A stretch of DNA of 50,427 nt. It comes from Eremomyces bilateralis CBS 781.70 (Eukaryota). Positions 1-50,427 of the stretch are shown here, one piece after another. The position numbers and the translations under genes were made by a program. Location of the stretch: NCBI GenBank assembly GCA_010015585.1, contig ML975171.1. One strand, written 5' to 3'. Position 1 is the stretch's first letter. Every line of letters begins with the position of its first letter. The notes beneath the pieces were generated by a model that saw only the letters and a list, made by a program, of their open reading frames with translations, did no database searches and was not told the origin of the DNA.

Positions 1-920
1 TTCTAAAGAAAACCCAGAAACCTTCCTCAATTCCCCAGCTGAACTGAACTCCCTTATTCTCTTCGTCTTTTTCCCAGGTACCAACTTCGGATCTTCGTTT
101 CTACTGCCCCTTCTCCATAGCTAATTGGACTGTCACCTGGACACATTTTGGGTCCCCTCGTATTTCCCGTCAGCTTCGATCCCTTGTCTCTCCAGCACGC
201 AGCCGACTGCCCAGTCCTGCACGCTGCGAAACCCCTCATTGCTTTACTGTTCAAGGCTTTTTAGGGCGGCTTTCCATTGGTCCCCCCACGCTCTTCCCCG
301 GATTGTTGCCATCCTGATCAAGTGTTTATTGTTCGATGTGGACGCCGTATCGATGCATTAAAGATTAACATCTGGGGCACCGCAATTCTTTCGCTGTTTC
401 TGTCGCTGTCGCTCCCATACGGATCCTTCTCAAACCTGTCTTATAATTCCCCCGTCTCGTTTGATTCCTTGTGCTGAGCAAGTTTGACTAAATCGTCCTT
501 CACTGCAACCCATCAGCCATTACACAAGCTTCTATCCCCCCCTTTGAGTCAAGTGGACATTTCTTCGTCGGGAATGAATTTCAAAACCAACCTATCCCAT
601 TGGCCCGTTGGACAAGAACATATTAATCGCTGAGACGCGTGAAGCGCTTTGTATTCGCCGAACTGGGAGCCCGCTTTCCCCTCGTCTTTGATACATTGCT
701 TTTTTATCGCCCTCGAGATCTCCATCGGCTGGCTGCGTCGCCACCTCATCGGATCAGGGATTGGACTCACCACCCGCTCCGAATCATCTAGCATAAGGCT
801 AGCCGCATCTTTTCGTGGGGTATCAGTTCTTCTCCAAGCTGCAGAAACAGATCATCACCACACAGACAAGGTCAGAAAGGCTTTGTCGTCATATTTCGTA
901 GACCGAACAGGGTAGCGAAA

Positions 921-2617
921 ATGGCACTTGATGCATCAATCACGCTGATGACGGCCTCTGTTCAGTTCCTGGTTCGTAACCCTGATTTGTTATTCTGCTT
1001 CTCTTGTCATCATGTCGATTCCGGAACCTCCTGCATATTGTTATTCGGATCCTCACCTCATTTTGCTTGGCCCCTGGAAGGCTCTGCATGCAACACATAA
1101 CTACATGCATGATGCTGCGTTGCCTATGCTCCATTGCCTATCTGAGCCCCCCATTCATGGCAAACTCTTCAACGAACACGGTCCACCTTTTATTTTGTCA
1201 TCTCCATCCTGCATCAATCTCACTCATTGTTTTTCACCCGTCATCGTCCTCGAGTTCCATGATCGTGGATAGAAAAGCTTACCAAGATGATCCTCAACCA
1301 GGATACCAGGCTTGCACTGGTCAACATCGCTCCGGAACTATATAGCAATTTCCTCCAGCCTATTCTCCAGCTACTCCTCTACAAGAGTGCCCCCACGCCA
1401 GGCGACGATGCAGGCCATGGAGCAGGAAGATCTCGCTCCGCGCTTTCCTGGGCGTATGAGTACCCGTTTGTTAACATCTCCGTAACGCCAATTGAGTGTT
1501 CGATCGTCTGCTCAAGGGAGCAGGCCAAGGCACTGTTCCACCCCGTCCGAGACGGGTTGCCCGAGTCGCAGAGGAACAAGGTGGAAATCACGGACGAGGA
1601 TTTCGTTGTTATCCAGGTTGGCGGAGAAGGGCTGGAGGCGGGCCAACGGGTGCTCGAACTGACAAGTCCCTTGGCCATGGCTGGAATGTACGTATAGGTC
1701 TGCTCCTGGAGCCAGGGTGCGATGCAGTGGTAAACGGGTTCGCTGACAACTATAGTTCCATCTTTTTCATCACCACGTACTTCTCCGACTACATCCTGGT
1801 TCCAATCCAGTCACGTCAACAAGTAGTCCAGGCGCTTGAAGACCGCGGCTTCACCTTCGAAAACGACTCGTCCTCATACACCCACCCATCCAACCCGAGC
1901 CATATGAGGAACCTCTCCTCGCCGACGTCTTCCAACCCTTCACCTGCCACATCAGTCAATCACCAAGCGCCTCCTGGCACTCCCCCGCCGACCTCCATTA
2001 CCGAACTGGAGACACGCACTTTCAACCTCCTGACCCGCCACAACATCGCCCCTGACGCCCAAACCCACCTCCGCCTGATCCAGTGCGCCGCTCGCAGAGA
2101 GCCACCCTCCAGCACCGTGCGATCCTCCCGCCCCGCCTCCGGTTTCGCAGGTGGTTCCCCACGCAGCATCCCGACCACCACGCCCACCGAAATGACGCTG
2201 CAGAACGCGCTGACCCGCGCTCTCATCGGCCCGCCGCGGTTCCTCTCCATCACCCTCACGACCTCTGAGTCGCCGTCCGTGCTGATGGAGAAAATCCTCC
2301 TGCCGCTGTTTGACCTGCCCGACGGCGAGAGCGCGCTGCTGGGGAGCAAAGAGGACATCTTGATTCCAGTCACGCTGGATCTGCGCACGTTGCCGCTGGA
2401 GAGCACGGGGATCGTGTGCGGGGTGGCGGGGAAGTTGGTCGGTGGGATGGCGGGTGGGCGCGTGATGGAGGGTGGCCCGGATCCGTTTGGCCCCGGCGCC
2501 GTGGAGATGAGCTATCTGAGCACGGCACGGGCGGGGACGGTCATGGTTGCGGAAGCGGAATTGGAAAGGGCCATGGGCGCGTTGGGCGCGTTGGCGATTG
2601 GTAAGACGAAGAGATGA
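921..2617 (+). CDS. CASTOR/GATS-like ACT-domain protein (3 exons: 921-971, 1302-1687, 1756-2617)
   Basis: Exon 1 MALDASITLMTASVQFL joins in frame via intron 972-1301 (GTTCGT..CAG) to DTRLALVNI. Intron 1688-1755 (GTACGT..GCTGAC..TAG) restores LAMAGISIFFITTYFSDYILVP. The C-terminal LPLESTGIVCGVAGKL..MSYLSTARAGTVMV is typical of fungal CASTOR-like ACT proteins. Confidence 0.85.
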
Positions 2618-3597
2618 GGTTCACTCTACAAGGAGGGGCTTCATTGCTGAGTTTTGGGTCTCCTTCCTTCTCATCCGGCATTCGTGGAGCACGCACGGCT
2701 TGCTTGAGGGGTCCTATCCAACGACGGAACGATCATTTGCATGGGATGACATTCTGCATCGCGTCTGGGAGTTTTTTACGCTTGCTTTTCCCCGACGGTC
2801 AGGTTATGGTTCTCGACGACTCCTCACGCTACATGTTCGACTCCGCAATGGGGTTCGAGGTGCATGCGCGGCGTCTCTGGTATGGATCGGAGAACGGGGG
2901 AATCGCGACCTCATCAAAAGTTTTTGCTTTCGGATCGATGAATTCTAATAGCATTGAATATGATAGTATGTTGTATATGAGCAATTAAGCATTCCGGATT
3001 AAATGGCTTGTCAATGAACGTTCATCTTTGTTGATCGTGTGTCATTCACGTATGATCAGGTGTTGTGCCCATCTGAGTGTTGTCTGAGGCAACTGCACCG
3101 CCACAAAGCGCCAGACCCCTCTCACTGTTCCTGCCTTCCCTGCAGGGGTCCAGGGGCGCACCTTCCCAACACCCTTCGTCACGCCAACCCGCAAATTGCC
3201 CGCACCGCCAACTGACATGGAAGTTTGTTGACAGCATTTCTATCCACAGAAAACATCCATTCTACACATCGGTCCCCTTACAAGGACATGTCGAGGTATC
3301 TGGACTGCATACAAATTACTGTCTCTGAATAATACTGAAGGCTCGCCATATTCTCCAAGCTGCTCTACCCCTATCAACCGAGACCCTTGCGCAACTGGAT
3401 CGTTTATCGGCTGCCTTGACATCACTCCCTAACAACCACCCGCTCCTCTACCTTCGTCCACCGTAGCGACAACCACCAAGGCGCATAGTTTCCCACGGTT
3501 GTCAACGAGAGGTCTCGATCACCTTAACACCTTCTTGACCTCTTCCGACTCATATTCCGCCTTGTTGTGCTGTATCAGCGCATAGGAATCTCTCATC

Positions 3598-6444
3598 ATG
3601 GCGGACAAGGAAGAGGACTTCAGTTCCCTCCCGTTGCAAGATCGCTTCGTCCACAAGAATTGGAAGGTGCGGAAGGAGGCATATGAAGCTGCTGCAAAGG
3701 AATTCGACAGTGCGCCGTCCGAAGCTCATCCGACCGTCCGGCTATTCCTCCAAGAATCCTCACTATGGAAAGGCGCCGTTGCTGACTCGAACGTCGCGGC
3801 GCAACAAGAAGGGATGGGAGCTTTATGTTCTTTCCTTCAGATTTCTGGGGTTCAAGGATGCCAGAGGTAAGATCGGTCCCCTTGAATGGGTATGTCGGGT
3901 GGCTAATGTGAGGAAAATCTGTAGAACACGGAATCTTACGATCACTCCGCTCGTGGAGAAAGGCTTGGCAGCGATGAGACCAGTATCAAAGCAAAAGGCA
4001 CTCGAAGCGGTATTACTGTATATCGAACTGGATAAACCAGACCCGATCATCGAGGAACTGATCCCGATCCTCTCCCATAAACAACCTAAGATCATAACTG
4101 CGACCCTCTCCGCGCTGACTGCGATATACCATGCCTATGGTTGCAAGACGGTGGAACCGAAGCCAGTGCTGAAGCTTCTCCCAAAGGTCTTTGGCCATGC
4201 TGACAAGAACGTGCGAGCAGAGGCTCAAAACCTGACCGTGGAGTTCTACCGCTGGCTGAAGGATGCTATGAAGCCGCTCTTCTGGAATGACCTGAAACCC
4301 GTACAGCAGGCGGACCTGGAGAAGCTCTTCGACAAGGTCCGGGATGATCCTCCGCCAAAGCAGGAGCGGCTTCTACGATCGCAACAAGCCGCCGAAGAAG
4401 CTATGCCCACATCCGGCGGCGATGCGGGTGGAATGGAAGAGGAGGAAGCCGAAATCGATCTCGAGCCGGAGTACGAGTCTGTCAATGTTTTCCCGAAAAT
4501 ACCAAAGGATTTCCAGGATCGCCTTGCTTCGACAAAATGGAAGGATCGGAAAGAAGCTCTCGACGAGTTGCAGGTCGCCATCAACCATCCGAAAATTGAT
4601 GAGGGTCCTTTTGACGATATTATCCGGACGTTAGCGAAGTGCATGAAGGATGCCAACATCGCTGTTGTGACCGTGTCGGCTAACTGCGTCGAACTGCTCG
4701 GCAAAGGTTTGCGGAAAAGTTTTGCCAAGTATCGATCCACGATCATGAGTCCAATGATGGAACGGTTAAAGGAGAAGAAAGCGGCCGTTACTGAGGCGAT
4801 TTCTTCTGCACTCGACGCGGTATTCCTATCCACAAATCTGTCGGAATGCCTCGAGGAGATTTTGGAGTTCCTGAAGCACAAGAATCCCCAAGTCAAGTTA
4901 GAGTCGACAAAGTTCTTGATACGATGCCTGAAGACCACCCGAGATGCACCGAAGCTGGAGGAGGTAAAGAGCATCGCAGAAGGATCCACAAAGCTGTTAA
5001 CCGAATCGCAAGAAGTTCAACGAGCCGCTGGCGCAGAGGTATTGGGAACCCTGTGGAAGATCATGGGTGATCGGCTCATGAACCAGCATCTCGACGGTTT
5101 GGACGAAATCCGGAAAACGAAAATCAAAGAGTTCTACGAGTCCGCAGAGGTGAGAGCGAAGTACAAGCCGAAAGCAGCACCGCCACCAAAAGCTGCCCCT
5201 GCTGCCGTGCAACGGAGGGGTATGCCTGGCAAACGGCCCGGGCCGCCAAGTAGTGTCAAGAAACCCGCTCCTACACCGGCGCCTCCAGCAGAGGAATATG
5301 CTGTTCCAACTCCATTGGCACCACGGCTTACGGCCAGATCCGGTGTCTCCAAGCTCGCGCCCCCAAAAGGAGGACTCAAGATGCCGGCCGCGAACCGAAC
5401 CATTGGAGGACTGAAAGCCCCTTCAGGAATGGCATCACCCAAACGATCAGTAATATCACCTCCTCCGTTCGAAGAGCCTGCACAAGCAGTTACTCCGGCC
5501 CAACCGAAATTAGGGCTCGGTCGTGGCCTTGCTGGGCGTCCTCTTGGCCGTGCCGCTCCTCCTCCCCAGGATCCCGCACCTGTAGCTCATACATCTGCCA
5601 TCACGCAACTGAATTCTGCAGAGCATGCCGAACTGGACGAGCTCCGCGCCGAGAACGAGCGCCTACACAAACATAACGACGAGCTACGCTCCGAGCGGGC
5701 GAAACTCGTGTCCGAGATGAACGAACTTCGCAATCACAACGCCGAGCTCATCGAAAACCACACCCGCGACATGCTCAGCATCAAAGCCAAAGAAACCCAA
5801 CTCGTCCGCGCCCGCAGCGACGCCGAAGCCGCCGAGTCGACCGTCCAGCAACAAGCCCGCGAAGTCGAGCGACTCAAGCGCGAGCTCAGCCGCCAAGTCC
5901 GCGCCACGAGCCCTCCGCCCATGGATGTCAGCGAGCAGCTCTACGGCGACCAAGCCAGCCTCAACGGCGGCGGTGGGCGCTACGATTCCGGGTATGCGAA
6001 CGGGCGCCCGTCACGCTTCATGTCGGGCGGCAGCCTCAACTCGATGTCCACGGGGTCGCATAGTGGTGCAGAAGGGAAGGAGAACCACCCAAGCATGGAG
6101 TCGTCGCTGGCACGGCAGAAGCTGAGCCCGACGCGCTCGAATGCTTTCGGGGGGTCGCCAGCGCCGCGGTCGTTGAGGAGTCCGGAGGTGCCGTATGAGG
6201 GGAGTGGGGTGGGTGCGCTTGGCCGTGGGGATTTGGGGAGCAACGGCGGGTGTGCGGGAGGTGGGGGAGGTGCGGAGAGTTGGAAGCGGGCGGCGGAAGT
6301 GACGCAGAATTTGAAGGCGCGGATCGAGATGATGAAGGTACGTCGGCGTTATCGTCTCGTCTATGCTTTCATTCGATTTTCGACCGCAGAATTGCTAACT
6401 TTCTCCTCTAGGCAAAGCAGCAGGGACTAACTCGCCAACATTGA
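3598..6444 (+). CDS. STU2: XMAP215/Dis1-family microtubule polymerase (Stu2/Alp14), 3 exons: 3598-3866, 3925-6337, 6412-6444
   Basis: TOG1 start (DRFVHKNWKVRKEAYE, ADSNVAAQ), TOG2 (STKWKDRKEAL, KDANIAVV), basic Pro-rich linker, coiled coil and C-tail WKRAAEVTQNLKARIEMMK|AKQQG. Introns 3867-3924 and 6338-6411 have GTAAGA/GTACGT donors and CTAA branch sites. Confidence 0.93.
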
Positions 6445-7692
6445 GACCGCTCTGTACCCCGAACGCTGGTATGGCTTATGAGAGCCCGCCACGGGAGTCC
6501 GTGCCAACCTCAGCATCAGGATTCTCCTCGGGGACGGCACCCTCGCCCTCCCCTCTCGGCCCCGCCGCTTCCGGACCCGCTGGTCTCAGATCTGCAGAAT
6601 CACCTTGACGATGTCACGTGGCCGGTCGCCGCATGGCGTGCTTGACACGTTCCATAGGTTACGAAGCGCATGCGATGTGGGCATGGTCGTCGTCCCCTTT
6701 CCGTGGCATTGGGAATTGGGAGATCGAACTAGATCGACCTAACACCTGTCGGAAGGGCACGACAGGCTTCCGGAACGGCCGTTTCACAGCCATGCATGAG
6801 TTATTCTTTGCTTGATCCCGTCAGGTCCCTTTACATGCCCTGTCCGTTGCTGGGGTTGTATCAGGGCGGGGTATGCATATCTAACGATGTCCTTTCTCCG
6901 TTCGCAAAGCCGTCGCGCGTCTCTGGCTTCTTGGAGTTCTTTGTACATGTCTTTCCTCGATGCGTCGAGCTTGATGATGGTTCTTGGGAGTGGGAGTGAT
7001 ACCTCGCAGCGTTTTGTCACGTTATGGCGCCGTCGCATCTCGCAATGATATACTAGTATTGCGGAACCAACTCAACTCAGTCGTCTGCTCCATCACCTTG
7101 ATGCTGTCCTTGCAATCCTCTGTGCTTTGTATACGGTTCGGGCAGTCGACTTCCGACTGGCGTCCTGTTGGACTTTTCGCATTTCTCGGCCACCACTACC
7201 TATTGTTCACTCTCCCAGATACGGAATATATCAACCACATCTCCCCATGTGAAGGGATTCCACACAAGTCCATTCTTCCCTCCATCCTCGTTATGCTGAC
7301 AAGGTCTTAAAAAGACTCTATGGTGTGTTTCAAGCATGTCGCCCACAGTCTTGTAGTGTTCAGAAAAGTCGAGGCAGTTGCACTTCAGTATTATCCCATG
7401 AAAATGGATCATCTCTGGATTCTCATCAAACCATATTCTGATTTATTCATGGGCGTGAACATATCGGATTCGGCAGGTCACTTGAATGGGTGCTCATCAT
7501 CTACTTCAAAGACCTTAACTATATTTGCATTATTTTCTCCATCCCATTACTATATTGGACAGCGACCACCAGCGTCGCAGCTTTGCTCTTCAATTGATGC
7601 AACAATGTTTCTTTTCTAGGGAAGAGACCATACCCTAAGTTGGGCATCCAAGTTCCAAAATCTCGAGACCACCATCCACCCCTACCTTCAAA

Positions 7693-9084
7693 CTATCCCC
7701 ACAGAACACCACCTTGTCGATTACACGCCGTCTTCACAGATGACGGTGTGACCCTCGTGGTGATCGTCACCGTGCGCGTGTAGGTGCGATAAGACGTGGT
7801 GCGAGCGATCACCCACTTCTTCTTCGTCTTGGTCGGCGTTGGCAAGGTGACCGTGACCGCCGGCGCTTGCGTCCTGCCCGTCACTATCGTAACGGGGGGT
7901 GGAGTGGACGTGGTCGTAGTGGTAGTTTCAGACGTCTCCGTGATGACGATGGGGGGGCTGGCCGTGAGGATATTGGTGGTGGTGGGATAATGAGCCGTAT
8001 CGGTATCTGTGACGGTCAGCGTCGCCTGGTCCGGAGCGCGCTTCTCAAGTTGGTGAGACGGTTCTTCCAGATCGGCAAACCGGTCGCGGCGTTCGCGGAC
8101 GAAGCGCTCCTTGTCGGCCAGGTAGTCGTGGACATCGCGGCCTTTGATGCGGATCGAACGGGTTCCCAGGATTAGGGTTTGGAGTGCTGGCGGAACCGGG
8201 ATTACGGTCGGGAGAATGTGGCATGTTGGGTCAGGATGGTTTTGTCGTCCACGTCTGCTGCATGTCGCCGTGATGGTTTTGGTGGTCTTGGTGACTACGA
8301 TAGTAGGTTTTACAATCTTGAGCGTCAGCAGCGTCTTGGTTGTGGTCGTAGTCACGCGCTTGGGTCGGACGGTGACCGTTCGAGTGACCGTTCGGGGAAC
8401 GGCGGTCGTTTTCGGGGGTAGGGTCTCTGTCAATGTGTCTGTTTCCCAAATGACGGCTGTGGAAGTTGGGGTGATGGTTTCCAACGCCGTGATGGTGGGC
8501 GTATACTACACTGGTGAGCTTGATCCTACTCAGAAATGGGCATCAGAAGCCATGCTTACGGTTGTAGTGATTTGCGGGCCGACGCTCAACGAGAAATCTC
8601 TTTGATAAGCAATCGGCATGCCACTATCTCCATTGTTGCTCATAATAATGATTGACCACAGACCAGAAAAGAGTTCGTTTTTAAGTGTTGGACTACATTT
8701 GGCGCTGTCAGCCTCAATTCCACAACTGGACATAGAAAGGCATCCTTACCATGTCGACATCTGATTGGTATTGTCTGGTATCAGAGGGGTATCTGAACAC
8801 AATACTTGGTCTCCATTAGGATCGGCTACCAGTGTCAGTGAACAGTGTGGCGTCAATCACACGTAACAGAGTCTACCTAGGATGTTGTATGAAAAGTCAT
8901 CATTGCAGCCGGAGAACTGTTGGACAAACGTGAAGGGATCTGTGGAGAGAAGATTTTGAAAGTACGACTCCTTATCTTGGAAGTCAATGCCGAATGATTT
9001 GCATGGGTTGTCTTCGTCGGCGAACACTCTCCTGGCTGCAATTGCCAGGAGAGCCAGTCCAAAGGACCGTGAGGCAGATAGCAT
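7693..9084 (-). CDS. Secreted Thr-rich hypothetical protein (4 exons) with Cys-containing N-domain and Kex2-type dibasic sites
   Basis: Signal-peptide-like MLSASRSFGLALLAIAARRVFA. Introns 8876-8826, 8749-8693 and a third near 8560-8506 join the ORF fragments in frame. Two Thr/Val-rich blocks are separated by LEKR. Confidence 0.75.
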
Positions 9085-12000
9085 TGTGAGTGGGATAGTC
9101 AAGACTTGACGGAGGACAGTGGAAGAGACGGACCTGTACACGGAAGAGAGGACACAACAAAACGAGAGACTCGATCCAAACAGATATGACAACAGGTGTA
9201 TGGAATTGCATTGCCGTATATCCCGTACTTAACTGAGTAATATACAAACCCCACCACAAGAAAGCACAGCCAGCGGCTCGGACATGGAGACCGGAGCTTA
9301 GATGGGTGGTTCGGGGTTGTATCAGCCTATGAAAACGATTATCGTCTTGTCTGATAGTTGGCCCGGGGCCAAGGTCCGTCGCTGGGCAGTTTTCAGCCCG
9401 CGGAGAATGCATGGTCGGGCCGCTTCAAAAAGCCTAGATAGACGGTCTGGGCGCAGTACCACAGAGGGCTGCGTTAGCTAGATGCAAGCAGCTAAGCGTC
9501 CATATTTACTCATACCACCGGGAAAGCAAAGAGTGGCTTAATCGGGTATAAATTAAAGGAAATATTGGTGGAGTGCATGCAGAATGCGAAGTGAAGAAAC
9601 TATGAGCAGTAAGATGAAGGATTATGCTATGATGATATGCAGGCTGGCTGAGGAGGAGCACTTTTACGAACATGGATCCGATGCCACACAAACCACAATC
9701 TATGCCATTAGGGATAACCGAATCTCTAACAATAACCATTCTGTACTAACATTTCACCGACACCCCTTGTAATCTGTATAACAATATCTGCAAGGCGGCA
9801 GAGATGCAAGGGGATCGCCTGGAAATTCCGAAAATCCCGTCAGTCTCCCTAGTCTCCTTAGCTTCCGACTAATAGAAGATTTCTGGTTTCTCACCCACAA
9901 CAGCCGACCCCTCTCCACTTATGGTACGTACCCAGCGCCCCTACTATGTAAATCTCCATGATGGCGCCAATCCTTCATATTGCTTGTCAAGACGTCGTGC
10001 AACGGTAACTGGCCCACCTTATAATTGGAGCTGGGCTTCCCATCAGCCCGGCTTGACGGCTTGGCCTCTTGGGCGTCTGGATTCTGGAAGTCTGCAAAGT
10101 GCAAAGGCCTCTACCCGCCATCCAAGACTCCATTTGCTTCCCTGTCGATTCCGTCCCAAACAGGTTTTGACCCAGATACCGGGACGTGGCGTGAGCTACC
10201 ATAGTAACAAGCTGGGAAATGCTATGTTTGGACATGGATACGACCACAGTTCAAATTTGGGGACGAAATCCCCGCCCACGAGGACTGTCTTGGGTCTTTG
10301 AATACCTCACTGACAGTTGTACTATTAACAGGCTAGTCAAGGAACAACTTCATCCCTTCGCACCGAACAGACGGGCGAAGGAACACAGTTTTTGTTCTTT
10401 GTACCACACTGATCTGCCGTGAACTGTTGATGAAACAGCGTTCCTGGCGATCGGGTATTCCCAACAGCTCTGACCTGTCCAGTCTCCGGAAAACCGAGCG
10501 TGGCCTTACCCAGCCCCCTCAATGACATGAAAATGGAGCTCTCGGATGCGGTCGCCGTCTTTGCAGCCTGCGTGTTCGGCTACTATGCTGCACATACTGG
10601 TACGTAACCCGATACGACGGGTAAGAAAACGCATACAGGATACGACCAGCTTCTTGAATCTACAGGCTGGACGAAATATTTCCTTTGTAACGGTTACTAC
10701 TGCCCGAGGAGGTATGGTCTCGTGAAGACCCCGTTTTCTCCGATAAGACTGTGCTATATTTGGATATACGGTCTACCATCCCGTACACAATGACACTCGC
10801 CTTCTGCGCAGGTCACTTCTCCAATTCCGGTTAGAAGCATCAGGCGGGCACCCTGGTCCCGAAGCTAAACGGAACATCCAACATCAATAATAAGGTTACG
10901 AAGGGGGGCAGGATCGGCAACCAGCTCGGGGAGCCGATTCAAACTACAAGCCTACATGTATATTCTCCCCAAACTATCGCTCCACCGTCCTGCTTGGCCA
11001 ATGAGCCGTGTACACAGTACAGATCCATGTGTCATTCGATCCTGCGCATGCATCTGAGCTAGCCTTCGACGACCAGATATGCGTGTGGTTCGGCGTCTTT
11101 GGCAGAAAGCTGGACAGCGCATCGAAGCCGATCTGGCAATCGCCACGCTTTTATCGTCCACGACTGTTGGATCGGGGACTTTCCATTGTGCTTCTCAACC
11201 GCTCTGGGCGAATATTGAAGTATATGGGAAAGTTGCAAATTCCGATTGGACTATGCTCTCAGCTCTGTCACTTAATGGTCGTGTGACCCTTCCTGTCACC
11301 TGTGCCGCCGTCTGTGGACTACTGCATCCCTACTTGAGGGACACTAGGAGATTATTGATCCAACTTCTCAATGTGCTTTGTTGTGGCTTGACGGTAATTA
11401 TGCTTGGCGATTGGCCAGCTTCCATCTTCACTGACCTCAGTCCTGTCCGGTTCTCGCATCACGGGAGGAGTGAGGCTTGCTGGCGTTATGGATACGAGTC
11501 CGTGTTCTCCTAATATGGTTCAGACCACCTGGGTCGACTTTGTTCCTCGTTCTTCTCGGATTTCGATATTCCGATGTAACATTCAAAGTATCCAGTCATC
11601 ATTGTGGCCCACTTTCTCCAGGGAATCATGCCAATCAGTTTCGACCTGTCCGCCGCTGCATATTCTCTATTACGAGAATCAGAGCGCCCTTAGCAATACT
11701 ATTTGCTCCGAATCGCAAAAACGACTCCTTACAAAATTAGATCTTCTTAGTCTGGGCGATATGTCCCACGTCGCACAACCAATTATGCCGCCAATAGTTT
11801 GCTTCAGCAATCCACCCAGCATAAAGCTATCTTACTGACATCCAATGGCAACTTCCGCTATCTTCAACTTCATCCGGAGATGCTCACATTCAGTTTTTCC
11901 AGTCTGCCGGCACTGTTCTAATTTCGTCGAAGCATCTTACACTTTTTCTCAGTCATTGATTCAGTGGATTCGGTTACCCCGGTCTCGCCAAACCGCGCAT

Positions 12001-12570
12001 GAAAGCATTGTCGAGATGCAGTCTTATAGGATCCGCTTTTGACGCTGACATGTATTGATAGACCAGGAACTACTCCACGCGCCACCGAGACTTGCATATC
12101 TCTTGCATCAAATTGCTAGTCGATCTGCAAGTTCTCGTGTGGCTGAACTTCAACAACGTCTATTGAGCTAAGACCAAGCGATGCATGGTCCATTTGCATG
12201 ACACAGGGAGTTAGCGATTATATTCGGCATGGAGTTAGGTAACCAAGTTTCCCGGAAATGGCTTTCCAATCTTTCTGTTAAGGCAAACTAAGGTCTTTCT
12301 GATGGCTCGATGCTTCCACATTGGCTACTTTATCCGATGGAAACAAGGCACAGGCTGGGCAGCTGGACCTAAAAAACATTGGCAGAAATGCCGGAAGCGG
12401 TACGGCTCAGAGGCCGCAAAGATGCAGTAAGTATATCAACCTTTGAGCATCTTCCTTCATTCTCCTATATCTTCCTATGGAAATGCCGTATTTGCTTTAA
12501 CTGGTCCTCTCCTGCGTTTTTCCTTCACTATATCGATTCATATTAAGCAAATACCGAAACTCATACAATT

Positions 12571-14665
12571 ATGCGGTCGTTACTACTTTTGGTCTCAACA
12601 CTCCTTACCTCCTCATTTGCCCTTCAGCTACCTTACGATCATATATTATGGGGACCTGGCGGTTTAGCAAGCGGTGGCTTCGTCCGTCGGCAAGCTAATA
12701 CCACGTCAAGCGCGGCTCCAACTACGACGAGTAGAGCGCCTGATTCTTCTTGCAAGAATGGTCCTTTGACAAGGAGTTGCTGGTCGAATGGATTTAGTAT
12801 CGCTACTGATTTTGACGAGAAATGGCCAAACACCGGGAAGACAGTCTATGTGAGTGGATCCAGGCAATGACTATAGTTTGCTTGGGTTTTCTAACCATTG
12901 TCCAGTATACGCTGGAACTGAGAAATACGACCTGTAATCCGGATGGGAATGGGGACCGCACTTGTCTGCTCTTCAACAATCAGCTCCCCGGTCCAACAAT
13001 CATCGCAGGTGCGTGGGTACTACTACTATTGTTTCAAGTCATCGATTAATGCCAAATGCAGATTGGGGAGATACCGTTGCTGTGACCGTGAAGAATCTCT
13101 TGCCTGATAACGGCACCTCGATCCACTGGCACGGAATCCGTATGCTAAACACAGTCACAGAAGATGGAGTCAATGGCATAACCGAATGTAGGGAACTCTT
13201 TTAGTCATGTTCCTTTGCGCTTTCTAACTCATCTAAGGCCCTCTTGCACCGGGTGACACCAAGATCTACACGTTCCGAGCTACACAGTTTGGCACAACAT
13301 GGTACCACAGCCATCACAGTGCGCAATACGGCGACGGCGCTGTCGGCACCGTCATCATCAATGGCCCTGCTGCGGCAAACTATGACATAGATCTGGGCAC
13401 GTACTCTGTCACGGATTGGTACTATCCCACCACATTTCAAATCAATGCCATTGCCCATCAAAACCTACAGGTTCAAGCACCGCCGCCACCAGGGGACACG
13501 ATCTTGATTAACGGCACGAACAAGCACCCTACTTCAGGCGGTGGGAGCTATAACAAAGTCAAGCTGACCCCAGGAAAGAAGTATCGCTTGAGATTAGCGA
13601 ACACGTCAGTCGACAGTAACATTCGAGTGTCACTGGACGGGCATAAAATGAAGATTATCACTGGAGATTTTATTCCAGTTCAGCCAATTGACAGAGAATG
13701 GATATTACTCGCCATAGGTAAGCCTTTCCCTCCCGGATTTAGTCCTATGGTTCTAATAGCATCCGTGTAGGGCAACGGTATGATGTTGTTATTCAAGCTA
13801 ACCAGCCTGTTGGGAACTACTGGTTCCGCGCTATCGCCGCAGCACCATGTGCATCAGCGAATCGATTCTCTGCGCTGAGCATATTCCAGTACGATGGAGC
13901 GCCGAACGCCGATCCAACCACGACCGGTTTTACGGTACCGACTACCTGCGCCGACGAAGCTCCGCTGGTTCCGTGGGTCAAGAACAACGTGCCTTCCGAG
14001 TCCTTCATTTCCCAGGCCCAGAACTTGGATGTGGACCTGGGTCGACAGCAGGTAACCACTAACGGCGAGAGCATTGTAAGTATCGGTCGTCCGGATAGCG
14101 AAATGGATCTCTGCTAAAATCGTGATAGGTTGTCTGGGCCGTGAACATGACGGCTATTGACGTTCAATGGGAGAAGCCAACCTTGCAGTACCTGATCGAC
14201 GGGAACACCGACTACCCCCAAGTTTCCAACCTGATCGAAATCCCCGCCGGTCAACAATGGACCTTCTGGATCATCCAAGAGACAGGCGGCACCGAGACAC
14301 GAGTCCCAATCCCCCATCCCATGCATCTTCATGGTCACGACTTCTACATCCTCGGCAGCGGCCAGGGCATCTTTGACAAAAACGTCAACGTCGCCGACCT
14401 CAAGTTCGATAACCCTGACCGCCGCGATGTCACGTTCCTCCCAGGAGGCGGATGGGTCGTGGTCGCGTTCCCGACCGACAACCCGGGTGCGTGGTTGATG
14501 CACTGTCATATCGCGTGGCATATCGGCGAAGGACTTGGCGTACAGTTCTTGGAGCGGAAGAGTGAGATCACTCTGCCTGGATCGGCATGGCAGCAGACCT
14601 GCACGAACTGGAAGACGTACTACAACGGAAATCCGGCTTGGCTGAAGGATGATTCGGGGCTGTGA
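12571..14665 (+). CDS. Secreted laccase (multicopper oxidase, AA1), multi-exon
   Basis: Signal peptide and propeptide (VRR). All four Cu-binding motifs are present: HWHG (~13123), WYHSH (~13300), HPMHLHGH and HCHIAWH. The C-terminus DSGL is characteristic of ascomycete laccases. Several GT-AG introns (e.g. 12850-12905, 13718-13770). Confidence 0.95.
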
Positions 14666-15601
14666 GGTGATATCGACGGCAGGGGGGCGCTGCAGAGCAT
14701 AAAATATTGGTGTCTGATAGGTTTCTGATGCATTAATAACCGGCCGCAATTACGGTAGACGATGACAGAGCTGAGCAGAGGGAGTAGCGCACAATGGATT
14801 CTTGCTCTTATTGTACATTTGTACTCGATGGAGGAAGGCATATATACTAACCTAGCAATATAACCCGCCTTATAAACAAGCATGCAACCCCTTTTGTTAT
14901 ATCCGCACTTTATGATGACATGCCGGGAATATCCCACTCCTACAGCCACATTTTCCTCTAAATAGAGATCGGCGTTCTAGACCGGAGGTGCAGCTGGCGA
15001 AGGAACTAAGAAATCGACATCGATACTATTGTACTCACTGTCAGATGTCAACTGTGCCACCTTAAACCTTTGGATAATCCTTTGTTGAGTTGTTGTACGG
15101 TTGGGATCTTCGGATTCCCTGAATTCCGCCCTTTTATTGATCCTTTACATGGTTTGGTTCACCAGAACAATCCAAACCAAATTCGTATCGCTCCACATCG
15201 TCGCCACCTGAATTCTTTGTCGACCAAGACACTACTACGACTCCAAGAACCAAGACCGCTCGATCTCATTAATCCCCAATGCACTCCCTTTGATCGCCTT
15301 GGTTTGGTCTTCAATCCTGCTTCGGGCGCAGAGCCACAATGGATATCTAACAGTACTCCTTCCCCGTGGTGGGAGCACCTGTTCACCCTCCGTCGCACGC
15401 GCGCATTCGCGTATACATTCACCTATACGTAACTTCGGTGAAGCGGCTTACGCGACAGGCGATTCCATCATCGACAACTGAATTCGCCTTGATTTGGACT
15501 ATGGCATCCTACGATATATCCTGACGCGATTTGCCACGCATATCCTACCTCCGACACGGCATTGCCTCTTCCCTACCCTCTCTCTCTGCGACACAATCAC
15601 A

Positions 15602-18600
15602 ATGGCGTGGAACATTCTGGGAAGATGGAGCGTCAGCGTAGACAAGATGAGACCTTGGTTTCGCTGGATTCCGAAGGTCCAATTGCCGCGGTTCCATCAT
15701 CTCAATTTCATTCTGATCCATTGTATGCGAACAAGCCCCGGGGGATTGGAAGGACCTTGCTGACCGGATACGACTAGACCTTTATATAATTGGCATGGCA
15801 TTAATCGGCTCGCTTATCCTTGCCGGAATCGGGAAATTCTCCTATGTCGATATGCTCTTCTTCTCCTCTGGTGGCGCGACGCAGGCTGGTCTCAACACGT
15901 ATGGTCTAAGGAAAGCTTGTACAGATCCGAATGCTAACGCGCACTATTTAGAGTCGACGTCAACCAGTTGTTCCTATATCAGCAGGTTAGTGCCCTGCAG
16001 TACATTCACCACATAGCTCGCTCACTAAACAATTGTAGATTACAATCTATATGCTGGCAATGATCTGCAACCCCATTGTGATCCACTCGGCAGTTGTCTT
16101 CATTCGGCTCTACTGGTTCGAAAAGCGCTTTCAGAACGTCGTCCGCGAAGCTAGAACATTGCGAAGGCAGCGGACAATCTCACGGACAAGAAGCGAATTG
16201 CGACCAGACCGCGATATGGACGGAGAAGAACGAGGCGTGGGCTTCCGAAAGATCAACGTCCTCCGAAATCGAAATGGCGTCGCCGAGGGAAGGAATATCG
16301 ATAGTGATATGACCGAGAAGGAAGAAATCCCCGAGTCTGCCGCCAAGAAGTTGGCGGAATCCTCCTCGAGCAACAGCGATGGCCATGGGCCCGAAAACAG
16401 AAGCGACGATGACATAGCGATAGTCGATGACGACGAACCGGTTGAGAGTCGATTCAACAGACAACATCAACGAGATATCATCTTTGCCGACGAAGTTGCG
16501 CCGGATGAACCAGATCCTAGCACAAGCGAGCGGATCCCTGAGCGCAGAACCACCGAGCAGCATATCGCATTTCTTGAAAACCAGCGAAACCCCAATAACA
16601 AAACGACTCTCCGGATCCCCGGTCCTCGGGACTTTGAACGCGGCGAAGCAGTCCGGACTGTTGAGGAGGGCGACGAAGACAACGAGTTAACCAGGCTAGA
16701 CACGGGAGACGACGGCTCTCCGGGCAAGAAGCGAAGGAAAAGCTCCTATGGACCAGCCGAGTTGAATGGCGACGACCATCCTGTACGACGGCATATCACA
16801 ATCGATGACCCTAGAAGAGCAAATCACAACACGCAAGGTCGCTCCATCTACCCACGCGCGCCCGGTAGGCGCAGCTTTCGGGAGGACGCCATGTCCCCGA
16901 TTACTCTTGGAAGCATCCGAACTCGCACCTTTTCCAATTTTCTCACCAAATCGAAGACTGAGGACCGAGATCCTCTACCGTATTTCAGTTGGACCGCCAC
17001 CATTGGAAGGAACTCGACATTTGTGGATCTTAGCGAGGAACAACGAGACCAACTAGGAGGCATTGAATACCGTTCTCTGAAGACCTTGGCTTGGGTCTTG
17101 ATTTGTAAGTGACGATACCTATCCCTTATTTGATTGTTGCTCATATCCTAGGTTATTTTGTTGGATTCCACCTTTTTGGCATGTTCATCCTTTTGCCATG
17201 GATCATCGAAACAACCCATTATACAGATATTGTGCGAGCAGCTGGTGCAAAACCTTCTTGGTGGTAAGTTCGGCCCCCTTCAATGTCGACCTCACTAATT
17301 CTTTATAAGGGGCATATTCACTCCTGCGTCGCTATTCAATGACCTTGGCCTTACTCTCACTCCGGATTCAATGGTGTCTTTCAACAAGTCCCCTCTGGTC
17401 TTGCTTTTGGGAACATTCTTGATCATCATCGGAAACACAGGATTCCCCTGCATGCTACGCTTCGTCATCTGGGCTGCATCGAAATGCGTTCCACGCGGAA
17501 GCGCCATTTGGGAGGAACTGCAGTTTTTGCTCGATCATCCCCGCCGTTGCTTCACCCTTCTCTTCCCTAAAGCTGCGACATGGTGGCTGTTTTTCGTGGT
17601 TATTCTCCTCAATGTCGTCGACCTTATCTTCTTTATCATTCTGGACCTCAACGCCGAAGTTGTGGTAGCACTGCCTCCTGGTTTCAAATTCCTCGACGGC
17701 CTCTTTCAAGCCGCATCCACGCGTACGGCGGGCTTCGCTGTTGTCAATCTTGGACAGTTGCATCCTGCTATTCAGGTCTCCTACCTTATTATGATGTACA
17801 TCTCCGTCTTCCCTATCGCGATTTCGATCCGTCGGACCAATGTGTACGAAGAGAAGTCATTAGGGGTCTATCCCGGCGGCCAATTGGAACCAGATGAGGA
17901 CGGCCGCTCCCCTTCTTATATCGGTGCGCATTTGCGGCGTCAGCTATCCTTCGACCTCTGGTTCGTGTTCTTGGGTCTATTCTTCATATGCATCATCGAA
18001 GGCGACCGGCTCCTGCAAACCAAGGACAACGATTACACCTTCACCACCTTCGCCGTCCTCTTCGAGATCGTGTCCGCCTACGGCACAGTCGGCCTCTCCC
18101 TCGGTTATCCTAGCGCAAACACTTCCTTCTGCGGCCAGTTCCGGACCCTTAGCAAGCTGGTCCTCATCGCTATGATGATCCGCGGTCGTCATCGTGGCCT
18201 CCCATATGCTCTCGATCGCGCCATCCTCCTCCCATCCGAGTCGCTACAAAGAAAAGAGCAAGAAGATGCCGATCTCCGCGCAGCGGCTGTTAACACGACC
18301 TCTCGACGAAACAGTAAGTCTAGCGCAAGCGCCGCCAGCGGGTTCATGGCCCATCCAGACATGCCTGACACGCCATACGAGAAATCCCAAGGCGATGATG
18401 CGGATGCTCATACGGCTTTGGGTGATATTGCGTCTGAGGGGTTGGACCATGCTCGCAGTCATATGACAGGTATCACAGGCCGGTCGATGAGCAGGCGGGG
18501 GAGTGAGATGGATCCGGAGAGTAGTAGGGACGCAACGCCCAGTCGGCGACGGCGCGCCACACACATCCTTACCGGTGCACTTAGCACGACTCCCGCACTT

Positions 18601-18618
18601 CGGAGGAAGATGGCATAG
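15602..18618 (+). CDS. TRK1: Trk-family potassium transporter, multi-exon
   Basis: Pore-loop motifs SGGATQAGLNT, FNDLGLTL, FQAASTRTAGF and FEIVSAYGTVGLSLGY. Also LGGIEYRSLK, IRGRHRGLPYALDRAILLP and a long hydrophilic loop. Multiple short introns. Confidence 0.93.
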
Positions 18619-19587
18619 AATACGTTGTTTGACGTGCTTTATTTGCCCTCATAGCATGATGGATCGGCATCTCATTCTGAACGCTCTGATGATGGTCACG
18701 ATTTATGATGAGTTTTTATGCGGCGGATCTACTGTTGTTGTTTCTAGCATAGATTGCATTGCTCGCGCAAAACCGTGGTGTGGATACATCCATGGTACTC
18801 CCAATCACGTTGGTAGTTCAGCGAACGTGTGCTTACCATGTTCTTCTATGGTTCTTCGTTGTGAAATCATGAACAGGAAAATCACGCAGTGAAGTGGTAA
18901 AAGGGCTATTCACGGTCAGCCTATGTTTAGGATAGACAATATCGAGAGTCCCAATGTGTACCTTAGTAAGGTAGCTCTGAAAGCTTAGATCGTAGCTCAT
19001 ACAAGTCCTTAAGGTAAACCATCCCATACTGCGCCTCTATTAATCCGATACGCTTCGTATATGTTCCTTTTTCCATAGGCTGGAGACGCGTAGTATGGTA
19101 AAGCCCGCCAATGATTCCACGATAAGGGATGAAACCTGGCAGTCAATTTCACTCGCAAATCCACCATGCAATATAAATCACCTCCAAGAAATTCCCCTCA
19201 TCAAATGTCCTTCTGATCACTAATGCCACTGCCTGGCCCTGGGGTAGCAAAGCATGTACTCCTGCAACTGTGTCCAGTACCTAGACAGCACTTGATCCTG
19301 GACATAAGTCTTGAGTCGTCTTCTAAAATGGGTACCGGACACAATCCGAACGAAGCCACGTCGCAATGGATTGCTTTTAGGCGTGAATCGAATAGCGTTG
19401 GTAGAACCTGTAGACTATATGAAGGAGAGAAAGTGACACACCCAGTGAGTGTGCGACATGATCCAACAATCTATCTATCCTATAACGAAATTTGCAAACG
19501 AGTGACTGTTTAGAAGTACATAGACGACCGTGTTGATTACAGTGCAGTGCCAGAAGTTCTAGAGACGTAAAGCCGACCTTGGTCGTG

Positions 19588-22258
19588 TCAGACAATTTGC
19601 CGTGCCAGTGCTTCTGTAGCGAATTGAAGCCATTCGGCTGCAAGAACCCAGTCGTCCCCGTAGGCGAAAACGATCTCTTGCATGTCATGTATGCGAAAGA
19701 CTTGGATGAGGCCAAGGTCCTCACATGGCATCATCTTTTCCTTGATCGATTGAATCTCCTGGAGATCCCTCTTCTCGACCTCGCTGGCAGGCCGAAGACG
19801 AAGTTTCTTCTGCAGTTTGTAAATCCCAGCACCGTCCGTATGCATTTTAACAAAACATTCATGGCGGTGAAGAATAGCAATTCGATTCTCCCGGTGCTGG
19901 CGAGCAATGGTTGGCCAGCTGGGGCCGAAGAAAGTCTCGAAGGATTCGGGAGTATCCAGCCCAGCACCGATCAGCTCCCAGAGAGGGGGCAAAAATGCTT
20001 TGCACCTAGACCCGTGAAGTCAGTAGGTAGTCTCACATGAAACCGTGTGGTATTACGCGCGAGGGTTTGTGCAGTGCATCGGCCATTGAACTTGAGATTG
20101 CCGAGATAATGAGAACGTACTTGCTGAATTCAGGATCCTTTTTGCCAAAATTGCGCAGTCCTGGCATCTTTCGCGCAAGCTTGCGAGCAGCAGGGTCCAC
20201 CGGGGCGTTCTCAGTATAGAACTTGTTGACCGCACTCAATTCAGGGCAACAGTACATATCTAAGCTGGTAAAGAGTCTTCTCCGGCATTTTCTCCCATGT
20301 TGTTCCCGGTCCCGGCGCTGACACCGACGAGAGCAGTAGAATACCTTCTTGCAACGGCACAGTTTCAGGGGCCGTTTTAGAGTTGCTTCACGCTTTTTGC
20401 AACTCTGACACACTCGAGTAGGGCCCCGAAGGTGCTTACATTGGTAGTCGGGAGCTCCCTCTTTTGGTTTTTTCTTGCCCCTTTCCTTTCCTGTCGGACT
20501 CTCCTCTCTGAGTGCATCGCTGCTGGTATGGTGGTCGTCCAATTCCTCCATGTTGAGATGCTCCTCGTTGGGGCTATGTCGATGAGGTTCCTCTTCGTTG
20601 GAGCCCTCTCCGCTGGGGGGTTCTCCGCTGGGGTCTTTCCCGCTGAGGTCTTCTCGATTTGGGTCCTTCGGGCTCTCTTTGCTAGCCACCTCAGGGCGCT
20701 TTTCCGTTCCCTCCCTCCTGCGTCGTGGTGGCACACGCTTGAAGCACACCCCACTATGCGTTGCGGCCTCGAACCGTAAGCAGACCCTGGAACAGTACCA
20801 TATTCTTTGACAATAACGGCAGGGAAAGAGCTCCAGTTCCTCTGGTGTAGATGCACTCTTGCACACAGTACAGTTGGTAGGAATAGGAGTAGGTTCGTGT
20901 TGAGTCAAGCTCGGTCGCTCCACTTTGACTGTCGGCGGTTCTCGCGCTTTGCTCTTTCTACTGATTTCGGGCCCTGGATCCGGCTTCGAAGAGCTTGTTT
21001 CCCCAGTTTCCCGACTCTGTTCGGGTGAATCCCCTAACTCTTCCCCACTGGTCTCGGGCCAAGAACCAGGAGCAGCCTTCGACGAGCTTTCTATGGTCAT
21101 TGGCTGCTTAGGCGCCTGTCTCTGGTTTGACTTGTGCGCTGACTTGTGCAGTAGTCCTCGTTTGGGTGGCCTTAGGAGCATCAGCAAAATGGGAAAGGCA
21201 CCTAGGTCCCAAATTTTATCGTTCACGCCGTTTTCGCTGGGGTCGAGTATTTTTGCGCAAGCCCCTCGAAACCTCGGGCTTACAAACAATTCTTCTAGGA
21301 AATCCGGCGATTTCGATAACTTTTGTGAGAGTGAAATCGTAACGTCATCAGTCCCTAGAGCTTTGGTGCTGAACATCGGGTCGTCTGGAGTACATCCGAA
21401 TAATTCCTGGATCGTGGTTCGCAGTCCCTCCGGAATACGTCCTGCCCTGGAGCTGTAAGAGGCAGTGGGATTTGCGGCATGAGACCGTCTCGGTAGCCAC
21501 ATAGGGGAATGACTTTGGGTATTATCGAAAATCGCGAATGATGCCTCAACACCCACCTCTGTGCCTTGGGCATTGTCGAACATTGGGAATGATGCTTCAA
21601 CATCCACCTCTGTTCCGTGGGGACTAACAACCATCGAGACTTCTGCTTCAATATCAACCTCGGTATTTTGGGGATCATCGAATATCGAGAAACTGGCTTC
21701 AATATCGGCCTTAGTGCTTTCGGGATCATCAAACATAGACAATCCTGCTTCAATATCGATATCGGTGCTTTGGGGATCGTCCATCGTCGTGCAGGCCGTT
21801 TCGGCATCGGCCTGGAGATTCTGTCCCGCGATATCGTCTTGAGGTTCGATGACAATGTGAGGAAGCTTTTTGATTCCCACCTCTTCCATTACCTGCCCAA
21901 GACACGCAGCAAATTCGGCCGTTCGGGTTTCGAGAATGTACGGAGCAAATCTTCCAGATATGAGAACACGGTTAGACCGGACACCGGAAGCGATTCTCTT
22001 CCCGGGGAATAGGAAATTGTATATAAGTCTATCAACAACGACTTTTGCCAGTTCTATGGAGCCCTCCTCTGGAAGCTCAACAATGGCGCGGGATTGAAAC
22101 TGAACCGCCGCTGAGCATTTCTGCGTGAAATGGATTCGTCCCGTGTTCTCTTCGATCCGATTGATTTCGATGTGCCAGTGGTTCTCACTCCCATCGGTGA
22201 GGAATCGTGGGCGTGGTAGACGATTATACAGCCCCGCTTCGGATTTCCAATCCACCAT
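19588..22258 (-). CDS. Hypothetical protein with two MYND-type zinc fingers (exons 22258-20121, 20005-19588)
   Basis: CTVC..CRYCQRIWYCSRVC..HSGVC and CQSC..CRCKKVFYCSRRCQRRDREQHGRKC. Intron 20120-20006 (GTACGT..CTGAC..TAG) joins the 744-aa ORF to ORF 19588-19992 in frame. The start codon (MVDW) is inferred. Confidence 0.75.
21512..21781 (-). repeat. Degenerate 51-bp (17-aa) coding tandem repeat, ~5.3 units
   Basis: DDPQSTDIDIEAGLSMF / DDPESTKADIEASFSIF / DDPQNTEVDIEAEVSMV / VSPHGTEVDVEASFPMF / DNAQGTEVGVEASFAIF / DNTQS. Confidence 0.85.
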
Positions 22259-23017
22259 GATGAACAATTGGACTTTTGATAATGGGTATGGGTAAGGATA
22301 AAGCGAAGGTCAGGTAACGATGCGTATGATAACGATGGACGAAATTGTGCAGATGCAGCTGAAATGCAGTGGAAAGGAGAACAATTGAAAATCACCGATT
22401 GAATCTTTGTTGACGTTTGTTGAGACAGGTCGCAGGGTAAGGTGCGATCCAGGAGTCGGCATGCCGACTTCTCCATACGACCTCGCAGGGAGGAACACCA
22501 TCCAGCTGAGCTATTAGACAATGTTAAGAAGTATGGCATAAGAGAGGCGACCTGTGTTGTGGTTATCTGGTTTGACATATCATGCTATATCATGTATAGA
22601 TAAATCCCCATCAATTGACAAACATTTGACACGGTTGACGGGAAAACGAGACGAGATTATGTATGTATTTGACTCATGATGTGCTAAAAGAATGCGTACA
22701 CCAGCGCTGAATATAAAAAAGGCAACTCCAGAGACTCCACGACTTCCATTTATACCCACAATGAATCGCAATATCAGCGTGAAAGAAGGACGTTGAACTC
22801 CATGGTGTCTCGCCGCTATGCTCACCCCGCAACAAGCAAATCATGATATGGTCGTTATGTTTGACATCATCTGTAGTCATCGCCAAACGAATAGGCTTTC
22901 GTATGGGCAGCATGGGGTATCTTCAAATCAAAGCATCATCATACCAATCGTCTGCGGTCAAACCTGAATGGTCTCCTGAATGGTCTCCTGAATCATGTGC
23001 AACTCAACGCCACATCT

Positions 23018-26000
23018 TCAAGGAATACTCTCGATCTCATCTCTCGCTCTCAAATACTTCGTTGCCAGCGAATCACCTCCCTTGCGACTCATCTCCATCC
23101 AATGCTGCGCAACGCACATGGTCATCGGATCGCTTCTCGCGGGATCTTCGCGCTTACGGTCCCTCGCGCTAAGCAGCTCCGATTTGAACACCTTTCCAGG
23201 TGGCGTGAGCGGCAAGACGGTTCGGGGAAGTAGGTCAGGATGAGTGAGGTACAGAATGGCCAACTCTCGCTCTGCAGCAGCGTCTCCTTCTTTGGCGGTA
23301 ATGATGAGCATGCGTGCTGCATCGGACATCGTGAAACGTGATACTGGATCTGCTGGCTGAGAGGCACTTGAGGGTCCGGAGGCATCGTTGGATACCGGGT
23401 GTTCCGTCGAGGCGGGGGGAGAAGCAGATGCATTGTTTGCAGTTGCCAGTGTATTGCCAGCGCTAGCAGCTGCGGACGTACGATTTTGAGTGTTTGCTGC
23501 CACGATATCGTCCGCGATCTCCACCATGAGCCGACAGACGTCCTCTTTGAGTCCAAGCGCAGCGAGCCCGGCGTCCCAAAATGCCTTGCCTTTCGCACTA
23601 CGATCCAGCTGCTGTGCAGGAACGAAGGCAGCAATGTATTGCAGGTCGCGAAAAAGCGTTCTGGGTCGAATTTCCGCGTCGCTGAAGAGGTGCTGCATGA
23701 CTTCAACGATCATATCCATAGATGGAATGGAAGATCCACGCTGGGACGGCTCTGGTGAGCGACGGTGACCTGCCTGAGAAGACAACGGGTCTGAACTTCG
23801 AAGGGCGGTGGGAGATTTTGGTGAAGTGACCACGCCATTTGCGGAAGTCGTCATGCTGTGTGAACGACGCTCCGCACAGTTCTGGATGGCCTCCTGGAGA
23901 TTCTGAGCGGTGGTCACACCAGGCACGGCTGAGGTCCGGCCAGCCATGCTAAGCTCCCGCGCCCCTGCCGTCACGGTAGCGGCGGCTTGGGTCGACACAT
24001 TGCCTCTTTCTTGATCTCGTCGCACACTGCCAAGCTGCCGCCCTGTCTTTGCCGATAACTGAGCGACAATGAGCTGCTCCAGCTCGTACAGCGCTTCGAG
24101 CTTCGCGAAAGGACTTGGGTGCCTCGCAAATTTAGCCAGGAGCCCGCGGAAAGCGGTCTGGTATGGAAAGTCGTTGGGATCGTCACGCTTGAGCTGTAGT
24201 AGGCTTGAAGCTACGACTGCAGATGACCGGTTGGCTTCACTCGAGCTGGTCGAGTACTCGCCGGCGGATATAGAGTCGGCTGCCGCGGCATTCGTGCTAG
24301 CATGGTGTAATGTTGAAACTGGCGGGGCAGGATCACTCCGCTCACCCCGCCCGAGCGTTTCCAGTGGATAGCTTCCGCGGTTATGTGAGTGTGTCTCCTG
24401 TCTCAACTGCTCGTTCTTGGCTTTTAGGTTCCGCATGCTCTTCTTCTTCTTCATGCGCCGCTTTTTCCTATCTTCTTCTTCTTTGCGTTGAAGGCATTCT
24501 GTGCCTAAATCACCTGAGAACCAGGAGTCCGTTTCCGCACCGGAATGGAAGACTAGTGAGCCGAGATCCGAGAGGAGGAGACCCGTCAGTGACCTTTTAA
24601 GCGTCAAAAGAAACATTCGCTTGCCTTCATTGAGTGGCGACGCGGGCTTGAGGATGGTCGTCGTGCTCTTCATGGATGAAGATGTTCCCGGCCGACGTCC
24701 GGGACCGGACGGAGAGATGGCTGCATCTTGTTTCGGTGCAAGCGAGAATGGGGACCAAAACGTCACGTTCAAGTCGATGCTGATCGACAGGGATCCCAAG
24801 CCAAAATAATCCGGAGAGTCCATCAGATGGCCTGTACCCCATTTGCTCGAGTCGATGCTCTGTTGCGATATGTTTGCGGCACTTAAACCTCGGAGACTGC
24901 TGGCGGTCTGCGCAGTGCCTGGACGGGACTGCGAAGACGATTGCGTCCTGCCAGGAGTAACCAGGCCATCACTGCCATCATCTAGTCCCATTCCAATCAT
25001 ACCCGTCCACCAGTCACCTTTGCCTTTTCCATCCAAAAGCGCACGATCACGACGGTAGAGTTCGCTGCTCCAAAGGACCGGCCCATCCATGATGCCATCG
25101 CCGATGATTTTGTTGACACATTTCTCGATTTCCAGGGTGAATCGATGAATGCGTTCTTCACCTTTGCAGAAATTCTCCACGCCCCCTTGTCGAAGCCAGT
25201 TCGCTGTCATATCACTTTGCTCATCCGTAAGCTTGTTCAAGCCACCCTGATCCGGTCCGGCAGCGAGTAGGTCCAGAGTCTGCGCTTCAGTCTTCACGAG
25301 AAACTCGTTGCCGGAAGATTGCCTTCCGAGACCTCGAGCTCGCGCCATGGCGACTGCAGTGAGCCCATGGGAGAATGAGTTCTTGGCCTGGGCGACAGCA
25401 TCGGTGCCCGAAGCAGGAGCATCACCAGGCATCAGTGGAACTTGCCCCATGATTCTCAACGCGACCGCCACGTTCCGCGCGTTCTCGTAACCCGCGCTAT
25501 TCTTCACATCAGTGACATACCACATCTTGTCACGCAAGTCATTCACGCTTTCCATCATCTCATCGATGCGGCCTTCAAGGCGTTCATCGGCCATAGTGAG
25601 CCAGTCGATCCATCGATCGAGGACACGCATGGTGGTTCCTGCGCGCGCCAATGCTTCCCGTGGTCCTCGCGAGAACATGTGCAGCAATGCAGCATAGTTG
25701 TTGCGAGTTAAGGACGACGATGAGATTGATCGGAGTTGGAGGATGGTATTGTGGTACGTGCTTGCACTGATGTAGTCTGAGCTCAGGGCCGAGGCATGAT
25801 AGGCCGACTCCAACATGGAGAGCAGAAGCGAAGGTGGATGTGTACGGTTGTCCGATGGCTCGGGGGTATGACGATGAGCTCCACCAGAATTGGTTCCAGT
25901 AGATTGATGGCGGGACGGGGTATATGACTGTGGACCTGATTGAGATTGGTCATGGATCCCACTTGCATGGTAAGGATTCTTCGATCCTTCAATCGATCGA

Positions 26001-29000
26001 CCTCTTGCAGCACTAGCTGTCCTTCCAGCCGCCTTATGGTCATCATGGTAGACCATTTCTTTGGGCACTTCATATTCTTCAACAAGTCTCGAGATTGCGA
26101 GTTTGAGCTCGTGGTAGTCCGCCTCAAGGTCGACAGCACGTTGACTTGGTCGTATGTGTGAGGTCGGTGGATGTGGATGCATTGAGTTTCGCATCGCGCC
26201 ATCAACGGCATCCTCCTCGTCTTCCTCGCTAGTACCTTCTTCATCCTCGCCGTCCACTCCACCAGCCCCTGAGACATTCAGTTCGAGTTCCCGACCATCT
26301 TGACTGACAAACAAGACGGTCCATTTTTCCGCCGCGGGATGGCAAGACCCGAGGCTTCCGATCTGGGCTTGGCTCCCAGACGCAAAAGTAGGAGTGCTCT
26401 TGGAAGAGGCCGCGCTGAGAGCGCGGAGCATTTCTTGGCAAGTGCGTCGAAGGCGTATGCCGTACTCCTCAGATGGTTGCACGTCTCCATCCGGGCTCGT
26501 CAAATCTTCACATGAGGACGATGAAGTCAGGCCGTATGACTCCGTGCTTTGCTTGTGGCCCAGCTCATGAGACCGGCCGCGTGCACCCTGGCCATCATCA
26601 AGCAACGGAACACGGCTAATCGCTGTGGTGTCCGACGTGGCGCTACTGGCAGATGCCGATAGCACCGAGCTGCCATCACCCGGCGTGGATGCTAAAGCAG
26701 AAATAGAGTGAGCAGTGGCGTTTGTTGACACCGACGATGGGCGAATGGGAACAGGTGCACTAGAAAGAGATGACGCGCCTAAGATGCTGGCGTTCGTCAG
26801 GCTGAGTTGGCTGGACGCTTGCTTAAGCGTGTGCCTGAAGTTGAGGGTAGAACTCGACGACGAAGCTGGACGACGGTTGGGAAACAAGGCATCAACAAGG
26901 GTGACAATGTCGGAGGGAGAGACGACGATGAACGGCTGCACTTGCATGGTCTCGCGGGCAGGCGATACCACCGATTTGGACGACACTAGGAGGGTCTTTG
27001 ACGACGCGGTGGGGTATGTATCAAATGTGGCATGGCCTGTACCGGACCCCTTCCCCAGTTTGAAAATCGACTCAAGCCCATCAATCTTCTCGCGTATCTC
27101 CGGGAGGGTAGGCGCTCCGGTCCGTTGCGAATGGCCTGCAGCGGGCTTGTTGAAGTGCCAGCTGAGCAAATCGTTGGCTTGCTTCTGAACACGCTGAGAT
27201 ATCACCCTGAATATCTGTTGCCTGGCGTGCTCCGAGACGTGGTAGCCCATCATCATACCGTGAGCTTCGGGCCAGACGATGGCATCGGTCAAGTAATGCA
27301 AGAAGAACCATTGCAATACTACATAATGACGAATGGCGGCCCGATGACGCTTCTCTGCCCCAGGCAGGGTCGACGAATGCAGCGCTCGAACAATTGCTTG
27401 GCCGAGTTCGATGGCACCTTCGGGAAGACCCCCGGACGACGAGTCGCTACCGATGAGCTCGAATAGTTTGAGAATAGCAGAGTCGAAGAACTCCTCCGCC
27501 CGTATGGTATCCTTGGTATTTACATCCGTAGAGAACTGTCCTTGTCGGAGGCGTGACCCAGGCTGAGCCTCCTGAAGCAGGAATTGGCCGTCCTCCAGAA
27601 CGCCCATCAACCAGGCTTCCAGGTTTGGTTTGGCTCCCCAGTGCCTCATGGCCGCCCATGCGTCTAGGGATAATTCCAAGAATTTGTTCCATCCGTTTTT
27701 GTGCTCGACGATAAGCTTGGCACAGGAGAGTGCCCAAGCATCAGTGCGGAGCTTGTCCTCAGCCGAGTCCGGCGTGGAAGTGGAGCCAAAGATGGTGAAC
27801 AACAAGGAAGAGAAAGGATCATGCCGAGCGAAGGAGAGAAGACGTTCTGTTTGACTTGGCCCGGCCTTCGGTGCCGCGGTATTGATGCTGCCAGGTTTTC
27901 CATTGGACTTTGGTACATTGGGGCCGGACTGGGACGAGAAAACGCTCTCCGCATAGTCAAGCGAGGATCTTGACGACACAAGGTTAAGGAGGTCAGAGTG
28001 TGACAGACTGGCCAGACGAGAAGCAAGGAACGACGGATTCGTCCGAATAGCGGAGAGGAACGTCAGGATATCTTGTCTTATCGACGACGGAAGGGCATGT
28101 AGCCATGTCGTTACAAATACCGGCTTCTTCGGCTCATCTACGGCACTTGCGGTATTCGCTTCATCCTGGATCTGATGTTGCAATTCCAGGTCCAGAAGGG
28201 CGAAGCGACGGGTGTCGTCGCAAGAAGCTCGTACATCATGAAGGGCGTTGTATAGAGTTGCGAAACTCTTCTTGTCATCCGAGCGAAAGTTATCCACGAG
28301 GGCGCGGTATGCGAGTCTTCCACAGTTTACCAAGCGGGCGTTCAAAGCAAAGGCGACCAAGCGACGGTGGAGGCGAGACTTTGCATGGCTCTGGCGATGT
28401 TCATGGTGTTTCTGCAGGCGTACAAGGTAGGCGAGCTCGGCAAGGGATGTACTGGAAGTGGTCACGGCAGATGTTGGTATGCTCTCGGAGGTATATTGGG
28501 ACGTATCGACCGGGAGAAGACGAAGTAGACGAGGGGTAACTTGAGGCCTCGATCCCGTAGGAGTCGCGTCGGTAGGGATCGAACGCGGAGTCTCATTGCC
28601 ATGGTCGGAGATTCTCCCTGCTCTCGTCATCCTGTATGGTTTGGATTGCGGTGAGCGAGACCGTGCTGGACTCGGAGAACGAAGAACAATCTCTTTGGGC
28701 CGACCATGGAGGGCGAGCTCGGGAGGGGAAGGGGTAAGACTTCTTGAAGAGACATGTGTAATGGTGGGAGATGCAGCTGGAAGGAACAATAGGAAGGTCG
28801 GATTAGCATAGGCTCTGCCACATCATCATACATTCGCGACGCGCACGGAGATATCGTAGCCGCTCCTCTTTGCCAGCCAGTAAGGGACAACGACGACGCC
28901 TTGTACACCAGTGCGCATGGCCACCGTCGAGGTCCTAATAGAACCATGTACTTACGTGGAGACGAGTAAGCCGGGGCGGGCGGCGATGAGGAGATTGGTA

Positions 29001-29010
29001 CTCGCTTCAT
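23018..29010 (-). CDS. Large conserved fungal protein (~1.9k aa), probable VPS9-like domain near the C-terminus (exons 29010-28956, 28776-23018)
   Basis: Uninterrupted 1923-codon ORF. Intron 28955-28777 (GTAAGT..GCTAAT..CAG) joins MKRVPISSSPP in phase. The C-terminal block RPRTLFRDLQYIAAFVP..GKAFWDAGLAALGLK..AKEGDAAAERELA is recalled from fungal VPS9-like proteins; the domain call is tentative. Confidence 0.7.
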
Positions 29011-29196
29011 TGTCGTGCGCAGAAAGAGACGCCGCTAACGTGCGTCCGTAGCGTATCACAGAACCATTGTCGTGGCCGTGTTCCGCTCGCGATGAGGTTC
29101 TGCAAGGCGGAGGTTGGACGCGGGGACGGTCCACAGTTGTGTCGCGTAGTCGATTCGGGTTCAGAACCGAGTTCTTGAAGCCGTGGTATGTGTCCC

Positions 29197-29242
29197 GGAT
29201 TCCAGTGTGGATTCCAGTGTGGATTCCAGTGTGGATTCCAGT
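29197..29242. repeat. 12-bp tandem repeat (GGATTCCAGTGT) x3.8
   Basis: Three exact units plus a 10-nt partial, ~190 bp upstream of the ATG at 29010. Confidence 0.9.
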
Positions 29243-30649
29243 CGCTGCTGGCTTTCCTATTCACTATTATAGAGAGGGTTGGGAAAGCTTTGATTGGCGG
29301 AGGAGGGGAGGACGAGAGGTCGGACTTTCTCGAGTCAATCACAGGAAGAAACGGCGGAGCGGGGTAGAGGAGCGGAGTGGAAAGGGGAGCGGAGTCCGGG
29401 ATTCTCTCTCTATCTCAACTGCTCTCCTGAGTCTTGACGAGGCTGCGGCTGCATTGATAAGAACAAGATAGACAGCAAATATGAAGGGAAGCGAGCAGAA
29501 AACTGTCCATGTTTCATTTCCCCATTTCACGATTCCAAGCTCGTCGCAACAGGCCCGTCCGGATGAGTGGCGGAGAATTGACGAAAAGCATGACTTGCAG
29601 CATTTTGGACAACGCATCACACTTGGAACTGCCAATCAGGACGGAAGCGCATGCATCCAACCTTTCCATCCATGCACCACGTTTCTCTTTTCAGTGTGCT
29701 GCAGTGTTGCAGAACAGCTTTCGGACTCGCGGAACCAATCATCGCATCGCGAGGCCGTTTGAAGCGACGCTCAACCATCGTGGCCGATCCTGCGACCGCT
29801 GTTGTCCTGTTGATGTGACGGCTGCGGAGGGACCAGACAGCGTGGTCCCAGCCTGACCCCGTCTTTTCAATCGCACCGAGAGGCTCAACCAAATTGGTTG
29901 AAGTCAGCATCAGCCTCATCCAAACATTTCATGTTAGGGTCACCGCAATTGATCATCCTTGCATTGTCGTCTCGCCACACATATCCATACCGTGAGTGCT
30001 GAGAATTGGACGATAGGACAAGCAGTGACGATTTGCCGTCTGTGTCATGGAATCAACTCATCCTATCCCGTTCAACCGCTCAGCAGCTTCCGGTGAGGAT
30101 GTAAGGTAGCATCTGACTGCTGAGCTGGCAGGACGATAAGTAGCCATGCACATGCATGCTTTCGCTGTCAATTCAACTTTGTCCCGACTGGTAGACGCAC
30201 ATTTTCTCTCGTTGACGCTTCGCTCCGCCGTTTCTTAGTCGCATTATTCTCGCATAAATGCCTCTGGGTCGCACCATCTGAATACAGTCTTGTGGCGGTT
30301 TCATATGCTGGCTCCGGCCATTACTGCACGCAAAATGCGATGATGGAGCAAATGCGACTTTAACATTGCCTTACCAAGCGTATCATACTCGCAACTACCC
30401 GCCGAGCTGATAGCAGCAGAGATACGACCTACTAGAAGATATCTGCTCCTATACGGTAGGTTTCTGACATCGAAGCTGAATAGGAAATCGATGCATGACA
30501 CGCATGTTCCGTCGTCATACACATATACTACAAACTTCAGAATATTTTTATGCACTCGAGCAGGTCAGTGAGGTCGATCAGGCCTTCTCCAAGAATACCC
30601 CTATACGACCCGGCTTCTGCATCAGGTCTGAACGGGAGATTTCTCCGCT

Positions 30650-32009
30650 TCAGGCGTCCTTTAGCAATCCCCTGATGAATGGAGCCACTTGTTTCCGACT
30701 CCAGCTGGTATTCCCTTGCATCCAAACCTTCATTCCCATGTGTCGTACGGCGGCAGTCATCCTCTCATCAGCCTGCCACGCCTCCAGTTGGAGCTCTTCC
30801 GACTTCTCCTGGAACCCGCCCAGTAGGCTCTGCATCCTCTCTGATATGGCCATGAGCATTAGCTCTCGTCTGAACTGCTTGTGGGTATCTTTGAACGTTG
30901 TCATTACCACGAACAGATCCAATCCCCTCGTCTTGGCGAAGGCTTCTGAAATGTGTGCAAGCGCTTCCATACCCCTTTCGTCGCGTGTCTGTGGACTTGC
31001 TCGGTCGATGATCTCGGCCAGCGGCTTCACCACAGATGCGATGCCAACTTTCCCGTCCTTCTCTTCCCATTCCTTGTAATCTTTCCGGAGCATCTCTTCC
31101 GCGGAGAGCCCCTTCAACTCCTTCTTGATCCCGTTCACGAGCTTGTGCCACCTGTCCCGGCCATAACGCTCCGAATCCGCCTCGCCCAGCCGCACTCCAC
31201 GTGTCTCCACTGCCTGGATGACACTCTCTAGATATCCAACCGCCCACTCGTCCACCTCCTTCACCTTCTCTTTTGCTTTCAGGTTTGTTGTGTCCACCAA
31301 GATGCTGGCCATAGCCATCTTCGCCAACCCAGCAACGGTCCACGCGTCTTCACCACTCGTCAACCGTGCTTGATCTTCCTCCCATAACCCGCTCTTGACT
31401 GCCCAGTCCAACACCAAGCTCCCACAATTCCCCGCCATCTCCACGATCCTTGGTTCCGCGTCGTTTGAAACCACACCCTCGTCCACATGGTGGTCGATAC
31501 ACCCGATCACTTTCCCATTGAGTGCTTTGACCGCGCCTGTCGGGGCATTGTGATCCACTAAGATGAGATCGGGAGGTTCCTGTGCTTCCGCGCGTCCATA
31601 TGATACAGGGGCTTCCAGATCATCCAGCGTGATCAAATCATCTACTTCCGCACCCGCGGACTGGAGGACCGGGATAAATTCGGGGCGAAGACGAAGGTCA
31701 GCGCGCGGGAGGGGGATGAGCGGGATAGTTAGAGGATGGGAACCAGGGATCGCGCCTGAGATTTGTGACCGATCCGTCTTTCCGATCGGATAGGAGCGGA
31801 GATAGGAGAGCAGAAGCGAGCTGGTCAAGGTGTCGAGGTCTGCACGCCGGAATCAGCCAGGTTCCAGGAGGCTGGCGACGCTGATGGCAATCAGCATCAT
31901 AATGTAACGGACCTACTGATTCGTTTCCCACTACGAACGTCTTCTTTCCCGGTTGGCGGAGAGCGGATTTCGCCAGCCCAAGGAATCGGTGGAGGGAGGG
32001 GATGCGCAT
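30650..32009 (-). CDS. PPX1: DHH-family exopolyphosphatase (Ppx1/Prune-like)
   Basis: VVGNESV|DLD restored across a GT-AG intron (~31912-31840). Also LVDHN, IDHH, ILVDT and RKDYK motifs, and a DHHA2 end SRKQVAP. An in-frame alternative start exists further upstream (ORF track begins at 32066). Confidence 0.9.
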
Positions 32010-32973
32010 TGGATCGTCCCCTGGGGCAGGATCGTTTACTTGACTCTGAGATGTCGACATTCGCATTCGGTTGGCAAAGGCCCCTGCAGAATGAATGCCC
32101 TTTGTTCACCTCGTTGAGAATTGTAATCTACTAGACTCCTATTGTAATCCCAGGCTGGATTGTTGCATGAAGTATATGCCGTGATGCATTCGTGTTACAT
32201 CTGGTGTATGCTGTGAGTGCTGTGGCGATGTTGAGTTCATCAAATGTTGGCGTGGGAGAGGAAATATGACCCACCTTTCTCGCAACCCCCCCCTGCCGAC
32301 TGCCAGCTTCTCCTGAATCCACCAGACTGCAACTAAGCAACTGGTTTCACTGGATATATTTCTTTACACGTTACAAGATTAAGACTTAATATAGTTCACA
32401 AGAATGTTTATGAACACTCATTACGGCGTACCGCCCAGACTGAGAAATCGGATCGCCAGATCTCGCCTCCATCTTCTGCACGACTGCACCATTACCGTGA
32501 ACAGGAGACACTGACATAGGCCAGGACGAGCTCAGCAAACAGTTTTGGAGACGGTCCCATTCTCTTAGTATTACTATATTCGGCGGTTTGATTTTGGGTT
32601 TTGATCAAGCGCGATCGCATGGGAATCCGATGGATGTGCACCGCTGGTCTTATTATTAGAATATTGGAGATAGGCTCATTGAAGAGACATGGGCATTCCT
32701 TTTGGGACCATAGACGGAGTAAGCCGTTGCAAATTGGTTGGGATGCACCCTCGGTCGAATTTCACGGGATTCACGAGCGGGTGGTTCCATATGGTTGATC
32801 AGGAAAGGTTCCTTAGGTATTGACGTATGCTAATACTCCCAGGTGGTATAATAAGAAACTAGTTCCACAACCGTCGAAATGCAACGCTATGGCTGTTTTC
32901 AATGAGTGTGGGGGCCGATGTGACAGCACTTTGGTACTGTAATGCTAGATACGGAAGAAATGGGTGAAGCTAC

Positions 32974-34793
32974 TTATTGGCTCGCGTATCCCCATCGTGG
33001 TGCATTGATGATGATCCCCATCAAGCATCCTGAGATGATTGCAGTGACGGGAAGCGTGATGAACCAACCACCGTAGATCCAAGCAACCTGGCTTTCCGTT
33101 AGTTCCGGCTCTCGAAGATAACGGAATGGTGCAGTTGGACTTACCATGCGCCAGTTGATGGTTCGCCAGTCACCGTTGCAGAGGCCGACACCGACCGTGG
33201 CACCCGTGATGCACTGAGTCGTGGAAACGGGGAGCTTGAGACGAGTGGCCATGATGATGGTGACGGCGGAGCCCAACTCCATGGAGAAACCACGAGATGG
33301 GGACATGAGCGTCAGCCTGTTACCCAAGTTGCGCATGATGTTGTATCCGTAGGTCCAGAGACCGATGACGATGCCAGCACCACCGAAAGCCAGAATCCAG
33401 GTGGGAACCGGGACGGAGCTCTTCTGCTGACCCGTGCTCCAGATGAGGTAGATGGTGGCATAGGGGCCGATGGCGTTCGAGACGTCGTTGGCACCATGGG
33501 TGAAAGAGGCGGCAGTGGCAGTGAGGATCTGGAGGAAAGAGTAGAGATACTCGGCGCGGTTGTCGTAGTGCTCAGAGCGTGCGTGGGCCTCTTCAATGTC
33601 GCCAGAGAGAATGTCACGCTTCTTCTGCATGCTCACAACGTCTTTCTCGACACCACGGAAGAACCACCGTTTGGCATACCAGAAAGCGACTTTGGGATTG
33701 GAGATGGGGCCTTCAGGACGGGTGGAGACGCTCTCTTCGAGATCTGTGAATGAGTGTTGTTGAGCGTGAGGGACATCTGACGCGCTGTCAGTCGTGGTGA
33801 TAGCGGTACCCTTCTCGACGTCGCCAGCAGCGGCAGCGTCTTCAGTACGTTTCGCGTCCAACTCCTCTCTGGTTAGGTGGCCTCGATAGTAGTTCTGGAT
33901 GCCGGAGTCCACCATGCCTTCCGGAGCAGCGGGGATCTCACCGCGGCGGAGAAGGAGAGGGCCCAAAGGGATATGCCAGGGGCGAAGCTGCCAGTCACCC
34001 TTGATGACCTTGCGGTAAAGGTATGGGAGGAGGAAGACGATGACAAGGAGAGCGATACCAGCGCCGACGCCGACGATGACACCGGCCACACCACCATCGC
34101 TAAGTTCGATCTTGCTGGAAGCACCCTTCCAGACGATCAACATGGCAATGAGCGAGCCAGTGATGAAAAAATAGATGGGGATCGAGAAAAAGGCGTTCCG
34201 GACAGGATTGCTCCGTCGCATGACTCCATACTTAGTGAGCAAGAAGATGATGGCACCGAAAACTCCAGCAAGACCCGGGGCAATGCCCCAAGCGGCGAAC
34301 ACCTGAGCGACGCCTTTCCAGCCCCAGGAAACCCTTGAAGCACCGACTGACGCGACGCCCATACCGATAACTCCACCCATGATCGAGTGAGTGGTGGAGA
34401 CGGGAAGACCCAACTTCGTAGCCAAGGTGAGATAGGTTGACGATGCAATAACCTAGGTACTGTCAGTGCTTGTCCGCATGGCCCGTTTTCTCGAAGGAAA
34501 TGACTTACAGTGCAAACCATACCGAGCATCAGCAGGGCTGGGTTCGCATCGAACAGCTTCGGGTCGATGATCTTGGTTCGGATGGTTTCGGCGACACGAG
34601 CGCCGACGGCCACAGAGCCCACGAATTCCATGACGCTCGCGATGCACATCGCTTGCTTCATGGTCAAGGAGCGCGAAGACACGGAGGTGGCGAAGGAGTT
34701 AGCAACATCATTGGCGCCAATGTTCCACGCGTCGAGGAACGCGAATATGGTGCCGATGGCGAAGAGGTAGTCAAATTGGTGGAGGATCGGCAT
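32974..34793 (-). CDS. PHO89: PiT-family Na+/phosphate symporter (Pho89 / Neurospora pho-4 type); introns 34508-34453 and 33144-33088
   Basis: Both PiT signatures are present (GANDVANSFATSVSSRSL and SFTHGANDVSNAIGP), plus PVSTTHSI and PVSTTQC. Introns have GTAAGT donors. Confidence 0.95.
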
Positions 34794-35412
34794 GGCAGGC
34801 GATTGATGTTCTTAGGATCGATGAACGAATAGACAGAAGTGTAGCTTGGCTGTGCCGCATTGGCGTGCAATGGGTACTAAGGATGGGCGTGGAGAGGAGA
34901 AGAAGTAGGGTACGAGGGGTGGGAGGGGGTTGCAGTATATAAGATCGGTAATGGGAGACATATCCTCGATTCCTTGCATAGGGATGTGTAGGTTGAATTG
35001 CTGCTCCGTGACCGGGGGCTAGTTGCTAGGCACCCATTAAGGAACTGTCCAATGGTGGAGGACGATAGTAGGGGTGTGGGCAGTTGCACTCTGGATGGCC
35101 GATGCCGCATGTGCCAAACGAACGGGTCAAATCCATGCTACGGTCAACCAGACCACCTGTAAACCGAACATACATGCAGATTTCAGTAAATTCAGGCCAT
35201 TTTAGAGCCATTCGAACGGAATTGGATCCGATCTAGACTAACAGCAAGGATCGGGGTTGTGCCATGTGCGGTGATGTGGGACCAAGACACCAAAGTTCTC
35301 GAGTTCATCCCACGTCGGAGCGGTCGAGGACTAACACTTTACTGGGATATGAACAAATCAAATTTCTTTACCGTATAAGCAAGTGGGGAGACGTTATTAT
35401 ATAAGAATACAC

Positions 35413-35795
35413 AACGTGGGCGGGCAATATTATTCTTAGTGTTAGAAGGTAGGAATCAGTGAAGTCAGTGAAATCTTGTAACGTGGTACAGAATTCAACA
35501 TGGGAAGGACGAATGTGGTTAGCGGCGGGAATTCCCATGTTAGCGTCTAACTTGGCACATGGGCTCCACCAAAAGATTCTGACCAATCAACGCGCCCACG
35601 TGCTCCATCCGTTCGACGTCCTTCATGTTCCGCTGCCAACTTCAGCACAAAATAATCTTACGTGCGACCGCTGGACTCTTCAACATCTGACAATCACCCA
35701 AGTCCATGTTAGCTCTTCCCGCCGCAGTGTTTTGGGCCTTCCTTCCCTTGAACACAGATCTTGATCTCGGTATCATTCCCTGCTGCCGTCACGTG
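35413..35795. promoter_or_regulatory. Cluster of putative Pho4/NUC-1 boxes (CACGTG/CACGTT) and a PacC site upstream of PHO89
   Basis: CACGTG at 35597 and 35790, AACGTG at 35413 and 35480, CTTGGC (GCCAAG reverse) at 35551. These lie 0.6-1.0 kb upstream of the PHO89 ATG. Confidence 0.5.
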
Positions 35796-38072
35796 GGCTT
35801 CCTGTTATCGCCCACCTCATTGCTGCTTGATGGAAGCGATGGAACAACTGCCTGGTGTCTGCGGCTGATACTAGTATAATATCAGAAGCCCTGATCCCAA
35901 CAGTGGCAAAGTCCTCCCGGGACTTTATAATCTACGGACAGAACTGGGGAGCGATACCATCAAGGCCCAGCGCCCATCGTTCATCCGTCTCTGATCTAAC
36001 TAATCTAAAGGAGCAGGATGTAGCGGACTGGTTCCCTCTGCCTCAATTTACTGAGAGGTGGTCGACATCTTTTGAATTGGATACATGCAAGGACTTGAAA
36101 GAGCAAGACCCCAGATCCCCAAGACGGGAATCTTCAGACCTCAACCCCGTGATGGCCTTTCCTATTGTCTGCTTCAAGAATATCGATCATGTCTACCTCC
36201 TGCACACTCAACCCTCATCTCGAGATCTCATTTGGTAATCCATGGCGGTGCCACAGTGGGATCTCCGAACCCAGCTCCATATTCCTGGGGCCCGGGCTCA
36301 CGGCTGCTAGTGGATGGTGTTCTCCTTGGGACTTCCTGTTGGCCTGTACCACTTGGAACCTGGTTACACGTAATGAGGAATGGCCTGGGGGTGGGGGGTA
36401 CAGCATTTTGACAGTGTTCAGTTCCCGGTTTGCACCCCACCCCGCAAGCCTCTTGTCGTCAGGTCTTGTACTACTACGTATGGACAACGGTATAGCCCCT
36501 CAACCAGTGACAACACACCACTGCTTCGAATACGGCTATAGGACGTTCAGCCGGCCGGATCCTATTACTAGTACAGGGCAATTCTACCTAGCAACGCCAT
36601 GAATTCAAAAAAAAACAACCCTTCAAATGCCCCACCCTCTACAAGATTAGACCCTTAAACAACAGGGGTGCCTGCCTGCTCCAAATCTCCAACGAACAAA
36701 TCGCCCTCTTGAATTTGAGCACGCTGTCTATTTCCCCATTACTTCCGTATTTCTCGATCTATTTCGCGATCACTTTCTTGCCGTTCTCGCCTGCGGGCAG
36801 GTTCTTACCCTCACTCAGTGGCGGTCTCTTCCATCTAGGTTGATGTTGGACGAATCCATTCAACAATGTGTCACGGCAAGTTCCTTATCTTTCTAGACTT
36901 GCCTCCCTGAAGGCCAAACACGTCACTCACACCTCCAGCTTGATTGGACCGTCGCAGTGGTCTTGCTATTCTTGCAAATTTGTCTTTGGCATCGCCTCTA
37001 TATTCCATCGATAGTCTTTAACCGGCGGCCTCTAAGCACGCACTGATTCGAGCGAATTTCACGAGGCCTGAGATGGATGCGTCTGGTTCTGTGCTCGCCT
37101 CTCATTCAGGAGCGAGGAAACGAAATCATGTGATGAAAGACGCGGATTTTTCCAACCAACTAACAATATAATGAATATAACCTTGAAAAATTGCACCGGT
37201 TCATCCTACGTTCATGATCAGCTCTTCTTCCCAGACGGTTGTGCGAACCATGTCGAAATTGCCACCCGTTGGGAAGCCGTGCATTCATTGTGGTATTGTA
37301 GCCAGACGCAGTGTTCCAGGCCTTCTTCCACACCTTATGGTCCACTGGTGGCGGACCAGTTCCTTGATTAGCTTCACTTGGCCTTCATCGATGGACATTA
37401 GACAGTTGCTAAAGAACTACAGCACCTTCGGCTAGGAAATCTGCAACCAGACACTACATGCGCCTGGAGCCCCACGGAGCAGCTAGTGCTGCCATCCCGT
37501 GGGATGCTCACTAAGAACCATGCTCGACACTGTGCAGAGCTGCCGATGCATCGGACCACGCCACGGTGGACCAGACTGATGCCTGTCCGTGTATCCTGAT
37601 CTGTCCGTGAGCTAGTAAGTACCCGGTTCTAACAACTCAAGAGAGGCACCGAATGTCATTCGGGGTGCATGCTGCAGTTCCCCCCAGAGATGGGAAGCAT
37701 ACCTACTGCATCCTATCCATCTGGTTGAACAGTAGCATCATGTGCAAACACTGAGCTACTTTTGTACTTATATCTTCAATCATCCGCGTAGTTAGGACGC
37801 AGAATTCCTAGGCCTGCTTGACTACTCTCATCTTACCTCGGGGGATGAAGATATCATGCCGTAGTGGGACTCACATTCAGTCCATTCCAGATTCCCATCT
37901 CATATTTTAGAATATACATGGGCGACACGACGCAGGTCATGGATAGCAAGTTGCCTAGTTCATTGTTTATGGGGCAGACAGTCAGCCCATTCCATCTCAA
38001 GGACACTGTTTGGCTCCATATTCCGATCCTCTTGCTTTAAATCCTTTCTCTTTGCAGTCGAACAGGTTCCAG

Positions 38073-39348
38073 CTAATCCAAGATAGACCGGAGATATTCC
38101 CGGATCCCTTGGGAGCTTTTCTGGTTTTTAAATGGCATGCTATGGTCAACAACGGGCTCTACATGACAGGCCCTCGGTGCCACGATCAACGTAACCTTTC
38201 CAATATTCTCCCTTTCCCCTTCCCACGCCGCCTTCGCAGCATTCTCAAACCCAGTCGTGATTTTCTGCGCGATCTCCCGGATACTATCGATCATGATCTC
38301 CCCTCCTCCGCCCCAGATCATCATATGTGTCACGAGCGATGCCGCGCCTTCCCACCATTGCTCGTCGCAGACAATGGGCTCGCTCCACTCGTCCCCCAGA
38401 TGGCCCGGACGCGGTTTTCGTCCTTTGCCAATACCGGAATATAGAAAGTTCTTGGCGGCCCAGACCACTGTGGCGGGATAGAAAATGTCGGATCCGATGT
38501 TTTCTATCATAGAATCTTCGGTGCCGCGGAAGGAAATCCACGGCGAAAAGGCGACGGCGGCGTGCAACGGACCGGGAAGGTTCAGGGGAGGAATGTCGGG
38601 GTGTGGATGTGCGATGTGCGAGAGGACTGATAGAACCAGGTTACCACCTGCCGAATCACCGGCGATGATGAGCTAGGCCTTGTAAGCGCATTCCAAATCT
38701 TAGAACTCATATACCAGGCAGTGCGAACCTGAGATGTATCTTTCTTCTCGACCTCGATCATATGCCGCAGGAAATTTACGCCCTGTCGCAGCTGCGTCGG
38801 ATATGGCTTTTCAGGTGCAAGAGAGTACGCCAGCACGACAACCGACATGTTCTTCCCACTCTTCCTCATCTCTTTCATGAGGCTGAACAGAAACCGCACA
38901 TGGCCAGGCATGATGGCGTCGATGAACCCGCCGCCGTGGTAATATATCATGGTATACTTTGCATTCCGTGGACCAAGCCAATGCGCTAGGATCCCCTCGG
39001 GCAACTTGACGTTGTCGAGCTTCTTTCTCCTGCGCTTGACCATTCGATCGAGCACCTTGTCCGACCCGGGTGTCATACCCCGGGCTTGTTGAAGCGTGCG
39101 GCTCATGACAGCATCGCGAACTGCTGCGTAGGCCAAGTCGTTGATATACCTCGGGGCCTTTTTGTCTTTGCTCTTAAACGGGTATGTGATCATGTGGATG
39201 CTGCCGGGTATCGCTATTCATCCGAGTCGTGATGTATCAGAACCAATTGCGATTTCATTTGTATGGGATATCATCCGGGTTCTTCTCACTTACCGGCGTG
39301 CAAAATCACAGGAAACAGCGTAATCACGCTCTTGGGTTCGATCTCCAT
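38073..39348 (-). CDS. Alpha/beta hydrolase fold-3 (HSL-like esterase; Say1/steryl acetyl hydrolase-like), 3 exons
   Basis: YYHGGGF oxyanion motif. After the intron near 38728-38672 the frame reads LIIAGDSAGGNL (nucleophile elbow) and continues into FSPW..GGGEIM..CHVEP. Exon 1 is MEIEPKSVITLFPVILHA with a GTAAGT donor. Confidence 0.85.
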
Positions 39349-40101
39349 ATTCAAGCAAATCGTAGAAGACAATAATAGTTAACGAACGTGGAGCATATCT
39401 GCTGACTTACCGCGTCGCTGCACGAACCAGCGTCGTCCTACATTTACGAGTGAAATGTTCTGGAGCACATGTCGAGAAGCGACCGTCCTGCGGAACTGGG
39501 AAGCTCCATCACCCGAGGCGACTCCATAGCTTATATCAAGTGAGTTTTAGCGGCGGATAGCCCTGTCGTTCCACTCGGCTTGGGTTGGGGAAGTTGGCGA
39601 TCTAGACTCGGGCAGCGGAAAAGCCTTCGAGGTTTCATATTCGTGCCAATTGTTTGATCCGCACATTCCGAGAGCTTGTATATATGTGAAGACTGGAGCA
39701 TCAGCAACCGCGTAGGATGCATGGCCTAAGATCATGTCCCAGACAGGACTAGGGTGGTGTTTGTCCACGATATTCACATGTTTGATGGATCCGATGTTAT
39801 TATTGTCGTGGAGTTGACGGTCATGTGTAGGGATGTGTCGATAACAAGTAGATGGCGTGCATTGTGGGCATATTGTGGCGCATTGAAACAATCACGTGAA
39901 CTGAATACATACATAGTACTCAGGCTGGCGTGGCTGGCTAATCGAGGCGAGGCGTCGCGAGGCCCTCGCCTCGCCTCGCCTCGTTCCTCGATCAAGGCGT
40001 CGCTATTTCCCTGTATCACGTGTTGCTAGTCCCGTTTAGTCGTATGCTACCAATCTTTCATCGTCGTAGTCCGTATTTTCTGGATCTGACCCAGATTCTA
40101 T

Positions 40102-42310
40102 CCCTTCGGCCGCTGAAACATTGCCCCCTAGCCTAGGGTGGCACATACCAACATACAGGGGGCAGCCGCCCAATCAGATGTCGCTGTAGTAGATATTGCT
40201 CGCTCTCCATGATACTAGATACTATTCTTTAAAGCGCGATATCTTGCTATGATAGTTATTCCAGCAGCCACTATCTGTACAGAGAGGGACATTGCAGACA
40301 CTACAGCCAAATAACGTCTTTCCAGGAGACTTGCGAAGCACTCCGTTAACTTCAACGACGTCTTTCCGAAGTACTCCATTAATATCAAGAACGTCTCCAA
40401 ATTTGCGCTTTCTTGTACTAGAAAAGATCATCCGACAGCCTACGCAGCGAGCTTGCTCAGTTAATGGTATTAACCTGTGCTCTGCAAGGGGTATCTGTAG
40501 TAGATTGGCCTGCGGAGCCTCATAAGTCTGGGCTAGTCGCTGTTCAAATTGAGCAAGCTTATGCTCTCTGAAGACATCCTCTGAATATCGGAATAACTGT
40601 GTCCATAGCTCTGCTCGGAAATTCTTATGATCCATATACTGTTGTCCGTGCAGCTGTCGTCCTATTAGATAGGCGTTTAAGATTGATGTATCGATGATCC
40701 AGAACCAAAGAGGATACCAATTGCGAAGGGAGATTCGTTGCGTAGAATAATAGCTGCGGAGCTGATCAGCTATATCGACGCCTCCCATAAAGTGGTTATA
40801 GTCGTCGATAAAGATAGGAATTGGAAGGTTCTTTCGTACGTTATTTGCGAAGACCTTCCGTACAATAGGTCCGTTTGTAGACGTAAGTGCAGGGCGGCGT
40901 CTTAAGCGGACGATTGTCTGTTCCTCCCCAGCATCATGGACTGTAGAGCAAGCGAGGACAGTATTATTGGCCTGCCACGCAAAGCAGATCACACCTGGAT
41001 CTAAGGGATCCTCCTTCTGCTCCTCCTGCTCCTCCTGCTGCTCCTGCTTTGCGCGCTTTGTCTGCGAGGCTCCTTGGGAGGCAGCTTGGGAGGCAGTTTG
41101 TGATATTCTTGAAGTCTCTGACGGTTCCTTCTTGATCTTCCTTCGTGCGACAATGGAAGCTGTAGTATTCCACGCTAAACGCTTAGAACAGTACACCTTA
41201 AGATTAATCAGAAAGGCAGGGAACTCCGGGTGCCGTCGAGTAGTTCCGCAAGCTCCAACTCCTGTTTCTCGAAGTTTCCGAAGTAATGGAACACGTGTAA
41301 AGAAGTTGTCCATGTAAATAACATGCGGCGTATCTTTTGGAAGTTGTTGAGCAAGCTGGAATACCATCGATTCAGCCAACGAGAGATCTTTCTGCTTTAC
41401 TACCTCTCCGTAGCTTTTGGACTTTGAAGACCATACGAAGGCGTATGTATAGCCAGCTTCACAAAGGGAGAAGATCTTATAGCCTTCCTTAATAGGCTTA
41501 TTTGGAGCCTTAACTGTATGCTTGCTTCGTCCAAAGAATCGAATCATCATCTCATCAATTGAGACGTTGACCCCAGGCTTCCAATAACGCGCACAGTTCT
41601 CCCGGAACTCCGAAGCAATTGGATCAAGCTTATACCACCAATTCCGTCTCTTCTCTTGTGCATCGTCGTCCGAGTCATCATTTCCTTCCTGAACAGCCTC
41701 TTGAGGCGTTTCTGGAGGGCTGATATGGAGGAATCTCTTCAGGTCTTCGAACCTATTGAGACTAAGATTTTCCGCGCATATATGTCGGCCAAATTTAGAT
41801 TTCCAGTAGTCTTCGTGCGCAGGGAGGCGCACTACGCCCATGTACCATAGATGAAGACCCCGATAAAGACCTTAATTTCAGATGCTGTCGTAGGGCACCA
41901 GCTTCGCTTCCCTGCAATGCCTGCTTCCTTAGCTCTTGCATATTTATTGGTATTCTCCGCGATCGTTTGGAAGTGTTGATCAGTAAGGAATAGCTTAAAG
42001 AGATTGTACGGGTCTGTTTTATTCCCGTCCGGGATCTGGATTGCTGGTAATCGAGAAATATTGCGATATGGGAGCGGATCGTAGCTTGGAGGCTCCGGAA
42101 TTGCTTTAATCAGTGTTGTAGGCTCTAATTTGGCACATTTAGAAGGCCTACCCGACATTATTAATTGAAGAATGATATAACTCTACTTTGTACTCACGAT
42201 TTGGATACTGCGCGACGAGATACCGACGAGCTCTGATTGGGTGATCATTTACGGTACAGGCTGGTCCGTGCCATCATAGGCTAGGGGGCATTATTTCAGC
42301 GGCCGAAGGG
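40102..42310 (-). mobile_element. piggyBac-like DNA transposon with 43-bp TIRs
   Basis: TIRs 40102-40144 and 42268-42310 match at 39/43 and begin CCCTTCGGCCGCTGAAA. Internal inverted 10-mer CCCAATCAGA at 40169 and 42232. The element encloses a DDD transposase. Confidence 0.9.
40222..42158 (-). pseudogene. piggyBac (PGBD4-like) transposase, frameshifted by a 5-nt insertion at ~41845-41849
   Basis: Catalytic motifs VSIDEMM, YMDNFFT and GGVDIADQ, plus a C-terminal Cys-rich domain. The motif EIKVFIGVFIY-MGVVRLP is split across two frames. Confidence 0.88.
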
Positions 42311-42870
42311 ATAGGATTCACCGACCTTAGCGATCGTGGTATTGGTCCCTATATAGTATACAGGACTACGGATGGTATATTTAACCATGGTTCGCGCAGG
42401 CCTCGCGAGGCGAGGCGCTTAGTCATCCCTCGCGACGCCTCGCGACGCCTCGATTAGCCAGCCTCTCATAGTGGCGTGGTAGCGTGGATTAACCATCCAT
42501 GTGCCTGGTTTCCGTTTATCCTCCATCCGTATTATTGTCCTGCGACACAGGTCGAGATGAAAAGACAATAGGAATTGATCCGCCGGGAAATTGTTTGAAT
42601 ATCTCGATAAATATATCATATGTATCCACAACCAAGTCGTCCATGTGCGGAACGTTGCTTTTTCCCGATCGCTGTGCAACATCCAGGTTCCTTGCAGGGA
42701 ATTGAATGGCTCTCATCATGTCCACGCAGCAGTGCAGCTCCTCGAAAATCCCCGCGTACATGGAGGTTGACCGTCGCACATTACTCCGTCTGAGGAGGAC
42801 TTTCCCCATCGTCCGCGTATAGCTCCTTTAACGAGTATTCTTGCATCAAACTGCAGATATCTGAAAGGCC

Positions 42871-43992
42871 ATGGCTGCAGAAGATTTCGCTGACCGGCCG
42901 AATCGCCCGGCATCCTCGCCAGGTCCGTTGCCTGATACCTCCCGCTCGCCTCTTCACCACCACCACCAACCGTCGTCCTCGTCAATTCTGCCTCTCTTCC
43001 GTAGCAATAATTCCTCCACCACTTCGTTAAATAAGCCGTTGACCGTCGAGGAGTCTTCCGCCGGTCAGAGAACGAGCCGGTCGAACCCATTGAGCCATTT
43101 GTCCTTCCGTAACCGCCGTCACCGCGTCGAGAAATCACCAAGCTCCCGTACCTCCCTCTCATCGCTGCCCGTCATTGTTAGGACTTACTCCGGCGAGTCC
43201 ATCCGTGCTTCCTCGCGTGTTCGCTCCCCGACGCCGTCCAGTGGGGCCGTAATGCCCAGAGATGCGAAGCTGCCATCCATCGACGCGTTTTCGTTCGCCG
43301 GGATCCTACGAGCCGTCGAGCCGGACATTCGAGACCACATCGACTCCATCGCGGAGATCTGTGCGCGGAGTCGCTTAAGCCTTGCGGACGAGTATGGTGC
43401 GCACCTCCCGCCGCAGGGTGAAATACTGCCAGACCAATCCTACGGCGGAAACCTGCCGGCCGGTCATCGAGGCACCCGGGCAGGCTTTCTCGGTCGAACG
43501 TTGACAACGGTGACGGAGGCGTCCAGCAGTAGTGAAAGGCTATCCGGAGGCAGCAAGCCTGGATCGGCAACCTCAAGTTATGCTCGCATGACGGCGTACG
43601 GTTCATTGAGGAGCATCATATCTGGGTCAACGCGGAACAAGAAACCCAAACTGTCCAAAACATCAGACACACGACGGAGCGAAGGCTCAAAAGAGAATTT
43701 ATCTGAGCACAAGGAAGTGAGATCGCCCACTGGTTGGGTCATATCAGAGAGGACTCCTCCCTCCGTTGTCGTGGTTGCAAAACCGTCGATGACCAACTCT
43801 GAACACCAGGAAGAGTCTGTCCAAGTATCCAATATGGCGGCACCAACGCAACCCGTTCTCCGAAGACCCGAATCCACTCTATGGTTCCCTCGACTATGGA
43901 GATCATCAGCTGCAACCGGACCATCCGCACAAGAGAATGTCCCCCCAAACGCCGAAGAGAGTTTGAAAGACCTCCTCAAGTCCACGAAATGA
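42871..43992 (+). CDS. Hypothetical protein (373 aa, single exon), Ser-rich with a short ordered core
   Basis: ATG-initiated ORF in a good context (GCCATGG). The helical core LPSIDAFSFAGIL..IDSIAEICARSRLSLADEYGAHLPPQGEI resembles uncharacterised Pezizomycotina proteins. Confidence 0.75.
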   Translation: MAAEDFADRPNRPASSPGPLPDTSRSPLHHHHQPSSSSILPLFRSNNSSTTSLNKPLTVEESSAGQRTSRSNPLSHLSFRNRRHRVEKSPSSRTSLSSLPVIVRTYSGESIRASSRVRSPTPSSGAVMPRDAKLPSIDAFSFAGILRAVEPDIRDHIDSIAEICARSRLSLADEYGAHLPPQGEILPDQSYGGNLPAGHRGTRAGFLGRTLTTVTEASSSSERLSGGSKPGSATSSYARMTAYGSLRSIISGSTRNKKPKLSKTSDTRRSEGSKENLSEHKEVRSPTGWVISERTPPSVVVVAKPSMTNSEHQEESVQVSNMAAPTQPVLRRPESTLWFPRLWRSSAATGPSAQENVPPNAEESLKDLLKSTK

Positions 43993-44816
43993 TCGATTAC
44001 GACAAAAAAGCTTCTGCGTCTCCTTTTTATGTTGATGAATGCCTTGATGATTATGAGATACGACGACGATTTACGATTTACGATTAGATAACAGTGCTCC
44101 CGCTGAGCCATAACGAAATATGACCCAGGCGGCGGACGTTTTATTTGTTGTTGTAACCCAAAAGCTTGAAGATTGACTCGGATTTTTGGCAACTCATTGG
44201 GAGGCCGTCCATGAAGCGAATTTGCACCTATGCCTTTCTGACCTCTTCCAAAATGTAGGGCATGATTGTCAGGTGCATGTTGGATCCCAGGTCTTTGAGC
44301 GTAGAGCCTCATCTGTGTATACAATGACAATATGGAAAACCCCTTCGACAGAACAGAATGAGATTCACCATTGCAGAGTAATAGTAGTTATTGGAAAAAT
44401 CATCGACAAGGAGAAAGTATCATGAAGCAATAGAAGAACCTACCTCCGGGAGTGATTTCAGTCGATATCGGTATCCACGTGACCTATCCATTCTGGGGAG
44501 ATTCGTAGTCCACATCTGAAGCTTCATCACGAGCGTAGCGAGTTACTTAAGTGGTATTGGTAGAATCAAAAACTTTTTATTGCCCTCTCATTGGCTAGAC
44601 AGGGGTTCGCGAAAGGAAACCACGTGATTTATGAGAGGAAACCACGTGATTTCGATGCTTTTTACTGTTTACTTTCTGTCGCTCTCTTTCCTCTCCACCA
44701 CTCTTCCCACATGGGCCTCGCAGGGAGGCCTAACGGGCGTAGGGATACCAATCAATCAATCTACTTCTTATTCCTGATCTACCACTTACTTATCCTTCTA
44801 TTATTACGCCTCCGAC

Positions 44817-47800
44817 ATGTCATCTTCTGGAGACGCCGGTGGTAGAGTATGCTCGAATTGTAGGTCCTGGAGGGTTGATAAGGAGTTTACTTCGAAGCGT
44901 CGCCGACTACTGGTCAAGAAGTGCTGGCGATGTCGTTACGGCCACGATCATGGTGATGCTGTAGGTAGAGTGAATGATTCGAATACGTTCAAGCTGACAT
45001 CATTAGACCCCCTATCTTCGACCCGCCGCTACGTCTACGCGAGACGCCTCGTCCTCGCAACCAACCGACACTGAGGACGATAGGTCTTGGAGGCGGGAGG
45101 CTTCCCTATTCCACCGTGCCGGAATACATAGCCAAGACGATGGGGATAGAGCCGCTGCTCGCAGGGAGTATAATGCTATGTCACGGGCTCATCGCGCTGC
45201 TACTCGTCTACACCGTAATGTCCAGCCGCTACCAACGTTCGGGGATTATCTCCAACGACGGAGGCTATCACCTTCACATCAACCGCAATCAGGTCAAGGT
45301 GCTCCTGATGATGGCGACAACGGGTTTAGGCGTCTAAGTCCGATCTCCTTGGCCGGGTTATCCCAAATTCAGGGCGATGAGCAACCCCGTACACGTCATC
45401 AGGAAGATGAGCAACGCGATCGTACACGTCAACGGACAGATGAGCAAAGCGATCGTACACGTCAACGGAGAGATGAGCAACGCAATCGTACACGTCAACA
45501 GCGAGATGATGGTCGTACAGAAGCACTTCAGCGCGGAGATGTTCGCCTCGATCCCCAGTCCCGGGATTTCAACATCCAGGATGCCAATCTTTCCGAGCAG
45601 GATTGGGGATACGTTAAGGCCTTCCACCAGGAGATGGCTAGTTTGAACCTTGAGCACTGCGCCCAATGTGACGAAAAATGGTTTGATATGCGTCTCGTGG
45701 ATGGTATATGTCATCGATGTAGGATCGACGATAGGAAACGAGGCGATTTACCACCGCTGTATTCCGCAGAGAATCATTTAAATCCTGGTCTGGGCCCGTC
45801 GCATCACAATCTTCCTGAGTTATCTCAAGTAGAGGAGCTCCTTATCGCCCGTGTCCATTGTGCTGTGGAGGTTCGAAAGGTTAACGGTCTTCAGTACCGT
45901 TATACAGGACATATCATCAACTTCATGAGAGACGTGGGGCGCGTATACAATCGACTACCTCTCCTTCCGAAAGACCTTGAGATCGTTGTCCTTCGCCCTG
46001 CGAATTGGGATCAGGATCCCCGTATGCAGCGCCAGTTTCGACGCGACTACCGTGTTCGCCGTACTGTCATCGAGCAGTGGCTAACCCATCTCAAGGTTCA
46101 CCCCCCTAGATATCTGTCGTGAGCAGTTGCTAACCCATCTAAAGGTTTACCACCCCGGATATCGCGATGTCGTCGTCGACCCTAGCCGCGTGCAGCATCT
46201 TCCTATTGATGATAGTATTATGGAAGAGGTCGGCGTCCAGACTATTGAGGAAGAAGAGCTAGGAGGCGGCGATGACGATACGGGAGACGAGGTAGATTAC
46301 GTCGCCGTAGTCCCGGATCTCCTCCAACCCCAGACGGAGATGGAGCAACTTCGGCAGCATGTCGATGATGCTCATGAACGTCGACGTGAGCATCTGACGA
46401 TGCCTGAGTTTAGATTGACTCCTCTATCTGAGTTTAACCACTCTCAGGCTCTTCTAAGCCTGGCGTTCCCAAGCTGCTTCCCCTGCGGTATTGGGGACTT
46501 CGTTCATCCCCGTCTCCGTAAGGTAGAGTATCGTGAATATATTAAGCATCTGATGAGGTTCCACGATGGTCGCTTTGCGAAACATCCGCGCCTACGGTAT
46601 GTCCTTTTTAACACTCTTTTCCGGAAACAGGTCAGTACCCGTGCATCTTACTTCGTTCGTCAACGTCCTGAGCATAATGATCTATCTCTTGAGGAACTCC
46701 GTGCTGCTTTTGCGGATGACTCTCCTGAAGCCCAGGCCCTTCTGAACTCTATTATCCGTTTTTCAGGGAGTCTACGCGGCACGCGGCCCTATTGGATTGG
46801 GCGTGGTAAGCAGCTTGAAGCTACCGTGCAATGGTTTGGGTCTCCCGACATCTTTTTAACGCTGTCGGCCGCCGATTACCACTGGGATGATCTACAGCGT
46901 CATTTACCTCAATATGAGGAGTGGCGTAATGGATCTCCAGCGGAGCGGATCTCAATCTCACGCCGGAACCTCCGAGACTATCCCCATATCGCCGCCTTCC
47001 TCTTTCATCGGCGCCGTGAGGCTCTCTACAAGAATTTAGTAGATCCTAAGTTTAACATCCGCGATCAATGGGGCCGATACGAGTGGCAGGGTCGCGGCTC
47101 GTCGCACTCACATTTCCTCCTCTGGCTAGACCGTGCCTGCCCTAACAGCGAGCTTGATCGTATCCCTACGGAGGATCTCCCTGCCGCCCTTGAGAAATTT
47201 GCGCAGTTCTGGGGCGGTCACATCACGGCGTTAAACCCCGAACCTTCCCGTCGGGTGCGACCAGAGGATGAGCGGAGTGCTATCGCGCTAAGTCCCCACA
47301 CCCAGGAGAATATACTGGCCCATTACTCGGCTATCATCAACCGTGTACAGAGGCACCACTGCAGTGATGCGTACTGCCTCCGTACGAATAAACGCACTGA
47401 CCGGAAGGAGTGTCGTTTCTACGCCCCATGGCGGATCCGGGATGTGCCTGTGGTTACGAAGGATGAAGGCAACCCTAGGTTCTTTAACTTTCGCGGTATC
47501 CGGAACGATGATCGGTTAAATCACAGCAACCCTGCCCTTATCACAGCCTGGCTTGCGAATATCGATATCACGCCCTGTACAGGGAGTCGAGCAGTATTAG
47601 CGTATCTTGGAAAGTACTGCTCAAAACCAGAGAAGAAGACGGCCACCTTCCACGATATCCTAAAACATCTCCTAACGATCGTTCCCGAACATACGCGCCG
47701 GCCATTCCTTTCGCTGACCACGAAGATTATGAATCGTCTAATTGGTGAGCGGGATTGGTCAGCCCAGGAGGTTTCCCATATTCTTCTTGATCTCCCCCTC

Positions 47801-50080
47801 CAAGTCTCTTCACGCGTGGTGATTTCCGTCGATTGTCGCCCGGAGGTGGAGCAGCCCCAAGGAATTGAAATCCAGGACGATGGGACTATCCAGAGCGGCC
47901 TCTCCCCTCTTCAAAAGTATAAGCAAAGACCTGAAGCGTTTAACGACATTTCCTATCTTGAGTTTCTACGTTGCTATGAATTCGCACGGGTTAACTCAAT
48001 TCGGAAGAGAGGAGAAGGGAAGGAGCGGGCGTTAAATTACTTCCCCCGATATTCATCGGTCGGCGATACCCGCGAAGACTGGTGTCGCGTTAAACTGATG
48101 CTACATCACCCCTTCCGCCGTATGGATGATCTCCTCCGGCCCGAGCTTGATGGTCTGCTTTTTGCGTCGTATTCTGAGGTGTATTCCGCGTCTTGCGTGA
48201 ATGGTCAGCATAACCATCCGGTGGATCATTACGACCCTATTGTTCTTGCGGACGAGGATGAGTTTGAAGAAGGCGCCAATGAGGAGGAGGATCAGCAAGG
48301 GAGCTGGGATGAGCTCGCCGGTCAACTGCCTGGTCGCGATAGAACCGTTCTAGAGGACCCAGATGCCCTTGGTCAACGACCTCTTGACCGTGAGTACGAT
48401 TGGGCGTCCCATGTCGGGAAGTATGAGATTACGAAGGAGTGGTGGGCCACTGCAAAGGCCCAGTATCCCTATATTCATGAAGCTGTTCCCTTCGCACCTG
48501 ATACCGTTGAAAAGCTGAACGCTAAACAACGTATAACATACGATATCCTGACGACCCACTTCGCACACGTTATTGCGACAGGCACTCCTGGGCCTCAGCT
48601 TCTGATTAACGTTGATGGCGAGGCGGGTACAGGGAAGTCTTTTGTTATTCAGCTGATCTCCTCGCATCTCCAGGAGGCAGCTTCACGGCATAGATTACCG
48701 AACCCTGTTCTTCGTGCTGCGCCTACGGGCGTCGCAGCTCACAGTCTCTCCGCGTCGACACTACATACTCTTTTCCGTCTTCCTGTCCAGAATATCAATT
48801 CTCTCGATCCCCTCCGGCCGGCTGCTCTTCAAGCCGCTCAGGCCACCTTCCGGGGTATACGGTACCTGATTATCGATGAAAAATCTATGATCGGCCTTCG
48901 CCAGCTCTCCCATATTGACCGTCGTTGCCGCGAGATCTTTCCTGGCGTAGACAAGTCTTTCGGTGGTCTCTGTATTCTCCTCTGTGGCGACTTCTTCCAG
49001 CTTCCTCCGGTCTTGGCAACTGCTCTTTATAACCAGAAGAGTCATCTAAATCTAGATGAACGGCATGGGCGTAGTATCTACTACCAATTCGAGCGAACGA
49101 TCAAACTTGATGAAGTCGTGCGGCAGCAGGGTAATGACGTTGAGTCGATTCAGTTCCGCCAGGCTCTCGATCACCTGCGGATAGGCTCCGCAACTCGTGA
49201 CGACTGGACACTGCTTAGTACACGAGTACAGGCCATGCTTCCGTCTGAGGAGGTAGCATCGTTTGGGGACACTCTCCGTATCTTTGGTAAGAAAGCGCCG
49301 GTCGCCGTGTATAACTACTGTCGTTTACGCGATCTCCGTTCTCCTGTTATGATATGTCGAGCTATTCACGAAGGAGGGGCGAAGGCAGAAAAAGTTCCGA
49401 CTAATGAGGCAGGAAACCTCCATTCGGAGATTCCGATGGCGTTGGGAACCCGTATTATGTTGACAGAGAATCTCTGGACCGAACGAGGCCTGGTGAACGG
49501 TGCGATGGGAACAGTGCGTGATATTAGCTGGCAGGCTGGTGCTGATATCCATAAGGATCCTCCTTCCGTACTCCTCGTTCAATTCGATCGGTATGATGGA
49601 CCGACGTTGGACGTAGGCGGCATTGGCTTGGTCCCAATCCTCCTATCACGCCGCGAGTTCTATATCGAGAATACTTCCTGCTCACGTTCACAGTTCCCGT
49701 TGACCATCGCCTATGCCATCACAACGCATAAGTCGCAGGGAATGACTCTAGAACGGGCTGTGCTGGACATTTCGGAGCGGGAGTTCGCGCCTGGCCTGAC
49801 CTATGTGGCAGTCTCCCGTGTGAAAAGCCTTAGAGGGATCATGTTTGAGGCTCCATTCGACTTGCAGGATTTGAACCCTCGCACGGAGAGCGAGACGATG
49901 AAGTTCCGGAAGGAGGATGCGCAGAGGAGGGAGAACCAGCATATCACGGCAGAGGTTTGTTTACATTATTTGAATCAATCGCGCGGTGTTGACATAGTGT
50001 AGGATATCCGACGGGCAGTCGGATCGTCATCCTCAATTCCGCTTTCTTCGCAGGCGGCACTGTTAGGACGGAGTTCATAG
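44817..50080 (+). CDS. Helitron Rep/helicase (HUH endonuclease + PIF1 SF1B helicase); predicted exons 44817-44960, 45007-46095, 46145-49954, 50003-50080
   Basis: Rep motifs FLTLSAADYHW, RYEWQGRGSSHSH and YLGKYCSK. Helicase motifs GEAGTGKS, IIDEKSM, GDFFQLPPV, QFPLTIAYAITTHKSQGMTL and YVAVSRV. N-terminal CxxC pairs. Three 46-49-nt GT-AG introns give one continuous frame; if the last is unspliced the CDS stops at 50002. Confidence 0.9.
45376..45519 (+). repeat. 33-bp (11-aa) coding tandem repeat in the RepHel N-terminus, ~4.5 units
   Basis: GATGAGCAA..CGTACACGTCA units encoding DEQPRTRHQE / DEQRDRTRQRT / DEQSDRTRQRR / DEQRNRTRQQR. Confidence 0.9.
46072..46163 (+). repeat. 49-bp-period tandem duplication spanning the predicted intron 46096-46144
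   Basis: GAGCAGTGGCTAACCCATCTCAAGGTTCACCCCCCTAGATATC vs GAGCAGTTGCTAACCCATCTAAAGGTTTACCACCCCGGATATC, 37/43 identical. Confidence 0.9.
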
Positions 50081-50427
50081 CTGGGTGGCGTGGATGCGGA
50101 GGATTTCCGGAAGGCGGAGAGTGAATGCTGTAAGCAAGGTAGTTATGTGGCGCGAGATCAGGATCAAAACATCACTGTACGATCAGACGATCAGATGAGA
50201 AAAGGGGATCATTTGATTTCCTAATTAGGAAGTATGCACTCGTCGCGAAGATGCTGTTTTTGAGCGATTCAACTATTTCCGTGTTTCCTCCCCATGATTA
50301 GGAATACCTTGATTAATAATCCTACGGGGGGTGATGCTATACTCTAGGATGGGAGAGATCACGTGCTAGCTGCGCTCGTGATGATTTGGGGCAGAAAGGT
50401 TGCCTTTATGCACCACTGGCCTATTTT

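Follow-up and report, generated by a model that had tools for sequence, protein, structure and literature searches.

Host-factor-anchored integration is known from Ty3/TFIIIB, Ty1/Pol III, Ty5/Sir4, Tf1/Sap1 and Tn7/TnsD, which insert at a set distance, some of them in a fixed orientation, from a protein-bound site and not at a sequence. All of these are either LTR retrotransposons or elements of bacteria. What chiefly limits DNA transposons as tools is their choice of target, and the eukaryotic cut-and-paste transposons of the hAT superfamily (Hermes, PDB 6dww and 8edg; Ac/Ds; the fungal Restless; Ds and MITE derivatives) are held to be nearly unselective. They have short TIRs beginning CAGG, subterminal repeats, 8-bp TSDs, a transposase with BED, DDE and dimerisation domains, and non-autonomous derivatives, and a 2026 review describes their target preference as weak (PMC13728883).

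Canonical piggyBac elements (T. ni, PDB 6x67; piggyBat, PDB 9c0f) carry a PF13843 DDD transposase with a C-terminal Cys-rich region between CCC...GGG ends, and are flanked by a 4-bp TTAA TSD. In the T. ni transposase, R275 and Y283 of the omega-loop contact the TTAA hairpin and the target (PMC7351741). Rare ATAG, TTAT, ATAT and ATAA flanks were listed by Bouallegue (2017; PMC5381638) and ascribed to mutation, Belfiori (2013; PMC3864998) described a truffle element with a 'TA' TSD, and Ivancic (2025; PMC13461360) used TTAA as a filter.

The locus considered here, a piggyBac element inside a hAT MITE, lies in a window of 50,427 nucleotides (the whole stretch of DNA that was analysed) from the 26.9-Mb assembly, in 95 contigs, of Eremomyces bilateralis CBS 781.70. 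The window is gene-dense fungal DNA, and the nested unit stands between two divergently oriented genes, a minus-strand hydrolase gene that starts near 39217 and a plus-strand ORF beginning at about 42865. Both junctions between the MITE and unique DNA were spanned without differences by contigs of one sample, which is possibly the assembly's own source and so not independent; the inner MITE/piggyBac junctions were bridged by none of the contig pieces listed for that sample, in which the piggyBac was read at about twice the depth of unique DNA. Run X3 contained hardly any of the stretch. Elsewhere in the window, positions 45007-50002 hold a Helitron-type Rep/PIF1 helicase region (PF14214, PF05970, DUF6570) with three CACGTG hexamers directly upstream (44476, 44621 and 44643). 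The features of the nested unit are collected in Table 1.

Table 1. Features of the nested hAT MITE/piggyBac unit and its flanks (window positions).
Feature	Position	Strand	Remarks
CACGTG E-box, host DNA	39893..39898	.	Read from the sequence; 12 bp to the relic TSD, 14 bp to the 8 bases adjoining the present terminus
Likely relic of left 8-bp TSD, ACATAGTA	39911..39918	+	Followed by 2 filler bases (CT); read as TSD from the 12-bp spacing of the hAT family
hAT MITE, left (5') half	39921..40101	+	TIR (39921-39949) damaged; subterminal CGAGG/CCTCG repeats extend to about 39990
Internal CACGTG of the window MITE	40017-40022		Within left half
AT, left copy of the 2 added bp at target CTATAG	40100..40101	+	Empty sites in 5/5 MITEs
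piggyBac-superfamily element, 2209 bp	40102..42310	-	CCC...GGG ends
Imperfect piggyBac TIRs, about 49 bp	40102-40150 / 42262-42310
PF13843 transposase gene	40222..42158	-	Disrupted by a 5-bp insertion (about 41845-41849) that the second copy lacks
AT, right copy of the 2 added bp	42311..42312	+
hAT MITE, right (3') half	42311..42465	+	Subterminal repeats about 42398-42452; TIR 42446-42465, last G changed to C
Likely relic of right 8-bp TSD, TCATAGTG	42466..42473	+	Putative, as for the left relic

The initial annotation of this DNA had described a piggyBac element within a second, inverted-repeat shell, and its anatomy of the shell is largely borne out. The perfect 18-bp inverted repeats are found at 39932-39949 and 42446-42463, 170 bp to the left and 153 bp to the right of the piggyBac ends (40102 and 42310); the CGAGG/CCTCG arrays beside both repeats, the CAGGCTGGC start at 39921 and an offset CATAGT on either side are all present, and the shell, estimated at about 320-335 bp, measures 334 bp after removal of the inner element and one AT. 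The inverted match reported between the two layers (CGTAGTCC/GGACTACG) also exists, but as a short 8-bp palindromic feature that recurs in empty MITEs (L059).

The genome matches the 18-mer exactly at 18 places and a reversed control nowhere; the 18-mer is therefore the end of a repeated element and not a chance repeat. The true TIR is longer, 20 bp beginning CA (CAGG), and since it is shared with elements encoding a PF05699 transposase and accompanied by 8-bp TSDs, the shell is a hAT MITE, as its hAT-like ends had suggested. The TSD is present in all eight two-ended copies other than the window's (seven perfect, one with one mismatch). Either a hAT or a Mutator transposase with the same ends had been proposed as the thing to look for; the former was found, and Mutator or any other superfamily is ruled out for the shell by the 8-bp TSD and PF05699. 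The shell has the properties of a MITE, being short (334 bp in the window, 294-365 bp in four two-ended empty copies), non-coding, present in six copies, albeit a low number, and sharing its ends with 2.78-kb elements. The earlier remark that no 8-bp TSD is clear applies to the window copy only, where ACATAGTA on the left (followed by CT) and TCATAGTG on the right agree at 6/8 bases. This copy has damaged ends, with nine extra bases in the left TIR and a terminal G to C change on the right; such ends and flanks resemble what we take to be hAT excision footprints, and may have arisen by aborted excision followed by repair.

A search of the genome by DNA, with the whole region as query, returned one composite, five empty MITEs (four two-ended and one truncated), five 2.78-kb elements and one solo piggyBac, 98% identical to the passenger. 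The five empty MITEs retain an uninterrupted CTATAG, and the piggyBac thus inserted into a MITE that was already there, which was one of the possibilities first raised. Two others were that the shell is non-autonomous and carries the foreign transposon as cargo, and that the piggyBac targets the MITE. The size of shell plus passenger (2.5 kb), near that of the autonomous hAT (2.78 kb), and the central position of the insertion are what a mobile composite or a MITE-seeking piggyBac might produce. However, the unit occurs at one locus, not in the several whole copies at separate loci, each with its own TSD, that define a composite transposon; five of the six MITEs are empty, no MITE surrounds the second piggyBac copy, the shell is damaged at both termini, and the passenger's transposase gene is frameshifted by the 5-bp insertion (that of the solo copy has two nonsense codons). 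Moreover, the shell holds five TATA sites, and C is the commonest base adjoining the TAT flank (23/54), so that CTATAG is an ordinary target. Both possibilities are rejected on the copy census and appear to us very improbable. Chance nesting was to be recognized by a composite at one locus with solo copies of each element common; this is what the copies show, with one composite, five empty MITEs and a solo piggyBac elsewhere in the genome. The nesting, itself an ordinary thing, was very probably a chance event, and the composite is likely inert.

The passenger belongs to the piggyBac superfamily (PF13843, DDE_Tnp_1_7, E 1.5e-43; piggyBat, E 8e-45; T. ni, E 1e-37). Its TIRs begin with CC, as those of piggyBac elements do, the first base depending on whether the added bases are read as a TSD or as part of a blunt insertion; the canonical TTAA target with a 4-bp TSD is not found. 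The nested copy offers a clean comparison of empty and filled site. The empty site is CTATAG in 5/5 MITEs and the filled site CTAT-CCC...GGG-ATAG, and the contigs of the empty copies join 40099 to 42311 with two shared letters. Only 2 bp were therefore added, which excludes here both a 4-bp TSD and a 'TA' TSD, the latter requiring four added bases.

The generality of this target was assessed on 80 metagenomic loci of piggyBac relatives, with the ends located without assuming any terminal letters. Forty loci were dropped for want of an inverted repeat with a score of at least 14, and so were a further 12 whose repeat, located blind, began elsewhere than at a matching CC terminus (in nine of the 12, TATCC is seen on one or both arms); the remaining 28, less one duplicate, gave 27 distinct relatives. 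TAT and ATA flank the element on its two sides in 25 of the 27, one relative (L167) has TAA and ATA, and neither TTAA flanks (0/27) nor a 3-bp or 4-bp direct repeat (0/27) occurred among them. It should be noted that TAT and ATA are self-complementary, so that the flanks of the relatives alone cannot fix the element boundary; the empty site does. A second piggyBac family of the same genome, flanked by TTAT and ATAG, follows the same rule. Within the TATA lineage, one piggyBac (L116, G000:C9, about 17.1-19.4 kb) looks intact, with a 684-aa open frame, a 43-bp inverted repeat and TTAT/ATAG flanks. In 11 of 11 TAT-flanked relatives matched by an omega-loop pattern, R275 is replaced by F, C or S and Y283 by K or R; the strict form of the pattern matched 6/25 loci and the relaxed form 11/25, leaving 14/25 unmatched. 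CACGTG was found within 100 bp of 1/21 piggyBac relatives, which indicates no link between the two.

In the simplest mechanism, TATA would be the site recognised by this piggyBac lineage, and the two strands would be cut 2 nt apart, on either side of the central AT. A blunt, Spy-like insertion at TA^TA without any duplication, with element ends T...A, would yield the same sequence as duplication of AT, and the near invariance of AT (25/27) is compatible with it; we nevertheless consider it unlikely, because piggyBac ends are described as beginning with a conserved C (PMC5381638). The relative with TAA and ATA flanks is weak evidence either way. Compared with canonical piggyBac, then, the window lineage shares the transposase type, the Cys-rich region and the ends, and differs in its TATA target with two added bases and in the replaced omega-loop residues. 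A similar element is Ti-tr1 of Tuber indicum, which is also fungal, belongs to PF13843, has TIRs of 52 bp and shows no TTAA; unlike the window's it is described with a 'TA' TSD, a reading that requires four added bases and not two (Belfiori 2013). The two are probably of one lineage. The AT/TATA rule is thus partly known already. Both elements of the unit are variants of known superfamilies, and the Repbase groups piggyBacA and piggyBacX may already cover the TATA lineage. As the lineage breaks the TTAA/4-bp rule, mining filtered by TTAA, as in PMC13461360, misses such elements.

The coding partner of the MITE is represented by the five 2.78-kb elements, which share both its ends and are 99.8-100% identical to one another; of the five, one is truncated by the end of its contig and another carries a small 5' deletion. 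The copy that was read contains one long open frame, whose product matches PF05699 (E 8.6e-19) and has Hermes among its PDB matches. In an alignment of 33 proteins C79/C82/H106/H111, D221 and C316/H319 are invariant and D289 and E678 nearly so, positions that presumably correspond to the BED finger, the DDE triad and the CxxH motif. The family therefore shows the hallmarks of a hAT: an 8-bp TSD, a short TIR beginning CAGG with subterminal repeats, and a transposase with BED, DDE, CxxH and a C-terminal dimerisation domain. CGAGG/CCTCG occurs 9 and 8 times in the two terminal 200-bp regions of the 2.78-kb element versus 8 times in the middle 2383 bp. Two sister families in the genome are 50% and 42% identical to this family in amino acid sequence, and the closest database proteins only 20-25%. 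When prokaryote genomes and viral contigs were scanned with a four-sequence hAT alignment, no relatives with flanking DNA came up; a word-based protein search gave three distant matches, and an HMM search many hATs, all without DNA context.

Some further observations concern the hATs of this genome, which has 51 PF05699 matches. With the autonomous element the left part of the MITE shares only 76% identity, which suggests an older parent. Solitary damaged ends of the family (L231, G000:C3; L227, C34; L239, C31), one of them with palindromic filler, suggest that aborted excision is frequent. A larger group of hATs with TAGGG ends (L316-L332) has perfect 8-bp TSDs and many long open frames, and a TAGGG-type hAT ends about 20 bp from the 3' flank of one autonomous copy of the present family (L213, G000:C1:1381900-1381970).

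The flanks of the hAT family are mutually unrelated except for one motif, CACGTG. At 7/8 intact 5' (ORF-upstream) ends a gap of 12-13 bp separates the TSD from this hexamer on its outer side; at the remaining end the sequence is CAGGTG and the gap 12. Among the 3' ends it occurs in 2/9, at a gap of 11, in copies that also have the motif on the 5' side (5' versus 3' ends with the motif, 8/8 versus 2/9; Fisher 0.002). Exact CACGTG at that gap is absent from all 55 ends of other hAT families examined in the genome, namely 0/12 and 0/13 ends of the two sister families and 0/30 ends of 15 other TSD-verified hAT insertions (1/30 with one mismatch allowed), and 7/8 against 0/30 gives a Fisher value of 6e-7. 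When every hexamer was scored without bias at 150 offsets, CACGTG at 12-13 came first (7/8), the best unrelated hexamer reaching 2/8, and the background beyond 60 bp was two CACGTG sites in 7.4 kb. Genome-wide, a pattern of motif plus terminus had 13 matches versus 3 in the control; the 13 comprise nine known family ends, one solitary TIR remnant (gap 12) and three sites without any element. A solitary end of ambiguous polarity (C34) has no motif. The window copy fits, with a gap of 12, only if the relic TSD is read correctly. The rule thus rests on eight insertions, the damaged window copy and one remnant, all from a single genome. The eight 8-bp targets themselves have no clear consensus, and the weak symmetric preference that is typical, though not definitive, of hATs is replaced by a strict, oriented motif outside the target, in which this family differs from the hAT systems named above. 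Judged from these flanks, E-box-linked targeting is very probably real. We found no report linking a hAT or other DNA transposon to CACGTG, the E-box or Cbf1 in a literature search that did not extend to most subscription papers or to Repbase, and the E-box rule is a new and testable result from one genome.

Our best explanation of the whole locus, to which we assign a probability of roughly 0.6, is that the MITE landed first, tethered beside an E-box, and that the piggyBac later entered its CTATAG site, likely by chance, adding AT. A factor on the E-box would hold the transpososome, whose two ends differ in their subterminal repeats and which may for that reason be asymmetric, so that insertion would occur about 19-20 bp, centre to centre, from the E-box with the 5' end nearest. 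The fixed distance and orientation to a factor-binding motif, as seen at these ends, are what tethered integration requires. The consensus around the motif is RTCACGTGAY, the site of Cbf1/USF-type factors, and a Cbf1-type bHLH-Zip protein would be the first candidate; among the 12 bHLH matches in the genome is a clear Cbf1 ortholog (E 4e-17 against yeast Cbf1). Proteins other than bHLH factors can bind CACGTG, and with 12 bHLH matches besides, the E-box factor remains a candidate only. From the sequence pattern, the odds that a host-factor tether causes the targeting seem about even. Slightly more doubtful is the fuller proposal that the hAT, in one lineage and recently, came to use a Cbf1-type bHLH at CACGTG, a general regulatory factor of the host, as its dock, and that it inserts some two helical turns away from the centre of the motif with its orientation fixed. 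It would be the DNA-transposon counterpart of Ty3/TFIIIB or Tn7/TnsD, with the difference that the element is a eukaryotic cut-and-paste transposon and its anchor putative.

Two other explanations do without a tether. The hAT transposase itself might read CACGTG, for instance through a BED finger free of the element ends; its BED C/H residues are conserved, and the targeting is specific to one family, sister families at 42-50% identity not following the rule. The element's own subterminal repeats, however, are CGAGG/CCTCG, the autonomous element has no CACGTG, and the flanking consensus is that of Cbf1/USF-type factors, so that we consider direct reading unlikely. We think even less of a passive role, in which a factor on the E-box would open a nucleosome-free gap and bend the DNA without contacting the transposase, which would take the first accessible position. 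The window copy does lie between divergent genes, and open chromatin may contribute, as the sister families have a loose excess of CACGTG (within 60 bp at 4/25 ends, at variable spacing, versus 0/30 for other hATs); yet passive opening explains neither the fixed orientation nor why one family alone keeps the spacing. The 1-2 bp of play in the spacing (11-13 bp), the one-sidedness and the family specificity would together favour a tether over rigid read-out or passive opening.

If the tether is real, a hAT that anchors at the motif of a transcription factor and has copies that seem intact and recently active would let the gain of targeting be tested, the untargeted sister families serving as natural negative controls, and its insertions would be placed beside regulatory sites. 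The transposase of the E-box-linked family has an acidic C-terminal tail (L050:3020-3054), which three sister proteins do not have and which is at most a candidate contact. Finally, the MITE contains an internal CACGTG (in the window copy and in the empty MITEs L059-L063) that the present autonomous element lacks, and may thus spread E-boxes.

Follow-up and report, generated by a model that had tools for sequence, protein, structure and literature searches.

The source of most gained introns is not traceable (PMC4974935), and a transposase gene of Eremomyces bilateralis CBS 781.70 (assembly GCA_010015585.1, contig ML975171.1) raises the question of whether an intron can be traced to the exon beside it. 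A sequence-only reading of the 50,427 nucleotides analyzed here, which we call the window, had proposed that a tandemly duplicated stretch of exon within the RepHel gene of a Helitron had become an intron. The duplication, its absence from distant relatives, a joined contig of RNA type and a protein under selection are all present in the data. We conclude that intron 2 of this gene is very probably a genuine spliceosomal intron that arose when exon sequence was duplicated in tandem, as in Rogers' model.

The host element was assigned to Helitron2 (HLE2) from its domains, its termini and similarity searches. Judged from its sequence it carries the marks of the FoHeli1/2 type, namely the domains, an asymmetric inverted repeat, a predicted 3' hairpin, an ATTTT end and a TNAT target. 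TNAT lies directly 5' of the element in all five copies with a readable 5' flank, and the AT at 44526-44527 is probably target site rather than element. Folding of 44526-44560 predicted no 5' hairpin of the kind seen in FoHeli1/2. The spliced RepHel model has four exons and encodes a protein of 1706 amino acids, in which Pfam identified DUF6570, Helitron_like_N and PIF1 and gave no match to an endonuclease domain. The features are as follows, where X1 is the public run described below and a joint is a place where one of its contigs skips window sequence.

44526..44539, plus strand: 5' arm (14 nt) of the asymmetric terminal inverted repeat, 13/14 complementary to 50369-50382
44528..50427, plus strand: full-length FoHeli-like Helitron2 (HLE2), about 5.9 kb, with ends common to other copies
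44817..44960, plus strand: RepHel exon 1, with the ATG and two CxxC pairs
44961..45006, plus strand: RepHel intron 1, 46 nt, not exon-derived (no match to its flanks); X1 joint, depth 685.8
45007..46095, plus strand: RepHel exon 2, whose end falls within DUF6570 (profile 2-116 of 133)
46064..46113, plus strand: repeat unit 1, 50 nt, made up of 32 nt of exon 2 and the first 18 nt of intron 2
46080..46085, plus strand: exonic source of the branch point by sequence, GCTAAC within Trp-Leu-Thr codons
46096..46144, plus strand: RepHel intron 2, 49 nt, probably duplication-born; X1 joint, donor GTTCAC, acceptor AAG, in-frame TGA at 46120-46122
46114..46162, plus strand: repeat unit 2, 49 nt, made up of the last 31 nt of intron 2 and 18 nt of exon 3
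46129..46134, plus strand: predicted branch point GCTAAC by consensus match only, with its A at 46133, 11 nt ahead of the intron end
46145..49954, plus strand: RepHel exon 3, with Helitron_like_N, HUH and Y2 motifs and PIF1 helicase
49955..50002, plus strand: RepHel intron 3, 48 nt, donor GTTTGT; X1 joint, depth 500, shorter side only 26
50003..50080, plus strand: RepHel exon 4 and stop, from the translated spliced model
50369..50382, plus strand: 3' arm of the asymmetric inverted repeat, 45 nt ahead of the TATTTT end
50388..50416, plus strand: predicted 3' subterminal hairpin (DNA fold of 50365-50427, -9.8 kcal/mol, no shuffle control)

Intron 2 sits where DUF6570 ends, with the WLxxL motif on one side and the HPxY motif on the other, both of them almost invariant. 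Elsewhere in exon 2, an in-frame 33-nt tandem array of 3.7 copies occupies 45388-45509; among the copies of the element described below, the array has one unit more in C2, one unit fewer in C7, and is 72 nt shorter in C21.

The tandem duplication of about 49 bp proved real and somewhat longer than originally described, since the 37/43 identity first reported covers only the ungapped part at 46072-46114, while the full extent matches at 42 of 50 columns, with seven mismatches and one gap. Tandem Repeats Finder gave the repeat a score of 144 and a period of 49. The match between the 49-nt segment and the upstream exon had a score that none of 2000 shuffles reached, and introns 1 and 3 showed no match to their own flanks (score reached by 320 to 2000 of 2000 shuffles). 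AAG/GT is present twice, at 46095/46096 and 46144/46145, and provides the donor and the acceptor. As the sequence-only reading had stated, the frame is broken by the TGA at 46120-46122 if the RNA is left unspliced, and excising 46096-46144 yields one open frame, which is colinear with the intron-less copy C7 and with homologues. The 1290 downstream codons were indeed open, with the count needing correction to 1285, of which 1270 are exonic because the gene has two further introns (44961-45006 and 49955-50002). The GCTAAC at 46129-46134 putatively serves as branch point; the motif is kept in the intron of C21, lost from the C21 exon, and lost from the intron of the decayed C1 copy. The expected concentration of substitutions in the intronic halves was also seen. 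Six of the eight differences between the window units are intronic and two exonic, and all five changes common to the three intron-bearing lineages (window, C1 and C2) are intronic. The C21 exon has the exonic state at all five positions, which by this comparison confirms the direction of the shared changes, with the intron as the derived side.

Evidence for splicing was sought in X1, the only public run among those listed, which is stored as contigs and is not on record as RNA, the label being a guess by the tool. When X1 was aligned to window positions 38000-50427 (12.4 kb), nine joints were found, and because six of them have intron ends (three CT..AC on minus-strand genes and three GT..AG in the Helitron) we treated the run as RNA. 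One contig joins 46092>46142 and skips 49 nt, so the RNA junction at 46095/46145 that had been proposed as a check was recovered. With the cut moved by +3, the joint corresponds to GT..AG at 46096-46144, and it has a depth of 627.5 and a shorter side of 140 letters. In this one contig-form run, then, intron 2 shows the hallmark of a U2 intron, removal from RNA at GT..AG. Seventeen frame-restoring GT..AG pairs less than 130 nt apart were listed, and 46096-46144 is the sole pair seen as an X1 joint. Among the best 40 of 146 listed rows, the only differences at depth 627.5 are 45924T and 45942T, both of which are the alleles found in the intron-bearing copy on C31/C40; at the two positions C7 has C, and it shows several further differences. 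From the equal depth we infer that these rows come from the joined contig. The GTTCAC donor pairs with the U1 consensus at 4 of 9 positions, as against 5 to 8 for the five other joints, and T occurs at donor +3 in three of the six joined introns. Although this makes it the weakest donor of the six, X1 assembled the joined form, and the suggestion in the sequence-only reading that inefficient splicing could limit transposase output gained no support. Intron retention is not readable from contigs, in which rare forms are dropped, and contig depth in X1 cannot rank genes, so that the high depth over the element was not used as an expression level.

A joined contig might also arise without splicing, through slippage of reverse transcriptase between the repeats or from a DNA copy lacking one unit, in which case the window would contain an element with a shifted frame that was mobilized in trans. 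False introns are known to arise from direct repeats, and 7 of the 43 possible crossover points would give exactly the spliced product. An intron-less DNA copy, C7, does exist, the X1 joint is marked 'between: not known' in a run whose RNA label is the tool's guess, and depth in all 30 bins of X1 means that DNA may be present. We nevertheless regard this account as very improbable. The crossover sits in the 7-point GT..AG block rather than in the longest block of 13 points, which would give another product, and the joined contig bears alleles of an intron-bearing copy. The joint depth of 627.5 resembles that of two ordinary introns (685.8 and 500), the downstream frame is under purifying selection in the window lineage, and the intact copies found all carry the intron, C7 being frameshifted and internally deleted. 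That intron 2 is really spliced is in our judgment highly probable.

X1 and the open frames also gave information on other parts of the window. The joints 45008>49696 (4687 nt skipped) and 48825>48879 (53 nt) lack intron ends and are probably deleted Helitron copies. On the minus strand, 38673-38728 is a joined 56-nt intron of a neighboring gene with donor GTTCGC and no clear CTRAC branch point. Also on the minus strand, 40222-42197 holds a DDE_Tnp_1_7 transposase ORF, which we take to be piggyBac-like, with a joined 50-nt intron just upstream; the joint 40099>42311, which skips 2211 nt, suggests an internally deleted form of this element. A 1934-codon open frame with no Pfam match lies at 23018-28822 on the minus strand and is adjoined by a MYND-finger frame with 51-nt tandem repeats at 20033-22309.

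A DNA search of the genome returned 11 matches at nine places, eight of which are readable at the junction; the C38 copy is N across the junction and was excluded from all counts. The 49-nt intron is present at six of the eight, while one (C7) is precisely without it and one (C21) has a different 47-nt intron. Across the repeat no difference separates C23 (this window), C34, C31 and C40, and the 49-nt insert is also found in C1 and C2, both of them decayed. The four young places, C23, C34, C31 and C40, all lie at contig ends and represent two haplotypes with 2 differences per 5902 sites, both synonymous; they appear to be two real copies, each assembled twice. Values of dN/dS against other copies ranged from 0.15 to 0.38, and the changes private to the window lineage comprise 55 synonymous and 26 non-synonymous changes over 1375 codons. 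These ratios and counts, together with the haplotype differences, indicate recent transposition of the intron-bearing lineage and continued selection on its protein, and the suggestion that the element stayed functional after the duplication is upheld by the purifying selection seen in the private changes. The copy tree is nearly star-like and the copies look mosaic, a signal too weak to order events.

Two trivial sources of the repeat were considered and rejected. An assembly artefact is ruled out because the 49-nt insert recurs on other contigs, in two decayed copies that have private changes in it, and a duplication private to a dead copy is ruled out by the young copies (2/5902, both synonymous) and the purifying selection.

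Several copies have further rearrangements. C2 (L018, G000:C2) has, at the equivalent of window position 45692, an insertion of about 500 nt that ends in 18-nt terminal inverted repeats, is flanked by a target duplication of 8 bp and is presumably hAT-like. C7 (L017, G000:C7) and C38 (L020, G000:C38) are non-autonomous derivatives that lack window 47529-50037 and are identical at 1334 compared sites, and in C7 a 7-nt duplication shifts the frame.

Whether the intron was gained at this site or lost elsewhere was addressed with distant relatives. Five distant DNA loci cover the site, consisting of the second Helitron family of the same genome (44% identity) and four metagenome loci; the latter came from a metagenome alignment scan that retained 80 of 529 loci, of which five matched the junction query and four covered the site. 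All five distant loci (L037, L057, L059, L064 and L118) are intron-less, and we therefore consider intron 2 a gain. None of the five spells GCTAAC..AG/GT at the site, and the latent cassette is thus peculiar to this subfamily. The set of homologous proteins numbers 262; the site falls within 238 of these, 221 of which are ungapped, and none of the 238 breaks after the junction Lys; many of the ungapped homologues are spliced gene models and are uninformative on intron absence. In one distant relative, protein P0126, homology breaks about 7 codons before the junction into an apparent read-through intron, possibly a nearby but different intron site. No relatives were found between about 57% protein identity (the best outside match) and the copies of this genome, and the gain is therefore only loosely bracketed. 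A scan for close metagenome relatives with one protein gave 74 pattern matches, none of them confirmed.

The expectation that relatives would lack both the intron and the duplication was borne out by the five distant loci and failed in the nearest outgroup, C21, which has another exon-derived intron at the same site. Because of the C21 intron, a single 49-nt duplication is probably too recent and too simple an account of the gain, which would date to or before the C21 split, or have occurred twice. In this copy (L016, G000:C21, around 2830-2880), which belongs to a diverged subfamily, a 47-nt insert lies at the same AAG/G. Its donor is a canonical GTATGT, and in alignment with the upstream exon 33 of 44 columns agree, a score reached by 0 of 5000 shuffles and 0 of 10042 other window 60-mers. 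The C21 intron extends 10 nt further upstream than the window unit and is without a copy of the downstream exon, and in the C21 exon the branch-point motif and the GT after the acceptor are both changed. The first three C21 exons (150, 1050 and 3810 nt) are stop-free, so C21 is intact if the predicted 47-nt intron is spliced. No further C21-type copies were found among four matches.

Both introns align to one 60-nt (20-codon) unit with one clean deletion each. On these alignments we lean slightly towards a single 60-nt in-frame duplication in the ancestor of both subfamilies, trimmed differently in each. The remnants abut exactly and sum in frame, one A>G is common to both introns, and a rough Poisson comparison, based on 11 differences for C21 (insertion included) and 4 shared substitutions for the window clade, gave 1.2 to 6.3 in favor of one origin. 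On the contrary side, the window intron has diverged less from its exon (5 substitutions in 49 nt) than has the C21 intron, where 44 columns show 10 substitutions and 1 insertion (Fisher p about 0.1), and neither the genome nor the 262 proteins yielded a duplicated form that is 60 nt long or in frame.

The copy without the intron bears on the same history. C7 is precisely without the 49 nt, has both exonic halves, and keeps intron 1. Seven sites group the intron-bearing copies against C7, compared with 9, 9 and 11 for the other three groupings, and in the copy tree C7 is nested with C1 at 72% support. If C7 predated the gain, roughly 35 synonymous changes common to the intron-bearing copies would be expected, an estimate obtained by scaling 5 changes in about 40 free intron sites to 340 synonymous sites. 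Because only 7 such sites were found and C7 is nested with C1, a later precise loss is the likelier course, and from the pattern of shared sites we consider it likely that C7 lost the intron in this way. The route may have been RNA-templated repair or recombination in the 10-nt core common to the units. An error-prone duplication at birth would void this argument.

Two other histories could produce introns of this kind. The window lineage and C21 could have gained theirs independently, by duplications of 50 nt and about 46 nt respectively, at a hot spot formed by the latent branch point and AAG/GT. This is a variant within the explanation favored here, not an alternative to splicing, and C7 may then represent the ancestral state. 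The breakpoints differ, the 5' parts of the two introns are barely alike when compared directly, and the window intron is the less diverged. Two origins are also plausible because this family often duplicates short segments, as in the variable 33-nt array and the 7-nt duplication in C7. However, joined together the remnants make an in-frame unit of exactly 60 nt, from which the C21 donor would arise without any substitution, C7 has no long branch apart from the intron-bearing copies, and the common A>G and the Poisson comparison favor one origin, so that independent gains appear to us possible and rather doubtful. In the other history, an older intron of different origin at the site was overwritten by the flanking exon, through local gene conversion or templated repair, and its exon-like sequence would then be no record of its birth. 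The position is common to two subfamilies about 16% apart whose intron sequences differ, and the mosaic look of the copies would suit such a process; against it, the five distant loci have no intron at the site, and every base of both introns can be traced to the flanking exon with no foreign remnant. We give overwriting scarcely any credence.

Under the single duplication that we slightly prefer, the steps, whose order we infer, would run as follows. Codons of the subfamily would by chance have spelled a branch point (GCTAAC, Trp-Leu-Thr), an AG (Lys) and a GT (Val), correctly ordered and spaced. A short tandem duplication over AAG/GT would have placed a donor about 50-60 nt ahead of a ready-made branch point and acceptor, and the spliceosome could then excise exactly one unit and leave the protein unchanged. 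The intronic halves would have drifted and acquired a frameshift and a stop, which makes splicing now obligatory. In the window lineage the 60-nt duplication would later have been shortened by 11 nt (10 nt in mid-unit and 1 nt), and in the C21 lineage a loss of 14 nt after the GT would have created the canonical GTATGT donor without any substitution.

If so, one genome would hold the whole life history of an intron at one site, from a 60-nt in-frame duplication that needed no splicing to an obligatory intron reached by two routes, and we see the case for this as evenly balanced. The same even balance applies to its details, in which one route would keep a weak donor and the other make a canonical one by deletion, with decay of the exonic signals in one lineage and precise loss of the intron in a third. 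If the gains were independent instead, the site would illustrate recurrent gain at a codon-encoded splice cassette. Either way, if the gain is true, multi-copy transposase genes would be a place to watch intron birth directly, and the case shows that a transposase gene can remain active after a frameshifting duplication when host splicing removes the extra unit. Since this one genome contains the state before the gain, two states after it and a probable loss, the steps are open to re-enactment with minigenes, namely the minimum length of the unit, the strength of the donor at birth, the in-frame start and later optimization.

The element resembles FoHeli1 and FoHeli2 of Fusarium oxysporum in its length of about 6 kb, TNAT target, DUF6570 and RepHel without endonuclease (PMC5148889, PMC11417382), as well as in an asymmetric inverted repeat 38-51 nt from the ATTTT end (PMC5148889). 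It differs in its protein (about 49% identity), its terminal sequence and the lack of a predicted 5' hairpin (PMC5148889, PMC11417382); Chaetomium relatives are also without a 5' hairpin (PMC5148889). DUF6570 is an HLE2 marker (PMC11417382). The word 'intron' is absent from the main text of the FoHeli paper (PMC5148889). We found no published case of tandem-duplication intron gain in a Helitron transposase in the literature searched, outside which most subscription journals fall.

According to a review, tandem duplication is the only intron-gain mechanism that has been shown in vivo, with 188 events counted, precise and imprecise (PMC3443670, Table 1). The sequence-only reading's remark that clear natural examples are few thus stands for precise gains only, given the 188 events counted for the mechanism overall (PMC3443670); the literature consulted offers few precise exon-duplication gains for which the source is visible and both RNA support and intron-less relatives exist. 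In Daphnia it is common for introns to have been gained in parallel at one site (PMC4202315), and D. pulex likewise has different introns at one site in related alleles. The main text of that paper never uses the word 'tandem', whereas both introns at the RepHel site come from adjacent exon and their origin is possibly shared (PMC4202315). In the potato RdRp gene (Ma, Lan and Niu 2016, PMC4974935) a recent gain by tandem duplication also has an identified source, but the duplicated segment there spans an intron-exon border that already existed and brings intronic signals with it, whereas the RepHel signals are all codon-derived. Other fungal introns made of duplicated exon are those of SPOG_01682 / SOCG_00815 in fission yeast (Zhu and Niu 2013, cited in PMC4974935) and NCU09740 in Neurospora tetrasperma (PMC4317165). 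They consist of repeated 24-bp units or of one identical copy of 614 bp, in contrast to the two units, diverged intronic halves, second form at the site and intron-less sister of RepHel (PMC4974935, PMC4317165). ATP2A1 is alike in that an AG/GT duplication gives donor and acceptor, the branch point was latent in the exon, the protein is unchanged and intron-less paralogues exist (PMC3265369). With ATP2A2, Rogers' model was reproduced in cells, where splicing amounted to 6 to 16% (PMC3265369). The ATP2A1 intron is more than 420 million years old and its source is inferred, whereas the RepHel intron halves are still about 85% identical to the exons (PMC3265369). Also unlike ATP2A1, the RepHel unit matches the size of its own gene's introns (46-49 nt) and sits in a transposase (PMC3265369). 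The mechanism is already known from such cases, and the value of the RepHel intron lies in the completeness of the case and in the second form at the same site.
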